Below are positions 1 to 64,000 of a DNA stretch of 64,000 nt, piece by piece (position 1 is the stretch's first letter; each line of letters opens with the position of its first letter). Both the position numbers and the translations under genes were made by a program. Source of the stretch: Naegleria gruberi (taxonomy: Eukaryota). The notes beneath the pieces were generated by a model. The model was not told the origin of the DNA and searched no databases. It worked only from the letters and a program-made list of their open reading frames with translations. The stretch lies in the NCBI GenBank assembly GCA_000004985.1, contig GG738869.1. One strand, given 5' to 3'.

Positions 1-32
1 GTTTCATCTCTGATCTGTATCACTTAGGTCAG

Positions 33-491
33 TTGAAATCAAAGGAAAGAGCAGACAATTTATTGCAAAATTTAGGAGATGCCCTTGGATTGGCAGGAAA
101 TCTCCAATTTACTGAGAGTGATAGAATTTGCACCATTGCAGCCAATGGTTTGAATATTTATCTTCAACATCGAAGAAAGGAGGGCAGATTACTCGATCAC
201 ATTTTCATTTTTGCCATTTGTAGTGTCAAGATTAATTGTGTTCACAAGAAGGATCAAGTTTACACATACTTTTTAAAGAGTTCACTATTAGGAGGAAATT
301 CTATGGGAGGTGGATTCGGTGTCATTAAGAATGAGAATGATCCAGCCAAGATTTCAATTTATTACTACACTAGATTGAGTGTTGAGAATGCATCAGATAC
401 AGCACTGATGGAGGTTCTTCCAGGATTTGTCACTTCTTATAGTGAATTGTTGGATGATTTGGAGAAGATTCTATCGGATAGAAGTTGTTAA
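33..491 (+). CDS. 3' part of a hypothetical protein; the ORF enters from upstream of the window, stop at 489-491
   Basis: Open frame from the window edge. No recognisable domain. Converges on the minus-strand gene at 547-978 with about 55 bp between stops. Confidence 0.3.
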   Translation: MKSKERADNLLQNLGDALGLAGNLQFTESDRICTIAANGLNIYLQHRRKEGRLLDHIFIFAICSVKINCVHKKDQVYTYFLKSSLLGGNSMGGGFGVIKNENDPAKISIYYYTRLSVENASDTALMEVLPGFVTSYSELLDDLEKILSDRSC

Positions 492-546
492 ATCTTCCCT
501 ATTGGATATCAATTATCAGTTCTTTCCTCATGGACAAGTTCCACTC

Positions 547-978
547 TTATTGAGTTGCAACTTTTTCCAATAATCCAATAATTTCTAGGGCTACTTCCTC
601 ATCAATAGAACAATCTATTGCAAGTTGTTCATGAGTAACAATACTATTCACAAAATAATCACCTCCAATATGTTTCTCAAATAATTTCAATACAACATTC
701 TCAGGAATTTGATTAAAAGCAAGATAAACCATCAATTCCGAATCAGTCCAATTCTTCAATGATTTCCCATTCGCATTCTTCTTTGATGATTTATTAATTT
801 CCCTCAAATATTGATTAACCTCATCATCGGAGAGTAAACCCGTAGAAAAATCTTCCTCCCAATCCAAATCTAACATTGAATCAATAACTGTACCACTTTT
901 TCCATCCTCTTTATTTTCAGCATTATTAGCCTTTGTTGATGATGACTTCTTATCGAGGTAGGCTAAAAGGTCTTCCAT
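547..978 (-). CDS. SAM (sterile alpha motif) domain protein, about 144 aa
   Basis: ATG at 978 (MEDLLAYLDKK) in good context. C-terminal stretch W-TDSELMVYLAFNQIPENVVLKLFEKHIGGDYFVNS...EEVALEIIGLLEK fits the SAM/pointed consensus. The longer tracked ORF upstream of this ATG has no start. Confidence 0.55.
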   Translation of the reverse strand: MEDLLAYLDKKSSSTKANNAENKEDGKSGTVIDSMLDLDWEEDFSTGLLSDDEVNQYLREINKSSKKNANGKSLKNWTDSELMVYLAFNQIPENVVLKLFEKHIGGDYFVNSIVTHEQLAIDCSIDEEVALEIIGLLEKVATQ

Positions 979-1262
979 CGTTTTTTTCCTTAAATTTTTC
1001 AAAAAATACAACAAACATACAACGCCTAGGTAAAGCGAAGAATTGCATTTCAAAGCCTTCGCCTTAGTATTAAACAAAATATTCAAGGGACGTAAAGGAA
1101 TGTATTGATAGTGTGGTAAAGAAAATGACCTTTTTGCAACCTTAAATAATATTGTCTTCAACTTTCCAAAAACGAAATCAATTTTGTATCCGAATATCAC
1201 ATGTCGGTAATGTATAAAAGTTAATTGCTGAACCTGTGTTGATATGAAGCGAGCATGAACAA

Positions 1263-3526
1263 ATGGAAGGAAGAGCACATCAATCGTTCATGATTGTACA
1301 TCAAACACCACAAAAAAAGCATCGCTCTCCATACACATTGCAATTAATCATCATCAACAACTTTAAAAGCATGAGTGAAACATCATCAACAACAGCTGCT
1401 GATAATTCAGCATCAACAACACCAATAACATCTCCCAGAGTCATCAAGAGAGTTGTTGTGAGAAGAGTTGTGCAGTCATCATCCAATAATAATACAAACA
1501 CTAATAACAACACACAAACAACCAGTACTGAAAGTAATGGCAACAATATTGAAGTGAGTGTACAGTTTCCATCTGATGAGAATATTACCGAAACTACTAC
1601 CAATCTCACCTCTGCACTTTCCCTTTCACCAAATAATCAAACTGGACTTTCCTCTAGTGTATCACCACCATCATTTAATGGTTTAAATTCACCAATAATG
1701 ATTGTGTCGAGGGAGGACGAATCTCTTTCAAGTCAATCATCACCTTCACCCAATAACAAAAGTGTCCTTTCAACGACCATGAATGGAACACGAAAAGAAA
1801 ACGATTCGTGTGTGTCTCCCTCATTATTTGTTGATGGAAGAAAGACAATGAGCAATTCTGATATCAACCAACAGTCAACCAACAAAAAAACAGATCAAAG
1901 CCGTTCTACTTCCAATTTAGCCTCACCACCTTCAAATAATAATAGACATTCTAGTGGGGGAGGTGTATTTGGTTTTCTACAACGTATTGCTTCTCCACTC
2001 TTATCATCAACACCTTTAGAACAAAAGCAATATTCAGCAAGTTTTACTGAGGGAAGTTCTACTAATTCATATCTAGCTCGACAATTATCTCCCCGATCAT
2101 CGTCATCAATAGAAGAAACAGAGGATATGAGAGCAAGATCTGGTGGAAAAGCCATTGCTAATGTGCAGTTGGCAGATGAACAAGTTGTTAGTGGATTCTT
2201 GAAAGATTGCCAAAGTTTGAGAGAGAAGAGAAAGATTGCAGAATTGGAAAAACTGTGTAGAGATTTCTTACCACGTTACTATTCTTCCAAATCAAATATG
2301 GCTAAAGTCCACATCTACCTTGCCTTGGCATTGAGAGAAGGCTTACTGTTCAAAGATGCCCTTCATCATTTCGAAGAAGCTTTTGAATTAGAAAATGAAG
2401 ATCATGTAAATAATAATGAAGGAGAAAATACAATTGTACATACAAATTCGTTCACTATTGCAGATTATGCTCATACCTTGTTCTGTGATAGACAGTATGA
2501 GTTAGCTAGAGAATATTTTGAAAAAGCACTCTCGATATCTATCAAAGAGAATCAAAGCAATGCAGAAGAGTTGAGAAGTGCAATCATTCTGTGCCAAATA
2601 ATGTCACCAAACATTGATCCATCACAAAAAGCAGAATTGATTGATGACCTCCTTAAAAAATCCAACAACAATCAAGCCTTCACCTACTATGTAATTGGGT
2701 TGTATTATGAGAAATTACACGACTATAACAAGGCTATTGAATATTATACCCTTTCATTGAAGCGTGAACCTTCATATGATTGCAACTATGAAAGAATAGG
2801 CACATGCCAATCAAAAATTGGCTTGTTAGAGAGAGCTAAATGCAATTTAGACATGGCTTGTACATTGAACAAGCAAAACTTTAGAGCTATTTTGGCTCTA
2901 AGCAAAGTAAGTATATCATATTTAATTTAAATTATCTAACATTAACACAGCTTCATATTCGAGGAGGAATGACAGGATCTTGTAAAACAAAACTAAAGAT
3001 CATTATAGAAAGATCAGTACAATTGGTCAATTCGTCATCTGATAAGCTTCGATTATACATGGTTCTGGCAGAGTCATTCTACATATTAGGAATTATCAAG
3101 AGCAGTTGTGAATTTGAAACTAATTTTGAAAAGGTAAAATCTCTCTTCAGAGAAGCCATTCACTACTATTCCATGTATCACGAACTTGTACAGGATGATG
3201 CAGAAGAATTGGAACATTACTCTGCTGAGAGTTATTATAATACTATTGGACTTTGTTATCTCTATATGAAGGAATTTGAGACAGCCATGGATATGTTCAA
3301 CAAGGCTTCACAAGTATCTCCAAAATCCTGTGATGGAATTTATAATAAGGGTGTTGTCATGGAACAACTTGGATTATATAAGGAAGCTCTTCAATATTAT
3401 AACAAGGCACTCAAAATTGCTCCAAATGATCAAGATTCCCAAGATGCTGTCAAGAGAGTGCAAAGAAAGTATAAGAACTCTCTCTACACTAATTATGGCA
3501 TGATTGGATTGGATATTTGCAAATAA
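1263..3526 (+). CDS. Ser/Thr/Asn-rich protein with C-terminal TPR repeats; 2 exons (1263/1371..2906, 2951..3526)
   Basis: Long ORF; likely ATG at 1371 (MSETSS). Donor GTAAGT at 2907 after codon K, acceptor cacAG at 2949-2950. The second ORF continues in frame (…ILALSK|LHIRGGMTGSCK…). TPR-like motifs (AIEYYTLSLKREPS, ALQYYNKALKIAPND). Confidence 0.7.
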
Positions 3527-3720
3527 ATAAACTGTTTCAATTTACTTTTAACTTACATTGTAATCAATTTACAATTTAATAGTAATCACAAAGTTCTCAC
3601 TTAACAAAAACAATACACCGTACTATTCCACCTTACCAAATAATGACTTGTATTACAAGCACCATTATAATCATGTTACTCGTCAAGAACACGTTCTAGC
3701 CGAATCTAAGCGAATCAACT

Positions 3721-4735
3721 ATGCATCGTTATTTTACTCATCACAAAAAAAACAAAATGAAGACAACCTCTGTACTTATCATTGCAGTCTTGATGGCCAT
3801 TTTGATGGCTACCTATGTCACTGCCTCCCAAGATCCATTCGATGCTATGGCCGATGCTCTCGCTGATGCTTTCACCATGAAACGTCGTGGAAGAAGAGGT
3901 GGTAGACGTGGTGGACGTAGACAACAACAACAACCTGTTGAACAAGTTGCTCAACCAGTTGCTGCTGCTGAACCACAAGAAACTCAAGAAGAAGCTGACG
4001 TTTTTGCTCTTGTTGAAGCTTTGAGAAGAAGAGGAAAGAGAAGAGGAGGAAGAAAGGGAAGACGTGGTCAACAACCACAACAACCTGAACAACCTCAAGT
4101 TCAAGCTCCACCTGCTCCAGTTGAACAAGTTGCTCAACCAGAACCTGCTCAAGAACAACCACAAGAAGAATCAGATGCTCTTGCTACATGCGCTCATTCG
4201 TAAGTTTTAAAATTTGCATGATTCTTTACACATTATCCTCTTGCATGATATTTCTAAATTTTTAAATAATTGTCATGGAATGCTTTTTGGAAATTATTCG
4301 AAACTCTAAAGTTTCCCATTGTTCAAGCAATGTGGTCAATCATGGAGCTCTCAATTGATTAGTACTGATACCATCTGTAAATCTGGTTGTTTGATGACCT
4401 CCATGTGTATGGCTTTGAACGGTCGTGGAAAGACTAGCATGAACCCAGGTCAATTTGCATCTTGGTTAAAGTCAAACGGTGGTTTCAGTGGTAATCTCTT
4501 TGTCTGGGGAAGTGTTTCCAAGTTTGGTCTTACTTATGAAGGTAAAATTAAGGGAACTAGCTCAATTGCTTCACAACTCTGTGCTGGAAAGATTGTCATC
4601 CTCAATGTCCGTTATGGTGGACATTGGGTTTTGGCCACTGGTTTCGATGGTTCTTCATTCACTGTTAATGATCCAGGTTATTCCAAGTCTTCATATGCTG
4701 CCTCTGAAGTTACTCAAGCTGCTATTTATCATTAG
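3721..4735 (+). CDS. Secreted precursor: signal peptide plus repeated acidic-helix/basic (RRGGRRGG) propeptide modules fused to a C-terminal papain-fold (transglutaminase-like / NlpC-P60 / CHAP-type) Cys-His-Asp hydrolase domain; 2 exons (3721/3757..4199, 4312..4735)
   Basis: Signal peptide MKTTSVLIIAVLMAILMATYVTAS (ATG at 3757; upstream ATG at 3721). Two modules DPFDAMADALADAF..KRRGRRGGRRGGRR and DVFALVEALRRRGKRRGGRKGRRG. Donor GTAAGT at 4200 coincides with the apparent stop; acceptor AG at 4310-4311 restores the frame (..ATCAHS|FPLFKQCGQSW..). Exon 2 has Cys (KSGCLMTSMCMAL), His (GGHWVLATG) and a DPG Asp about 20 aa later, resembling the HAW...DPT arrangement. Confidence 0.5.
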
Positions 4736-5173
4736 TTTCGAATAGTTTTTACTACTGAGGAAAAGAAAAACCTTAATTTTGATGAACGAATGATTTTTGA
4801 GATTTGAATAAAGTGTTAATTCATCATGATTTAAACATTGTTAATTTGTGGTTTCATTGTTTCTGAATCTTTCACTTTAGGTTCAATAGATTCCTAGCAC
4901 AATTGGCGGGAAAACAATATTCTCTCCAAATAAGTAAACGAATAAGCTTAAAATAAGAAAATTCATTTTGAGAATATGCAAACAAACCCAGATATCTCTT
5001 CAATACACTTGAAAAAAAAACAGAGATCGTATTCACTGCTAACAAACATACTCTTCAGCATCATCAACAGATTGAAGAAGAAGAAGCGAGAGAGTTTGAA
5101 ATAAACGATCAATGTTGAAGCGTCACTTACTGTTAATATTAAACAAGTAGAAGAATTCAAAATATTATCAGGG

Positions 5174-7243
5174 ATGCCTGGGAAAACTATTTTCTTTTCT
5201 CCTCCGAATAGTAGTTGTGCTAATAGTAGCAATAATAATAATTTGGATACAAAAGATGGTGAAGGTAATAATAATTCGTCCCCATCTTCAATTTCTATTA
5301 AAGGAGCTATTAAACCCTCATTACTATCGAGAGGAGATGAAGGAAGTTTATCTGAGTATATCAGATTGCACAGCACGAATATTGTTGAGGAATTAATGTT
5401 TTCGGCAACTTCATCTAGGATTGGGTTGGCAATTATAATTTTAATGTCGTTTGTGTTGTCTTTAATTTATGGATTTGTAACAATGAGTTGGGAAAAGAAT
5501 GTGATTAATATTGTGGTGATTGTGGGGCAAATTCTTCTAAGTAAGAATGGAGTTAGGTCGTTGTTTGTGAAGGATGAGGTTATCAAGGTCGAGAATGGAG
5601 ATCGACTTCGTTTGGCAGTATTGTTGGTCTTGTTGACAACTCGATTCTTTCTCTTTGATAAGAATAAGATTTTATTTGTGCCAACCATGTTGACCTATCA
5701 TTTTGGAGGGAATAAGGTTTATTTGCAATCAACCTTTTTGGGATTACTGCCAACTTTCTACTTGTGTTCACTGTATTGTGGATCTGCTTGTTGGCAGGGA
5801 TATTTGCACTATTTGGAAAATGGATTTAATGAAGAATGTGTCTGTATTTTGGCAGAAGGTTGTGGATTGGGTTTTTGTTTGTGGGTGACAACTTTTTATT
5901 TGGTAACAGCTACTGGTTATCTAACTATGAAAGTCAAAACATTGGAAGATACTAGAAACAAATTGGAGGAAGCTCTTAGTGTGAGGAATACATTTATGAG
6001 TCATATTTCTCATGAATTTAGGTAAGTTATTTGGAATTCTATTGGAATGTTAATTTATTGACATCTGTAAATTCCAAAAAGGTGTCCTATTCAATCGAGT
6101 ATGGGGTGCCTACAATTATTAAAAGAAACAGAAATGAATAGAAAGCAACATGAACTGGTGGATACTATCATATTATCAAATAGTATTTCTTTATTGTTGA
6201 TTGAAGACATTTTACGACTTGTTAAGATTGAACACGAAAAGGGAAAAAATGGGAGCAAACATGTATTTGATCTGGGAAAGGCCTTGAATGTGTTGGATAA
6301 AATGGTGAGTGGATATGCAAAGCAATTCAGTGTTACTTTGAAATTTACATATGAAAGTGTAAAGAATTTGATAATTGAATCAAACCAGTCACAGTTATTG
6401 CAAATTTTGAGTAATTTAATAACAAATGGAATTAAAGCGTCCAAGGCGAATTCTATTGTAGAAATTGAAGCAAAAGTCATTCAAAAGAATGAAGAAAATA
6501 ATAGTGCCATGGTCCAATTCAAAATTATCGATCACGGAAAAGGAATACCAGAAAGCATGATTCCATCAATTTTTGAACCATTTGTTCAATTGGGAAATGT
6601 TAATGAATCCAAAGTGCCTAGCTCAGGATTAGGTCTAACAACAGTAGCTCATTTAGTGAATTTAATGAATGGAGAAATCAATGTTAAATCAACTCTTGGA
6701 AAGGGAAGTGAGTTTATTGTAGAGTTACCATTTGATCTTGCTTCACCTGAATCTCAAGAAGAAATTAACCAAGATCCCATTTTAGAACTCCAATTAGCAG
6801 TTCCTCAAGAGCAATTAAAAGCTGGATCTTCTGCATGTATGGATGAGGGCATTACAGGGAATGTTATTGTTGCTGAGGATAATGCAGTGAACAGAAAGGT
6901 CATTGTTAAAATGTTGTCCAGTTTAGGTTATAAGGCAGATTCAGTATGTAATGGTGAGGAGTTAATTCAACAATTTGATCCAACAAGACACAAAATTGTA
7001 ATCACAGATATGGTATGTTTGAAACTCTATTTCATTTTCTTATTCAGTTATATTTAATAGAACATGCCAAGTATGAATGGAATTGATGCAGCAAAAGAGT
7101 TGAGAAATAGATATGGAAATGATTTTAAGATTTTCCTCTTGACGGGAAATGTAATGGCAAATGAGGATAATTATTCATCAATTATTGATAGGGTCATTAT
7201 CAAACCTATTTCCAAATCAAGCTTGGAACAATTAATATCATAA
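5174..7243 (+). CDS. Hybrid sensor histidine kinase (TM sensor region, HisKA, HATPase_c, receiver); 3 exons (5174..6021, 6082..7012, 7061..7243)
   Basis: H-box SHISHEFR|CPIQSSMGCLQLL is split by a 60-nt GTAAGT..AG intron (6022..6081). N/G-box region NLITNG..., GLGLTTVAHLVNLMNG. Receiver domain VIVAEDNAVNRKVIVKML...ITDM, then a 48-nt intron (7013..7060), then NMPSMNGIDAAKELR...IIKPISKSSLEQLIS, stop at 7241. Confidence 0.85.
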
Positions 7244-7473
7244 TGAACTTCAATAGAGGATATAAATTTGTACAAAGTACTAGTAGTTAACTACTCAATA
7301 TCAGCCAAACAGAAAAAACACCCTACTCAATGGCAATTTACAATCCCTAATTACCAAAAAATAACTTCCAGCTGTACTATTACAATATGTTCTTACAAAC
7401 AATCCCATCTCATTAATTGATAAAACATTTACTAGTTTAAGTTATAATTATTCAACATTTTCTGAATTAATAG

Positions 7474-10400
7474 TTAATTTGATGAAGGTTTTTTACAAAC
7501 AAATTTGTGGAAATTCCAATCTGCTAGTTGGCATTCCCTACTACAATAAGGAGTTTGTTTACACTCTCCACACTTTGATTTACAAGGTTGATTAGCACAG
7601 AATGCACATGATGGTTGATGAGGTCCTTGGAAACCTTTTCCTTTCTCTTCAGTTTCACTTTCAAAATCAACATTTGGAATTCTACCCTCGTGTAATGCTC
7701 CAATTATTTGAAGAACCATCATACAGATATACTGTTTCTGTTGATCGTTTGATAGGGCATTTTTTTGGACCCAATTCATAAATAGAACATATTCTGAATT
7801 AGAATCATACTTGTCAAGTAGATTAGGGAAATCAGTGTGAGACATTGATACAATGATAACAGAAACCAAGTTACTTTGTAATCTTATTGGTGCCTTAAGG
7901 AAGAGGGAAATGTAATATGCGAGACCCTTATCAGTATTATCCAATAAGAATGTAGTGCTCCGGCTATCATTACTGCAAGCAGTGCCGAGAACAACAGAGG
8001 CATGTCTACCGAGAGCTACTTGGTCTTCGTTGAAAGTCTTAGTTCCTGGTGGCATGAAGTGCTGCATGGATCGAACGGTCAGTAAAATGGTATTCTCCTT
8101 CTCAGATTGTGGCATTGTCTTGAAATTAAGCAATAAGGCCAATGAACGAATTAAATAATTGGAGAAATTTGCTCCACGTGATAAATCTTTCAATAAATTC
8201 AAGAGCTTTCCAGATAATTTGTACTTTCTTTCAATATTCCTTTTTGTGCTGGGATTTACATTTTGTAAAATTCCGAAAAAGATTGAGAGTGCATTTTCAG
8301 CAGTGGCTGTATCAATGTATTCCAAATTGTCAATGTACTTTTCTGCCACTTCAATGGCTCCACTCTCTAGTATGTCCTTTGGGAAGTCCCAAGCAGCTGC
8401 TCCAAGAGCACTCAACATTACTTCAGCTCCATTGGCAATAATTAATTTGAGTCCCGAGTCCAAGTGCTTATTGAGCAGTGAGACAATAATTTTAAATCCA
8501 TCAATGCTCTTGATTCTGGAATGATGATGATATATTAAATCAATTCTGCCAGTCAATTTAACAGTAATATCTTGCAATATGGTGGCACCAGCAACTTGCT
8601 CTTTTTCATTGCCATTAAGAAGTAGAATTAGGCCATTATTTCTAAGGGCACCAAGACTTCCACCTGGCAATTTCGCAGCAGTATCCACTACTGTACCAAT
8701 GTATAAATGTCTAAAGCAATAGAAAGCAGCTGCCAATATCTTTAAATTATTCATTCTCTCCTTCGAAAACAATAATTTAGCAAAGTAGTTTTGGCTTTGC
8801 TTGGAGTTTTTGATTTTGGATTTTTTGCTCTCGTTCATGAATATGAAAATATTTGAAACCATTGAAATAATGATGAGTTGAGGTTGCTCTTTCAAATTCG
8901 GTTTGAATAGCAAATCATACCACCCCATTTCCAAATTATTCTTACAGAGTCTAGTGAGAGCATTGTTATCAATCATGAATTCATCCAAAATATCTACCAA
9001 ATCTTGAGGAACCTCACTACCAATGTATAAAGTTACCTTTTCTAATAATTCTTTCATTTTTTGTTGGAAAGCGCTTTCAGAAAGGTCTTCCCAAATTGTA
9101 TTTTTGATATTTTTGGAAGGTACTGGGCTTTCAACAGAAAGTGAAGGATCTTCTTTTTGAGAGTTTGGTAATTGTGTAGATTGTTGTTTCTTCTTTGAAT
9201 GCTCTTCAATTTTTTTTCTCAATTTCTCAACATCTTTAATCATTATGCCATAACTTTCGAAATGTCTCAACAATGCATCAAAGGCATCCAAATTTGAGGC
9301 GTGGGCTGCAATCTCAATACAAGTCATGTTCTCTTTTCTGGTCTTGTGCATCATTAATTGTAGTACCTTTACCTTATGTTCATTACTCTTTTTAGCCAAA
9401 GCTCCCAAATATGGGAAGATAATATCAAATAATTTACCGTCTGCTTTATAAGCTGCTGCTGTGAGGACACTATTTCCTTCACAGTCAATCAATAGAGGAT
9501 CTGCTCCAATACTCAATAAATGGGATACCACTGCATGACGATTTGACAAACATGCAATATGTAATGGAAGGGTGACTTTTGGTGGAGCTACATTCACATT
9601 GATAGATTGCTTTTTATAGCTCAGCAATAGCTTGACAATGTCCAAATTTCCTACAAGACATGCAAGTGTCAATGGTGTGTTTTTAGGATCCTTATTATCA
9701 AAGGACCAAGCAAAATTGATGTCACTGATAGCATTTCTATCCAATAAAATTTTACAACAATTGTAAAAACCGTCAACAATAGCATTGTGTAAAGAGTCAT
9801 TGGCAGCTTTAACATTATTATCCAATAGAATTTGTAAACACTTTGAGTGTCCTCTCAGGCAGGCCAGTCCAGTTAGAGTGTAGCATTCTTCGTGGGAATG
9901 TTGACTCTTTGAGAGTGAACCAACTTCTATAAGTGTTTGTGTACACTGATGATGCCCATAAAAGATGGACTGAGCTAATGGTGTTCTCTTCTCTTTGTTT
10001 TGAATGAAAAGATCGGCTCCAAGCTCTGAAGCAAGTACATCAATAACTTGTGAATGGACACACGAATCTGATGAGTGGTCACACAAAATTGGATTACTAA
10101 TTTTGTGACTTCCCATGTCTATTGATGCTAATCTATTTCCCAATGCTGCTGAATGGAGAGGAGTATCACCAACATTGTCCTGACCATTAACATCCAGATA
10201 TTTAACTATTCCATTTTCAATAATAAAACGTAATGTCTTGCAAGATCCTCTGTCAGCAATCAAATGCAACAAGGTTTGTCCACTAACTTGGAGTTTTGAT
10301 AATTTCTCCCTATCAATAATTCCACTCTTTACCAAGTGAGAATCATAAATAAGTTTGATACATTCGACAGAGTCTGTGAAAATGGCAACCAAAAGTGGTG

Positions 10401-11244
10401 AATAACATGGAGCTTCCAGTGAAAAGAAAGTGGTTGTAATAAATTGGACGGTCTTTTCCTTAGTGGAGGATGATTCACAATCTATTTCCAATTTATCCAA
10501 TAATACTGACAAGAAATCTGCATTTCCAGTGGTACAGACAATGTGGAAAATGTTATATTTGAATGGTAAATCTGATTTCTTATCATATGTGCATCCTGAA
10601 TTGAGTAACAATTCAAAAGCTTCCTTACTCTCTGTTGCCAGTGCAGCGAGTAATCCATCTGCACTACTGGTAAATTGTAAATTTACCTTCATCTTCTCAT
10701 TAACATCTTGTCCTGCATCCAATAGTTTCTTCAAAGCTGTGCAATCATTCTCCACAATTGACTTGAAGAAGGCATTCAATTTCACTCCTAAAATTCTTTC
10801 CTTCAATTCAATCCTCGATAACCTAACCTGATCCAACTTGCTTTCCTTATTGTTCTTCTCTTCCGATGACATCCTTCTTTTTTCAATTTGTTCTTTTAAT
10901 TTATTCATTGCTTCCAATCCTTCTCCTGATGGCAAATTAACTAATGCATTCGAGCAAACTTCCATGGCTTCGTCCAATCTCTTGAGCATCATCAAACTGG
11001 TTGCCTTTCGATGATAGCCCTTCCAGAAGGTCCCATCCCGAGCAATACTACACTCACTATCATTCAATGCATTCTCGTATTGTCCCAAATCGAGATAAAT
11101 TTTAGCTCTATTTGAATAGGTGATGTAATCGTTGGGATTATGCAGAATTGCCTTCGAGTAGCTGTGGAGAGCATCTTGTAATCGGTTGTGTTTGGCATGT
11201 TGATTGCCCTCTTGACGATATTGTTCGGCTGTTTTATTGGACAT
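7474..11244 (-). CDS. Large TPR + ankyrin-repeat protein with C-terminal MYND zinc finger (1256 aa), intronless
   Basis: ATG at 11244 (MSNKTAEQYRQEGN.. TPR). Multiple ankyrin repeats (TPLHIACLSNRHAVVSHLLSIGADP etc.). C-terminus CAFCANQPCKSKCGECKQTPYCSRECQLADWNFHKFVCK is a MYND finger. Confidence 0.85.
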   Translation of the reverse strand: MSNKTAEQYRQEGNQHAKHNRLQDALHSYSKAILHNPNDYITYSNRAKIYLDLGQYENALNDSECSIARDGTFWKGYHRKATSLMMLKRLDEAMEVCSNALVNLPSGEGLEAMNKLKEQIEKRRMSSEEKNNKESKLDQVRLSRIELKERILGVKLNAFFKSIVENDCTALKKLLDAGQDVNEKMKVNLQFTSSADGLLAALATESKEAFELLLNSGCTYDKKSDLPFKYNIFHIVCTTGNADFLSVLLDKLEIDCESSSTKEKTVQFITTTFFSLEAPCYSPLLVAIFTDSVECIKLIYDSHLVKSGIIDREKLSKLQVSGQTLLHLIADRGSCKTLRFIIENGIVKYLDVNGQDNVGDTPLHSAALGNRLASIDMGSHKISNPILCDHSSDSCVHSQVIDVLASELGADLFIQNKEKRTPLAQSIFYGHHQCTQTLIEVGSLSKSQHSHEECYTLTGLACLRGHSKCLQILLDNNVKAANDSLHNAIVDGFYNCCKILLDRNAISDINFAWSFDNKDPKNTPLTLACLVGNLDIVKLLLSYKKQSINVNVAPPKVTLPLHIACLSNRHAVVSHLLSIGADPLLIDCEGNSVLTAAAYKADGKLFDIIFPYLGALAKKSNEHKVKVLQLMMHKTRKENMTCIEIAAHASNLDAFDALLRHFESYGIMIKDVEKLRKKIEEHSKKKQQSTQLPNSQKEDPSLSVESPVPSKNIKNTIWEDLSESAFQQKMKELLEKVTLYIGSEVPQDLVDILDEFMIDNNALTRLCKNNLEMGWYDLLFKPNLKEQPQLIIISMVSNIFIFMNESKKSKIKNSKQSQNYFAKLLFSKERMNNLKILAAAFYCFRHLYIGTVVDTAAKLPGGSLGALRNNGLILLLNGNEKEQVAGATILQDITVKLTGRIDLIYHHHSRIKSIDGFKIIVSLLNKHLDSGLKLIIANGAEVMLSALGAAAWDFPKDILESGAIEVAEKYIDNLEYIDTATAENALSIFFGILQNVNPSTKRNIERKYKLSGKLLNLLKDLSRGANFSNYLIRSLALLLNFKTMPQSEKENTILLTVRSMQHFMPPGTKTFNEDQVALGRHASVVLGTACSNDSRSTTFLLDNTDKGLAYYISLFLKAPIRLQSNLVSVIIVSMSHTDFPNLLDKYDSNSEYVLFMNWVQKNALSNDQQKQYICMMVLQIIGALHEGRIPNVDFESETEEKGKGFQGPHQPSCAFCANQPCKSKCGECKQTPYCSRECQLADWNFHKFVCKKPSSN

Positions 11245-11583
11245 TTTTTTTTTTGAAGTTTTTTTTGTTTGGATTAATTTTGGCGGTTCAGCTTCGATGT
11301 GCTTTAGACTTGTATTTTTACTTAATAACTTCTAAGGTCGTTACCAAAGAAGCGAATATAATAAAATTACAATTTATTATTTTTACTAAATAACTTCTGA
11401 AATTTTTTGACATTTCACAAAGTCACACAATAATTGATAAACAACAATGATGGTGAAATGATCTGGAAATGATGATACCCAGTTGAGATAATATCGTTAA
11501 ATAATATGGTGATTTAAAGATGAGATAAAAAGATTGAGAATAGTAAATATACAATTGAAATATTGGCAATATATTTGAATAAT

Positions 11584-12604
11584 TTACAAAACCATACACT
11601 TTCCACCTTCCTTTGATTTCTTTCCGCTCTTCTTTTCTTCTTGTGGTGGTTCCAAATAAACAGCAATACACTTATTGAAAATCTCACGCAAACCATCTTG
11701 AGTTCTAGCAGAACATTCACCAAAATCAGCAGCACCAACTTCTTGTTTCATCATTTCACCTTCCTTTTGTGTGATTGGTTTTTGATCCTTTTCTTCGAGA
11801 ATTTTAATAAATTCTGGATCTTCACGAAGATCCTTCTTGGTACCAACCAAGACAATTGGTGTATCTGGACAGTGATGACGAACTTCTGGGACCCATTTGG
11901 CCTTGATATTTTCCAATGAACTTGGATTGACGATGGAGTAACTGTTGTTTTTGTTATCAATCATATCAACAAGGTGATATATATTATATTGTATATGTTA
12001 TTATTATTATCACATCATTGTCATCATCATTATCGTCGTGTATTGTATAATATTCGAGAGAGAATATTTTTAAAATCACAAAATTTGAATATTCGAAAAA
12101 CAACGCGCATGTAAATTTGTGATTATTATTGTTGTTATGGTCAGTGATTCGATCACATTAAATGTATATATATAAAGATGATACAATGGATGATAATATT
12201 GTTGTTGTTGTAAAAAGGTAAACATCATTGAATTATGCTTCTTTCGAATACTTACCAAGCCAAGAAAACGTTAGTATCAGGATAGGACAATGGTCTCAAA
12301 CGATCGTAATCTATATATTTTCAATAAAAGGCATAATTAGAATAAAATTATTAGAAAGTAAAAAACTAACCTTCTTGACCAGCTGTATCCCACAAACCAA
12401 GAGAAACGTTAATTTCCTTATATTTAACGTTAGCATTGTAATTGTCAAAAACTGTTGGAACGTAGTCCTCTGGGAAAGTCTATTGTTGTTGTTGATTAGT
12501 TTCGAATAGTTTCGAATAACGTACATTTGAAGCGAAAGAGATGAGAAGACATGTCTTACCGACAGCACCGTCACCTACTACTACACATTTAATTGATTCG
12601 TCCA
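11584..12604 (-). CDS. Rac/Rho-family small GTPase, 200 aa, 4 exons (12604..12524, 12478..12370, 12310..12256, 11941..11584)
   Basis: [27 protein letters not shown] | [36 protein letters not shown] | [19 protein letters not shown] | [38 protein letters not shown]...CMVL (CAAX box). Introns of 45, 59 and about 314 nt, all GT..AG. Confidence 0.85.
12001..12060. repeat. Trinucleotide (TTA/TCA/TCG) microsatellite inside Rac intron 3
   Basis: ttattattattatcacatcattgtcatcatcattatcgtcg. Confidence 0.6.
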
Positions 12605-13858
12605 TTGTTGTTGATGTATGTGTTGTTTATTTTGTTTTAATAAATAATTTGACGTTGATGGGGCGACGTATGGCATTTTCGTATTGACGGGTCAACTCGT
12701 CAGCCATAAGCCGTTACAATCTGCAGAGAACTTGGAAATTTAAGAGGTCCGAGTTCTGATGTTTGGTTGATTTAGTACAAATTCAATTAGTTTCTTGTGA
12801 TAATTTGTGGAGTGCTCTATTAGAATCTTTTAGATTCGAATAAATATTTGAAGGAAATGGCTTCGAAGGAGGTATGAGTCATTGTATTATTGAGACTGAG
12901 ATGGGTTATTATTGAAATGATGTTTGAGATTTTCAAGTAAACAGTTCTTTTATGAAACTTGGAACTTTTACAATACTTGTTGTAATTGTAGTTTAGAATA
13001 AAGTTTCCCTTCATTGAAAAGTTCAATTCCATTTCCTTTATTATTAAACACATAACAATGTCATTACTAGCAAAAATGATTCTTTGTTAACAATTTTCAA
13101 ACTTTTCAATTAAACAACCAAATATTCATACGAAAGTCCTACTTTAATTTGAAAAGCATCAGCTTTTAAGATAGATTTTTATGATAGATTGAATAATCTG
13201 GCAATTAATGTAATTTGACCTTATTCAAAAATATAATCAAATTTCATTGTTGATGAAACAGAGAGTACAATGTACTGTAATTAGGTCAAAATTCCTAGAT
13301 CCAATCAGTCTGCACAAACACCTATTTTATTTTTCCCGCCCATTTTTCATCATAATTCACGCCTTTGAAATCAACTGGATAACAAATCAGGGCAGTAAAT
13401 TCATCTTCTTACTATTCCACAATTGATATTTTGTAAAATAATTGTAATAAATGGTATTTACATTTTACAATAGGTTTTTTGAGTTTCTCCTAAAAAGTCA
13501 ATCTATTGCGTTTTTTAAATTAGGAGTGATAAAGACAACTTTTTCAATTTCGGCCTTTAGTTTCCTCGTTAATTTGATCAAAGAAGGATTTCTCTCGTCT
13601 TGTTTCAAACACGAAAAAATTCGAACAGTGCTATTCGAAAGGTTGTTAACAAACCATAAGAAAAAATTGATATCTCATCATTTGTTTGAAATTAAAGTTT
13701 CTATCAGATATTCGAATACATTCGAATAACAATAATTGATCTGAATTTCTAGAACTGTCCCAAATAGTTGGGTGGTAAAGCCCTTAAATCAAGAAATTTT
13801 TCTATCTGCTGCAAAGTTTAGCATAAATTCCCAGCCATCAACATCAAACATCAAAAAA

Positions 13859-16800
13859 ATGTCATCGCCAAGTGCCGACTGTTCAGAAGGAGTAAACAAT
13901 CTTTTGATGAGTAGCAGCACAACAACAATAACGGAGGAGCAACAACCAACAAATTCCATTGAACCAAATGATGCTCCAACAAATGCTGATGAGAAAGTAG
14001 AAGAATCTTCTTCATCATCCAAAACTATTACAACAGATAGTAGTAATACAACAATAACAATAACAACAACTCAACTTCATGAGACAATAACATTGACTCA
14101 ATCAACTTTATCTCAACAAGCAGTAGAAGAACAACAAACAGCAAATAATCAACTTGTTGCCAACAATACTTCCACTACAACAACAACAACTACAGAAGAA
14201 GAAAATGGCGCCATTTTACAACCAAGAGGTTCTGTTGTTGTTCTGATGAATGCGCCATCACACCACGACAGAATCAATAGCAGCACGAGTGAAGATGATG
14301 ACAATGGTGATGATAATATTGTATTTGAATCACGTACGGCTACTACGACTCCAGAGCACATTGATACAACAACAAACCCATTTGTAACAGGTGTTGTTTT
14401 TAATAATATTATTGAGAATAGTGATGAGACAATTAATAATAATAATAATAACAATGATGATGATAATAATAATAATAATACAACAACAAATGAATATCAT
14501 GTTGATGTTGATGATGATGATACAAATAATAATAACAATGAACAAATAACAGAGGAACAAGATCAATCATATCAAGATGTTGTTATGACTCCAACATATA
14601 ATGTTCAACAACAACAACAACAAACATTTACAACCTATGATCGTAATGACTTGTTGTTAAATGTTGATGATTCACAACTTCCTTTGTGGATGAGATTGGA
14701 AGAACGATTAAATGTACACCCAGAGGCAAAACCTGTTCATTATCCACTTCCACCTTCTGTTAGAGTTGCCAGTAGTCATCCAGAATTACAACAATCCAAG
14801 TATCCACACTTGCAAGAGTATCATCGTCAATTTTATGAGCCATTTACTGTTCTTGAGAGAGAAGATCCATACTCTTTCAAATCTGTACAATTCAAACCAC
14901 TTGAAAACCATCCAACCTCTCATATCTCTCACAATTCAGCATCCTTGAACAATTCATCCTCTGCCAATTTACTTACACTCACATTGACAAATCCAAATAT
15001 ACAATCTAGCGGTAATGGAAAGAGTATTGTTGATTCTTTCTTTAAAGCTTTATATCATCTTGATTCTATGGCTTCAAACAGTCAACTAGGAAAAGATCAA
15101 GTTCATGTAATTCAAAATGGAAATGGTAGTGCTAGTGCATCTCTCAATGACTTGTCAAACGATTCATCACATGATGAAACATCAGAAGTTGGTTCATCAC
15201 TCTCTCCACTCAAGGGATCACTTAAAAATTTGAAGGAACAAGAAGGTCTCGATGGAAAGAGAAAAGGAAGCATTTTCGCTTTGAAATTTAAACATCAAGC
15301 ACAAGCTTCTTCTTCTGATAATTCTAAAATTATGAGTACTTCAACTCAAAATCCAAAAATGCTTTTGGATGGTTATGATTCTCTTGAAGTCAACACATCA
15401 GATTTGGAATCTCACAATGATCAATCGTCTGATGTAAATAGAAATGAATCACAAACACCTGTTAGTACTACTTCAGGCGCTCCTGGAGGCAGTGATCCTA
15501 ACCAAGTACAAGAAGAAGATACTGAAGAACAATATCTTAAAAAGTTGAGTTTGGTTGAATTTTCCAAACATTGTAGTGCCAAGAGACGTGTAAAACAATT
15601 TGATTTCCTTTCTGGAGATTCCACTTTTGATAAACCTCCTCTCATTAGTAAGAAAATTCCATCCAATATGAGCCTTGCTTCTCCAACTGGTGAAGAGAAA
15701 CCTCCAGTTGTTTCTGAAGATGGTAAATTGAACATTTCTGATACTGAAATACTTCCAGAATCAACCACTCGTCTTATGAGTTGTCTCAAACCAAACTTTA
15801 AATATAGACCTATAGAAACATCAATGTGTTTCCGTCAACCACAAAATCAAGCTAGCTTGGCATATCCTATCAAGAAGAGAACACAACTAGTTATTTCATG
15901 TCATACACCACCAAAATTCGAAAGACCTGTTTCTGAAATTCACTACTTCTCAATGGCTCTTTATGATTTGGAGAGGGGTTCTAAAATTAGTGAAGATTTC
16001 CACTTCCATTTCCTTTTGAAGGAACAAATTGAAACTCTTTCTCCTTGGGTTCAAAATTATTTAAAGACTATGGCATCAGCACTTCCAGTTAAACCAGTTC
16101 AACAACCACTCATGTCTCCTCGTTCAGGTGAAAATGGTCAACCTCAAGTTCAACACGAAGAACAAAAGGCATTATTCACTATTACTTATCCAAATGATCA
16201 AATATATTTGGTTATTCAAGTATATCGTTTACCAACTGGAAGTATGAAGGATGCTCTTAAACTCTACAAGAGGGACACCAAACAATCAGAAATTAATGAT
16301 GTTGAAAAACAATACAATGAACTCAAACAACAAGTTGCTCACTTTAGACAAGCCATTCTCTTTGGATATACTCCATTATTCAGCAAGAGAGGTAATGTTT
16401 ATCAATTGACCTCTACAAAGTATGAGCTCAAACCAATGTATTCTATTGAAGGATTTGATTTCAAGACTCCTTTCGATGCCATGACCATGATTAGGACTAT
16501 TCAAAAGGAAAAGAAATTGAAGAATATTACACAAATTGATGGTGGATTTTTATTGAGAGCAGAAATTTTGAAAAATCACTCGAATGCCAACAAACAACCT
16601 AAACATAATAGACATCGTTCTATCGAGCACAATCTTCATCCAATTATTGGATCATCAGGTAATAGTGCATCTTTAGTGACTAGTCCACAAAGTTATGAAA
16701 ATCAACTTACTGATGAAAGTGGTAATTTATTAGTTTCAAATGGAGTTTCATCATCACTTTCAAGCTCTTCACCATCTCCACTCTCTCCATCCAACTCACT

Positions 16801-19800
16801 TCTTAAGGAACGTTTAATGAATGATTTGGGAAGATCGGATTCAATGCCTAGTAGTCCTCTTAAGGGTATGATTGATCATGAAAAGACTGCCCACGATGAT
16901 GAAAATAGCCTTGAAACTGACTTGATTAGAGTTCAAGAACTTCCAATTCAACTCTCCAAATATCCAAACATGGAGGTTCTCAATCACTTCTTCTTTAATC
17001 CAATTGTTGCCCAATTCGAAAAGACATTTGGTGGAAAGAATATTTTCTGTGAGGTATTGTATCGTGAGTCTGATTCTGAAGTTGTGAATGAAACAACTGG
17101 TCAAGTTAATGCAGAGCCAAGAATCATGACTAGGTTCAGTAGAAATTCATCTAAATATGATTTCTCATGTGTTTCGTATGATGAAGAGAAGCAGCCACAC
17201 TTTTACGATGAGTTCAAGATTGATATTCCTTGTGAACCAAGGAGGGATCAACACGTTTTGGTTGTTTTCTATCACTTGGATGTAGATAATAAGAAGTCTA
17301 AAAAGTTGAACTATGTGAGTGGTGCTAATGACATTAGAAAGGAAGATTTTGGAACTTCTCACAGAGCTGTTCTTGGGTATGCTTTCATGGAATTGAACGA
17401 TAGCAAGAAGTTTGATAGCGAAGGCTACTCAATGTTCCCTCAATTCCGTAAACATACCTTCCCTGATGAAATTACTATTTACAAAGAACTTCCAGCCAAT
17501 TATTTGAAGGACTCTGAAGAAAAATTGAAGAATCTCAAGATTGGTAAATTGAAAGTTAGATCCCATTTGGTTACAACCATTGATCCATCTGATGAAATTA
17601 TTACCCTCTTCTTCTCCACAATGTATGATTTACAAAATGTTCCAGATTATCAAAAACCACAAGTCTTAACCTTCTTATGTGACTATGTCTTCCCTCAATT
17701 CAACAAGATTGATTTCAAGGTATTCATGCCACATTTACCAGTTGTTTTGAATATGCTGTTTGGTTTAATGGCAAGAGTTTCTGCCATGCTTCAAGCAAGT
17801 GCTGTTTCTTACATTATTGAAAAGGTTGAAATTGCAACATTTGAACAAATTTTGGTTTGCTTGCGTGGTTGTTATCACTTCCTCAGTGAGACCAATCCAG
17901 AGAATGAATCACACTCTAGGCTCAATGTTTTCTTCTCCAGTTACACCAAATATATTCTTACTGAACCAAAAGGAGCTAAATATCCATTGTTTAGTATCTT
18001 GTTGAGATTGATGGCTGAATATTTGGAAGTTCCAGAAACTGAAAAGATGGCTCCTGCCAAGGGTTCAGACTATCTCAATGATTTGAGTCAAATGGTAAAG
18101 AAATCTCGTCAAAAGAAGGAAAATATGGACAATGTCAAGCAACAAATTGACCAGAGAAGAAATCAACTTTCAGAACACGATCCAATTCGTTTCTCCTGGT
18201 TCATTTTTGATGTTATTATCAAATCAATGACTATTTTCTTCAATGAAAAGGCAAAGAAGGAAGACAGTGCTTCACAAAGAAGAAGACGTATTTCTGCTCA
18301 TGATGAACACGAGTTGGACTATCCAATTTCTGATAGACACATTTTAAACAGATTGAGACAGCTCACTGATAACATGGTTGTTCGTATCTACAAGTTATTA
18401 CTTGCCAGTGGTATTGGTCGTCAAAATATTGGTATTGGTGGTAACAGAAATTTGGCTCTCTTCTTACGTGATCTCATTCCATTCATTCCAGACAAACAAC
18501 TCTACATTGAACACTTGATTGATCGTTACTTCCAAAGTTTGGATGGTATTGATGAACGTAAATTGAGACTTAAAGCAGAATTTATTGCCATCTTGACTGA
18601 TTACGATTATTACATTCCATTCAATTTGCACTTGTTACGTCTCTTTTCTAAGGGAGAAGGAGATTCTGTCGAATCCACAGCTACAACCACAGAGGAAAAT
18701 GCTGAATACTTGATGAGCCAAGAAGTCAACTCAAAGCAAGTTACCTTCTCTTCAATTTTGATTGAATTATTCTACGATGTTGTAAAGAGTGGTAATGACA
18801 AGTTGCTTATCAAAATTTCAAAGATTTTATTGGATCACTTCTGTAAATTAGACTATGATAGCAGATACCAAGAAGACTCTAGAAGAGCTATTGTTACTGG
18901 ATTGTACATTGAATTTGTTGATAGATTCCTCGAAAATGATGAAAATCTTACTCGTTTCAAGAATGACGAGATTTATGTAGTTCTCTCTTCATGTATCATG
19001 TGGATTTTGAGAGGTTTATCAAAGGACAAGTTGTTACGTTGGTGGAAGTCTCGTCCATTCTACGTAATGCTCAATTTGATTACCTTCTTGGAACATACCA
19101 CTGTTGCCTTTAACAATTTGGACTTTTCAGGAAAGATGACTGACGACAGTATTCTTCGTACTGAAATTGCTTGTATTACAAGTTATTTGATATCAACACT
19201 CCTTTCTAATAGAAGTTTATTCGATGAAATTTTACCAGAATTGAAAACCCAAGATGAAAACATTCAAATGTTGGAGAATATCCAAATTACCGATATTGTC
19301 TTGCAACGTCAACAGCAAATTGCTGACTTGTTCGAAGCAAAGAGCGTCAGGACTCAACCACACACAGTTGCCTTATTCTTTAGACGTATTTCACACTTGT
19401 TGTTAAACTTTATTCTTCAACTTACTTTAAGGTCTGATTCTGCACATTGCCACTTGATCTTTAGACAATGTGTATTGCCTCTTGTGAGAGATATGACTGA
19501 TCAATTGGTTGTTTCTGAATTGTACGATGACTCCATTCCAAAGAGAGAAAGAGTTCCTCCAGTTCAAAAGAAGCATGTCGAACAAAAATGGCGTTGGTTG
19601 CTTGGTTCTGTTATTCTTCACTGGAGCTTTAATCCAAAACTTGAGAACCAAATCCACGACCTTGTTCGTGCATCCCTTGAATTGCTCTTGAGACCTATGG
19701 AAAAGATCTTGAAAGAAAAGCAAACAAATGCAACAGGTCAAGCTGATGAAGATGGAGATGTCATTCTCGATGAAGATGGTACTATTCGTGCTGCCACATT

Positions 19801-21064
19801 CAACAAGCTTGTTGAAAGAATGTTGGAAATTAACATTTCTGAAGGTGATTCTGAAGAACATGGTAAATTCAAACACATTTTCCAAATTACCTATGGTTCT
19901 TTCACAACACCTCTCGAATTGTTGACCATTTTATCTACACTCTACCAAACTCCTAACCCTAATCAAAACATTATCAGAATTCGTGTTGAACAATTCTTGT
20001 GTGATTGGATTCGTGACAGTTTCCACGAATTTGATAACCTTGTCATTGCTGAACTTGTAAGATTCTTAATTGTCAATGATCGTGACTTGAAGACTAACAC
20101 CAAGAAGAAGATTCGTCGTTATGCCATCAAGAACTTGCTCAACTTTAAACAAGAACATATCAAACAAAAGGGTGTTCAAGATTGTTTACCACAACTTCCA
20201 AAAGGTATTTTATTCGAAGAGTTAGAAAAACCAGTAGTTGACATTAAGGAATGGAGAATTAAAAAGTCACAAAGAAAGAATTATAAGAATCCATTCGATA
20301 GATCATTCGACTTGTTGGCTTGGCCACCAGTAGAAATTGCAAGACAAATGACACTCATTGATGCCAAGTTATTCAGAAAGATTGAAGCAAGAGAGTTCTT
20401 CGACAATGCTTGGGCTGATAAGGATTACAAGTATGAACTCGCTCCAACAATTTGTGCAATCACTGATCGTACTAATAGTATTTCCTATTGGGTTCGTAAC
20501 AGAATTCTCATGGAAACCAATCCAGAAAATCGTAAGAAGGTCTACAAGAGATTCTTGGATATCATGCGTGAATTGTACTTGATGAATAACTTTACATCTG
20601 TGATGGCTATTTCATCTGGTCTTAACTCTGCTCCAATCTCTAGATTGAGGGCTGCAAAGGAAGGTATCAGTAAGGACGATGTACAACTTATTGAAGATTG
20701 TGGAAACTTGTTCCAACAAAACTATTCACTCATGAGAAAGAGATTGGAAAGCTTGAGCATTGAAAGATCTCCTTGTATTCCTTTCACTGGTGCCTTCTTG
20801 ACCGATGTCACCTTCACTAAAGATGGTAACCAAGATTTTATTGACCACGTTTCTAATCCAGATAAGAAATTGGTCAACTTTAAGAAGAGACGTACCTATT
20901 ATAAGACTATCAGAACTGTTCAAGATTTAAAGACATCTCTTCACTATCCATTCAAACCAATTCCATTCTTGGAATATATTTTGAAGGAAGATATCTTCCA
21001 CAACCTTAACAATGATGATAAGGAATTGTATAATTTATCCATTAAAGTGGAACCAAGAAAATAA
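13859..21064 (+). CDS. Giant Ras guanine-nucleotide exchange factor (RasGEF_N + Cdc25-homology catalytic domain) with long poly-N/T/Q low-complexity N-terminus, about 2400 aa, intronless
   Basis: First ATG at 13859 (MSSPSADCSEG); the tracked ORF begins at a GTG at 13772. RasGEF_N-like ILDEDGTIRAATFNKLVERMLE. Cdc25 domain WPPVEIARQMTLIDAKLFRKIEAREF...FTSVMAISSGLNS...PCIPFTGAFLTDVTFTKDGN. Stop at 21062-21064. Confidence 0.85.
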   Translation: MSSPSADCSEGVNNLLMSSSTTTITEEQQPTNSIEPNDAPTNADEKVEESSSSSKTITTDSSNTTITITTTQLHETITLTQSTLSQQAVEEQQTANNQLVANNTSTTTTTTTEEENGAILQPRGSVVVLMNAPSHHDRINSSTSEDDDNGDDNIVFESRTATTTPEHIDTTTNPFVTGVVFNNIIENSDETINNNNNNNDDDNNNNNTTTNEYHVDVDDDDTNNNNNEQITEEQDQSYQDVVMTPTYNVQQQQQQTFTTYDRNDLLLNVDDSQLPLWMRLEERLNVHPEAKPVHYPLPPSVRVASSHPELQQSKYPHLQEYHRQFYEPFTVLEREDPYSFKSVQFKPLENHPTSHISHNSASLNNSSSANLLTLTLTNPNIQSSGNGKSIVDSFFKALYHLDSMASNSQLGKDQVHVIQNGNGSASASLNDLSNDSSHDETSEVGSSLSPLKGSLKNLKEQEGLDGKRKGSIFALKFKHQAQASSSDNSKIMSTSTQNPKMLLDGYDSLEVNTSDLESHNDQSSDVNRNESQTPVSTTSGAPGGSDPNQVQEEDTEEQYLKKLSLVEFSKHCSAKRRVKQFDFLSGDSTFDKPPLISKKIPSNMSLASPTGEEKPPVVSEDGKLNISDTEILPESTTRLMSCLKPNFKYRPIETSMCFRQPQNQASLAYPIKKRTQLVISCHTPPKFERPVSEIHYFSMALYDLERGSKISEDFHFHFLLKEQIETLSPWVQNYLKTMASALPVKPVQQPLMSPRSGENGQPQVQHEEQKALFTITYPNDQIYLVIQVYRLPTGSMKDALKLYKRDTKQSEINDVEKQYNELKQQVAHFRQAILFGYTPLFSKRGNVYQLTSTKYELKPMYSIEGFDFKTPFDAMTMIRTIQKEKKLKNITQIDGGFLLRAEILKNHSNANKQPKHNRHRSIEHNLHPIIGSSGNSASLVTSPQSYENQLTDESGNLLVSNGVSSSLSSSSPSPLSPSNSLLKERLMNDLGRSDSMPSSPLKGMIDHEKTAHDDENSLETDLIRVQELPIQLSKYPNMEVLNHFFFNPIVAQFEKTFGGKNIFCEVLYRESDSEVVNETTGQVNAEPRIMTRFSRNSSKYDFSCVSYDEEKQPHFYDEFKIDIPCEPRRDQHVLVVFYHLDVDNKKSKKLNYVSGANDIRKEDFGTSHRAVLGYAFMELNDSKKFDSEGYSMFPQFRKHTFPDEITIYKELPANYLKDSEEKLKNLKIGKLKVRSHLVTTIDPSDEIITLFFSTMYDLQNVPDYQKPQVLTFLCDYVFPQFNKIDFKVFMPHLPVVLNMLFGLMARVSAMLQASAVSYIIEKVEIATFEQILVCLRGCYHFLSETNPENESHSRLNVFFSSYTKYILTEPKGAKYPLFSILLRLMAEYLEVPETEKMAPAKGSDYLNDLSQMVKKSRQKKENMDNVKQQIDQRRNQLSEHDPIRFSWFIFDVIIKSMTIFFNEKAKKEDSASQRRRRISAHDEHELDYPISDRHILNRLRQLTDNMVVRIYKLLLASGIGRQNIGIGGNRNLALFLRDLIPFIPDKQLYIEHLIDRYFQSLDGIDERKLRLKAEFIAILTDYDYYIPFNLHLLRLFSKGEGDSVESTATTTEENAEYLMSQEVNSKQVTFSSILIELFYDVVKSGNDKLLIKISKILLDHFCKLDYDSRYQEDSRRAIVTGLYIEFVDRFLENDENLTRFKNDEIYVVLSSCIMWILRGLSKDKLLRWWKSRPFYVMLNLITFLEHTTVAFNNLDFSGKMTDDSILRTEIACITSYLISTLLSNRSLFDEILPELKTQDENIQMLENIQITDIVLQRQQQIADLFEAKSVRTQPHTVALFFRRISHLLLNFILQLTLRSDSAHCHLIFRQCVLPLVRDMTDQLVVSELYDDSIPKRERVPPVQKKHVEQKWRWLLGSVILHWSFNPKLENQIHDLVRASLELLLRPMEKILKEKQTNATGQADEDGDVILDEDGTIRAATFNKLVERMLEINISEGDSEEHGKFKHIFQITYGSFTTPLELLTILSTLYQTPNPNQNIIRIRVEQFLCDWIRDSFHEFDNLVIAELVRFLIVNDRDLKTNTKKKIRRYAIKNLLNFKQEHIKQKGVQDCLPQLPKGILFEELEKPVVDIKEWRIKKSQRKNYKNPFDRSFDLLAWPPVEIARQMTLIDAKLFRKIEAREFFDNAWADKDYKYELAPTICAITDRTNSISYWVRNRILMETNPENRKKVYKRFLDIMRELYLMNNFTSVMAISSGLNSAPISRLRAAKEGISKDDVQLIEDCGNLFQQNYSLMRKRLESLSIERSPCIPFTGAFLTDVTFTKDGNQDFIDHVSNPDKKLVNFKKRRTYYKTIRTVQDLKTSLHYPFKPIPFLEYILKEDIFHNLNNDDKELYNLSIKVEPRK
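14436..14545. repeat. AAT/GAT trinucleotide tract (coding poly-Asn/Asp) within the RasGEF gene
   Basis: aataataataataataacaatgatgatgataataataataataat...; translates NNNNNNNDDDNNNNN. Confidence 0.8.
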
Positions 21065-21088
21065 ATGTAAATAAAATTTTTATTCACA

Positions 21089-22314
21089 TCAATATACCAT
21101 GATGTCATTTGGAGCTAATTACATCAATTACAAAGCTGGTTTTCCAGACCAAACAGTCTTACCCAATCCACATTCACCTCTTCCTCTTGCAATCCAAAAG
21201 TAACCATCAAGTCCCCAATCTTGTTTCAAACATTTTGATTAATACTTGATAAACGACAATAAAATAGAAAACAAACCTTCTCCCCATGAATTAGCACAAA
21301 TCCAATAAGGAAGTTTTGAAGCAGAATCAACTCCCCATCTATTATAGAGTTATTTCACAATTTTGCAACAATATAAAAAAACATACCCAACAATCTTGAT
21401 GGCATGTGCACCAACCATTCTTCCAGAAACGTGATGATAAACGCCAGATTTATAACTGAAAAAGTCCTTATAAACAATCATAGTTGCTTGCAAAGGCCCA
21501 TTGGCTTTCAAATCTGCCATCATGTCAACCATTCCTTTAAGTTTTCTAGCAGATTTGACTTTGTAAAATGGTGACTTTTCTCCACTGACTGCACAAGATT
21601 TTATATTGCAAGCAGGGACTGCTCCTCCAAAGGAAACATAAGGAACACATTGCTCACTTGCAGTTCCAACTGCAGCAAGGAATCTCCAAGTTGCTACTAA
21701 GAAACCACCTGTTATATCATTGAGCTTTTTATGAAAACTTTGTTAGTATTCGAAACCTACCTCTACAACCATTATTTTGTCCACTGCATGATAGCATGAA
21801 TTGTGGAGATAAATCAACATTTATTCTCCTTCCACTTACAATGCAGAATCTTTGAAATTTTTCATTAATTATAATAATTATAGATTGCTTACCTGTCAGC
21901 TAATGAACTACTTGCCTATCGAACAAGATTAATTTGTCTCATTCAAAACTAATTACAACTTACCGAAAACTATTCATATACCATTCAATTCACTTTGTTA
22001 AATCTCAAGAACAAGCTCCAAGTAACTTTTCCATCAGTTGCAACATTATCCGATCACACTTTGATACTTACATGTGCCAACTCTGCAATACTTTTATCCT
22101 TAAATCTTGGATATTCAACTGCTTGCCAAGCTGCTGCGGGCATTGAATTAATACTCTGGACAAATTCTGCAGTTTGAACTGGTAATTGAGTCCAATCAGC
22201 ATGTTCTTCATCATTAGCCATGGAAACAACCATCAAATTTAATAAAGCGAGCATCATCATGATGATGATCATCGCCTTACTAATTTCTTTCTTTTTTACT
22301 AACAAACACTTCAT
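21089..22314 (-). CDS. Cathepsin B-like papain-family (C1) cysteine protease with signal peptide; multi-exon (about 6 exons)
   Basis: ATG at 22314 (MKCLLVKKK..MMLALLNLMVVSMA). Exon 1 ends with donor GTAAGT at about 22071. Middle exon TGGFLVATWRFLAAVGTASEQCVPY...CNIKSCAVSGEKSPFYKVKSARK. 3' exons GPLQATMIVYKDFFSYKSGVYHHVSGRMVGAHAIKIVG|WGVDSASKLPYWICANSWGE|DWGLDGYFWIARGRGECGL|APNDIMVY, stop at 21089-21091. The stop lies only 25 bp from the RasGEF stop (convergent). Confidence 0.7.
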
Positions 22315-22503
22315 TATCCTTAATTTTCCAGCACACAGGGTGATTCGAGGTTTTTGTTTCTTGTGAGATAATTGTTCATCTCATAATTATCCTCCTCCAC
22401 TTATTACTGTATGTCCTGGAAAATTACTGCTTATTGTAGAGGTGGGGAGTTTGAAACTCCTAAAGAACCTAGCCAACTCCTCTCAATATTTCAACATAAA
22501 TGG

Positions 22504-23253
22504 TTATTTATTTACAAACAGTTTTCTCCATCTTTCCATAAACACTTTCCAATTATTGAATTGCTCCTCTATTCCTGCACTGATTTCAATAATGCAATCA
22601 TTATCCTCAGTAAGAACAGAAAATGGTGAAAGAGCTTTTTTAACCTTAACTATTTTTGAGCCGAAATTGAACTTTCCCTTTTTGATTCTCTCCTCCAAAC
22701 TTTCATTGTAAGTAAAATTGGGATGAAACATTATTCTAAGACTTCCTCTTTGTTTTAAAACTTGCAAATGTCCCTTAATCTTTGCATTCATCATTCACAA
22801 ATGGGCTCATTTCTTTTTCATTGTAATTTTCATTGTAAATATTTTGTAAATCTTGGTTGCGAAATCGTTTGTTGTTTTTTCGTATTGTTGGTCCAGGCAA
22901 ACATTGGCAAATTGGTTGATTTTCATTCTAAGGTTACTGGCTAGAAATTCTATCATCAAAGATGACAAACGAATATCATCCTTGTTTTTGGACTCTATAA
23001 ATGTCAATACTCTTCCTTTCTTAATGTATTCCTCTCTATCATCGTATTTGTTGCTAGGGAATGTTGGGGCAAAGGAACAAGCAATCGGACATGAATTTGC
23101 TTTTTCATCAATGTTATAATCCTCAACCTTAGGATACATGTACACGAAAGAATCATCTTTAGAAAGACCTAACTTTTTCATCTGTTCATTAAACGTAGTA
23201 ACAGACAGTTTTAATTTTGTCCATTTTCTCTTGCTGATCAGATTTATAATCAT
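22504..23253 (-). CDS. Hypothetical protein encoded as two adjacent ORFs (22807..23253 and 22504..22794) separated by a stop or frameshift; possible pseudogene or unresolved splice
   Basis: 148-aa and 96-aa ORFs lie head-to-tail on the minus strand with about 12 nt and a stop between them. No convincing GT..AG intron links them. No domain recognised. Confidence 0.3.
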
Positions 23254-23523
23254 TCAAATAAATATAATAAGGTTTCACAACTAATTGAGTTTAAAAAATT
23301 CTCCTAGAAAAACGTGGCGATAATTCAATCCTGTTCTCTTCATCATATACAAACGAACAAAACAACCTAATTAGCAGGATCTAAGGTAATGTAATTTTCC
23401 ATTTTTTTATACCAACGGCATCCATTATCTCGATCCGATATACACAGGATGAGATGGTAATAAGGAACCATTTCGTTATTTAATAATACTTTGAGTTTTA
23501 TTTGTGTGAAAATTTGTGACGAA

Positions 23524-24549
23524 TTAGGTCAAATCCAATACAGAAATTGCCTCCTTAATTTTGAGAAGGAGAGTAGTATTCCAACTGTCGAGAGTTTTCA
23601 TCTTGTCAAACTTTTTCAAAGCAGAGGCCATTTCTTTTGGATTTTTCTTCTTGACAGATTCAATTAACTTTAAAATCATATTTCCTTCCAAAGAACCATC
23701 CAAATGAATGCAAATTTCACAGTATCTATCATAACAATCTCTCAAATCTTCATAACCTTGACATAGAGCACCTGTCAAGTCATCATTTTCAGCTTTTGCT
23801 AAATTTTCTAGGATTTTACAAAGGAAAGATCTCAATAATGGTTCACGTGCATTGAAAGCAGTTAATTTCTCAGATGCCAAAACAGAAGCAACCTTTTCAA
23901 AATATTTCATTGCATTTGAATAATCAGCAATCAATCCATAAATCTCTGCACATTTCAAGAAACATTCCATCATGCTGGTTTTACTGTTTTCTGTCTGAAA
24001 CATTTCACCTGCATTCTTATAATGTTCAATTGCCTTTGCGTAAAAGTAATTTTCCTCCAATTCACCAACATTATCAACTGAAGGACCTTCCTCTTCCAAA
24101 AATTTAGCCAAATCCTTTTCAATTCCTGCAGATTTATAGAATTTTCCATCTTCTGCCAATAAAATACAGGCATTTTGTGTAATTTCTTCCAATCTTTCCA
24201 TTTCTTTCACTGTTCTCACTCCAATTTCTCTCAAACATTCAGAAATTTCCAAATAAACTTCACCCTTTTCACGTGATCTAAATTCCTTTGGTTTCTTTTC
24301 CATTAAAATCAAAGCCTGCTCGAAACAATCAATAGCTTGTTGATTGTCATTTCCTGTCATGAAAAAATCAGCAGCTTCTTTGTATTTTTCAATGGAATCT
24401 TTAATTTTGTTTCCGAAATAAACTGAACGATTTGCGATGGATTGGGCTTCTTTTTTTAATAATTGGCCTTTGATTCGTTGAGCTTCAAAGAGTGCAGAAT
24501 CAACTTCATCAAAAACTCCTTCATCAACTTCTGGTAGTTTTGGTGGCAT
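23524..24549 (-). CDS. Soluble NSF attachment protein (alpha/gamma-SNAP family), about 341 aa, intronless
   Basis: ATG at 24549 (MPPKLPEVDEG). TPR-like helical repeats. C-terminus ...KKFDKMKTLDSWNTTLLLKIKEAI closely parallels the SNAP C-terminus (...LDQWLTTMLLRIKKTI). Confidence 0.75.
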   Translation of the reverse strand: MPPKLPEVDEGVFDEVDSALFEAQRIKGQLLKKEAQSIANRSVYFGNKIKDSIEKYKEAADFFMTGNDNQQAIDCFEQALILMEKKPKEFRSREKGEVYLEISECLREIGVRTVKEMERLEEITQNACILLAEDGKFYKSAGIEKDLAKFLEEEGPSVDNVGELEENYFYAKAIEHYKNAGEMFQTENSKTSMMECFLKCAEIYGLIADYSNAMKYFEKVASVLASEKLTAFNAREPLLRSFLCKILENLAKAENDDLTGALCQGYEDLRDCYDRYCEICIHLDGSLEGNMILKLIESVKKKNPKEMASALKKFDKMKTLDSWNTTLLLKIKEAISVLDLT

Positions 24550-24679
24550 TTTTTTAAATAGTGATTGGCAGGTGAAATGTACGATACAAAGTTTTAAAAG
24601 TGCTTCTTGGAATGAAGAAGGAATGGGAGTATCGTGATTAAAACTTGTAACCAATGGTTGTGCAAAGTAAAAGATTGAG

Positions 24680-24752
24680 TGGAGATGCGGGGTATCGATC
24701 CCCGTACCTCTTCCATGCTAAATAAGCGCTCTACCATGTGAGCTACATCCCC
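24680..24752 (-). tRNA. tRNA-Ala (anticodon AGC), 73 nt, no intron; one mismatch in the anticodon stem
   Basis: Reverse complement GGGGATGTAGCTCACATGGTAGAGCGCTTATTTAGCATGGAAGAGGTACGGGGATCGATACCCCGCATCTCCA. G3:U70 Ala identity pair. Anticodon loop TTAGCAT. T-arm CGGGG/CCCCG. Position 30 is A, giving A:G against position 40; the second copy at 53879 has C there. Confidence 0.8.
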
Positions 24753-25796
24753 TTACATTCACAATGAAATTACGCTATTTACGAACAAGATTTCAATATG
24801 TTCTTTAAACTATGTACGAATAGAGTGTTTGTTGTGGAATTTTGTTATTCCATTATTATATTTAGTTTTTACAATTGGATGTTTACAAAACGAGATTTTA
24901 TTTTTGACTTATGTAAAACGTAAATTAAAAACTATTCGAATCGAGACTACCTTTCTCATTAAGAATCCAAAAACGTGATTTTAAATTTATCAAAACAAAA
25001 TGCTAGAACACATCGCCAGGTATTTGGTGGCTTTCTTTGTGGGCTTGCAATACTGTGCACTCACGTAGTCCAATTCAAAGAAGCGGTTTCCAATATTGAA
25101 AGTATTGAATTGGCCCAATCTGAAGTTTCTATTGGTGAACAGGTTTCAAGTATTGTTGTTTCAAGTGAGCTGTCTCATAATAACGAATTAGTTTTGGTTT
25201 CGTCTCAGGAATTATCCGACATGTTTGGCAAAAAGATGAATTGTCATTGGATTAAGCAACATTTTATTTTGGATATTGTGGGGAGTTGGTAGAGATTTGG
25301 TGGAAAGATATTGGCGTTTCAAATCTTCATCCGAAAATGAAAATTCGAAACTTCCCAATAAGGAAGGCTCAATAGAATTCGAGTTCCAATAATTGTTACT
25401 CAAAATTATGGATCTGGATGTTATGATATTCAAACATTACTCAATGAACTCAACTCTAAATGCACAAAATACAGTTTCGAATTGGTGGCCGAATCTGAGA
25501 CTAATCCTCCCTACCTAATTCGATGATTCCACTCTCTACATTGTTAATGCAAAATTTTCTGAAAGTATTAACAGACCGAAAATGTACATTTGTGCTCATA
25601 CTAAAAATATGCTAGAATTGAAAAGTTTACAACCATTGGAACAATATCTTTAATCACAATTTATTCACAATAGATTATAATATAATCAATATTGTAAAAA
25701 ATTAATAAAAAAATAATTGGATTTTTATAAATTTCCTTTTTAGTCAATTTGTTCTATTTTAAAAAACTTTGAAAAATCAAAAAATTTCAAAAAAAA

Positions 25797-27881
25797 ATGC
25801 AATCATTTCAATCTTCACCACCATCCGAACCTCTTCCCTCCTGCTCTTCAACCACTTGCCAATCCTGCAGAAAACTCCACAGAAAATGTGATAAACTTCT
25901 TCCGTCCTGTTCCTACTGCACAAAAAGAGGCTACGTTTGTTGTTATGAAAAAACCAGAGATGAACAATCGGTTGTAATCCGAAAAAAGAATGAAAACCCT
26001 TCGTTAAATTATCATCTCCATCATGACAATGATACAACTCTTGTAAATAATAGTAATCATCATAATAATAATAATAATTTAGTATCATCTGGATTTGATA
26101 GTAGTAGTAATAATATGATGATGGTGATGAATAATAGTAATAATAATTTTAATGTAAATAATAATAATCAAAATAGGTATAGATCGGTTCCTTATCAATC
26201 GACTGCTGGTTCTTCGTTGATATTTTCCTCTCAAAGAAATGAAAACAATTCTATGAATTATTCAATGATGATGAATGATTATCAACAGCAGCAGCAATCA
26301 GCAGCTTTTGTAAATATTGCAAATATGTTTAATCAACAAATGCAAATGAATTACAGATTGGTGACAAATCAAACTTTGGATATTTATTATCAATATCTTT
26401 CAAATGGATTTCCAATGGCTGATAGGAGAGTTTTGGAAAGAGTTTTGGAGTATAATTCAATAACTGCAAATGATTATTCTGTAAATAATACATTATCATC
26501 CTCAATGATGAGTCACTTGTATAGTAGCATATCAGAGTTTGAAAAGGATCAGTGTTTATTATTTACATTACAGGCCATGTGTTTGCAACAACTCGGTCAA
26601 AGAGAAACAGCCAATTTAATTTACTCAAATGCAAGACAAATCATGGGTAAATATTTTGATGATCTCGATTCTCAAAGTATGATGGTTGCCATGACTTTTA
26701 TGGGATTGTATTTGATTGGAGAGGGTGAAAATAGGAAGGCCAAGAATATTCTATCATCTGTGAAGAGTGCTATAGCTCCGTATAAGAATCCAGCAGATGT
26801 CTTGCAAAGTAATAACAATCCAATGCCATCATTTTCATTGTCATCAAATGAAAAACAGCAAGATGATGACACCATTTCAGAATGGGTTATTACGCAACCA
26901 AAGTGTTTTACTTCATTCTTGGTAGATACTCAGCTTCGTGGATTGGAAGCTTATTTTGGAGAGGAAGAAAATCCAAAAACCTACATTTTGGATGGATTTG
27001 AAACTCTTGGAAATAATAATTTGAATCTTTCAAAACTACGTGAAATGATTCCTGATTGTAGAGTGTTGAATAAGGAAGCAATTGATAGCTTATTGTCGTT
27101 GCTCCCTGCTTTGGAGTGTCTAGCTAAGGTTGTCTTGACAAATTTCAACAAGGCGCCCACACTCAAACTCCTCTACTCTTTAATGTTCAAACAAGCTCAC
27201 TTGGACATTTTGAAAAATGCAGAAGAAAGTATTCGAGACATTCCACAAATCTTGAATGTTTGCAGTCAAGTAATAGAATTGACTAGAGATGAATTATTTT
27301 CATTTTTACCAATTGTTGCTACCAAACCAATTGTAATGGCCTCTACACTAAGAGTGCACTATTTCAGTTCGCTAGATTCAACTGAAAATTTCAATGATGA
27401 CCTGCGTGCCTTGAAAATACTCTCTAAAAACTTTAAGGCCATTCAGGCAAGCTGTGCTCCCCTCATTAAAGCTCTGGAGAGTTTGATCTATTTACAGCAG
27501 AGAAATAGTGCATCGGGAATAGAGTCATTATTTGATTTTGGAGAGGATATCTTTTCCATAGAGTCTCTTTCCAATTCATCACCAAGCTCATCAAATTGCT
27601 CGAAAGAAAATCTAACACCACAAACCATTTTCGATACCTATCAGTCAGATTACGCCCCACTTTTCCGAGACTTTGGTATAGATATGGAAATAGTTGATGT
27701 ATTCATTGAGAATATGAGTGAACAAGAAAAATTATTTCATAATGACAAGACGAAACTAGCAGAAAAGAGAATGGAACTTGTAGAATCTTTCAAGGCAATA
27801 TCTGGAAAGAAGAAGGATGTATTTGGCATTGTAGCTTGTGAATTTTTAAAGAAACAACTTCTTTTTAATGAAAATAACTAG
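25797..27881 (+). CDS. Zn(II)2Cys6 binuclear-cluster (Gal4-type) transcription-factor-like protein, 694 aa, with N/Q/M-rich low complexity
   Basis: N-terminus CQSCRKLHRKCDKLLPSCSYCTKRGYVC matches C-x2-C-x6-C-x6-C-x2-C-x6-C. The central region is paralogous to the 29710..31797 gene (FEKDQCLLFTLQAMCLQQLG.., GKYFDDLDS, LYLIGEGENRKAKN). Confidence 0.75.
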   Translation: MQSFQSSPPSEPLPSCSSTTCQSCRKLHRKCDKLLPSCSYCTKRGYVCCYEKTRDEQSVVIRKKNENPSLNYHLHHDNDTTLVNNSNHHNNNNNLVSSGFDSSSNNMMMVMNNSNNNFNVNNNNQNRYRSVPYQSTAGSSLIFSSQRNENNSMNYSMMMNDYQQQQQSAAFVNIANMFNQQMQMNYRLVTNQTLDIYYQYLSNGFPMADRRVLERVLEYNSITANDYSVNNTLSSSMMSHLYSSISEFEKDQCLLFTLQAMCLQQLGQRETANLIYSNARQIMGKYFDDLDSQSMMVAMTFMGLYLIGEGENRKAKNILSSVKSAIAPYKNPADVLQSNNNPMPSFSLSSNEKQQDDDTISEWVITQPKCFTSFLVDTQLRGLEAYFGEEENPKTYILDGFETLGNNNLNLSKLREMIPDCRVLNKEAIDSLLSLLPALECLAKVVLTNFNKAPTLKLLYSLMFKQAHLDILKNAEESIRDIPQILNVCSQVIELTRDELFSFLPIVATKPIVMASTLRVHYFSSLDSTENFNDDLRALKILSKNFKAIQASCAPLIKALESLIYLQQRNSASGIESLFDFGEDIFSIESLSNSSPSSSNCSKENLTPQTIFDTYQSDYAPLFRDFGIDMEIVDVFIENMSEQEKLFHNDKTKLAEKRMELVESFKAISGKKKDVFGIVACEFLKKQLLFNENN

Positions 27882-28073
27882 TTAATTACCTATATAATTT
27901 ATTTTTCTAGTTCAACAATGTCAACAATCTGAAAATGTGAAAAGAAGACATGAGTTATTATTTTAAGGAATTAAGAAAAGGTAGCTTTTTTAAATTTTAA
28001 TTTTTATTATTTCAATGCTTGATTGTTCAATTATTACATTAACAATATTGCACTGAAAGTGAGATTAATGGAT

Positions 28074-29441
<1,368 letters not shown>

Positions 29442-29709
29442 TTATTATTATTTACGAGTGTTTTGCAAGTTTCTCTATAATGGAGGACGAGCGATTTTTT
29501 TTTGTTGTGTTTTGTAGATTGGCTGTTACCCAGTTTAGTTTTAAAGCAAGTTTTGGCGGCAACTAACCGTAAACACAAAAGTTGTAATTTTTGGAGGGAA
29601 ATTTTGTAGGTGGTTCCAAGTACTATTGTCATTATACAACATTGTAGATTTTTAGAGTTCTTAAACTGATTGAAGTTGAAATACAATATTACTCATACAT
29701 ATACATGAT

Positions 29710-31797
29710 TTATTTCTGTTGTTGCAATTTTGCCTTTTCCAACTCCATTTCATAACTGAGTTGCTTTTGCATGAGCTCTGTTTCAATCACATGATAAACA
29801 TCCTTCCTATTGATTGCCTTATTTCGGTAGACTTGAACTAGTTGTAATTTTCTTTGATGCAAGCTCTCTATTTTTTGAACAGGATCAGTAACTTCTTTCT
29901 TAATCTTGTCTTGGTCCAATAGACAATTGACTAGCTCATCTATAAGATCAGCATCATCCTTCATCACTTCATTCAGAATAGGTCTGTGGTGTTCTATATA
30001 GTCATTATAATAAACATAAATACCTCCTTCAATATGTGGTTTCAATGTTGGTTCAATTTTGGAGGTAAAGTTACAAATTTCATCCACAGAAAATGGATTC
30101 ATGCTTCCATTATTTGATGACATGTATGTCAGTGTTTCAAGTGCCTTTATCAAATCAACACATTCTGTTTGGATGTATTTGTACTTATTTGAGAGTGATC
30201 TGAGAGCTCTTAGATCATCATTCACATTTTCATTAGGTCCTAGTTTGTAATAGTAATTTGCCCTCAGCGTGGTTGCTAAAATGATACCCTTAGTGGCATT
30301 GATTTGTAGATAGGGAAAGAATCTAGTCCTCGTTAATCCAATAATTTCACTCGAAACTTGTAAAATTTCATCCAAATCTCTGATACTTTCATCTGCATTA
30401 ATTAGAATTTCCAACCAAATCTGCTTTGTTGTGAGCAGCAAACCAAGCATAAGCAAATTATCTATATTTTGTGTTCTTTCACTCTCAACATATATCGTTG
30501 TGAGACTCATGAACGCTTTCATGATAGACCTCAGCTTGTGATACATTTCTTTGCCCAGTTTTTTACAACCTCTGGATCGTTCTTCTTCAGTGAATTTCAT
30601 TTTTCGGCTAGAAATTTCTTCAATAGCCTCGAAAAGATATGTATCCGGGTAGGTTTCTTCATATAGGTAAAGATCAACCAGTTTCAACATGGATTCAATC
30701 ATTAATGACGTAAAAGACTTGGTATTCTTCAATATCAGGTCTAGATCAGTATGTTCTTTGAGCTTCTCGTTTTTCAACAGGTATGGCTCTATACCTGCCT
30801 TTACAGTTGACATCATGACTCTAGCTTTTCTTCTTTCACCTTCTCCCAGCAAGTAGAGTGATGTAAATTTCATAGCGAGTAGGACATTCATCGAATCAGT
30901 ATCATCAAAATATTTTCCTAATAATTGTTTTCCTTGGTGATAGAGTTGAGTAGAAACGTCTCGATGACCCATCTGTTGTAAACACAATGCTTGTAGTGTG
31001 AATAAGAGTGATTGATCCTTCTCAAATTCAAACTGATTAGTGTAAAAATCACACCCAGAGGTTGAGAATGAAGGATGATACAAATTAGATTGATATTCCA
31101 AAACTTGTTCCAATTTCTTTCTTTCAACAAGTGGCATTCCACAAGCAATTACACCAAAATATACATCCAGAGTTTGAGTACTAACGAACCGATAATTCAA
31201 TTCGTTTTGCATTGGATTATTACTAGTTGTATTATTTCCAATCCTATTCAAACTATTATTTACAATATTTACATAAGGTTCTCCTCTCCTGACAATAGCC
31301 TTTGAATTTCCACTCGAAGAGACAACTGATTCATTCACTGAAACAAAATCAGCACCATTCACGCTACTTCTCACATTGGTAGTTCCTCTGTATGATGATA
31401 TTTCAGAACATTGATCCATTGTTGGCTGATTCATTTGGTGTGATAACTGTCTTTGCTTTCTTCCTTCATCGACAAACACAAACTTTGGTTGATTTGGTTT
31501 TGCAGCTCTCTTTGGTTTTTCATACGTACAATTGTATCCTCTCTTCAAACAATAGGAACAGGATGGCAGTAATTTATCACACTTTCTGTGTAATTGACGA
31601 CAGGACAAACATGAGTATTCACTCTTTTCAACCATCAAAACCACAATCTGAGGAGTAGCCGAAGTCGACGATGAAGAATTAATTGATTGTCCCAAACTAT
31701 TCTCACAATTAACCATACTATAATTACTAGTGCATTGATCATTATTTGGCATGATCATCATACTCGAATAATATCCTCCTCCATTTAAATTATTCAT
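29710..31797 (-). CDS. Zn(II)2Cys6 binuclear-cluster transcription-factor-like protein, 695 aa; paralog of 25797..27881
   Basis: CLSCRQLHRKCDKLLPSCSYCLKRGYNCTYEKP cluster. Shared blocks FEKDQSLLFTLQALCLQQMG, GKYFDDTDS, LYLLGEGERRKAR, NADESIRDLDEILQVSSEIIGLTR. Confidence 0.75.
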   Translation of the reverse strand: MNNLNGGGYYSSMMIMPNNDQCTSNYSMVNCENSLGQSINSSSSTSATPQIVVLMVEKSEYSCLSCRQLHRKCDKLLPSCSYCLKRGYNCTYEKPKRAAKPNQPKFVFVDEGRKQRQLSHQMNQPTMDQCSEISSYRGTTNVRSSVNGADFVSVNESVVSSSGNSKAIVRRGEPYVNIVNNSLNRIGNNTTSNNPMQNELNYRFVSTQTLDVYFGVIACGMPLVERKKLEQVLEYQSNLYHPSFSTSGCDFYTNQFEFEKDQSLLFTLQALCLQQMGHRDVSTQLYHQGKQLLGKYFDDTDSMNVLLAMKFTSLYLLGEGERRKARVMMSTVKAGIEPYLLKNEKLKEHTDLDLILKNTKSFTSLMIESMLKLVDLYLYEETYPDTYLFEAIEEISSRKMKFTEEERSRGCKKLGKEMYHKLRSIMKAFMSLTTIYVESERTQNIDNLLMLGLLLTTKQIWLEILINADESIRDLDEILQVSSEIIGLTRTRFFPYLQINATKGIILATTLRANYYYKLGPNENVNDDLRALRSLSNKYKYIQTECVDLIKALETLTYMSSNNGSMNPFSVDEICNFTSKIEPTLKPHIEGGIYVYYNDYIEHHRPILNEVMKDDADLIDELVNCLLDQDKIKKEVTDPVQKIESLHQRKLQLVQVYRNKAINRKDVYHVIETELMQKQLSYEMELEKAKLQQQK

Positions 31798-32166
31798 ATT
31801 TAAATTATTATTATTATTAATTCATATTCATCTCCGAAGAATTAATTTGCTCATTCATTGGTGGTTGTTGGAATTGTTCTGGATACAGAAAACTTTCAAA
31901 TTCATCATCGTCATTAACTCCACTCCAACCAATATTATTACTATCATAACCCGATGAATGGATCATTCGAAACTCTATTTTGGCGCCTTTTTTTTGATAT
32001 TTTTATTATTGGTGAATTTTTGTTTTTCATATTTTTAAATCAATATGAAGAATTTGAAGTTGAATTTGATCTTCAAATAATGATTGAATTTCAACATTCT
32101 TTTGATTGAATATTGTAAACAACATTACATATAATATTCAATATTAATGACAATTATTGTAAAAAA

Positions 32167-33294
32167 ATGCGTTTACTGCTAAGTGGACAACACTTTTTAA
32201 AGCCACTCCTATCTATCAATGAATTGTTGGACCAAATAATCGACTATTTAGATTATCCATCTATTATTTGTCTTTCCATGAGTAATAAATCCCACTTTGG
32301 AATTAACACTTTTTCATCAATTACAACTTCCGAATCATCATGCAACACACCTTCATCATCACTCCTCACATTAAATCCCAATTTATGGGTTAATTTAGTT
32401 ATTAGATATGATTGTGTGGGTGAATTAATTTCCAAATTTCCATCATTGAGTGGCTTGGAAGATGTTGAGGCTATGAATGAGAGGGAGAGAATGGATTTTA
32501 GTTTGAAATGTAGGGAAATATTATCGGAACATGTTCTTGGCAAATTGAAAAAGTATAAATTGAAAAAGTTGGATGAGAATGATGGTAAACAATTGTGTCA
32601 AGTTTGTGGGGAGTTGATTGAGATGGGGGAATTAATTGTATTGCATGTGAAGGAGGGAAAGGTTGCATGTTTTTATGAGTATTTTCATTGGAATTGTTTG
32701 GATATGGATGAGATGAATAGGATAAAGATGAAGAGATGTGAAATTGAGTATACTGATTCGAATAATTACTTTTTGAGGAAACAGGTGGAAAATTTCTATA
32801 AGAAAGTGGATGAATCGAGAGAAGTGAGAAGACAGAAATTATTTGGAATTGTTTGTGATTCATGTTTAAAGTTTCAGAGCTCGAGGTATTATTCTGGATT
32901 GGATAGTGATTCGAATAGAGTTGATTTATGTATGAATTGCTATTCCAACGAAAGAGCCACAAGTTTAACCAGTATTGAGAAGAGAAAGCCCTCACTGATT
33001 ACTTGTAGTACTTGTAAAGAGCCAATTAAGAACGCCATATTTTCATGCCAATATTGTGACTATTATTCTCTGTGTCAGAATTGTTTTGAACAATTACCCA
33101 AAACAAGTAAGCATTCCTCTCATCCGTTTACTTTGGTTGGATGTTGTATTGATACATTAGAATCAAATTCACATACTTCACGTTCAGAGACAACCGAATC
33201 TAAAAAGAGAAAGTATGAAAGCAATTCGAAAGTACCCAATAAGAAGGTTAGTTTGTTAGATGTTGCCAGGAATATGGGTTTTGATTTGACTTGA
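32167..33294 (+). CDS. Protein with two ZZ-type zinc-finger-like Cys clusters and a weak N-terminal F-box-like segment, 375 aa
   Basis: ATG at 32167. CDSCLKFQSSRYYS...CMNCYSNE and CSTCKEPIKNAIFSCQYCDYYSLCQNCFEQ (CxxC…CxxC pairs). LLDQIIDYLDYPSIICLSMSNK is weakly F-box-like. Confidence 0.55.
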   Translation: MRLLLSGQHFLKPLLSINELLDQIIDYLDYPSIICLSMSNKSHFGINTFSSITTSESSCNTPSSSLLTLNPNLWVNLVIRYDCVGELISKFPSLSGLEDVEAMNERERMDFSLKCREILSEHVLGKLKKYKLKKLDENDGKQLCQVCGELIEMGELIVLHVKEGKVACFYEYFHWNCLDMDEMNRIKMKRCEIEYTDSNNYFLRKQVENFYKKVDESREVRRQKLFGIVCDSCLKFQSSRYYSGLDSDSNRVDLCMNCYSNERATSLTSIEKRKPSLITCSTCKEPIKNAIFSCQYCDYYSLCQNCFEQLPKTSKHSSHPFTLVGCCIDTLESNSHTSRSETTESKKRKYESNSKVPNKKVSLLDVARNMGFDLT

Positions 33295-33395
33295 AAGTTC
33301 TCAAAATTTCACCTCATACTTGCATCAACCATTAATTATATGTTTACAACACACGAGTTAATAATAGTTCACAATCACAACATTAACAAAAAAAA

Positions 33396-34280
33396 ATGGA
33401 TGAAAAAACCACCCTTTCACTCATCGATTTTAAACCACACCATCCAGATCTTGGTAAATTTTTGATTAAGAAACTCCGAGAACCATCCAAGAAAATATTT
33501 TCGCTCAAGTTTGAAAATGTGGACACCTTGAAATTAAATGGAAATACCTTCTATTCCCAAGTTAATCATCAATACAAAGTTTTAATAGTAGGACAAGGTG
33601 AAAGCCTAGTGTTCTTGGATTTGGAATCAAGAAAGGAATTATTCAAGTACACCTTTGATCATTCAGTTTATTATTTTGAAATTCATGGTGATGATTTGTT
33701 TATTACATTTTCATCGAATCATTTGGTGAGATTTAATTTTCAAAAGATATACAATAGAAAACCCTTGTCTGAATGCAAAATTTGGCAAAGTCACCCATTT
33801 AAATATATTTGGGGATTTTCAATTTGGAAAAATTTGATTCATGTGTGTGATTTTGATGAACAAGACATTTTTATTCTTGATTACAACACTGGAGCCAATG
33901 TTGAACGTGGCAACTTGCCAAAGACAGATAAAGCTGCTAATATTACCTTCTCTTCCTTGAATGAAATGTATATATGTGGTTTGGGATTTTTAGAAGTGTA
34001 CACATTGAATGATAACAACAATTGGATCATTAAAAAAAGGTACGACCAATTAACAGGTAGAGGTAGCCAGGGATTTTATTCATTATTTTATGAGGAAGGA
34101 AGTCAGAGAGTATTCCTAACTGATTCCAATAGAAAGGTTTTGATATTTGATAGAGATCTTACTCTGCAACAAACTTATGAAAGTAAGAATAGTGGAGCCT
34201 ATGGTATACACATTGATTCATCAACTGGCTATTGTTACTTGTGTGACAATAGTGCAGCCTTACTGTGTATTTTCAAATAA
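33396..34280 (+). CDS. Hypothetical protein, 294 aa, probably beta-propeller-like
   Basis: Uninterrupted ORF starting at an ATG with an A-rich leader. Repetitive beta-strand-like segments (VFLDLESRKELFKYTF, VFLTDSNRKVLIFDRDLTL). No defined family. Confidence 0.45.
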   Translation: MDEKTTLSLIDFKPHHPDLGKFLIKKLREPSKKIFSLKFENVDTLKLNGNTFYSQVNHQYKVLIVGQGESLVFLDLESRKELFKYTFDHSVYYFEIHGDDLFITFSSNHLVRFNFQKIYNRKPLSECKIWQSHPFKYIWGFSIWKNLIHVCDFDEQDIFILDYNTGANVERGNLPKTDKAANITFSSLNEMYICGLGFLEVYTLNDNNNWIIKKRYDQLTGRGSQGFYSLFYEEGSQRVFLTDSNRKVLIFDRDLTLQQTYESKNSGAYGIHIDSSTGYCYLCDNSAALLCIFK

Positions 34281-34317
34281 TAAGGTTAATCTTAAAGTTT
34301 AATGATAAAAAAAGACT

Positions 34318-35457
34318 TTATATCAATTTATTTCCAACACCAGGAGCAAGTAAATACTTGAGAATAGCACAATACCAAATAATTGCTGATGGTTCTTCTA
34401 TGTTAGTATTGGTGATATCCAAATGAAGCCCTCCAAAATTCTCAAAAGCATACTTGTCAGCTATTTCGTTTGAAATTAATCTCTCATTATTCTGATCCTT
34501 CTTTGTTGTAATTAAGATCACTTCTGCTTTTGGTGCATTTTCCTTGATGGCTGTCAATTTTTGATTCATTGATTCTAATGTTGAATACTCAGAACTGGGA
34601 TCTACTAGCAGTAGGATGACTGAGGAATTTTTATAATAGGCTGATGTAATTGACCTGAATCTTTCTGGACCACACTGATCCCATAATTGAAGTTTGATTT
34701 TGGTGGTCTCTCCGATATGGAAACTCTTAATTGCAAAATCAATTCCAATAGTTGTCATATGGCTGTTCATACTTGCATTAACTGGTGTATCATTCATTGC
34801 ACAATTAAGTAATGAAGTCTTTCCACTTGCATAGTCACCGTCTAGAAGAACTTTAGTGAGATAGTCAAACTCGGATTTGGGTGGTTGTTCAGAAGTAACT
34901 GTCTGGTTCACATTTGTGGTATTATTACTCTTTGAAAATAATGATCCAAGAAATGATAAAGTATTTCCAAAAAAGCTAGATGGAGGTGCTTGATTTGATT
35001 CAATAACTGTAGGTTTTCTTATTGGAAACATTGGTAATTCTTCCATATCTGTAAATATGTTAAAGTATCCCTTCAAAATACTCAATTCTGCATCAACCCA
35101 TCTCTCCATAGCAAAACATGATTTAATATCAACAGACTTGGTGGAATTCCTTGCTAATTTACTAGCAAACTCAAAAGCCTCCTTTCGTAACAAGTACTTT
35201 TTGAATTTTCTTCCATTTACTGATTCTAAAAATCCATTCAAATCAACTTGTCTAGTAGAATTCTCAGATAGTGAATTAAACGTCTTTTCATAGCCTTGCA
35301 AAATATATTCACCACATAAATTTCTCCAACATTTACAAACGTGGCTCGTGTTGAAAATTAATTCGACATGACTAATGTGAGAGAGAATCTCTCCGATCAA
35401 TTCGTTTGGCAAAACTTCAAAGATAGCTGAGGATGGAGTTGGTTCTTGTTGAAGCAT
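34318..35457 (-). CDS. F-box domain fused to a divergent Rab-like small GTPase domain, 379 aa
   Basis: N-terminal FEVLPNELIGEILSHISHVELIFNTSHVCKCWRNLC (F-box). C-terminal P-loop LLDGDYASGKTSLLN. Switch I TTIGIDFAIKSF (Rab-like IGIDF). G3 WDQCGPE, where Gly-Gln is replaced by Gly-Pro. G4 ITTKKD. Converges on the 33396..34280 gene with stops 37 bp apart. Confidence 0.65.
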   Translation of the reverse strand: MLQQEPTPSSAIFEVLPNELIGEILSHISHVELIFNTSHVCKCWRNLCGEYILQGYEKTFNSLSENSTRQVDLNGFLESVNGRKFKKYLLRKEAFEFASKLARNSTKSVDIKSCFAMERWVDAELSILKGYFNIFTDMEELPMFPIRKPTVIESNQAPPSSFFGNTLSFLGSLFSKSNNTTNVNQTVTSEQPPKSEFDYLTKVLLDGDYASGKTSLLNCAMNDTPVNASMNSHMTTIGIDFAIKSFHIGETTKIKLQLWDQCGPERFRSITSAYYKNSSVILLLVDPSSEYSTLESMNQKLTAIKENAPKAEVILITTKKDQNNERLISNEIADKYAFENFGGLHLDITNTNIEEPSAIIWYCAILKYLLAPGVGNKLI

Positions 35458-35570
35458 TTTTTTTTGTAATCAACTTTGATGACGTTCCAGCTGTCCTTTG
35501 AAATTGTGCTGAGTTTAAATCAAATTAGAAAGCAAAATAAATAAAGAAAATTTGAGAAATCAAAAATGTA

Positions 35571-37994
35571 TTAAAATTGCATTACCAGAACATCATTATT
35601 CTGTAGCTTGTCATTTTGGAAGAAATCGTCATCAAGATTTAGTAACACTTCATGACCAAATCTGTCAACATTCTTCAAAAATAACTTGTGTGCATCCAAC
35701 ATGGTTGACTTTTTCATCTTTAAAACAATGCTCTTTGTAATGTTTTTGAGTTGTGAAACATCTATTTGATTTGAAACCCGCACTCGTTTTGTATAATCTG
35801 TTGAACCATCCAGTGCACATTTGATAAAAAGGGTAATCTCATTTTCAGAAAGTTGACCAGAAAGTGGAGTAGTAGGAGGACTTGCTGTTGGACTGGTATT
35901 GAAAGAATCAGCTTCCTTTGGTGAGGATGCAATACCAAGATTTCCACTACTTTCTGAAGATTCAGAAACTCTATGGCGTACCTTAGTAGCCTTTCTACTC
36001 TTTCCTGAGGTTGGAAGTCTTTTGCTATCAACAGGGGATTCAGAAGAAGGACTGGAAAATTTCTTTTCAGTTGATGAACATGTATGACATTCTTTCTTGA
36101 CACAGACAGGTTGTTGTTGTTGTTGTGGAGGTGGTGTTAATGGTGGATTTTCAATATTCTCGGTGAATTGACCAAGTGGAGAAGACTTGTGTTTGCTTGC
36201 TTTTCCACATTTTGGTGATTTCTTCTTTGGAGAATCCTCTTCTTTCTTTTCAAAGCATTGAAGTGCCTTTTCCATTTCATTCGAAACATTTAAGGAAAGT
36301 GGTTCTTCTTCATCTTCAACCTTTTTCACTAGCTCTGGAGCAGTAGAATAGACTGCAACAACCTTTTCAGATTTTTCAGAATTTTCATTAGTTGCTTTCT
36401 TATCTTCTTCCTCTTCATCCTCCTCTTCCTGTTCTTCCTCTTCATCATCTTCCATATCTGAAACCTTTACATTTTTCATTGAATAGTCTTTCTTTTCTGT
36501 TTCAAATAAGAAATCGTATACTTCAGGATCTTTTTCTCCTCTTCTTTCCAGCCATTCTAATTTCTTTTCTGTACATTCTGGACATATCAGAGATCCATTG
36601 TATAACACATAGGTACCTTCCCCAGCTAGGCAATTTACATGATATGAGATATCACATTTCGTACACGTATATAGACCTCTACTTGTTTCATTTCCCTGAG
36701 TTATGGGACAAGTCTTCTTCTCGCACATGGTACAAACTTTACAATCAGAACACAACCAGTCCTCAAAATATTTCTTATCCAGTCTAGGATTGCCACAACA
36801 CTTTTTACATAATACTTTTCCACATTCATCATTTGTACATTGAACAGTAACTTTGTAATACTTTCCACATTTGTGACAAGTATTTTTGTCAACTTCTTCT
36901 ACTTTTGTCCTTTTGATTTTTCTCTTTACAGGTTTAGGTTTTTCCTCTTCTTCCTCTTCAGAAAATGAATATTCTTCTTCCTCCAAGTTGTCATTATTTC
37001 TCTTTTCTCCATCAGAGCTATAATCAGAGACATTATCATCTTCGTCAGATAATTCTTCTTCCTCATTGTCATCTTCAGAATCTGAATCAATTACAACTTT
37101 GGATTTTTTCTTCGAGTCAATCTCTACAGCCTTTCTTTTTTTCGATGGTGGTGTAGAAATGGTTAAATTCTTATCAGAGAAACTACTCCTTCTTTGTTGT
37201 ATTGTTTGCTTATCATCTGTAGAGCTTTTTTCCGAATAAGAATTTGCTTGACGCATAGCCTCTGCCAATTTTTTGTTTTTTCTCGTCATTTCATTTGTTA
37301 TCACTGCTGGATTTCTTGTATAAATTTCTACAACTCTATCCATCCAATAACTAGTAATTCAAAATTTCTCAATGATGTGACATCTCTGATAAACTTACTA
37401 TTTGGATTTGTCATCTCCAAAAAATTCTATAAGAGAACTTGTTCCATCTTCATCTTCCATGCCTTCAAGAATTTCTTCTCTCATACTTTTTGGAATTTTG
37501 GTTGAGTGTGGAGAAATAACCTTTGCAGGCCAATATGGGCAACCATCTTGTTGTATAATTATTCATAATTAAATAATAAATTGTTGATGATTAGATCAAA
37601 TATTGTATTATTATGATCATTGTCCAATTATAATAATTATCATCCACCAATATAAATAATAATAATAAATTTTTGTTATTTGTTGTTGTATGATCAACTC
37701 ATTACCAATATATCAAATTAACCTACCCAACTTGACAAAAATTAAATCACCCTCTCTTAAATCACTATCTACAAATCTAGTCGCTTTCTTTGCTTCCGTC
37801 GACGACATGGTCGTTGAATGACTGCAACCACCACCAATGCTGCTACTACTTGTATTTCCAGCAGAAGAGGAAGGATACGACTTTCTTCCACTCATTTTTT
37901 TTATTTTTAATTTTGCGATACAGTTGATTAAACGGGATTCAATTTCCCAATATTTGGATGGATGTTGACGGTTGAGCTCAAAAAGAGGCAACAC
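35571..37994 (-). CDS. PWWP-domain + PHD-finger chromatin protein with acidic tracts and a C-terminal ubiquitin/PB1-like segment; 3 exons (37994/37895..37727, 37546..37399, 37350..35571)
   Basis: Exon 1 ..REGDLIFVKL | exon 2 DGCPYWPAKVISPHSTKIPKSMREEILEGMEDEDG..DDKSK | exon 3 YYWMDRVVEIYTRN.. The split gives a PWWP motif. Introns of 180 and 48 nt with GTAGGT and GTAAGT donors. PHD-like clusters CHKCGKYYKVTVQCTNDECGKVLCKKCC and CTMCEKKTCP...YHVNCLAG..LICPECT. Confidence 0.6.
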
Positions 37995-38870
37995 TTCTTG
38001 CTGGAGAAGATGCTTCTATTTAGCTGAAGAGGAGGATGCAAGTGGAGATGAACCTTGATTTAAAGAGAGTGAGATGTTTTGTTCTTTGATATTATGTGTA
38101 TTTAGATGATATTTATTGAAATGTTATGTGTTGGAGATGGATTGGGAATCATCTCTCTATGATAGAGCATATATGATTGAAGCTAATATGAAGATTATGT
38201 TGGTGTAGAGGAAAGATGTTGAGAGGGAGATGTGAATCTGTCAAAAGTTAATGTCCAATGAGAGGAATTCATACATTTTCCTACATCTATTACAACATTG
38301 TATACGGTAAATACATCATACAACCGTTTTGTTTTTCCCCAATTCAATCAATTAATCCATTTTAGATTTTTTAAACGAAAAGAGCGACAATTTTCTTTTT
38401 TCCCTCTAAGGAATTTTTTTAATGGTTTGAAGTCAAATATTCAAATCTGAATGAGAGGTACCAGCTTCTAATAAAATGGAACCTGAAAGTTACTAACTTC
38501 TCGTTCTGATCTAGCATTGGCACGAGGTGGCAGACTTTCACATTTCCTTCTCATAACCGTCCTCTGTTTTAGTGAACCACCTCCCTAATCAGTCTAAGAA
38601 TGTCATTCATCTTCAAAGGAAAAAAAAATTAAGGATAGCCATCTAGACCCTGTAGTGTCTCTAATGTTGTTTGCCGTTTATTGTGTTTTGTAAATTGGAC
38701 AACCATGAATGTTTTGAATGAAACTGGCTGTTTTTCGTTGTAGACAATTTCCATTTATAGTTTCAAAAATTGCTCAACACAACCAGCAAATTTCTTTCCA
38801 AACAATTTTTCAATATCTGCAATTGATGTGATGAATATTGCATTGTGGTACAAGGAGTTAGCTCTATCTT

Positions 38871-41505
38871 TTATAGATTCAAATCTGGGTGGAGAATGAC
38901 TGAAAGTGTCCTGTTTAGGGATAATTTCAGAAAATCAGCTCTATATTTACCCCACCAATGCAAAGGATCCAACAATTTTTGGAAATTATCAATTTTCTTC
39001 ATATGGTTCTCATCAACATATTCATTAAGTTCTGGTAATGAGATTTTTTGATAATTATCTTTGAACATTAATTCAGGAAGAGTTGATTTGTATCCGTAAT
39101 CTTTACCAGTTAAACATTTCAAACTAAATCTAATAAAAACAAGTTCTCCATCTTTGTCAGTCAATGCAAGTATTCCATCATCATGTGCAGTACTTGCAGG
39201 TGGTCTAAACAGAATTTTGTTGATACGTTCACAATTGTGAACAGCATATTCTAAATATAACTCCTCTCCAGTTTTGTCTTCAGAAGCTGTAATCCACTGT
39301 TGTTTCAAGCAATAATCCTTAAATCCATTACAAGTAAAAACCTTGTTGCATGCAAAGTCGATTGTCTTCAATTTTTGTTGCAAAGACTCATTGATTGTTG
39401 AGTTGAAATTAAACAACGTTGTAAATTTCCCTTTAACTGCAGAAAGTGCAATTAAATAGGCTATTTCAAAGGTTGTTCTATCCACTATTTGTTGTCCAAC
39501 ATAAATTGCCAAGTCCATCTCTTCAATGCTTGGCAGGGACTTCATTCTTAGAATTTCCTTGGCCAATTTGAAACCTATTACATCCACCGTCTTAAACTCA
39601 ACTGAGCCATTTTGTAAAGTTGAACCCACTGGACCTGCAATTCCTGACATTAGAAAATGTGCTGCAATTTCTTTGTTAGGGACATAGAAGGAGGTACCAT
39701 ATCTTTCCGAATATTGGTGACTAATCATGTATTCCAATAAATAGGTTTCGTATAATTTTCAAAGTGTTCCTTATCCCTGAACTCTTTCAAAAACGTTACT
39801 GCTTTTTTTTTCAATGCTTGAATTATTGAGTCAGTACTAGCGTCAAAACATTGTTGTAAATCTCTCTTGACACACTGTTCTTTCATGACATCACCAATGA
39901 AATATTCCATACACTGGGCAGCTTGTCTGATTCTGATTGGAAAATTTTCCTCTTGTTTGAAGTTTTCTTTTACCTTAATATGCATGGAAAGGAATTTGTT
40001 AAATGATTCATAGTCTAAATATTCAAAATCTGAAAGAGTGATTGTATCTTGTTGATATTCTGTTTTCTGGAGATGAGATTGAGTCACATCATTCATTTTA
40101 ATTGAAAAACTAGTACCAGCAATTATATTTGAACCAAGTGAGTTCACACTCATTATTTCATCAATGAATTTACAAAGGGCCCCTTTCTCATTTCCATTCG
40201 ATGAAATATACTTATAATTACTATGTCTGTTTGTTATTCAATTAGAAACAATATGGAATGGACACTACTTACTCTTCAAGAACGTTGGCTTCATCTACAC
40301 AAATGACAAAATCAGAAGAATTAGTTTTCTCTTTCACTTTTGAAATGAGATTTTTTGTAAGGAGCTGTAAACGTGGAAAGAATTCATGTTTGTACTGGGG
40401 GAAAAGGTAGACGAATATTGAACAAGAATAATCATTTGATCCATTAAATTGGTTGAATGCAAGGAAGGAAAGCAAAGAACCCTCAAATGGATCCAAGATT
40501 GATGGCTCTTTTTGACTTTTTTCAATCAATAGAAGAAGATAGGTCAACTTGGAAATCAATAATATTTGAACAGCATGTCGAATGTAACCGAAAGCATTAA
40601 CTCTTGAGTTCAAACAACTAATCAAGGTTCTTATTGTTGAATCAGTTGTTTCGTGGCTGTCATGTTCATATGTAGCTGTACCTGTCAATAGAAGCCCTGC
40701 TGTTTTACAAAGTCTTCTAATCATTAAAGATGTTTTCCCTGTTCCAGAAGGTGCAATAATGGTTGTTACTGTTTTACAACTTGTTCGTTCCAATATCTTA
40801 TCATTGTTGGATTCAATTTGAAGAGATGGAATAAAAGGTAAATAATGTTTTGCAAGAGTTCCAAATTTGATTGGAAGTGGTCTTGCAAATGTCTCATGTG
40901 AAACCAAATTGAGAGAGCAGTATTTCACATTATCAGATTTGAAGTTCTTCTCAATGAATTCTTCTATTGGTTCTAATGGTCTTTGCGAATCAAATGATTT
41001 AACATATTCGAATGCCTCATCGTACAATTCATTAACCCAATTTGTTCCATTCCTATCAACCTTAGAGAGTTTAGCTTCAACCCACCCCAAATCTTGTTCT
41101 CTTGGCACATATAGTCCGACTAACAAACAAATTATTTCCTCTGCAGCCTTCATATTATTGTTACAGCTAGGAAGAATTTCATCAAGTGCTTCTTTCCACC
41201 ATCCATGTTCTTCTTCTCTTTTCATGATATCTTTAAGGAATAATACGGTTAAAAAAACTAGAGCACCTGTGAATGTTTGGTCCAAACATTTAATAGTATT
41301 CTCATCAAGACCAACATTTCTCATCATTTCAACCACCTCTGTATGGTTCATCTTGCGCACGGTACTAACTGGAATAGTCACTAAATACTTAATTAGATAA
41401 ATTAATAAATTTTCGTTATGTTCTATCTAACATACATTTACTTTTCTTATTATCTTGTTCCATCTCGGGAAGAATGTTGTCAACTTCATGGTGACCACGC
41501 TTCAT
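38871..41505 (-). CDS. SAM-like domain + AAA+/P-loop NTPase protein, several exons, with an unresolved frameshift near 39725-39737 (possible pseudogene or sequence error)
   Basis: Proposed 5' exon ATG at 41505 (MKRGHHEVDNILPEMEQDNKK), then a 61-nt intron (GTAAAT..tttAG). Main exon 41381..40269 carries the SAM-like HTEVVEMMRNVGLDENTIKCL, Walker A IIAPSGTGKTS and Walker B FVICVDEANVLEE. A 66-nt intron (GTAAGTAG..tataAG) joins to 40153 (YISSNGNEKGALCKFIDEIMSVNSLG..). The frame then switches (+1/-1) at about 39730 into the 288-aa ORF ending at 38871. Confidence 0.45.
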
Positions 41506-42297
41506 TTTTTTCCTTAGTTTTAAAAATAAACTCGTAAACAATAAGGATTGAAAGGACCTCCTGCCTCAAGTACCTATATTATCAAGGGATCTTAGCTACA
41601 AATTTAAGATGCTTAATACCTCCATCCAACCTTAGTAACAACTAATCATTATTTTGTGTGATTTCTTTCAGCTTAAATCGAACAGCCAACCTTACGTCCT
41701 TAAACATCGTTAAGATCAAAAAATAACCAACTTTTTCAACATCTTCTCATTATGGGGATCACTCATATCAATTAATCCAAACTTTCAGTAAAAAATCACA
41801 ATTTATTCTTTCCAAAGTTTACTATTTATCTGAATTGTTTGAAAAGATGTATTCCCAGCCAAAACTCGGCCGGATAGCATTCATGCCAAGAACAAAATAT
41901 GGTAAAAAATATTAAAAAAATATTCAAAACCACATCCACAATGTTGGATGAGCGTTAAGGTGTTCGGAAGAGAGGATGTGTTTATTGATGAGTACTCCAA
42001 AAAAAATCACTGCTACTCATGCGATTACTAGGTCTCAATAGTATAGGCAGGGTTATCTACCGTGATGAAACAAATGTGCTAGCTATACACACTTATCTTT
42101 CCCATTGGCTCGGAATTATTAGTGACTTGGCTGCCAGACATCACATTTTAATCTTTTTTAACACCAAACATTAAGGAAGTATCAAGTTATGAAACGAAAA
42201 GCAACTTTTTCATGTTAAACTCATATTATCAATATGATTTCCCGCCTTTTTTCAGTTGCACAAAATTATTAAAATATTTTTGTCTTGTTCAAAAAAA

Positions 42298-43620
42298 ATG
42301 TCATCACGCAAATCGCTCTCCTCACTCAACAATTCTAAACTCATCAACACCCAAGCACCAACAAAGAGAACCAAAGTTTTCTTTGATGTTACTATCGCAG
42401 GAAAGGATGCCGGACGTATTGTTATGGAACTTTTCGATGATATTGTACCAAAAACTGCTGAAAATTTTAGATGTCTCTGCACTGGTGAACAAGGAATGTC
42501 TAAAAATTATCCAAATAAGAAGTTCCACTTTAAAGGATCTATTTTCCATAGAATTATTCCAAACTTTATGCTTCAAGGAGGTGATATAATTAATGGAGAT
42601 GGTACTGGTAGTGATTCTTTATACGGAAGAAAGTTTGCTGATGAAAACTTTAAATTAAAACACAATAAGGTATGTTATCATGATGATTGGAATGGAAATT
42701 TTGTGACAATGTAAATAGACTGGTTTGCTTTCAATGGCCAACTCTGGTAAGAATACTAACGGTTCTCAATTCTTTATTACAACTGTCAAGACTCCATGGT
42801 TGGGTAAGTTTGTTTTTGTGTGGGAGGAGGCTAACAAAATTTTACTATATTGATGATGTGTGAAAATTTAATTGAACTTCAATATTATTGATGAATAATT
42901 TATTATTGTGATTATTTGTTGAAAATTTAATGATGATAATTGTGGAATATAATAGATGGTAAACATGTTGTTTTTGGACAAGTTGTTGAAGGAATGACAG
43001 TTGTCAGAGCTGTTGAAAAGTATGGAACATCTGAAGGTAGACCAAAAGCTAGAGTTGTTATTGCTGATTGTGGACAATTGAAGGAAGAAGAAAAGGTATC
43101 TGATAACTCAATTTTGGCTGAAGGATTGAAGGCCACTAGAAAGTCAGTGGGAGGAGCTTTGCCATCATCATCAACTCAAAAGACTGAAAAGGTTGAAACT
43201 CCAAAGAAGATCAATACCTCCTTGTCACTTTTGGTATCTGGATTGGCTGAAAAGGCTACTGATAAGGAAGTTGCTGAAATGTTGAAGGAATACAATGTTG
43301 CCGAAACATCTGTTTGGACTTTGGGAAGAAGCTCTGGTTTGGCTTGGGTTGAATTCGACTCTGCTGAAACTATTTCAAAGGTCAAGCAAGATATTGTTGA
43401 TGGTAAACTTGCTCTTTCATGTGAAATTCACACTCTCGAAAATGCTAAGGATTCTGCCAAGAAACAAGGTACCAAGAGACAAAAGGAAGATGAAGAAGAA
43501 GAATCAGAAGATGCCAGTGAACAAAAGAAGGTTAAACTCACCAGTGAAGAAACTGAAGCCACTAAAGCTAAGAAATCTAAGGTTTTGGAAATGTTGAAAA
43601 AGAAGAAACAACAAAAATAA
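42298..43620 (+). CDS. Cyclophilin-type peptidyl-prolyl isomerase fused to a C-terminal RRM-like domain and Lys/Glu-rich tail; 3 exons (42298..42669, 42719..42803, 42956..43620)
   Basis: [40 protein letters not shown]...[31 protein letters not shown] | [28 protein letters not shown] | [21 protein letters not shown]. Introns 42670..42718 (GTATGT) and 42804..42955 (GTAAGT). The C-terminus has RNP-like LLVSGL / SGLAWVEF. Confidence 0.85.
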
Positions 43621-43676
43621 TTTCATTAAATTATTATTACATAATTGAGAAAGATCCTCTATATTTACAAAATGAA

Positions 43677-44587
43677 TTACATAATTTGTTGATAGCTTCT
43701 CCTTTTCCACTTGGAAAAGAAAACACAGCATGAAATAATAGAGCTCACTAAAACGCCAATGACCCAAACATAAACCAAAATAGAAGTGATGAATGCAGCA
43801 TCTACAGAGCTACTTGTACCTGGAAAACAATGTTGCAATTTGTATAAATCATTCTCACAATTAGTTGTTAATGAATAGATGGAACCATCAATTTTGATAG
43901 TAGGTATGGTCACATTTCCATTATTTGCTGCCGATTCACTGCTTCCTCTATTTAATACACTGCTCAGTACAGAAATTGAGCTCTTGACATAATCTCCAAT
44001 TGAATATTCCGTTTGTGATCCACACAAATACTCTGGTGCTTCATCTTCTGGAAAAACTGGTGTTCCATCATTGAATAAGGCCTTTTCACTTTGACAAGCT
44101 TTAACAACCTCAAAACAAAAATTGTCACATAACATGACACGTCCCTTTTCAGCATTAAATAAATATGAAGATGGTGAACAAATGGAGCACTTGATTCTCC
44201 TCATTTGTGCAAAACAATTAGGATAATTATTTTGATTTAATCTTTCCGATAAATAATTTTTCAATCCCAAATCAATTTGATTCGTACAACAACTCAATCC
44301 ATCATGACAATAACAATCCTGACACTATATTGTTTAACATTATTCCAATTAATTATAATATCCCAATTTTTAATCCAATTGTTATTGAACAATTTCATAA
44401 ATATCAATTAATGATAAATTTCTATTCTTACCTGCACTGGTTGACTATTAGGTACAAACGGACAAACAATAGTTTGATTATCGGAGGCTGGAATATATTG
44501 TCCAAATATTATTTGACTATTAAATTGTAAAATGATGAAAATAATCAAAATGATAACGGAGAGAATTGATGATCGATTTTTCTTCAT
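43677..44587 (-). CDS. Cys-rich type I membrane/secreted protein (signal peptide, Cys-rich ectodomain, C-terminal TM); 2 exons (44587..44432, 44324..43677)
   Basis: MKKNRSSILSVIILIIFIILQF.. signal peptide, ..NSQPVQ | CQDCYCHDGLSCCTNQIDLGLK..CDNFCFEVVKACQ.. Donor GTAAGA at 44431, acceptor tatAG at 44325. C-terminal TM ILVYVWVIGVLVSSIISCCVFF. Confidence 0.5.
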
Positions 44588-44700
44588 TTTGTCCAAAACT
44601 TGTGATGACCGACAAGTATGTGATGGCATTTTTTTTAATTTTAAATTAATAGAAAATTGTAAAATGTTTAAATTTTAAAATATATTAATATTGTTTCCAT

Positions 44701-46430
44701 CTATTTAGTCTTGGTTAATGTAAATTGATCGACGAGGTCACCCTTGTCATTGAAAAATTGCCAATTTACAGTAACTTGTCTTCTATTAATCTTGTCTCTT
44801 TTCACTTTCAAAACTCCAAAACCTTCTTCCTTATTGTAGGACATGAAACTCCATGGAATACCACGATTGAAATCATGATCTTTGTCCAATCCACCTAAAC
44901 AGCCACCAGCTCCTGAAATAAGATACAATGGATCAGATAGGTCAGTATAATTGGTTGGATTCTTAGTTTCAATTGTTCCATTATAAATTGGATATTGTCT
45001 TTCATAGACATGAGCATGACCACATACCATCATGTCTACCTTATTGGCTTTCCAATCTTGCTCAAATACATCCTTCAAATGCTTGGCACTACCAACCACA
45101 TTACCATTGGCATCAGAGAATTCCTTTTCTGTACAATACAATGGTCTATGTCCAACAGTGAGCATGAGTGGAGTTTCATCTCTATTGACAGTTTGTAAGG
45201 CATTTCTCACATAGCCAACGTGATCACCCTTGAAAACTGGATCATATGGGCAATTTGGATAGTTGGTTTCAGAATCGAATGCTACCCAACGAATTGGACC
45301 AAAGTCAAAGTGATACCTATTATTATTAAATTGAGAATAATGACATTATTCGTATTGACTCTGTCTATGAATACTTACCACATATTATGACCATAGTCAG
45401 TATTATTTCTCAATGGCATGTAGAATTTGTGATTGTAGGCAGTAAAATTGAATTCATATTCGTGTCTATAAGAATTATAAAATTATTCGAATAAATATTA
45501 CCTCAATAAAAAAGCTTACCTTTCTGGACCCATTCTTGGAGCATGTTCATGATTACCAACAGTTACCATGTATGGTACACTTGGATGAACTCCTTCCCAA
45601 TGTTCAAAGAATTTGTTCCAAACATATTGATACATAATGCCAGGATAACTATCAGCATAAGAAATGTCTCCAACATGATAAATGAAAAAGTTGCCATCAT
45701 TGGCATGTTTCTTTGAGAGCTCTGTAATTCTGTCAATATTTTCATAACAAAAGAATACTCCCATATCTCCAAACATGACAACAGTGACTTCATCTGGATC
45801 AGCACTTCTTGTTGTAAATGAATGAACCTCAGAGGAAACTGAAAGTTGTGGAGCTCCATTTACAACACTTCCAAAACCTGCCTTATAATAAAAAGTAGTA
45901 TCAAATGTTAAATTAGTCAACAAGACAGCATGATCAAATCCAGTAACACTAGAATCTCCATAGGTTGATGTTTGAGCACCAACTCCAAACCATTGTGGAG
46001 CAGAATTCAATTCTTGTGCAGATCTTCCAATTAACACCATAGGCTTCCCAATCTTTTCATCATATCCATAAGTATGCCATTGCACAACCATTTCATTAGC
46101 ATTCATCGTATAAGACAAGTGCACAAACTTGACACCATAATCCGAAGAAGATCCTCTAACAGTCTTGAATTCTCTAAATAAATCATAATGGCTAGCCATT
46201 TTCCTAGTATATATATTATTATTATTACTCTTTGTTTGACTAGTTTTATAAGTATTTTGAATATTCAATCCTCTGATCGGAACAGCCATTGAAAAATCCT
46301 GAACCAACAAGATGCCAATCATCATCACAATCATCAAGGAAAAAACGGCCAAATTCCTCTTCCTTGTTGTTGATGGTGGTACAGCGTAGAGTTTCATCAT
46401 CATTTTTTTACGGTAATGAAAATAGTGCAC
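44701..46430 (-). CDS. Purple acid phosphatase (metallophosphoesterase), signal/anchor N-terminus; 3 exons (46430..45519, 45465..45379, 45316..44701)
   Basis: Motifs GDMG, GDISYAD, GNHEH in exon 1; ..APRMGPER | HEYEFNFTAYNHKFYMPLRNNTDYGHNMW | YHFDFGPIRWVAFDSET...TVGHRPLY...VCGHAHVYER. Introns 45466..45518 (GTAAGC) and 45317..45378 (GTAAGT). Confidence 0.85.
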
Positions 46431-46695
46431 TTGATGGCTTTATTTGGTGATTTGATCTTTCATCAGTTTAGTTATCAATCAAAGAGTAACCAAGAACCTA
46501 AGCTAGATCGTGTGAGAAGGACTATAGTTCACAATAGGTGGGAAGATATTTTGTGAGGTCAGTACTTTGTGTGGGTACTGACTTGCTTAATATTGTTAAT
46601 TTGCAATATTTGTTGTAAACTATTTTATACCTTATTATTGTAAAATATCAAATACCCTTTGAAATTGAAATCTTTAAAATTTAGAGAAAAAAAAA

Positions 46696-48219
46696 ATGGC
46701 TGAATTTTCAATCATAAAATCTTCAAGACATGAAGAAAATTTCAATTCTGTTGATGTTCGGAATGGTTTCTCATCAAATCAACAACAACTTGAATGGGAA
46801 AATGTTGATAAGGTTTATCTACCACCTGAAATTCTACTCGAAATATTGCAGTTTATGGATTTTGATGCAATTGTCATGACTTCGGCAACGTGTAGGGGCT
46901 TTTATGAAGTTTCTCACGATGATGAATTGTGGAGAAAATTATTGAGTGCTGATTGGAAGTTATTGAAGGATGACGCAGCAGCAGCATTGAATAATCATCA
47001 GAATACAAATCAAAATGGTGGTAGCCTTCTGTCATCTCCAGTGGCGAACAATACAAATTCTAGTCGGGATGAGGCTGCCTCTTCTTCATCATCACCAAAT
47101 TCTTATGAATTGTTGGATCAAAATAATTCGGGTGATCTCTATGAAAAATACAAGGAACGATATTTGAGATACAAAAAGTGGAGAGATAGTATTGCTTTTA
47201 TATATTCCGAGGAGAGAAATCAATATATTAATAATGTGGAAACTCAGACAAGTGGAAAGTTTGTTGGTTATCTTAAATATTTCCTGTCCTTTCCTATACT
47301 GTTTTATAGATTATTGATCTTTTTATTTATTTCTCAGGATGAGCAACCTGATTTTGGTCTAGCTCATGAAATTGAATACATTCAAGAGAAATCATTGAGA
47401 GCTGGAGGATCCCTTCTTCTCTTAATTATATTTGCTCCAATGTTGTTCTGCACTTGGATGATTGGCGAATTACCTGCCACTCCTTTCTACGCTACTTTGC
47501 ATGTATTTTTCAAAATGGTATTCACCATTCTGTGCATTGCAGCTCATTTCTATAATCGAATGGATAGGAATATTGAATTTTACAAAGAGGCTAATAGTGT
47601 TTCTTTAGTGATTATTTTACAAACAATACTTACACTCATATTAATGAGATATGTGGATGATTTCATTATTTGCTGCCTTATTTCTTTCAACATGTCAACG
47701 GCTCTCGGATTGGCCATTTCTTTAAAGCACATGATTAAGAATACTGAAAGTATTGAGGGATTATTTGAATCCTCTAATACACCCGCTCAACACTACCTTT
47801 CCCCATTATTTGAAATTTTCAGAAATAGATCAGTTGTAACGAATTTGATTTTATCCAACTTGATGATTCTGGTTATAATGATTGGGGGATTCAAAACATT
47901 CGTTTGGATACTCATCTTTATTGCAATTGCCATAGTAACTGGAACCTCTGGAGGCTCTGGTGGCGTTGATTCCCTCGATCGTAGAATGCTCATCTTTGTT
48001 CTTGTGATCTTTGCTTGCATTTCCATTTCTGCATTAGCTACAAGTATAATCGGCGGAAATTATAAGAGAAAGAGTAAGGCGAGAAATACTAGTGCAGTGC
48101 TCTTGTTAGTGATTCTCACCATGTCATTCATTACACTTGCTATGAGAGTTATTTCCATAAAAAGTGGTGAAACTGAACGATGGCAGCTATCATTATTCGA
48201 TATTACTGATGAAGAATAA
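46696..48219 (+). CDS. F-box protein with a C-terminal multi-pass (about 7-9 TM) membrane domain, 507 aa
   Basis: LPPEILLEILQFMDFDAIVMTSATCRGFYEVSHDDELWRKLL (F-box), followed by multiple hydrophobic 20-aa segments (LFYRLLIFLFISQ.., LLLIIFAPMLFCTWMIG.., etc.). Confidence 0.6.
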   Translation: MAEFSIIKSSRHEENFNSVDVRNGFSSNQQQLEWENVDKVYLPPEILLEILQFMDFDAIVMTSATCRGFYEVSHDDELWRKLLSADWKLLKDDAAAALNNHQNTNQNGGSLLSSPVANNTNSSRDEAASSSSSPNSYELLDQNNSGDLYEKYKERYLRYKKWRDSIAFIYSEERNQYINNVETQTSGKFVGYLKYFLSFPILFYRLLIFLFISQDEQPDFGLAHEIEYIQEKSLRAGGSLLLLIIFAPMLFCTWMIGELPATPFYATLHVFFKMVFTILCIAAHFYNRMDRNIEFYKEANSVSLVIILQTILTLILMRYVDDFIICCLISFNMSTALGLAISLKHMIKNTESIEGLFESSNTPAQHYLSPLFEIFRNRSVVTNLILSNLMILVIMIGGFKTFVWILIFIAIAIVTGTSGGSGGVDSLDRRMLIFVLVIFACISISALATSIIGGNYKRKSKARNTSAVLLLVILTMSFITLAMRVISIKSGETERWQLSLFDITDEE

Positions 48220-49082
48220 ATTATTCTGTTGTTAAAAGTATTGTACTGATAATATTGTTGAGTTGATTTATTGAGCAATTCAATTTTCTTCTGAGCATCT
48301 GCATGACCACATCTAGCTGCTTTCCAATACCATTCTCTGGCTTGTTCTTCATCCTTCTCCACTCCCTTTCCAAACTCATAAAACAAACCAACTGTAAATT
48401 GAGCTTCTGGATCTCCCTGTTCAGCTGCCATCTCATACCATTCCAAAGCTTCCGAATAATTCTGTTCTCTCCCCAATCCAGTTTCAAACATGTATCCAAT
48501 ATTGAATAAGGCATTCGTATTATTATTCTGATCGACTGATTTTAGTAACCATTCCACCGCCTTGGAGTAATCCTTCTCAAATCCATTCTCACCAGTACAA
48601 TGTAATTATCTAATGCAATTTTGAACCTCTGAATCACATTGATCAGTGCAATTGGCGAATAATTCTTCCAATTCTTCATGTGTTAATTTCCTCTCCTCAT
48701 CAGCATCTTTATGATTTTGTTGAGATTGGGGTCTATCTGGAACATGAACAGGAAACCAAGTATTTGCCTTTGGTGTTTGAACTTGTGGCTGCTCCTCTGT
48801 TTGAAAGGCAAGATATTGCTCGGAGGAGTGGGTACGGTGTTGTTCAATTGTGGTGAATTGAGAGAATGAAGAGGAAGCTGCTATGGGTGGTGTTTGAGAG
48901 TGGATCTGAGAATCATGATATTCAGATTGATTAATGTAATATTCTTGTGCAGCTTGTTGTGGCGCCTCCACAAGTGTCTGCTCAAACTTTAGTGCCTTAG
49001 TAATAGAGTTGGGAGAGTCAATAATCTCGGGAAATTCTTCTTCATATTTTCGTTTCATTTTTTCAATATGTTGACGATTCAA
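48060..49082 (-). CDS. Sel1-like (TPR-family) repeat protein interrupted by an in-frame TAA at about 48590; the 3' end is uncertain because it overlaps the 3' end of the 46696..48219 gene
   Basis: Upstream ORF (49082..48606) and downstream ORF (48557..) are in the same frame: ..QNCIR*LHCTGENGFEKDYSKAVEWLLKSVDQNNNTNALFNIGYMFETGLGREQNYSEALEWYEMAAEQGDPEAQFTVGLFYEFGKGVEKDEEQAREWYWKAARCGHADAQ. These are Sel1 repeats. One Sel1 repeat spans the stop. Confidence 0.45.
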
Positions 49083-49181
49083 AATGGGAATATTTTTACA
49101 TACTATTAAAGACTTTTAAATAATTATAACTTTAATATTAAATAACACATTAAATATTGTTGTAAATTATTTAAAAAAAAA

Positions 49182-50321
49182 ATGTCATCATCAGAGAGAG
49201 AATCCACCATCGATTTGCAAAAAATCGCACAAGAATGCCACTCACTCTATGCCTTCGGATTGGTCGTTTTAAATACCAAAGATACAGAGGATAAGGTTGA
49301 TATTTCATTTATGGCTGAAAAATTATTTCGTGAAGGGAAAATCACAGCACGAGGCTTCAATGATTTTTCATCGTCGCTTCAATTCATGATGGAAAATAGA
49401 CCACCACAAACACCGCAACGACCAGATAATGTTACAATTGTTTTGGATAGGAAACAACTTCATAAGAGAGGTGGTGGAACTGTGGAAAATAGAGCAGCTT
49501 TGGTTCAGTAGGTTTTTAAAAGGAAATTATAATTGGAATATTGGTGGAAATTATTTTAAAAAATTGGAATTGATTGGAATAATTGCGAAAATATTGAAAT
49601 AATTGCTGGAAATTGAATATATTGAATTAGCTCAATTTGTCATATGGAAAGTTATGCAATTGATTTATCCTGGGATATTTTGGTGAGATTTGCCATTTTG
49701 GAGTATTTACCTGATGAATTTCTAGTGGATTGGTTTGAAGTAGCAATTGATGAATGTAGACATTTCAGAATGTTGAATAAGAGATTGGCAGAGTTGGATA
49801 GCAAATATTACTATGGAGCTTTTCCAACTCATGGAGGTTTGTGGGAATCCTCAATTCAAACTGAACATGATGTCATGTTGAGATTGTGCATTCTGCATAT
49901 GGTTCATGAAGCCAGAGGATTGGATAGAACTCCAACAAATATTAAACGTTTGAAAGATGCCAAAGACAATGTATCTGCTGATGTACTAACCATAATATTG
50001 GAAGAGGAGATTAGTCATGTTGAAAAGGGTGTAAAATGGTTCAAATTCTGTTGTACTCATTTAGTGAATGAGGAAAGAAAGCAAAAAGGATTGGAATGCT
50101 TGACAGATATTGATGAAGATCTAATTATTGAGTATTTCCACAAGATGGTTAAGCAAAATACCAGTTCTGGCGTTTTGAGACCACCATTCAATGTTGAGGC
50201 TCGTCATAAGGCTGGTTTCACTGCCAAGTGGTACGAACCACTGGCAAACTCTGAGCCAATGAAACCAAAACACCATCAACAGACAACAATAGAGGAAGAA
50301 GAGGAAGAAATTATTAAATGA
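49182..50321 (+). CDS. Ferritin-like di-iron-type protein (DUF455-like family); 2 exons (49182..49507, 49631..50321)
   Basis: Donor GTAGGT at 49508 overlaps the apparent stop; acceptor ttAG at 49629-49630 keeps the frame (..RAALVH|SICHMESYAIDL..). E-x-x-H motifs (HMVHEARGLD, ILEEEISHVEKG) typical of ferritin-like 4-helix di-iron proteins. Confidence 0.55.
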
Positions 50322-50367
50322 ATAATGTTATTAAATTACTTCTTTATTCCTTTATTCCTTTCTTCTA

Positions 50368-51586
50368 TTAAAATTGTGTTTTAAAGAATCCAGGAATGTC
50401 ATTTGTGTGATATTGAATTCCTTCTATTTTTTCAAATGCATCACGGTAGTTGCTTGTAAAGTGTATTTGATTAGGCATCGCTAAATACTTGCTTGACGAT
50501 GGAGCATCATCATCCAAACCCTCTACCTGTTCAAATATCTTAACAGAGAATGAAGAACTAGCCATCAAATCTGGTTTTTTAGACTTGGATTGAAATCTAA
50601 CTGAAACGAAATACTTTGCCTTAATGGTTCCAAAGAGCCTATCTTCACTAAAGTTAGCCTTTGATGTTTTACAGGATGGGCAAATAACAACTAAAAGATC
50701 TGTTATCTTTTCAAAAAGTTGAGGAATATAGCCAAACTCGACTGTTGGTGCAGTAATAATGGCACTCTTGGCATTTGGTATTTTTGATACTCTACAAAAA
50801 GATAATGTGCTGAAATGTTCAAGAGAGTTGAATGAGCCAAAGGTATTTCTTGAACGCGCATTTCTGGAAGAAAAGTGTTGAATTGATTTGATCTTGTCTT
50901 TCAATTCCTCTGTTAATGAATTTTTTTCCAAAGAAATGTCATCCCTCACAACCAGATGTGATAGTTTGCTTCCTTTTTTCAATAAATGATCAGCAATAGT
51001 AATTCTATCACTATCAAGTACTATTTCTAAACCATATAATCGAGTAAATATAGGCATTGCTTTGACATTGAATTTGTAATTTGGTTGTGCAATACCTAGA
51101 ATGAAATTTGAATTCAAAAGAGCTTGTCTAATTTTTGTTGTCATTCCAAATAATTTGATAACAAATGGAGCCTCCACAACTTGTCTTGCAAAACAAAAAT
51201 CGAAAATTAAAGTCAAACAATCAGATCCCAAGTCATAAAAGCCAGATGATTGAAAACCCTCCTTTGTCTTTTCATATCTATTGACAGTAGAATATTGTAC
51301 CAGTGTTTGTGGATGAGATTTTAAAATCTTGAGAGCTTGTTGTCTTTCCTCCTCCAATTTTAAAATCTGTTGATCCAATTCGTGGAATCTCTTGACGGTA
51401 GCATCAATATTAATTGTTGACCAATCATATTCTTCGGATTGAATTTGTTTTCTTCTTCTTCTTCTTGGAACTTGATTTAGTTTCTACCAATTCTTCTTCA
51501 CCAATAACATCTTCCGAGTAGTCATCATCGGAATCAGTATCATCTTTCTTTCTCTTCTTTGTAGATTGCTTTTTCTTTGGAGGCAT
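50368..51586 (-). CDS. Hypothetical protein with basic/acidic N-terminal exon; probable 2 exons (51586..about 51440, about 51370..50368)
   Basis: Exon 1 MPPKKKQSTKKRKKDDTDSDDDYSEDVIG after a poly-A leader. Proposed GTGAAG donor and cgaAG acceptor restore the frame into ..YDWSTINIDATVKRFHELDQQILKLEEERQQ.. The main ORF runs 50368..51378. No family assigned. Confidence 0.4.
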
Positions 51587-51808
51587 TTTTTTTAGGCTTT
51601 GAAATCAAGAGTATTAAATATCCATCAACCAATGGAACGTTTAATTCAAGAAAGCCAAAGAAATTAATTCCATCAAATCCTTGCTTATATTTAGACAATT
51701 TGAACAGGTAAACAAATTGATGATGAATAATGATGTGATAGTATTGATGATGAATTATATAATTTTATAAATAATAATAAAAAAATAATATTACATCTAA
51801 AACAACAA

Positions 51809-52894
51809 ATGAACAACAACAATAATAGCAGGACAAGAGAAAGAGATCAAAAGACAGAAGGAGGAGGAGGATTTTGTCAGAAATGTTTCACGGAAGGCCA
51901 CTGGACATATCAATGTAAAGGAGAGAAAGCTCCATCAACAACCTACACCAAACGATTGTCCCACACTGAAAAGTTGGAAATGATGAGGAAGGGAATACCA
52001 ATTAATGAACAATTTGATTTACCTCCAGAGAGTAAAAAACCAGCAGAAATTAATGATGAAGATGCCATTTGGACTTGTAGTGATAGTGATAGTTATTTAA
52101 ATCCTGATTATTCGAGTAGTAGTGGAGATTCGAGTTATTCCTCATCATCGAGTGATGGTGGTGGTGCTTCAATGAGCAAACGTTTGAAAAAGTTAAAGAA
52201 GAAGAGAAAGACGACAAATTCTTCATCATCATCGGATTCAGCATCATCATCAGATTCGGAACAAGAACTAGTGAAGGAAACCAAGGTAGAGAATACTGTA
52301 TTGGATGAATATAAAAGAAGATTAAAGGAAGAAATTGAAAAACATGAAGGAAAATCATTAGAAACAATACAAAAAAAGGAAGAATCTGCTAAGCCATCAT
52401 CATCGTCATCATCAAGTGTAAATCGACAAGAGAGTAGCTCATCTACAAATAAGAGTAAATTGGAAAATGCACCAAAGGGAGGAGTATTAATGGCAGCTGA
52501 AAAGTTTTCAGAAGCCAAGAGAAATAATTCCAATAATGATAGAAGAGGTGGAGCTTTTGATAATAGTAGGAGAAGAGATTTTGATAGAGGTGACAGAAGG
52601 GATAATAGAACTGATAAGTATGATAGAGGTGACAGAAGGGATGATAGAAGATTGAACGATTCTAGAAGATCACCATCTTATGAACCAAGAAGTGATTCAA
52701 GAAGATCACCATCATCTTATGACAGAAGTGATAGAGGAGATAGCTATTATGGAAGAAAAAGAGATTTTGATGAATATAGAGGCAAGAAAAGTGGAGAAAA
52801 TGACAAACAGCCAGAAGGAAAATCACAAGGAGCACCTCCTCCAAGATCTTTGCATTCTGGTAACAAGTATGGACGTGTTGGAGATAAAAAATAG
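51809..52894 (+). CDS. CCHC zinc-knuckle protein with Ser-rich and RD/RS-like repeats (ZCCHC10-like), 361 aa
   Basis: CQKCFTEGHWTYQC knuckle near the N-terminus. Poly-Ser acidic tracts. C-terminal DRGDRRD/SRRSPS repeats. Confidence 0.65.
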   Translation: MNNNNNSRTRERDQKTEGGGGFCQKCFTEGHWTYQCKGEKAPSTTYTKRLSHTEKLEMMRKGIPINEQFDLPPESKKPAEINDEDAIWTCSDSDSYLNPDYSSSSGDSSYSSSSSDGGGASMSKRLKKLKKKRKTTNSSSSSDSASSSDSEQELVKETKVENTVLDEYKRRLKEEIEKHEGKSLETIQKKEESAKPSSSSSSSVNRQESSSSTNKSKLENAPKGGVLMAAEKFSEAKRNNSNNDRRGGAFDNSRRRDFDRGDRRDNRTDKYDRGDRRDDRRLNDSRRSPSYEPRSDSRRSPSSYDRSDRGDSYYGRKRDFDEYRGKKSGENDKQPEGKSQGAPPPRSLHSGNKYGRVGDKK

Positions 52895-53124
52895 GTGTGT
52901 TAATAATTTTGGAAGTTGTTTTATTAAATGATTGGATCAATCAAGAACAAAGTGGAATTATATCCTTGTAATTGTTTCCAATATTGACACAATTCATTTC
53001 CATTATTTAGATTCTTTCTTCTCATAACCATCATTGTAAGAGTAAACATCAAAAAAGACTTCAGTGTGTCAATTCAAATTTATTAAGGAAGAATGTGAGT
53101 TAAAGTACAATATGAAATATTCCA

Positions 53125-53781
53125 ATGTGGAAACTTCCATCTTTAGAATATTTCCATATCAATTGGATTGCAAATAGTCCATCAAGAGATCCAACACTCT
53201 CCCCATACAAAACCAATAAAAAGATGATCAAATCCCTTCTAAAACTCAAACATCACTCACCATCTCGTTCCTTTTCCACTCATCTCAAGAGTGTACTCCT
53301 TGTGAGTGCCACCGATAAGGGAGGCGAAGGATTCACACACAGCACACAAGGCCATACAAGCAATACCTCTCGTGAGTTATCTTTCGAGGAGCAATATGCA
53401 GCAAAACATGATTATGAATTATTGAAAAAACTTGCTGATCTTTCACATGAACAATCGAAAAAGGTGGCATCGATCTTTGATAAGATTGACGAAAGTAATC
53501 GAATGAATGCAGATTTTCTCAATTTGCAGCAAAATATCAATCAAATGAAAGGGATTATTGATGACAGTTTGGCTAGTACTCGAGTTGCTAATGTTGATGT
53601 GAGCACACAACAGTCAATTCCTGAACAAACACCATGGAGAACAAGTCAACAACCTAAAACAATTGAAAATATTGAGAATGTGAGTGGAGCTACAATGGGA
53701 ACTGCCAATGATCAGAATGCTCCCCATCAAACCAAATTTATGGACAAGTCGTTTTATCCTGACTTGACAAATGAGCTTTAA
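53125..53781 (+). CDS. Hypothetical protein (true start possibly the internal ATG MIKSLLK..); weak resemblance to the mitochondrial ATPase-inhibitor IF1 coiled-coil
   Basis: ORF with N-terminal targeting-like MIKSLLKLKHHSPSRSFSTHLKSVLLVSA, then GEGFTHSTQGH...ELSFEEQYAAKHDYELLKKLADLSHEQSKK, similar in pattern to IF1 (GAFGKRE..EE.YFR..EQL..LKK). Tentative. Confidence 0.35.
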   Translation: MWKLPSLEYFHINWIANSPSRDPTLSPYKTNKKMIKSLLKLKHHSPSRSFSTHLKSVLLVSATDKGGEGFTHSTQGHTSNTSRELSFEEQYAAKHDYELLKKLADLSHEQSKKVASIFDKIDESNRMNADFLNLQQNINQMKGIIDDSLASTRVANVDVSTQQSIPEQTPWRTSQQPKTIENIENVSGATMGTANDQNAPHQTKFMDKSFYPDLTNEL

Positions 53782-53878
53782 AAAGGGTTAAACCTTAATA
53801 AATTATTGTAAATAAACTTTTAAAGACAGAATTTTAGAAATTTTGTTGGTAAATAGAACAATTTCATTGTGAAGGGAA

Positions 53879-53951
53879 GGGGATGTAGCTCACATGGTAG
53901 AGCGCTTCTTTAGCATGGAAGAGGTACGGGGATCGATACCCCGCATCTCCA
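53879..53951 (+). tRNA. tRNA-Ala (anticodon AGC), 73 nt, no intron
   Basis: GGGGATGTAGCTCACATGGTAGAGCGCTTCTTTAGCATGGAAGAGGTACGGGGATCGATACCCCGCATCTCCA; cloverleaf folds fully, G3:U70 present. Confidence 0.9.
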
Positions 53952-54054
53952 GCTTACTTTTTTAACCGCAGGCACTAATTTGACAAATATTAAACGTTCT
54001 TTCTCATCTTTTCATAATTTGATTTTTGCTTTCCTCTACACTTAATTTTATGCT

Positions 54055-55647
54055 TTATTTAAATTGATCGATATTTCTAAAGCTATTCTTTTGAGGATTT
54101 TCCACCTTTTTCATCAACTTTAAATATTCAACTCTGAAAGAATCCAACATGTCAGATTTGGATTGGTTTGGGAAATTCAATGAATTCTTGAACGTTTCAT
54201 GGCAGTTGATCAATTTCTTTCCAATTTGAATTTGAGCTTCATCGAAAATATTTGTCAAATCACCTTCAGAGTCACCAATCGATATCTTAACTTGATATCT
54301 TTCAATTTCCTTCTTAATTTCTTCATGTTTCGAATACTTGACATGATTTCTGGCAAGTTCAGTATCCAAGAATTGATTATATATTTCCATTGCTTGTCTA
54401 TCTTCACTATCATTCAACTTGAACGAATTCAGTGACAATAAATCACTGGAAAATGTCAAAATCTCACTCTGTTCATCATCTTCCTGAGAAGGTGAATTAG
54501 CAGTGGAGCAATTGAGTAAACTGCTGTTGTTATTTCTCTCATTGGAAAAGTTTTTCATATCTTCCAGAATTGACTTGATAGTCGAATGTAATGATTTCTT
54601 ATGTTCCTTAAATATCTGAACTTGTTCAAGAAAGTGAAATCTATTCGAAAGTGAATCTCCCTTACAATATTCACCAAATAAGGGTCTCATAAATGGATCT
54701 GCAATTGTCTGAATGACCATAATTGCCTTGGCATGTTCCAATTTCTTAGCCGAATCATGTTCAACCTTAATAGCATGAATAAAAATCAAGACAACCAATG
54801 GAATTGCCACTGATAAACAAACTGCAATAACTGTCAAGTCAGTTGTCGTGGCAGTTTCCATCGCATTTAGCTGAATTACACTCAAATTCTTGATATCACC
54901 CACAAAATTCACATATGTATTTAGAAAAGTGTACATTCCATTGTAATGAGTTGGATTATAAAAGGCAGTCAATGCAGCTGAATAATTCTTCGCCACTACA
55001 TATTCCACAACCTGTTCCTGTAATTTAAAAAGAGGTATTTCATTCGCGTCACGTGTCAAATTTCCCAAACTAGCACTTGGCACCAATGAAAATAATCGAT
55101 TCATGGTCGAAATTAATGATTTCTTAGCAGCATAATATTCCAATGCATAACTTTCATTCCTTCCATACACTGCTATATACTCTGTCATGATCATTGTATT
55201 GTAATACTTGTAGGAATTCCCGTAATGTTGTAAAATTTCGACAAGTGGCCACTTTACAATATCATAGTTATAAATTGTTGTTATGAAAATGGCAAGAAAT
55301 GAAGCAATAATCAAGAACATTCCCAATATAGAGACAATTCTCATGCAATTGAAAGCAAAAGTTCCACAACATGATTTGACATTTACAATGGATTGAGATT
55401 TTGACGTGTTGGAGGTAGTCTTGGTTTTTGCAGAAGTTATGGAATATTTTCGTTTTAGGGTTTGAATTCTGGATTCTTGAGCGTTGATAACGGTAATGGT
55501 GCCATCATCAATTAGGACACTTTTCTTTCGAATAGGTTCATCACCTTGATTAGTTTCGGATAATGGAATGGGTGAAGTAATGGTTACACTGGTTGAGGTT
55601 GGAGAGTTGAGTCTTTCGCGAGGAGTTTCGTTGGGGAGAACTGGCAT
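54055..55647 (-). CDS. Two-TM membrane protein with a large extracytoplasmic loop and a C-terminal RGS-like domain (tentative), 530 aa
   Basis: ATG at 55647. TM1 IVSILGMFLIIASFLAIFITTIY. TM2 VIAVCLSVAIPLVVLIFIHAI. C-terminal FMRPLFGEYCKGDSLSNRFHFLEQVQIFKEHKK... follows the RGS pattern F..F...E..L.L..I..YKE. Confidence 0.6.
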   Translation of the reverse strand: MPVLPNETPRERLNSPTSTSVTITSPIPLSETNQGDEPIRKKSVLIDDGTITVINAQESRIQTLKRKYSITSAKTKTTSNTSKSQSIVNVKSCCGTFAFNCMRIVSILGMFLIIASFLAIFITTIYNYDIVKWPLVEILQHYGNSYKYYNTMIMTEYIAVYGRNESYALEYYAAKKSLISTMNRLFSLVPSASLGNLTRDANEIPLFKLQEQVVEYVVAKNYSAALTAFYNPTHYNGMYTFLNTYVNFVGDIKNLSVIQLNAMETATTTDLTVIAVCLSVAIPLVVLIFIHAIKVEHDSAKKLEHAKAIMVIQTIADPFMRPLFGEYCKGDSLSNRFHFLEQVQIFKEHKKSLHSTIKSILEDMKNFSNERNNNSSLLNCSTANSPSQEDDEQSEILTFSSDLLSLNSFKLNDSEDRQAMEIYNQFLDTELARNHVKYSKHEEIKKEIERYQVKISIGDSEGDLTNIFDEAQIQIGKKLINCHETFKNSLNFPNQSKSDMLDSFRVEYLKLMKKVENPQKNSFRNIDQFK

Positions 55648-55998
55648 TTTTTTAAGAGATTATTAATTAAGGAAGGGGACAGATGTTGAGTTTTTATTGG
55701 AAAGTAGACGAAAGATAAAATCTCTTGGAAGTACATCAATTCTCTTTGTACATTCCCCCAAGTGCATGATATGAATCATTACTTGCCTTTCGTATATTTC
55801 GGTAGAGATAGACGAAACGTAATAGGGATATTAGCTATCTCTCTCGAATATTAAAAAACAAGAGTTGTCATTGAACACTATCTGAGGTTTCCTTTTTCAT
55901 TACTATTGGAGATAAGCGCAATAAAAACAATCTCTAACAATCTTGAACTAAACCTACCGAAACGTCAACATCAATTAATTTTCAATAATTCAAAAAAA

Positions 55999-57714
55999 AT
56001 GAATTTAAATCAACATGAAATATTGGAAACCAGCATTAAGGAAGAGGTTTTTCAAAACACATCATCTAATAATCTAGTTTCGAATAATGAATCTTGGCAG
56101 GAGCAAGACCTTTCAATTGCACCAAACTTTCAACTTGGTGATACAAACGACATTCTCTCAAATACTCAACTTGATAATATTAGTAACATGGCAGACGATC
56201 TGGAAAGTCTAGAAATTCCTGAACTCGGCGACATGTCAAATGCCAGTCCCATGTTTACAAAAGTTCAACAAGAAGATGACATCAACGAAGAACCACTTGA
56301 AAACCACAATGAATCCCAACCAAACATTCGTAAAAGATACTCCCTAATCTCTCAATGGAACAAAAAGAAGGTTTCCCTTTGTTGCGGAGGAAAAATTGGA
56401 ATTGTCCCATGTTTATCCGTAATGGCAATTCTCCTCAGTATTTTAGCGCTCATTTCCATTGCCCTCCTCGTTGCCCTTCCATTCTATGAAATTAAAAAAA
56501 TACCAATTCTAGATTTAATGACAAGTCGTGCAAAATTATTTGCCTCATATATTGCCATGAGGGATATGTTAAGGTTGGGAGTTGAGAATAAGGGTAATTA
56601 TGATTCGTATTCGACCTATTATTACTATTATTACTATAAGAATAATTTTAATAATAGTTATACAAATTTTACGCATATTATTCCAACAAAGTTTAGTCAT
56701 GAATTTTTGACGAAACCTTTGGCAACTTATCCTATTTTTGTGAACTATTGGGATAAGATGGTAAAGAAGGTGGTTTCGTTTAGGGTGATAAATGGAACGA
56801 CCTATTACTCTCTCAATAAGACCATTCAAGCAGAGGCAAGAAGTCAACTTTACTCAGTTGACTATGCCACGACTTTCAATGATTTTCAAACCTCTTTCTA
56901 TGATTTACAGGACAAGCTATTCGAAATGTGCCATCATGCTGATATGCTGGTCAAGAATAGTGGAATTGCCACTTTATTTTTGGTCTGTTTCTCATTGGCA
57001 GTGATTCTTCCAACCATTCTAATAATTTTCATATTTGCATTGAGGAAAGATCGATCGAATGCAAAGAATCTTCACTCAGCCAATCGAAATATGTTGAAAG
57101 AAACCATGTCCAATCCGTCCATGAGAAGAGATTTTAGAAAGTTTTGTAAAGATTGTAAAATGGAAGGTCAATATTTGATTTTGGAAAAGATTCAATTTTA
57201 TAAGGAATTTTCATTGGAATCGTATGATGCACAAATGAATTTATTTGAATTGACTGGAGAGTATGTGAGGAAACAGAATATTAACATGAAGGAAAAGAAT
57301 TCGAGGTTGGTTTATAAGGTGGCTAAAGAGGCCGAGAAGAAATTAGTTTATTTTGAAAGGATGAAATACGAAACTATATTTGAGATTGTTGAAAATTTTC
57401 ATGAGGTGAATCAATGTTCGCACTTTTCAGCACTCTTTCAAGAAGTGAGAACAGTGTTGGATTTGTACAATAACAAGAATGATATCTTTGAGGATACAGA
57501 TCTACTGCCTTCGAAACTATTCGATAATTTAGAAAAGGAATTGAGTACAGCTCTTGCTAGAACTCATTTGCAATTCAAATCAACGAGTGGACTAAATGCT
57601 AGCAAAGCAATGTCATGCAATTCACCATCATCTCCAATTATTGTTGAGAAAACGAAGCCACTATTGGATCAATCAGTAATCTCTACTACAGAAGATCTTT
57701 CCATTCAAGTGTAA
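55999..57714 (+). CDS. Paralogous two-TM membrane protein with C-terminal RGS-like domain (tentative), about 571 aa
   Basis: ATG at 55999 (MNLNQHEILE). TM1 VMAILLSILALISIALLVALPFY. TM2 IATLFLVCFSLAVILPTILIIFIFAL. MRRDFRKFCKDCKMEGQYLILEKIQFYKEFSLESYDAQ. Same architecture as 54055..55647, transcribed divergently. Confidence 0.6.
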   Translation: MNLNQHEILETSIKEEVFQNTSSNNLVSNNESWQEQDLSIAPNFQLGDTNDILSNTQLDNISNMADDLESLEIPELGDMSNASPMFTKVQQEDDINEEPLENHNESQPNIRKRYSLISQWNKKKVSLCCGGKIGIVPCLSVMAILLSILALISIALLVALPFYEIKKIPILDLMTSRAKLFASYIAMRDMLRLGVENKGNYDSYSTYYYYYYYKNNFNNSYTNFTHIIPTKFSHEFLTKPLATYPIFVNYWDKMVKKVVSFRVINGTTYYSLNKTIQAEARSQLYSVDYATTFNDFQTSFYDLQDKLFEMCHHADMLVKNSGIATLFLVCFSLAVILPTILIIFIFALRKDRSNAKNLHSANRNMLKETMSNPSMRRDFRKFCKDCKMEGQYLILEKIQFYKEFSLESYDAQMNLFELTGEYVRKQNINMKEKNSRLVYKVAKEAEKKLVYFERMKYETIFEIVENFHEVNQCSHFSALFQEVRTVLDLYNNKNDIFEDTDLLPSKLFDNLEKELSTALARTHLQFKSTSGLNASKAMSCNSPSSPIIVEKTKPLLDQSVISTTEDLSIQV

Positions 57715-57779
57715 TAAACTATTAAGTTGTCAGAGTTAGTTTTGTGGTTTATTTACAATAGAGAAATCCAAAGAGAGAA

Positions 57780-58667
57780 TTAAAGATTTCTTTGTCTATC
57801 AACTTGTCTGCATTGTAATTGCCAAACAGCTGGTTCAGCAGCACTACCATGAACGAATACAGGGCTCTTAGTTTCAACCAAAGAAACACCCCAACTAGTA
57901 ATTCTGCAATAACATTCACCCTTCAAAACTGGATAACCCTTACGAATACGATCAGCAATAACATAACCATCAATCATAACGAGAATATTGTAAATGAGAA
58001 CGAGAGGAATTAATGGAATACCAATAAAGAAGGCACACAATACGGCAAGAATGGTAGTCAAAACAACTGAAACAACGAGATAGATAGCACCCTTTGATTG
58101 TTGTCCAATGACAAAATGTCCCAAACCAGGGAAGACCAAATTACAGAGCAAAACAAGTGCTGGTTCAACTCCTTGAACCTTGACATAGGATTCATCAGTA
58201 ACTTGAACAGTAGTATTGGTTACAATAGGAGTAGTAGTTGGTTGAATGGTAGGTGGAAGAGTAGATGGAACATAGGTAGGTTGTTGTTGTGGAATATGAT
58301 TTACATTTGGGAGAGGAGGCAATTGAATTTGTGGTTGTCCAGATTGTTGTTGTTGTTGTTGCAATAACTGTTGTTGTTGTAAATATTGTTGATACATTTG
58401 TTGTTGTTGAAGAAACTGGGCATATTGACTTTGTGGAATGTAGGCAATTTGTTGTTGTCCATCTTGTCCCATAACCGGAACAGCATAGAAGGCTTGTTGT
58501 TGTTGTTGACCAGTAGTAGCAACATTTGGTTGTTGTTGTTGGTGAACAATTGGTTCTTGCTTTTGAGTAAAAGTTGGTTGTTGTTGTTGTGCTTCTTCTT
58601 GTTGAATTTGTTCACTGGTTGGAACGTATTCATCAGCTTCATCTTGAAGATTTTGATAACCGCTCAT
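57780..58667 (-). CDS. TM2-domain protein with Gln-rich N-terminus, about 295 aa
   Basis: ATG at 58667 (MSGYQNLQDEADEY). Long (Q)n tracts. C-terminal two-helix TM2 signature LLCNLVFPGLGHFVIGQQSKGAIYLVV...LVMIDGYVIADRIRKG. Confidence 0.6.
   Translation of the reverse strand: MSGYQNLQDEADEYVPTSEQIQQEEAQQQQPTFTQKQEPIVHQQQQPNVATTGQQQQQAFYAVPVMGQDGQQQIAYIPQSQYAQFLQQQQMYQQYLQQQQLLQQQQQQSGQPQIQLPPLPNVNHIPQQQPTYVPSTLPPTIQPTTTPIVTNTTVQVTDESYVKVQGVEPALVLLCNLVFPGLGHFVIGQQSKGAIYLVVSVVLTTILAVLCAFFIGIPLIPLVLIYNILVMIDGYVIADRIRKGYPVLKGECYCRITSWGVSLVETKSPVFVHGSAAEPAVWQLQCRQVDRQRNL
58290..58600. repeat. CAA/TTG-rich trinucleotide low-complexity tract (poly-Gln coding on the minus strand)
   Basis: ttgttgttgttgttgttgcaataactgttgttgttg...; encodes QQQQ runs in the TM2-domain protein. 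Confidence 0.7.
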
Positions 58668-59024
58668 TTTTATTATTGTATGGAAGAGTTTTGAAATCCT
58701 TTGCGGGAAATGTTTTGTTTGTGCTTTTTTTTTTGATAGGGAAATTGATGAGAAAAGTAAAATTAGCTTCAAAAAGAGTTCTAATTGGAAAAATTTTAAA
58801 ATGGAAAGGAGTTTGGTTTGATTGATGTTGAATTCGAAGTTTCTTTTCACAGAGTATTTTCTAAGGTATTAAGTACTAAGAAGTGAATGCAATGAACCTA
58901 ATCATGTGATTCAAAAAACAATCTAAGATTTGTAAAAGTAACAACTTTCTCAAACAAATGTAAAAAATCTCATACCCTTCCAACAACCTTCCAATCACTT
59001 TCTTCAATTCTTCCACAAAAAAAA

Positions 59025-61130
59025 ATGGTTCTACTTCCCTCATCGTCATCAGACAGCAATAATCAAGCAGAGAACACCACGACAGCCTGCTACGGAAAAA
59101 TCATTCAACTCTCTCATCAACTCATCACACGAGTGGAAGAGTGGAGAGATGAGTTGTTGCAACGTGTTGAAGGGCAAATGAAAATTCAGAAACAATCCAT
59201 GCACGATTCACATTATAAACCATTCGATCATGAGGAGTATGAGAGAGAAATGGCTTCAAAGGTGGTGATTCCTGGATTGGAAGATGTTTTTCATGATTTA
59301 ATGCAGAGAGTGGATGTGGCTCTTGATTTGCAACCTTGCTTTCAGGATGTTAATAATCAGGTATTGAATGATGTGGAGTGTTCTGCTCCAATGATGGAAT
59401 TTAATGAAGAAGTAATTGGAATGAACAATAATGAAATGTTGTTGACAAGTTCTGCAGAGCTTGTGTATTGTCCAGAAAATTCAAGTGTTGAAGAGTTTCT
59501 TTCAGGTTTCAGTAAATACAAAACTAAAGAAAGAAATGAAGAATTATTGAAACAAGCACTGAGTACCAAGCTATTGATTGGATCTCAAATGAGTGAGCTG
59601 GAAAACAAATACATTATCATGAGTCCATTCATGATGAATATTACCAGTTTGGAAGTATGTAATACAGGCATTGGAGTAGATGTTTCCATTTTCCTTTCGA
59701 AAAGCAAACACGTTTCCAATTTGACAAGTTTGAGATTGAGAAAATGTGGATTGGAGAGTAAGCATGCCAGAGTTCTCTCTGAAAACCCATATCTTTGCAA
59801 TTTAAAGGTTTTGGATTTGGGAGATAATGTTCATATACTGTCATCTGGTTGCAGATATATTTCAGAATCTAATAACATGCGTCAGTTGACTAGCTTGGAT
59901 ATTTCTAACAATAATATTGATAGAGATATTGAATATCTTTGTAATAGTCAAAAAATGCAGAATTTGACCAAGTTAGATCTCGAACGAAATATTGTTGGCG
60001 AAACTGCAGCCAAACACATTTCTATGAGTATTTTCTTCTATAATATGATGGAACTCAACTTGAAAAACACAGGACTCAGTGAAAAGGCATTCAAAACGAT
60101 AGTAGAGTCACCAAACATGACAAACCTTACAACTCTCGATGTCAGAAACAATTCTCTCGGATCTATTTGCTGTAAACACTTAGCAGAAAGCATGTACATG
60201 TCCAAATTGACTTCTCTGTATCTATCTCAGAATCTTATAGACTCAGATGGAATTAAATACATTGCCAATAGTCAATACATGGCAAACTTGAGAAGAATTC
60301 TCTTGCTAGAAAATAGAATTGGAGCTGAGGGTGTGAAATATCTATCTCAGAGTCCATATATGGCTAATTTGACAATGATAGGATTGGAAATGAATGGAAT
60401 TGGAAGTGATGGATGCTCTTATTTATCAAATAGTTTGTGTATTACCAATCTGACAACTATTCAGCTGTTTAAAAATAAGATTCGTCCAGAGGGTATGAAA
60501 TATTTATCAGAAAGTCCATTACTCTCTAATTGCACAACTCTTGGATTAAGAGAGAATAATATTGGTGTAGAGGGAGCTGGATATCTTTCTACGAGCCCTT
60601 ATCTTTCAAAAGTCACAACACTAGTTCTGTATGAAAATCAACTGGGAGTAGAGGGAGTTCGATTGATTGTTTCCTCTCAAAATTTCTCAAATTTGACCTC
60701 CCTTAGTTTGGAAAGTAATAATATTGGTGCTGAAGGAGCTAAATTAGTGGCAGAGAGTCCATTTATGTCTCACTTGACAACACTCTTGTTATTTGATAAC
60801 AAAATTGGACCAGAAGGTGTTAAATATTTATCTCAAAGTGCTCATCTATCAAATTTAACACATTTAGAAATGGATGGTAATGCAATCAAGAATGAGGGAC
60901 CTAAATTTATTGCCCAAAGTTCTGTATTTTCAAATTTGAGAGAGTTGAGTATTCAGAATAACTCGATTAATGTGGAAGGGCTCAAGTATATTCTTGAGAG
61001 CAAATTAATCACTCAATTACACACCTTGGATATCAGAAGTAACTCTTTTGCATCTATACTTCCATTCTCAGAAGCATCAAAACTCCTACAACAAGCCAAA
61101 CAAAAGTATTGTATCAAATTAAACAACTAA
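59025..61130 (+). CDS. Leucine-rich-repeat protein of the ribonuclease-inhibitor/NLR type (about 16 LRRs of 28-29 aa) with a 230-aa non-LRR N-terminal region, 701 aa
   Basis: Repeating unit L(T/S)xLxLxxNxIGxEGxKYLSxSPxxSN (e.g. MANLRRILLLENRIGAEGVKYLSQSPY; LTTLLLFDNKIGPEGVKYLSQSAH). No NACHT or P-loop seen. Confidence 0.75.
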   Translation: MVLLPSSSSDSNNQAENTTTACYGKIIQLSHQLITRVEEWRDELLQRVEGQMKIQKQSMHDSHYKPFDHEEYEREMASKVVIPGLEDVFHDLMQRVDVALDLQPCFQDVNNQVLNDVECSAPMMEFNEEVIGMNNNEMLLTSSAELVYCPENSSVEEFLSGFSKYKTKERNEELLKQALSTKLLIGSQMSELENKYIIMSPFMMNITSLEVCNTGIGVDVSIFLSKSKHVSNLTSLRLRKCGLESKHARVLSENPYLCNLKVLDLGDNVHILSSGCRYISESNNMRQLTSLDISNNNIDRDIEYLCNSQKMQNLTKLDLERNIVGETAAKHISMSIFFYNMMELNLKNTGLSEKAFKTIVESPNMTNLTTLDVRNNSLGSICCKHLAESMYMSKLTSLYLSQNLIDSDGIKYIANSQYMANLRRILLLENRIGAEGVKYLSQSPYMANLTMIGLEMNGIGSDGCSYLSNSLCITNLTTIQLFKNKIRPEGMKYLSESPLLSNCTTLGLRENNIGVEGAGYLSTSPYLSKVTTLVLYENQLGVEGVRLIVSSQNFSNLTSLSLESNNIGAEGAKLVAESPFMSHLTTLLLFDNKIGPEGVKYLSQSAHLSNLTHLEMDGNAIKNEGPKFIAQSSVFSNLRELSIQNNSINVEGLKYILESKLITQLHTLDIRSNSFASILPFSEASKLLQQAKQKYCIKLNN

Positions 61131-61176
61131 AAAAGACAATTGTATTGCAAAAAAAAGAAGAAAGTAAAATATGAAT

Positions 61177-61249
61177 CGCCCACCGTGGGGGTCGAACCCA
61201 CGACCACAAGGTTAAGAGCCTTGCGCTCTACCGACTGAGCTAGACGGGC
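61177..61249 (-). tRNA. tRNA-Lys (anticodon CTT), 73 nt, no intron
   Basis: Reverse complement GCCCGTCTAGCTCAGTCGGTAGAGCGCAAGGCTCTTAACCTTGTGGTCGTGGGTTCGACCCCCACGGTGGGCG. Anticodon loop CTCTTAA. Highly similar to metazoan tRNA-Lys-CTT. Confidence 0.9.
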
Positions 61250-61727
61250 TACACATCCCCACAAAAACTGTCAATAAAAATTATTAAGACTTATTAATTA
61301 TCAAATTATGAATTGAAATCAGTTTGAAAATAAACAAATTAATCACAACCAAAATATCCATTAATAAAACTAATTTATTGCACTTTCAAAATTGAACGCA
61401 ATATCTCACTTTCAGCAATCATACTGCGACAAAAAGGTTACCGCGAAGGAGCAACATATGGTTTGGATGGTTCGATTGCTGCGTTATGGGCCAGCCCCAC
61501 CAGTTGTTCTTTTTTAATCCAATTTGTTCCACAATTGTAAGGAATAAGGTTTTAAAATTGTTGCAAAGAAGCAAACACTGGCCATCAATTTGAACCAAGA
61601 AAAAATATTTAAAAAAAATTTTAAAAAAAATCGTAAAAAAATGGCGCAAAACAAAATCACGTTTCTGGGTTCTGGGTAATCTCCGTATTCTCGATTTTCA
61701 ATCATCACAACTAAAAAATTAATTAAC

Positions 61728-63062
61728 ATGAAAACAAGCCTTTTCAAGACATTATTGGGTTGTTACCAGTCTAATACAATTTTCGAGTTTGATGAATTCA
61801 TGTATCGGCCAGTTGAGTGGCTGATGATGACAAATAACAGAATAGTGGTGGCTTGTCAAGATAGAATGTTGAATTTATTTGTTTTCAAGGTCATCAAGTT
61901 TGCGGATGAGCAAGAGAAAGTAGATGGTGAAACCAAAACTGAACTAATGGATATTATTAATGGATTAGATTTTTTCAATATTCTTACAGCAGGAATTCAT
62001 CAATTAGAAAACGAGGTTGTTGCAATTACTACCTATCGTGGATTGGATTTGGGTAGGCTGAGAGCAGAAAAAATAGGGAAAGGGGAAAAGATAGCTGTCT
62101 CGTTAGTTCTAAAGATTTTATTGCAGGTTACGGCAGCCTTAAAAAGGCTTCATGAAAATGATTTGATACACAGAGATGTAAAATTGGGGAATATTTTCAT
62201 GGATAATAATAGTAATTCAGATTTGGTTGTTTTGGGCGACTATGGAGTTGCAACAAAAATTAATCATATTCAAGACTTTGAACTTTATTCTAGTGTAGGC
62301 TCTGTGGGGTATTTGCCTCCTGAGCTAGAGGTAGAAAATCATGCAAGTTTTAAATGGGATGTGTGGAGTCTTGCAATCACAATATTGAAGTTTATGTTTG
62401 GGGATGAGCAGTGTGATTTTACAAAACATTATCATTTGTTGGAATTTAATAATAACAATTCAGAAAAAAAGTTCATAACTACAGTCCATAGAGTTGAAAA
62501 ACTATTTGAGCAAAGCACCCATTGCTTAAAAGACTCACCATTATGGAAAGATGTTAAGAATGTTCTTCTTAGAATGCTATTGAGAGAACATGAACGACCA
62601 AATGTGAAACAATTATTCAATGAATTTTTTGTGGGAAAGGGGTTAGTGATTGATTATGTATTCCATAAACTCAAAACTATCTCATCCAAATCTAACGAAG
62701 AATTACTCTTAAACTTGAGAAAGGTTTTAAGTTTTAAAGAAAGTGAAGCGTTCGAAAAGGGATTGAGTTTTACCCAATTCTGGTTCATTTTAGATGTTTT
62801 GATTAAAAATCCCAAATTTGGAGGCACCTATGTGCACAAACCTTTCGAGCCCCAATTCACTACTGTCACTCCTATATTTTACAAACAAATGGATGGAGAA
62901 TGGAAATGGTCACCTGATGGCGATTATTGGATGTCATGCAGTACAGAAACAGTGATAGGAGGATATTATGATGGTCAAATGCCAGTTATGGAAAATATTC
63001 GCCTTCTTAAATGGTTGCACAATGATTATGGAGTGGCTATAGTTGATTTAGGGTTGGAATGA
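61728..63062 (+). CDS. Protein-kinase-like domain protein (atypical; possible pseudokinase), 444 aa
   Basis: Catalytic-loop HRDVKLGNIFM. DYG (a DFG variant). GSVGYLPPE (APE). DVWSLAITILKFMFG. No canonical GxGxxG loop or VAIK lysine recognised upstream. Confidence 0.6.
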   Translation: MKTSLFKTLLGCYQSNTIFEFDEFMYRPVEWLMMTNNRIVVACQDRMLNLFVFKVIKFADEQEKVDGETKTELMDIINGLDFFNILTAGIHQLENEVVAITTYRGLDLGRLRAEKIGKGEKIAVSLVLKILLQVTAALKRLHENDLIHRDVKLGNIFMDNNSNSDLVVLGDYGVATKINHIQDFELYSSVGSVGYLPPELEVENHASFKWDVWSLAITILKFMFGDEQCDFTKHYHLLEFNNNNSEKKFITTVHRVEKLFEQSTHCLKDSPLWKDVKNVLLRMLLREHERPNVKQLFNEFFVGKGLVIDYVFHKLKTISSKSNEELLLNLRKVLSFKESEAFEKGLSFTQFWFILDVLIKNPKFGGTYVHKPFEPQFTTVTPIFYKQMDGEWKWSPDGDYWMSCSTETVIGGYYDGQMPVMENIRLLKWLHNDYGVAIVDLGLE

Positions 63063-63531
63063 AGATTATTTGATCTTGGATAAACTATATTTCCAAACAA
63101 TCTATTCGATTAGAAATCATGGAATTTGTGGAACTGAGCTATAGGAATATAACGAATTTAAAGAAAGAATGGATCATCTTTTGGAGATTTTACAAGAATT
63201 CGAAACATTTTATGAATTTAAGATTTTCTATCAAAAGTGAAAGTTATGTCGATTCAATCTTAATAAATTAATCAATTGAAAAAGTTTGGGAGCTGAAACT
63301 TCAGAGTCATCAATTATGACAAATTTCACATTATTGCAAATCTTGAAAAATCTTTTTTTAAGTGTTCGTTAAGTTTCTACTTGATTAATAAAAATTCTTA
63401 AAATAATTTTTGAGTGTTACAATTTTCTTGGAATTTCTGTTTGAATTGAAATCTTCACCGTTTCTTTCAACTTCAAAAATACTTAAAACTGGCCCTAGAA
63501 ATGGAGATAATTTTACAACAAACAAAAAAAA

Positions 63532-64000
63532 ATGGAAAGCGAATATGATATTGTAGTGCTTGGTACTGGATTGACTGAGTCAATTCTTGCTGCTTTGATG
63601 ACATTGAAAGGTTACAAAGTTTTAATTCGTGATAGAAATAAGTATTATGGTGGAGAGATTGCTTCATTGAACTTGAATCAAATGTTTGAAATGTTGAAGG
63701 GTGACAGTTCAGTTCCACCTATTGAGCTTGGATCTAGTAAGGACTATAACATTGATTTGATTCCAAAACTTGCCCTTTCAAGTGGAAAACTTGTTAAAAT
63801 TCTCAGATCCCTCGGTGTTATTCGTATGGGTATTGAACTTTCACCTATTGATTCCGCTTTCGTTTATCATGAAAACTCATTCGTCAAGATTCCAATTCAA
63901 CATTATGAAATTATCCACTCTCCTCTTGTAACTGGTTCAAACCCTATTCAAGCCAAAAACCTATTGAACTTCTTGTCTAATTACAATCAAAATGATCCAA
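63532..64000 (+). CDS. Rab GDP-dissociation inhibitor (GDI/REP family), 5' part; continues beyond the window end
   Basis: MESEYDIVVLGTGLTESILAALMTLKGYKVLIRDRNKYYGG (FAD/GDI N-terminal signature, MDEEYDVIVLGTGL..NPYYGG-like). Open to 64000. Confidence 0.8.
   Translation, partial: MESEYDIVVLGTGLTESILAALMTLKGYKVLIRDRNKYYGGEIASLNLNQMFEMLKGDSSVPPIELGSSKDYNIDLIPKLALSSGKLVKILRSLGVIRMGIELSPIDSAFVYHENSFVKIPIQHYEIIHSPLVTGSNPIQAKNLLNFLSNYNQNDP

Follow-up and report, generated by a model that had tools for sequence, protein, structure and literature searches.

The gene at positions 34,318-35,457 encodes a protein in which an N-terminal F-box is followed by a Rab-like G domain with a proline at the position of the catalytic glutamine. 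We see about an even chance that it is a soluble substrate receptor of an SCF ubiquitin ligase, with the slowly hydrolysing Rab-like domain as its recognition module. In such a receptor the F-box would dock onto Skp1 of the SCF (Skp1-Cul1-Rbx1) ligase, and a family-specific helical linker would position the Rab-like domain. The WD40 or LRR module that usually binds substrates would be replaced by a G domain of Rab origin, in an F-box protein that is soluble and not prenylated. This domain would still bind guanine nucleotide, and proline in place of the catalytic glutamine together with asparagine in place of the G5 alanine would slow hydrolysis and keep it mostly GTP-bound. Finally, the switch/interswitch surface (F241, W259 and Y275) may bind partners resembling Rab effectors and present them for ubiquitination.

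The gene and its annotation

The window, i.e. the whole stretch of 64,000 nucleotides of Naegleria gruberi DNA that was analysed, has a G+C content of ~34%. According to the list of open reading frames, a complete and intronless coding sequence occupies 34318-35457 on the minus strand. It starts with ATG and comprises 379 codons plus stop, exactly as delimited in the first-pass annotation. The encoded protein is 100% identical over its full length to XP_002677004.1 (EFC44260.1, UniProt D2VFW7), which bears the database name "rab family small GTPase [Naegleria gruberi]" and whose gene lies on a 747-kb scaffold. Given this match to a nuclear gene of N. gruberi, an origin of the window from a giant virus or a bacterium, which had been considered first, was discarded. 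The ORF is undisrupted in two assemblies of N. gruberi type. On the opposite strand of the same interval only short spurious ORFs were found.

The gene, its domain architecture and its family are already known. In a re-annotation of the Ras superfamily covering N. gruberi and N. fowleri (Herman et al. 2021, BMC Biol 19:142, PMC8296547), XP_002677004.1 is listed as "Rab ... F-box" in Table S8, in which the term F-box appears 72 times. According to these authors no accessory domain is commoner among the GTPases of Naegleria than the F-box. They described three divergent Naegleria-specific subgroups of F-box Rab-like proteins (Additional files 4 and 10), one of them with a CaaX motif, and noted that birth-and-death in these clades is rapid and that some of their members are disrupted. 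Furthermore, they proposed a "GTPase-dependent ubiquitination" for the F-box GTPases of Naegleria (PMC8296547).

XP_002677004.1 is a member of this group. Its divergent Rab-like domain is preceded by the conserved N-terminal extension that contains the F-box, and its alignment with the paralogues of Table S8 covers the entire protein. It belongs to a subgroup without a prenylation motif and differs from the group in nothing of kind. The combination of both domains, initially regarded as unusual, is not so in N. gruberi: the fusion has been published for this very protein and is common in the organism (PMC8296547).

What appears to be new beyond the 2021 paper is modest. The supplement text of Herman et al. 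(PMC8296547) makes no mention of glutamine or hydrolysis, and is likewise silent on the change of glutamine to proline, the TNT form of G5, the amphipathic helix and a homologue from Willaertia whose G3 is canonical. As judged from the sequences compared here, the Gln-to-Pro and SAK-to-TNT changes seem to be conserved across Naegleria species. The Willaertia homologue, the purifying selection on the orthologues in N. fowleri and N. lovaniensis and a conserved, putatively amphipathic motif ahead of the G domain may be added as further modest points.

F-box, linker and short hydrophobic helix

The F-box spans aa 14-48 (EVLPNELIGEILSHISHVELIFNTSHVCKCWRNLC; 35314-35418, minus strand). Two Pfam models were passed above their gathering cut-offs, namely F-box PF00646 (aa 16-48, E=2.6e-7, 30.7 bits against a cut-off of 20.5) and F-box-like PF12937 (24.8 against 24.3), so that the canonical N-terminal F-box recognised earlier withstood the comparison with F-box HMMs. 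At least one of the two models was also passed by 8 of the 10 family relatives scanned. The residues L16, P17, E19, L20, I24, V40, C41, W44 and R45 were invariant among the four full-length relatives, as were the contact-type F-box residues of the pattern LPxE...VCKxWR; P17 and V40 were invariant in 14 family members.

A profile of the family N-termini yielded 20 matches in the PDB at E<=1. The best 13 of these, and 17 of the 20 overall, were F-box proteins matched at their F-box, led by FBXL17 (E=1.4e-5) and followed by FBH1, FBXW7, FBXO6, KDM2B, FBXO42, FBXL5, SKP2 and FBXL2. The remaining three were weak and unrelated (E 0.16-0.86). In an AlphaFold2 (AF2) model of the N-terminus, based on a 14-member alignment, the F-box region formed three helices (18-26, 30-36 and 42-60) with pLDDT 76-88, whereas confidence for the F-box was low in the full-length model. 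A Foldseek comparison of the N-terminal model with the Skp2 F-box gave a local superposition with an rmsd of 1.3-2.2 Å over 35-41 columns, which was not significant (E 1.9-5.2).

The family-specific linker (aa 49-140; 35038-35313, minus strand) is characterised by the conserved columns GRxFxKxLLRK ... WxxxELxxLKxYF and is predicted to be helical. Its helices 80-104 and 118-137 had pLDDT 74-89 in the full-length AF2 model. For the linker, neither a fold match in the PDB (Foldseek with the N-terminal model) nor a sequence match (N-terminal profile against the PDB) was obtained.

A short hydrophobic and Ser/Gly-rich segment is conserved at aa 161-176 (SFFGNTLSFLGSLFSK; 34930-34977, minus strand), followed by a low-complexity spacer of S, T and N (aa 177-195). 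AF2 predicted a helix at 162-174 with low confidence. When the sequence N-terminal to the P-loop was scanned in windows of 14 residues, a comparable helix scored as the most amphipathic one in 12 of 15 family members, with a hydrophobic moment of 0.35-0.59 on the Eisenberg scale; the same scan found none in the Willaertia homologue P0200. That this helix acts as a peripheral membrane binder is speculation from its composition and hydrophobic moment.

The Rab-like G domain

The G domain covers aa 196-372 (34342-34872, minus strand). Pfam assigned aa 202-339 to Ras PF00071 (E=7e-21); among the NCBIfam models only the generic small_GTP domain was matched, with a score just below its cut-off. All 60 PDB sequence matches listed were Rab/Ypt/Sec4 entries, with Rab8A as the best (E=3.7e-21) and Rab1B, Rab35 and Ypt32 at ~4e-21. 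One of the 60 bears the depositor's name RABPHILIN-3A and is a Rab3A complex. Based on an alignment of 39 sequences, AF2 modelled aa 199-370 with confidence as a Rab fold (pLDDT mostly >90; pTM 0.72), and Foldseek against the PDB returned Rab10, Rab1b, Ypt32, Rab8a and Rab30 at TM(target) values of 0.78-0.88.

The P-loop (G1) reads GDYASGKT (aa 207-214; 34816-34839, minus strand), with G207, G212, K213 and T214 invariant in the relatives, and switch I contains TIGIDF (aa 236-241). The G3 motif at the start of switch II is WDQCGPE (aa 259-265; 34663-34683, minus strand). All three motifs were present as they had been read before. Within G3, Pro264 (codon CCA, 34666-34668) occupies the position of the catalytic glutamine in the WDTAGQE of Rab proteins. 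The HMMER alignment to Rab8A was gapless through G3 with identical flanks (query KLQLWDQCGPERFRSIT, in the longer stretch KLQLWDQCGPERFRSITSAYY), and a MAFFT alignment with 34 other Rab-type matches gave the same register. The substitution claimed in the first-pass annotation was thus borne out: G3 is not mis-assigned, and there is no glutamine at the catalytic position. A relocation of the catalytic glutamine to Q261, two residues past W259 at the threonine of DTAGQ, was considered as well and is unlikely, since Q261 is not conserved in the family members with VYGPE or YSGPE.

Three further features of the domain had gone unmentioned earlier. Instead of NKxD, the G4 motif is TKKD (aa 318-321; 34495-34506, minus strand): asparagine is changed to threonine, lysine and aspartate are retained, and T318, K319 and D321 are invariant in the family. 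G5 reads ITNT in place of (T/C)SAK (aa 348-351; 34405-34416, minus strand), and each of the residues I348, T349, N350 and T351 is invariant in five relatives. The C-terminal tail ...APGVGNKLI contains no cysteine and so no prenylation motif (CC, CXC or CaaX). Cysteine in the last five residues was found in 0 of 23 family sequences tabulated versus 105 of 127 in the first Rab match set. Judged by these motifs, "Rab-like" is the correct label and the domain is not a bona fide Rab, because the catalytic glutamine, canonical G4 and G5 motifs and the prenylation motif are all missing.

The RabF motifs are intact for IGIDF, KLQLW and RFRSIT and partial for YYKNS and LLLVDPS; close paralogues have YYRGA. 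The Rab effector-binding triad F241, W259 and Y275 as well as RFRSIT are invariant in the relatives. This surface bears on a reading in which the F-box merely recruits SCF to ubiquitinate the GTPase itself, resulting in a short-lived signalling GTPase. F-box proteins are commonly auto-ubiquitinated within SCF. Moreover, self-turnover has been suggested for TbFRP, which is rapidly proteolysed and whose authors tie its F-box to the rapid turnover (PMC3593210). We consider this reading rather unlikely for the Naegleria protein, as it would leave the conserved effector-binding triad, switch II and the rigid-looking linker unexplained; auto-ubiquitination and the presentation of substrates are, in any case, not mutually exclusive.

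Distribution and G3 variation in the family

A search for orthologues with the same fusion retrieved full-length relatives from three species, namely P0002 of N. gruberi (51% identity), P0003/P0123 of N. fowleri (38%) and P0004 of N. lovaniensis (37%); P0005 (47% identity) is a truncated gene model. They have a common layout consisting of the F-box signature, the helical linker, the short hydrophobic Ser/Gly-rich helix, the low-complexity spacer and the G domain. The four full-length proteins agreed exactly in WDQCGPE, T-K-x-D and ITNT. When 1.84 billion representatives were searched with a profile, further full-length members came only from Naegleria, Willaertia and metagenomic contigs.

The "GPE" of G3 is conserved in N. 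gruberi, N. fowleri and N. lovaniensis as well as in metagenomic relatives. The residues in front of it vary in the motif table, which has QCGPE, VYGPE (XP_002676638 of N. gruberi) and YSGPE (XP_002675157). This recurrence in three sequence contexts suggests that the proline has been retained rather than drifting. Among the sequences retrieved, proline at this position was restricted to the Naegleria family and one unrelated hydroxylase-Rab fusion (P0176). P0134 and P0005 carry asparagine instead, and in the first Rab match set 64 of 130 WDxxGxx motifs had threonine at the glutamine position, mostly in fungal Ypt4-like WDTAGTE.

Other members have gone further. In P0139, P0145, P0157, P0159 and P0210 G1 and/or G3 is degenerate, with loss of DxxG or of the P-loop Lys/Thr, and the F-box is kept; in at least some paralogues nucleotide switching is thus evidently dispensable. 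Two sequences keep the glutamine, namely KAL9657252 of Willaertia magna, in which G3 is WDTAGQE and G5 is ETSSK, and the metagenomic P0178 (WDTGSQE). As judged from the motifs, this distribution is consistent with an ancestral ordinary F-box-Rab whose glutamine was lost within the Naegleria lineage.

Nucleotide binding and hydrolysis

Guanine-nucleotide binding is probably retained, because GxxxxGKT, the switch-I threonine, Asp and Gly of DxxG, and Lys and Asp of G4 are invariant. Additionally, TKxD is a functional G4 motif in Rac/Cdc42-type GTPases. Both points tell against a Rab-like domain that neither binds nor switches nucleotide and acts on SCF as a constitutive protein-binding fold only. 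The changes of SAK to TNT at G5, of asparagine to threonine at G4 and of the catalytic glutamine to proline would be in line with such a pseudo-GTPase scaffold, and so would the paralogues that keep F-box and linker next to a degenerate G1 or G3. It is unlikely all the same for the protein studied here, since the invariance of the nucleotide-binding residues across species would be hard to explain without nucleotide binding.

Pro264 probably slows intrinsic hydrolysis, by analogy with HRAS. In HRAS the Q61P mutant has an intrinsic GTPase activity ~8-fold lower, like other Q61 mutants, and is non-transforming, unlike most of them (Der et al. 1986, as summarised in PMC6813200); proline is therefore not simply "activating". 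Furthermore, TBC-type RabGAPs provide a catalytic glutamine finger of their own beside the arginine finger (Pan et al. 2006, as cited in PMC11101121). A missing cis-glutamine alone does not, therefore, abolish GAP-stimulated hydrolysis, and the protein could still cycle. Of the initial prediction of a hydrolysis-deficient GTPase, the basis, i.e. glutamine replaced by proline, stands, while the term "deficient" overstates what we infer from it. As for G5, KRAS A146T shows raised GTP loading (PMC6813200), and the change at the equivalent of Ras A146 could likewise raise spontaneous exchange and favour the GTP state.

The glutamine in trans opens the way to an ordinary switch, in which Pro264 is tolerated because a dedicated GAP supplies the catalytic residues; the protein would then go through a normal cycle and capture substrate depending on its GTP loading. 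The dual Arg/Gln finger of the TBC domain and the frequency of Rab-type sequences without cis-glutamine, such as those with threonine described above, speak for it. We regard it as improbable, because the G5 change and the loss of the lipid anchor together suggest a departure from the membrane-coupled Rab cycle; we also know of no GAP or GEF for the F-box Rab-like proteins of Naegleria. As it has no lipid anchor, the protein is predicted to be soluble, unless it binds membranes peripherally by way of the helix at aa 161-176.

Selection and synteny

dN/dS was estimated from reconstructed coding sequences of N. fowleri (L003), whose gene has a single intron, and of N. lovaniensis (L002), whose gene has two; for N. 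fowleri, P0123 was used in place of P0003. The orthologues of these two species are under purifying selection, with a dN/dS of ~0.22 overall, 0.36 in the F-box, 0.16 in the linker and 0.23 in the G domain; at a dS of ~1.1 these values are approximate. A comparison of the N. gruberi gene with a 97%-identical metagenomic strain copy (L001) revealed 8 non-synonymous and 2 synonymous changes, i.e. a ratio near 1 from ten changes, which are too few to interpret.

In a tblastx comparison of the window with the loci of N. fowleri and N. lovaniensis no flanking synteny was detected, and similarity was confined to the gene itself. Positional orthology with these loci was consequently rejected, and the N. 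gruberi gene is a co-orthologue or paralogue. The genes of N. fowleri and N. lovaniensis have in common a phase-1 intron inside a glycine codon of the P-loop, which is missing in N. gruberi.

That the gene is a decaying lineage-specific paralogue, its function not maintained in the course of birth-and-death evolution, is very improbable: the disrupted members and rapid turnover of the clades (Herman et al. 2021, PMC8296547), the strain-copy ratio and the non-syntenic locus would fit, yet the frame is intact in both assemblies, the motifs are conserved across three species and the sister-species orthologues are constrained.

The protein as a putative substrate receptor

The reading of the protein as a soluble SCF substrate receptor draws on several lines of evidence. 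At the N-terminus these are the Pfam and PDB-profile matches of the F-box and its invariant contact-type residues, from which we infer that it binds Skp1; in the G domain they are the Rab sequence and fold and the conserved effector triad. The recurrent proline, the dN/dS of the sister-species orthologues and the C-termini free of cysteine were counted in its favour as well, together with HRAS Q61P, the precedent of Rab40 and the proposal of Herman et al. On the other side we counted the only moderate effect of Q61P, the glutamine supplied in trans by TBC domains, the degenerate paralogues, the low confidence for the F-box in the full-length model, the non-significant superposition on Skp2 and the strain-copy ratio near 1.

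A more specific form would be a GTP-locked Rab mimic wired to SCF, i.e. a soluble bait without hydrolysis or anchor that retains the surface for Rab effectors and captures binders of active Rab for ubiquitin-dependent degradation. To this form we give little credence. Its targets could be endogenous effectors or GAPs, or the Rab-targeting effectors of intracellular bacteria; the latter come into consideration because the family has expanded by birth-and-death in a bacterivorous amoeba that hosts Legionella. If bacterial effectors were the targets, the protein would represent an integrated-decoy form of cell-autonomous immunity.

Should the proposed mechanism of substrate presentation hold, dozens of GTPase domains in Naegleria would serve cullin-RING ligases as substrate receptors of a nucleotide-gated or nucleotide-locked kind. 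In animals only Rab40 and RhoBTB are known to work on this principle, which would then be in far wider use. The change of glutamine to proline, the change of SAK to TNT and the loss of the anchor together mark a subclade, which may be a constitutive binder.

Comparison with known systems

The euglenozoan TbFRP (Tb927.7.3790) combines FYVE, an F-box and a non-prenylated Ras/Rab18-like GTPase (PMC3593210). As in XP_002677004.1, the F-box precedes a Rab-related GTPase that is C-terminal and not prenylated, and TbFRP comes from a discoban protist related to Heterolobosea. Unlike TbFRP with its N-terminal, PI3P-binding FYVE domain, XP_002677004.1 had no FYVE match in Pfam. The authors of the TbFRP study found no N. 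gruberi orthologue (PMC3593210), and among the full-length matches of our family profile in the 1.84 billion representatives no TbFRP-like protein was recognised.

Legionella effectors with an F-box or U-box likewise combine a Rab-like domain with a ubiquitin-ligase module (bioRxiv 10.1101/350777). In contrast to the Naegleria protein, the Rab-like effectors of Legionella are bacterial, secreted and acquired from eukaryotes, and their architecture and context are different.

With regard to G3, the fungal Ypt4-like Rabs with WDTAGTE also have a residue other than glutamine at the position of Ras Q61 and keep their nucleotide-binding motifs. The same combination occurs naturally in Rnd/RhoE, RhoH and Rap. 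XP_002677004.1 differs from all these glutamine-less GTPases in that the residue is proline.

Rab40 keeps a lipid anchor and the canonical G3 glutamine, unlike XP_002677004.1. Rab40 possesses a SOCS box, and the CRL5 ligase that it forms attaches ubiquitin to EPLIN, ANKRD28 and DNAJC13 (PMC8129794, PMC10509765). Both proteins consist of a Rab G domain fused to a docking box for a cullin-RING ligase, and in Rab40 the Rab is the module that recruits the substrate (PMC8129794, PMC10509765). However, the SOCS box of Rab40 is C-terminal and binds ElonginB/C-Cul5, whereas the F-box of XP_002677004.1 is N-terminal and would bind Skp1-Cul1; a SOCS box was not matched in the latter by Pfam at E<=1. Rab40 and the F-box Rab-like proteins of Naegleria arose independently, and their likeness is functional only.

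Gene structure and genomic neighbourhood

The orthologues of the F-box Rab-like gene in N. fowleri and N. lovaniensis share a phase-1 intron that splits the codon for the P-loop Gly (LLDG|VWGAGKT in the former, LLAG|NYGAGKT in the latter). This intron spans 6722-6792 of the N. fowleri locus (L003). The N. lovaniensis orthologue carries another intron besides the P-loop one, its two introns being located at 6704-6760 and 7061-7106 of locus L002. In contrast to these orthologues, the window gene contained no intron. Directly upstream of the N. lovaniensis orthologue a tandem paralogue is located (L002 4436-5776) with 34% identity to the window protein.

Several further genes were found in the window. 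An ORF of 2430 aa (13772-21064, + strand) encodes a DOCK-type C2 (DHR-1) domain together with RasGEF_N and RasGEF (CDC25) domains; it is uncommon for a module of the Rho-GEF family to be joined to a Ras-GEF catalytic domain in this way. A tubulin gene (28074-29435, - strand) lies between two genes (25797-27881, + strand, and 29710-31797, - strand) whose products both carry the Zn(2)Cys(6) binuclear-cluster DNA-binding domain of the 'fungal' type. The neighbouring gene at 32167-33294 (+ strand) encodes a ZZ-zinc-finger protein. Its N-terminus, LLSINELLDQIIDYLDYPSIICLSMSNK, resembles an F-box on visual inspection, and no F-box model matched it at E<=0.01. Another F-box protein of 507 aa is encoded at 46696-48219 (+ strand; PF12937, E=7.5e-11), with no recognisable domain beyond the F-box.

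G motifs within and outside the family

Gln261 and Cys262 (34675-34680, - strand) stand where DTAGQ has its Thr and Ala; both are unchanged in all four full-length relatives sharing the QCGPE motif. Cys262 adjoins the gamma-phosphate site, where a Cys is uncommon.

In five family paralogues from Naegleria-like sources (P0139, P0145, P0157, P0159 and P0210) the F-box and the linker are retained, but DxxG, the P-loop Lys/Thr or both are gone. These paralogues are probably true pseudo-GTPases joined to an F-box.

In a separate lineage, represented by P0176 and P0031 from ENA metagenome contigs, an Asp/Arg beta-hydroxylase domain (PF05118) is joined to a Rab domain. The G3 motif of P0176, WDTAGPERF, has the same Gln-to-Pro change as the window protein; its G4 and G5 motifs are otherwise canonical and its C-terminal end is CaaX-like. 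In P0031 an F-box is placed between the hydroxylase and Rab domains, and G3 reads WDGRGGTERF.

A putative amphipathic helix upstream of the G domain

Composition and an amphipathicity scan point to a short amphipathic helix, SFFGNTLSFLGSLFSK (aa 161-176; 34930-34977, - strand), with one Phe/Leu-rich face and an opposite face of Ser/Gly/Thr, directly followed by an S/T/N-rich spacer. A helix of this type was the highest-scoring amphipathic window upstream of the P-loop in 12 of the 15 family members scanned; the Willaertia homologue lacked it. The helix might act as a stand-in for the lost prenyl anchor. In composition it is reminiscent of the membrane-sensing helices of the ALPS type.

What the first reader, a model, noticed from the sequence alone, without database searches (positions are those of the whole stretch)
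54055..57714. Divergently transcribed paralog pair of two-TM proteins with RGS-like C-terminal domains
The genes at 54055-55647 (minus) and 55999-57714 (plus) share an identical architecture: a short N-terminus, TM1, a roughly 230-aa extracytoplasmic loop, TM2, and a C-terminal region with the RGS-like pattern FxxFCKDxxxExxLxLxxIxxYKE. They share about 350 bp of promoter region between them. They could be a receptor-like RGS pair, analogous to plant 7TM-RGS but with only 2 TMs. A tRNA-Ala gene sits immediately downstream of one of them.
Basis: inference. Interest (0 to 1): 0.5.

Follow-up and report, generated by a model that had tools for sequence, protein, structure and literature searches.

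The report
Paired two-helix membrane sensors with degenerate RGS domains
Two neighbouring Naegleria gruberi genes encode related membrane proteins with an outside-facing helical sensor-like domain and an inside-facing RGS-type domain that has lost the usual G-protein contact residues, and this pairing of one gene of each type recurs in related amoebae, which suggests the two proteins work together.

Summary
The window is Naegleria gruberi. Gene A (54055-55647, minus) is NAEGRDRAFT_58095, already named 'RGS domain-containing protein' by UniProt. Gene B (55999-57714, plus) is NAEGRDRAFT_67783, 'predicted protein'. Both have an N-in tail, TM1, an outside loop of about 140-155 aa (not 230), TM2 and a cytoplasmic RGS-type domain. 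They are old paralogs, about 22% identical.

- About half the family keeps 6-7 of 7 canonical G-alpha contact residues. A keeps 1 and B keeps 0, like their whole clades.
- A-type and B-type genes are adjacent in 6 of 6 loci examined, 5 of them head-to-head, and their divergence is correlated. Two canonical members examined are solitary.

Best reading: a co-expressed, probably heteromeric, chemoreceptor-like sensor with pseudo-RGS output domains. This is a new variant of the transmembrane-RGS theme. The heteromer and the loss of GAP activity are inferences.

The parts
54055..55647 (-). Gene A, 530 aa plus stop. It is NAEGRDRAFT_58095 / XP_002677011.1 / UniProt D2VFX8, an A-type 2TM protein with a degenerate RGS domain.
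   Evidence: ORF. Identical to P0004. Family membership.
55363..55371 (-). A residues 93-95, the 'CCG' motif just before TM1 on the cytoplasmic side. The family consensus is TCCG. A role as a palmitoylation site is an inference.
   Evidence: Family consensus.
55270..55338 (-). A TM1 (residues 104-126).
   Evidence: Kyte-Doolittle peak of 2.87.
54838..55269 (-). A ectodomain (residues 127-270), with four N-x-S/T sequons. It is homologous to B's ectodomain.
   Evidence: No Pfam hit at E<=10.
54769..54837 (-). A TM2 (residues 271-293).
   Evidence: Kyte-Doolittle peak of 2.96.
54133..54759 (-). A cytoplasmic RGS-type domain (residues 297-505). A low-complexity insert lies between the equivalents of helices 4 and 5.
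   Evidence: Pfam RGS 26.3 bits against a gathering score of 23.9, E 1e-5. Keeps 1 of 7 G-alpha contact residues.
55648..55998 (.). The 351-bp interval between the two start codons, presumed to be a bidirectional promoter.
   Evidence: No k-mer is shared with the four other head-to-head intervals.
55999..57714 (+). Gene B, 571 aa plus stop. It is NAEGRDRAFT_67783 / XP_002676902.1 / UniProt D2VFX9, a B-type 2TM protein with a degenerate RGS domain.
56380..56388 (+). B residues 128-130, the 'CCG' motif before TM1.
56404..56487 (+). B TM1 (residues 136-163).
   Evidence: Kyte-Doolittle peak of 2.98. Helix 26-58 of the model.
56488..56961 (+). B ectodomain (residues 164-321), predicted to be a four-helix bundle with a small helix and beta-hairpin insertion. 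It has four N-x-S/T sequons.
56962..57042 (+). B TM2 (residues 322-348). In the model it is continuous with the last ectodomain helix and with a cytoplasmic helix.
   Evidence: Model helix 178-262.
57052..57618 (+). B cytoplasmic RGS-fold domain (residues 352-540), with a long helical hairpin where RGS helices 4 and 5 lie.
53879..53951 (+). tRNA-Ala(AGC), convergent with gene A and 103 bp from its stop. Probably unrelated to the pair.

Best explanation
A and B are one A-type and one B-type member of a family of two-pass membrane proteins found so far only in Naegleria, Willaertia and unnamed environmental sequences.

Architecture:
- a cytoplasmic, Ser/Thr-rich N-terminal tail ending in a basic stretch and a CCG motif
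- TM1
- an extracellular domain of about 150 aa predicted to be a four-helix bundle
- TM2, which runs on as a cytoplasmic helix
- an RGS-fold domain carrying an insertion between helices 4 and 5

This is the topology of bacterial chemoreceptors and sensor kinases, with an RGS-type output domain.

Proposed mechanism (inferred):
- The two genes are transcribed from the shared 351-bp interval.
- The products assemble as an A/B hetero-oligomer through their helical ectodomains and TM helices.
- An extracellular cue changes the packing or position of TM2, and this is passed down the continuous helix to the RGS-type domains.
- Both RGS domains have lost the canonical G-alpha switch-contact residues. 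They therefore most likely act as RGS-homology binding or scaffold modules, or as regulators of the canonical family members, not as classical GTPase-activating domains.

Shown here: homology, topology, predicted folds, loss of the contact residues, and the conserved pairing. Inferred: plasma-membrane location, ligand sensing, heteromer formation, and lack of GAP activity.
For: Identity:
- B is 100% identical to the N. gruberi protein P0002. A is identical to P0004, UniProt D2VFX8, 'RGS domain-containing protein'.

Family:
- 81 representatives at E<=1e-3, most matching the whole architecture.
- Named members come from N. gruberi, N. fowleri, N. lovaniensis and Willaertia magna.
- Nearly all full-length members have two hydrophobic segments, with a median spacing of 150 aa.

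Topology:
- Mean K+R count per 15 residues is 1.9 before TM1, 0.86 after TM1, 1.0 before TM2 and 4.06 after TM2. Each loop has four N-x-S/T sequons.

RGS domain:
- Pfam RGS matches 47 of 81 members. A's isolated domain scores 26.3 bits, above the gathering score.
- The family profile's best hit among solved structures is EhRGS-RhoGEF, in two colinear stretches.
- The B clade aligns with the canonical clade at 100% probability, E 2.4e-40.

Ectodomain:

Degeneracy:
- The family is bimodal. 33 of 65 members keep 6-7 of 7 contact residues and 27 keep 0-2. A keeps 1 and B keeps 0.

Pairing:
- A-type and B-type genes are adjacent in the window, L004, L003, L005, L006 and N. fowleri L002. Five pairs are head-to-head with 112-351 bp between them.
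- L002's flanks are not syntenic with the window.
- Partner distances correlate with r = 0.82, and only 1 of 720 permutations reaches that value in an exact Mantel test.
- Two canonical members have no family neighbour within 7 kb.
Against: - No direct evidence exists for heteromer formation, membrane location, a ligand, or G-alpha binding.
- The AlphaFold alignment contained canonical RGS members, which may pull B's C-terminus towards an RGS fold.
- A was not modelled successfully (single-sequence pLDDT 37).
- The N. fowleri pair is tail-to-tail, so a shared promoter is not required for the pairing.
- Correlated divergence can arise from shared duplication history alone.
- The paired loci were chosen from the A and B clades, and only two canonical controls were examined.
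- The tree is a crude neighbour-joining tree without support values.
- The contact-residue list and the RGS4 sequence were recalled from memory, although the numbering checked out.
Confidence: 0.55

Rival explanations
1. Receptor GAPs. Each protein acts alone or as a homodimer as a ligand-regulated GTPase-activating protein for self-activating Naegleria G-alpha subunits. This would be the two-TM counterpart of plant AtRGS1 and of the N. fowleri 7TM-RGS proteins.
For: - RGS fold and family membership.
- N. fowleri G-alpha subunits self-activate, and RGS domains of its 7TM-RGS proteins accelerate their GTP hydrolysis (PMC9283941).
- About half of this 2TM family keeps all the contact residues, so the family as a whole plausibly includes receptor GAPs.
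Against: - A keeps 1 and B keeps 0 of the 7 positions equivalent to RGS4 E83, S85, E87, N88, N128, D163 and R167. The same holds for their whole clades in several species.
- B has no Pfam RGS hit at all.
Confidence: 0.2
2. The adjacency is only a relic of gene duplication. A and B function independently, and the repeated adjacency reflects segmental duplication of an old two-gene block with no functional coupling.
For: - A second pair lies on the same 747-kb N. gruberi contig, consistent with block duplication.
- Orientation differs in N. fowleri.
- No sequence motif is shared among the head-to-head intervals.
Against: - The adjacency has persisted in 6 of 6 loci while the partners diverged to 54-84% amino-acid difference between loci and the flanks lost synteny.
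- Every pair holds one A-type and one B-type gene, never A+A or B+B.
- The two canonical members checked are solitary.
Confidence: 0.15
3. Internal-membrane RGS-homology scaffold. The proteins sit in the ER or endosomal membranes, like the two-TM SNX13/14/25 sorting nexins whose RGS domain is the best RGS structural match. The loop would then be lumenal and structural, not a sensor.
For: - The RGS domains are degenerate.
- No localisation data exist.
Against: - No PXA, PX or PXC domains were detected.
- The loop of about 150 aa is a conserved folded domain with sequons, unlike a short TM hairpin.
- Sister family members keep canonical G-alpha contacts.
Confidence: 0.1

Closest known systems
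7TM-RGS receptor GAPs (Arabidopsis AtRGS1; the 28 N. fowleri 7TM-RGS proteins, PMC9283941)
   Same: - A membrane-embedded N-terminal part is followed by a cytoplasmic C-terminal RGS domain.
- They occur in the same organisms, which have self-activating G-alpha subunits.
- The logic is receptor-like: an extracellular input linked to an RGS output.
   Different: - Two TM helices flank a helical ectodomain of about 150 aa, in place of a seven-helix bundle.
- The RGS domain carries an insertion between helices 4 and 5.
- A and B lack the G-alpha contact residues.
- The genes occur as conserved A-type plus B-type pairs.
Bacterial class I chemoreceptors and sensor histidine kinases with four-helix-bundle sensor domains (Tar, Tsr, Vc1313, PcaY, TorS, HK9, NarQ)
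   Same: - The topology is N-in, TM1, an up-down helical-bundle ectodomain whose first and last helices run into TM1 and TM2, then a cytoplasmic output domain.
   Different: - No sequence or HMM similarity was found.
- The host is a eukaryote.
- The output is an RGS-fold domain, not a HAMP/MA or kinase module.
- The third-to-fourth helix connection holds an extra helix and a beta-hairpin.
- Designed bundles score similarly, so homology is unproven.
RGS-homology domains without classical GAP function (GRK, axin, SNX13/14/25, RhoGEF rgRGS)
   Same: - They have an RGS fold with divergent or missing switch-contact residues.
- SNX13, SNX25 and axin RGS domains are among the best structural matches.
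- EhRGS-RhoGEF is the best sequence-profile match among solved structures.
   Different: - None of their partner domains (kinase, PX/PXA, DH-PH, DIX) is present.
- Here the domain is tethered directly to TM2 of a two-pass protein.
Canonical-residue members of the same heterolobosean 2TM-RGS family (for example Willaertia P0022, and N. gruberi P0073, 'RGS and transmembrane domain-containing protein')
   Same: The whole architecture is shared and full-length homology is clear (hhalign 100%, E 2.4e-40).
   Different: - They keep 6-7 of 7 G-alpha contact residues.
- The two examined are solitary genes.

Membership tests
RGS domain (Pfam PF00615) | Profile-HMM match at or above the gathering score | tested here: inconclusive
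   A full-length scores 22.7 bits against 23.9. A's isolated C-terminal domain scores 26.3 bits, E 1e-5, which passes. B has no hit, full-length or isolated. B is linked only transitively: the B-clade profile aligns with family members that match PF00615 at hhalign 100%, E 2.4e-40.
RGS domain (fold) | All-helical RGS bundle that superposes on solved RGS domains | tested here: met
RGS domain (GAP-competent subclass) | Conservation of G-alpha switch-contact residues (RGS4 E83, S85, E87, N88, N128, D163, R167; list recalled from Tesmer et al. 1997) | tested here: not met
   A keeps 1 of 7, or at most 2 if the alignment is shifted. B keeps 0 of 7. 33 of 65 family members keep 6-7.
RGS domain (GAP-competent subclass) | Acceleration of G-alpha GTP hydrolysis | not testable with these tools
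   This needs a biochemical assay.
7TM-RGS (AtRGS1 type) | Seven transmembrane helices N-terminal to the RGS domain | tested here: not met
   Each protein has two hydrophobic segments only, and the B model has two membrane helices.
7TM-RGS (AtRGS1 type) | C-terminal cytoplasmic RGS domain after the last TM helix | tested here: met
Heterolobosean 2TM-ectodomain-RGS family (delimited here) | Full-length profile match over CCG motif, TM1, ectodomain of about 150 aa, TM2 and RGS | tested here: met
Bacterial four-helix-bundle sensor domains (4HB_MCP, TarH and similar) | Up-down four-helix bundle between two TM helices | tested here: met
Bacterial four-helix-bundle sensor domains (4HB_MCP, TarH and similar) | Sequence or HMM membership | tested here: not met
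   Neither ectodomain has a Pfam hit at E<=10, and the family profile finds no PDB sequence match to the ectodomain.
SNX-RGS sorting nexins (SNX13/14/25) | PXA, PX and PXC domains flanking the RGS domain | tested here: not met
   No such Pfam hits in A, B or the 81 family members.

The most novel reading that the evidence does not exclude
A-type and B-type proteins form an obligate heterodimeric, chemoreceptor-like surface sensor. Its pseudo-RGS domains do not switch G-alpha off. Instead they capture or scaffold G-alpha, or regulate the canonical 2TM-RGS paralogs, in response to an extracellular ligand. This would be a eukaryotic signalling module that joins a bacterial-style 2TM four-helix-bundle input to heterotrimeric G-protein circuitry, kept together by a conserved bidirectional gene pair.
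Probability: 0.3. Interest if true: 0.75.

Novelty: new variant of a known kind. Interest (0 to 1): 0.55.

Why it matters
Naegleria has one of the largest RGS repertoires known. One survey counts 229 RGS proteins in N. gruberi (PMC3971589), and N. fowleri has 28 7TM-RGS proteins plus 79 other RGS proteins (PMC9283941). Its G-alpha subunits self-activate, so membrane RGS proteins are the likely points where signals enter.

The papers I could search discuss only the 7TM-RGS class in detail. This work delimits a second receptor-like class:
- two TM helices
- a predicted four-helix-bundle ectodomain
- an RGS domain carrying an insertion

Within that class, two clades have lost the G-alpha contact residues and are inherited as A-type plus B-type gene pairs. 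If the pair is a heteromeric sensor with pseudo-RGS outputs, it would be a new way of wiring extracellular sensing to G-protein signalling. It would also give concrete experimental targets in both N. gruberi and the pathogen N. fowleri (FDP41_010370 and FDP41_010371).

Tried and rejected
- **Word-indexed homology searches.** Searches with A, with B and with the 81-sequence alignment returned only the queries' own clusters. The family was found only by the exhaustive HMMER scan.
- **PDB sequence searches with single C-terminal domains.** These gave no RGS hits, only chance matches such as FepE and a designed protein.
- **Single-sequence AlphaFold of A's C-terminal domain.** It was useless (pLDDT 37).
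- **The afdb50 fold library.** It was unavailable, so I could not test by structure whether the architecture exists outside Heterolobosea.
- **Metagenome scan.** The scan that ran confirmed no locus.
- **Fetching N. gruberi contigs.** This failed for P0002, P0008 and P0023. The second N. gruberi pair was therefore shown through a metagenome contig whose A-type gene is 97.5% identical to P0011 and whose partial neighbour is 100% identical to the first 36 residues of P0008.
- **A shared promoter motif.** No k-mer of 7-9 bases is present in at least 4 of the 5 head-to-head intervals.
- **Further paralogs in the window.** None was found.
- **The tRNA-Ala.** I treated it as an unrelated neighbour.
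- **Anantharaman et al. 2011 (PMC3396428).** This is the paper most likely to have described TM-RGS architectures in Naegleria. It is not in the held library, so prior description of this family cannot be excluded.
Full report
**What is there**

The window has about 34% G+C. Gene B is 100% identical to a Naegleria gruberi protein on a 747-kb contig, so the window is N. gruberi.

- Gene A is the ORF at 54055-55647 on the minus strand, 530 aa. It is identical to NAEGRDRAFT_58095 / XP_002677011.1 / UniProt D2VFX8, which UniProt already names 'RGS domain-containing protein'.
- Gene B is the ORF from the ATG at 55999 to 57714 on the plus strand, 571 aa. It is NAEGRDRAFT_67783 / D2VFX9, 'predicted protein'.
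- The start codons are 351 bp apart.
- tRNA-Ala(AGC) lies at 53879-53951 on the plus strand, 103 bp beyond A's stop.

The stated coordinates, the divergent orientation and the neighbouring tRNA are therefore correct.

**Architecture**

Each protein has exactly two strongly hydrophobic segments. They are A 104-126 and 271-293, and B 136-163 and 322-348.

Across 64 family members the mean K+R count per 15 residues is 1.9 before TM1, 0.86 after TM1, 1.0 before TM2 and 4.06 after TM2. The median loop length is 150 aa. Each loop carries four N-x-S/T sequons. This supports an N-in, loop-out, C-in topology. The location in the plasma membrane is an inference.

**Paralogy**

- BLASTP finds only a 79-aa stretch, 34% identical, E 3e-13.
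- Without low-complexity filtering, B110-403 aligns with A64-348 at 22.7% identity, E 3e-13.
- Profiles of A's and B's nearest relatives align with 99.6% probability, E 1.4e-23, over 277 columns. These run from a conserved CCG motif before TM1, through the ectodomain and TM2, into the first RGS helices.

A and B are therefore real but old paralogs.

**The family**

Word-indexed searches found nothing beyond the queries' own clusters. An exhaustive HMMER scan of 1.84 billion cluster representatives with the A+B profile found 81 proteins at E<=1e-3 and 72 at E<=1e-10. Most of them match the whole region.

Named members come from N. gruberi, N. fowleri, N. lovaniensis and Willaertia magna. The rest are unnamed metagenome or sequencing-run proteins. 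Nearly all full-length members show the same two hydrophobic segments. One N. gruberi member is already called 'RGS and transmembrane domain-containing protein'.

**The C-terminal domain is an RGS domain**

- Pfam RGS matches 47 of 81 members at E<=0.01, with a best E of 7.8e-12.
- A scores 22.7 bits full-length, just under the gathering score of 23.9. Its isolated domain scores 26.3 bits, E 1e-5.
- B has no direct hit.
- The family C-terminal profile's best match among solved structures is Entamoeba EhRGS-RhoGEF (E 0.0085). The match falls in two colinear stretches separated by an insertion of about 55 columns. RGS7, RGS10, SNX13 and GRK5 appear as weak hits.
- The B-clade profile aligns with a profile of the canonical members with 100% probability, E 2.4e-40, over 396 columns that include the entire RGS domain.
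- An AlphaFold2 model of B residues 110-571, built with a 71-sequence family alignment, has mean pLDDT 88.4.
- Foldseek alone was not significant.

The insertion lies where RGS4 has its helix 4 to helix 5 loop. In the B model it corresponds to two long helices, model residues 280-317 and 323-361.

Caveats: the alignment used for modelling included canonical RGS members, and A was not modelled successfully.

**The ectodomain**

In the model, TM1 runs into a helix. Two more long helices follow, then a short helix and a beta-hairpin. The last helix is continuous with TM2 and with about 20 cytoplasmic residues.

- PcaY, Tsr, Tar and NarQ

**Degenerate RGS domains**

I aligned 65 family C-terminal domains with the RGS4 box. 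The RGS4 sequence and the contact-residue list were recalled from memory, and the numbering of the seven residues checked out. I then scored the positions equivalent to E83, S85, E87, N88, N128, D163 and R167.

The distribution is bimodal. 33 members keep 6-7 of 7 positions and 27 keep 0-2. A keeps 1 and B keeps 0, as do their nearest relatives from several species.

A crude neighbour-joining tree places A and B in two separate degenerate clades, here called A-type and B-type. Both are distinct from a large canonical clade. The classical GAP mechanism is therefore unlikely for this pair, although it is plausible for the canonical relatives.

**Conserved pairing**

Every A-type or B-type gene for which I could fetch flanking DNA sits next to a gene of the other type.

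| Locus | Source | A-type gene | B-type gene | Orientation | Spacer |
|---|---|---|---|---|---|
| window | N. gruberi | A | B | head-to-head | 351 bp |
| L004 | ENA metagenome ERZ929261 | 97.5% identical to NAEGRDRAFT_49220 (P0011) | partial gene, 100% identical to the first 36 residues of NAEGRDRAFT_67794 (P0008) | head-to-head | 112 bp |
| L003 | ENA metagenome ERZ27315067 | P0065 | P0009 | head-to-head | about 290 bp |
| L005 | ENA metagenome ERZ27315067 | P0012 | neighbour, best match P0017 | head-to-head | 342 bp |
| L006 | JGI metagenome 3300002220 | neighbour, best match P0023 | P0013 | head-to-head | 250 bp |
| L002 | N. fowleri | FDP41_010370 (P0016) | FDP41_010371 (P0007) | tail-to-tail | about 295 bp |

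- Both proteins of the L004 pair are recorded on the same 747-kb N. gruberi contig as the window.
- The N. fowleri flanks share nothing with the window.
- Across the six pairs, the distances among A-type partners correlate with those among B-type partners (r = 0.82). Only 1 of 720 label permutations reaches that value.
- Two canonical members, Willaertia P0022 and N. lovaniensis P0063, have no family neighbour within 7 kb.
- No k-mer is shared among the five head-to-head intervals.

**Interpretation**

The best-supported reading is that A and B are the two subunit types of a co-inherited, usually co-transcribed, chemoreceptor-like membrane sensor. Its RGS-fold domains have become RGS-homology (pseudo-GAP) modules.

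- Shown: homology, topology, predicted folds, residue loss and pairing.
- Inferred: heteromer formation, ligand sensing, and scaffold or regulatory output.

Rival readings are classical receptor GAPs (weakened by the residue loss), accidental persistence of a duplicated block (weakened by the 6 of 6 A+B composition and the loss of flank synteny), and an internal-membrane scaffold like the SNX-RGS proteins (no PX or PXA domains).

**Comparison with what is known**

Transmembrane RGS proteins are known. Examples are AtRGS1 and the 28 N. fowleri 7TM-RGS proteins, four of whose RGS domains were tested and accelerated GTP hydrolysis on N. fowleri G-alpha subunits (PMC9283941). TM-containing RGS proteins have been counted across eukaryotes, and N. 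gruberi has 229 RGS proteins in that survey (PMC3971589). A is already annotated as an RGS protein.

I found no description in the held literature of the following:
- the 2TM, four-helix-bundle, RGS architecture as a family
- the split into canonical and degenerate clades
- the conserved A/B pairing

The most relevant paper, Anantharaman et al. 2011, could not be read. I therefore rate this a new variant of a known kind, with moderate interest.

Noticed in passing
L008 10755-14624 (-), N. lovaniensis PYSW02000001.1: A 1242-aa gene with OrfB_IS605 (weak) and Cas12f1-like TNB Pfam hits lies just downstream of the canonical 2TM-RGS gene P0063. It is a TnpB/Fanzor-like nuclease gene in a eukaryotic genome.
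   Followed up: no
window 24679-24752 (-) and 53879-53951 (+): There are two tRNA-Ala(AGC) genes 29 kb apart that differ at a single base in the anticodon stem region (A versus C at position 30). A tRNA-Lys(CTT) lies at 61177-61249 (-).
   Followed up: partly
P0003 (NAEGRDRAFT_76378, on a 47.6-kb N. gruberi contig); L001: A 167-aa protein in the same 90%-identity cluster as gene A, covering part of its C-terminal region, is annotated on a different N. gruberi contig. It shares the L404F and L406M substitutions seen in the metagenome copy P0001 (L001). This suggests a second haplotype or a partial duplicate of gene A.
   Followed up: partly
window 57780-58850 (-): The gene just downstream of B encodes a Gln-rich protein with hydrophobic C-terminal segments and no Pfam hit. 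Its function is unknown.
   Followed up: partly
window 59025-61130 (+), 61728-63062 (+), 46696-48219 (+), 51809-52894 (+): The neighbourhood is rich in signalling-type genes: an RNI-like LRR_6 protein of 701 aa, a protein kinase, an F-box protein and a CCHC zinc-knuckle protein with long Ser/Arg-rich low-complexity tails.
   Followed up: partly
family consensus; A residues 93-95 (window 55363-55371), B residues 128-130 (window 56380-56388): A conserved T-C-C-G motif lies a few residues before TM1 on the predicted cytoplasmic side in most family members. It may be a dual palmitoylation site.
   Followed up: no
A-type C-termini (for example A residues about 497-505, window 54133-54159): A-type proteins, but not B-type, share a short motif (M/L)L..(F/Y)R a few residues after the RGS domain. 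It could be a type-specific interaction or sorting signal.
   Followed up: no
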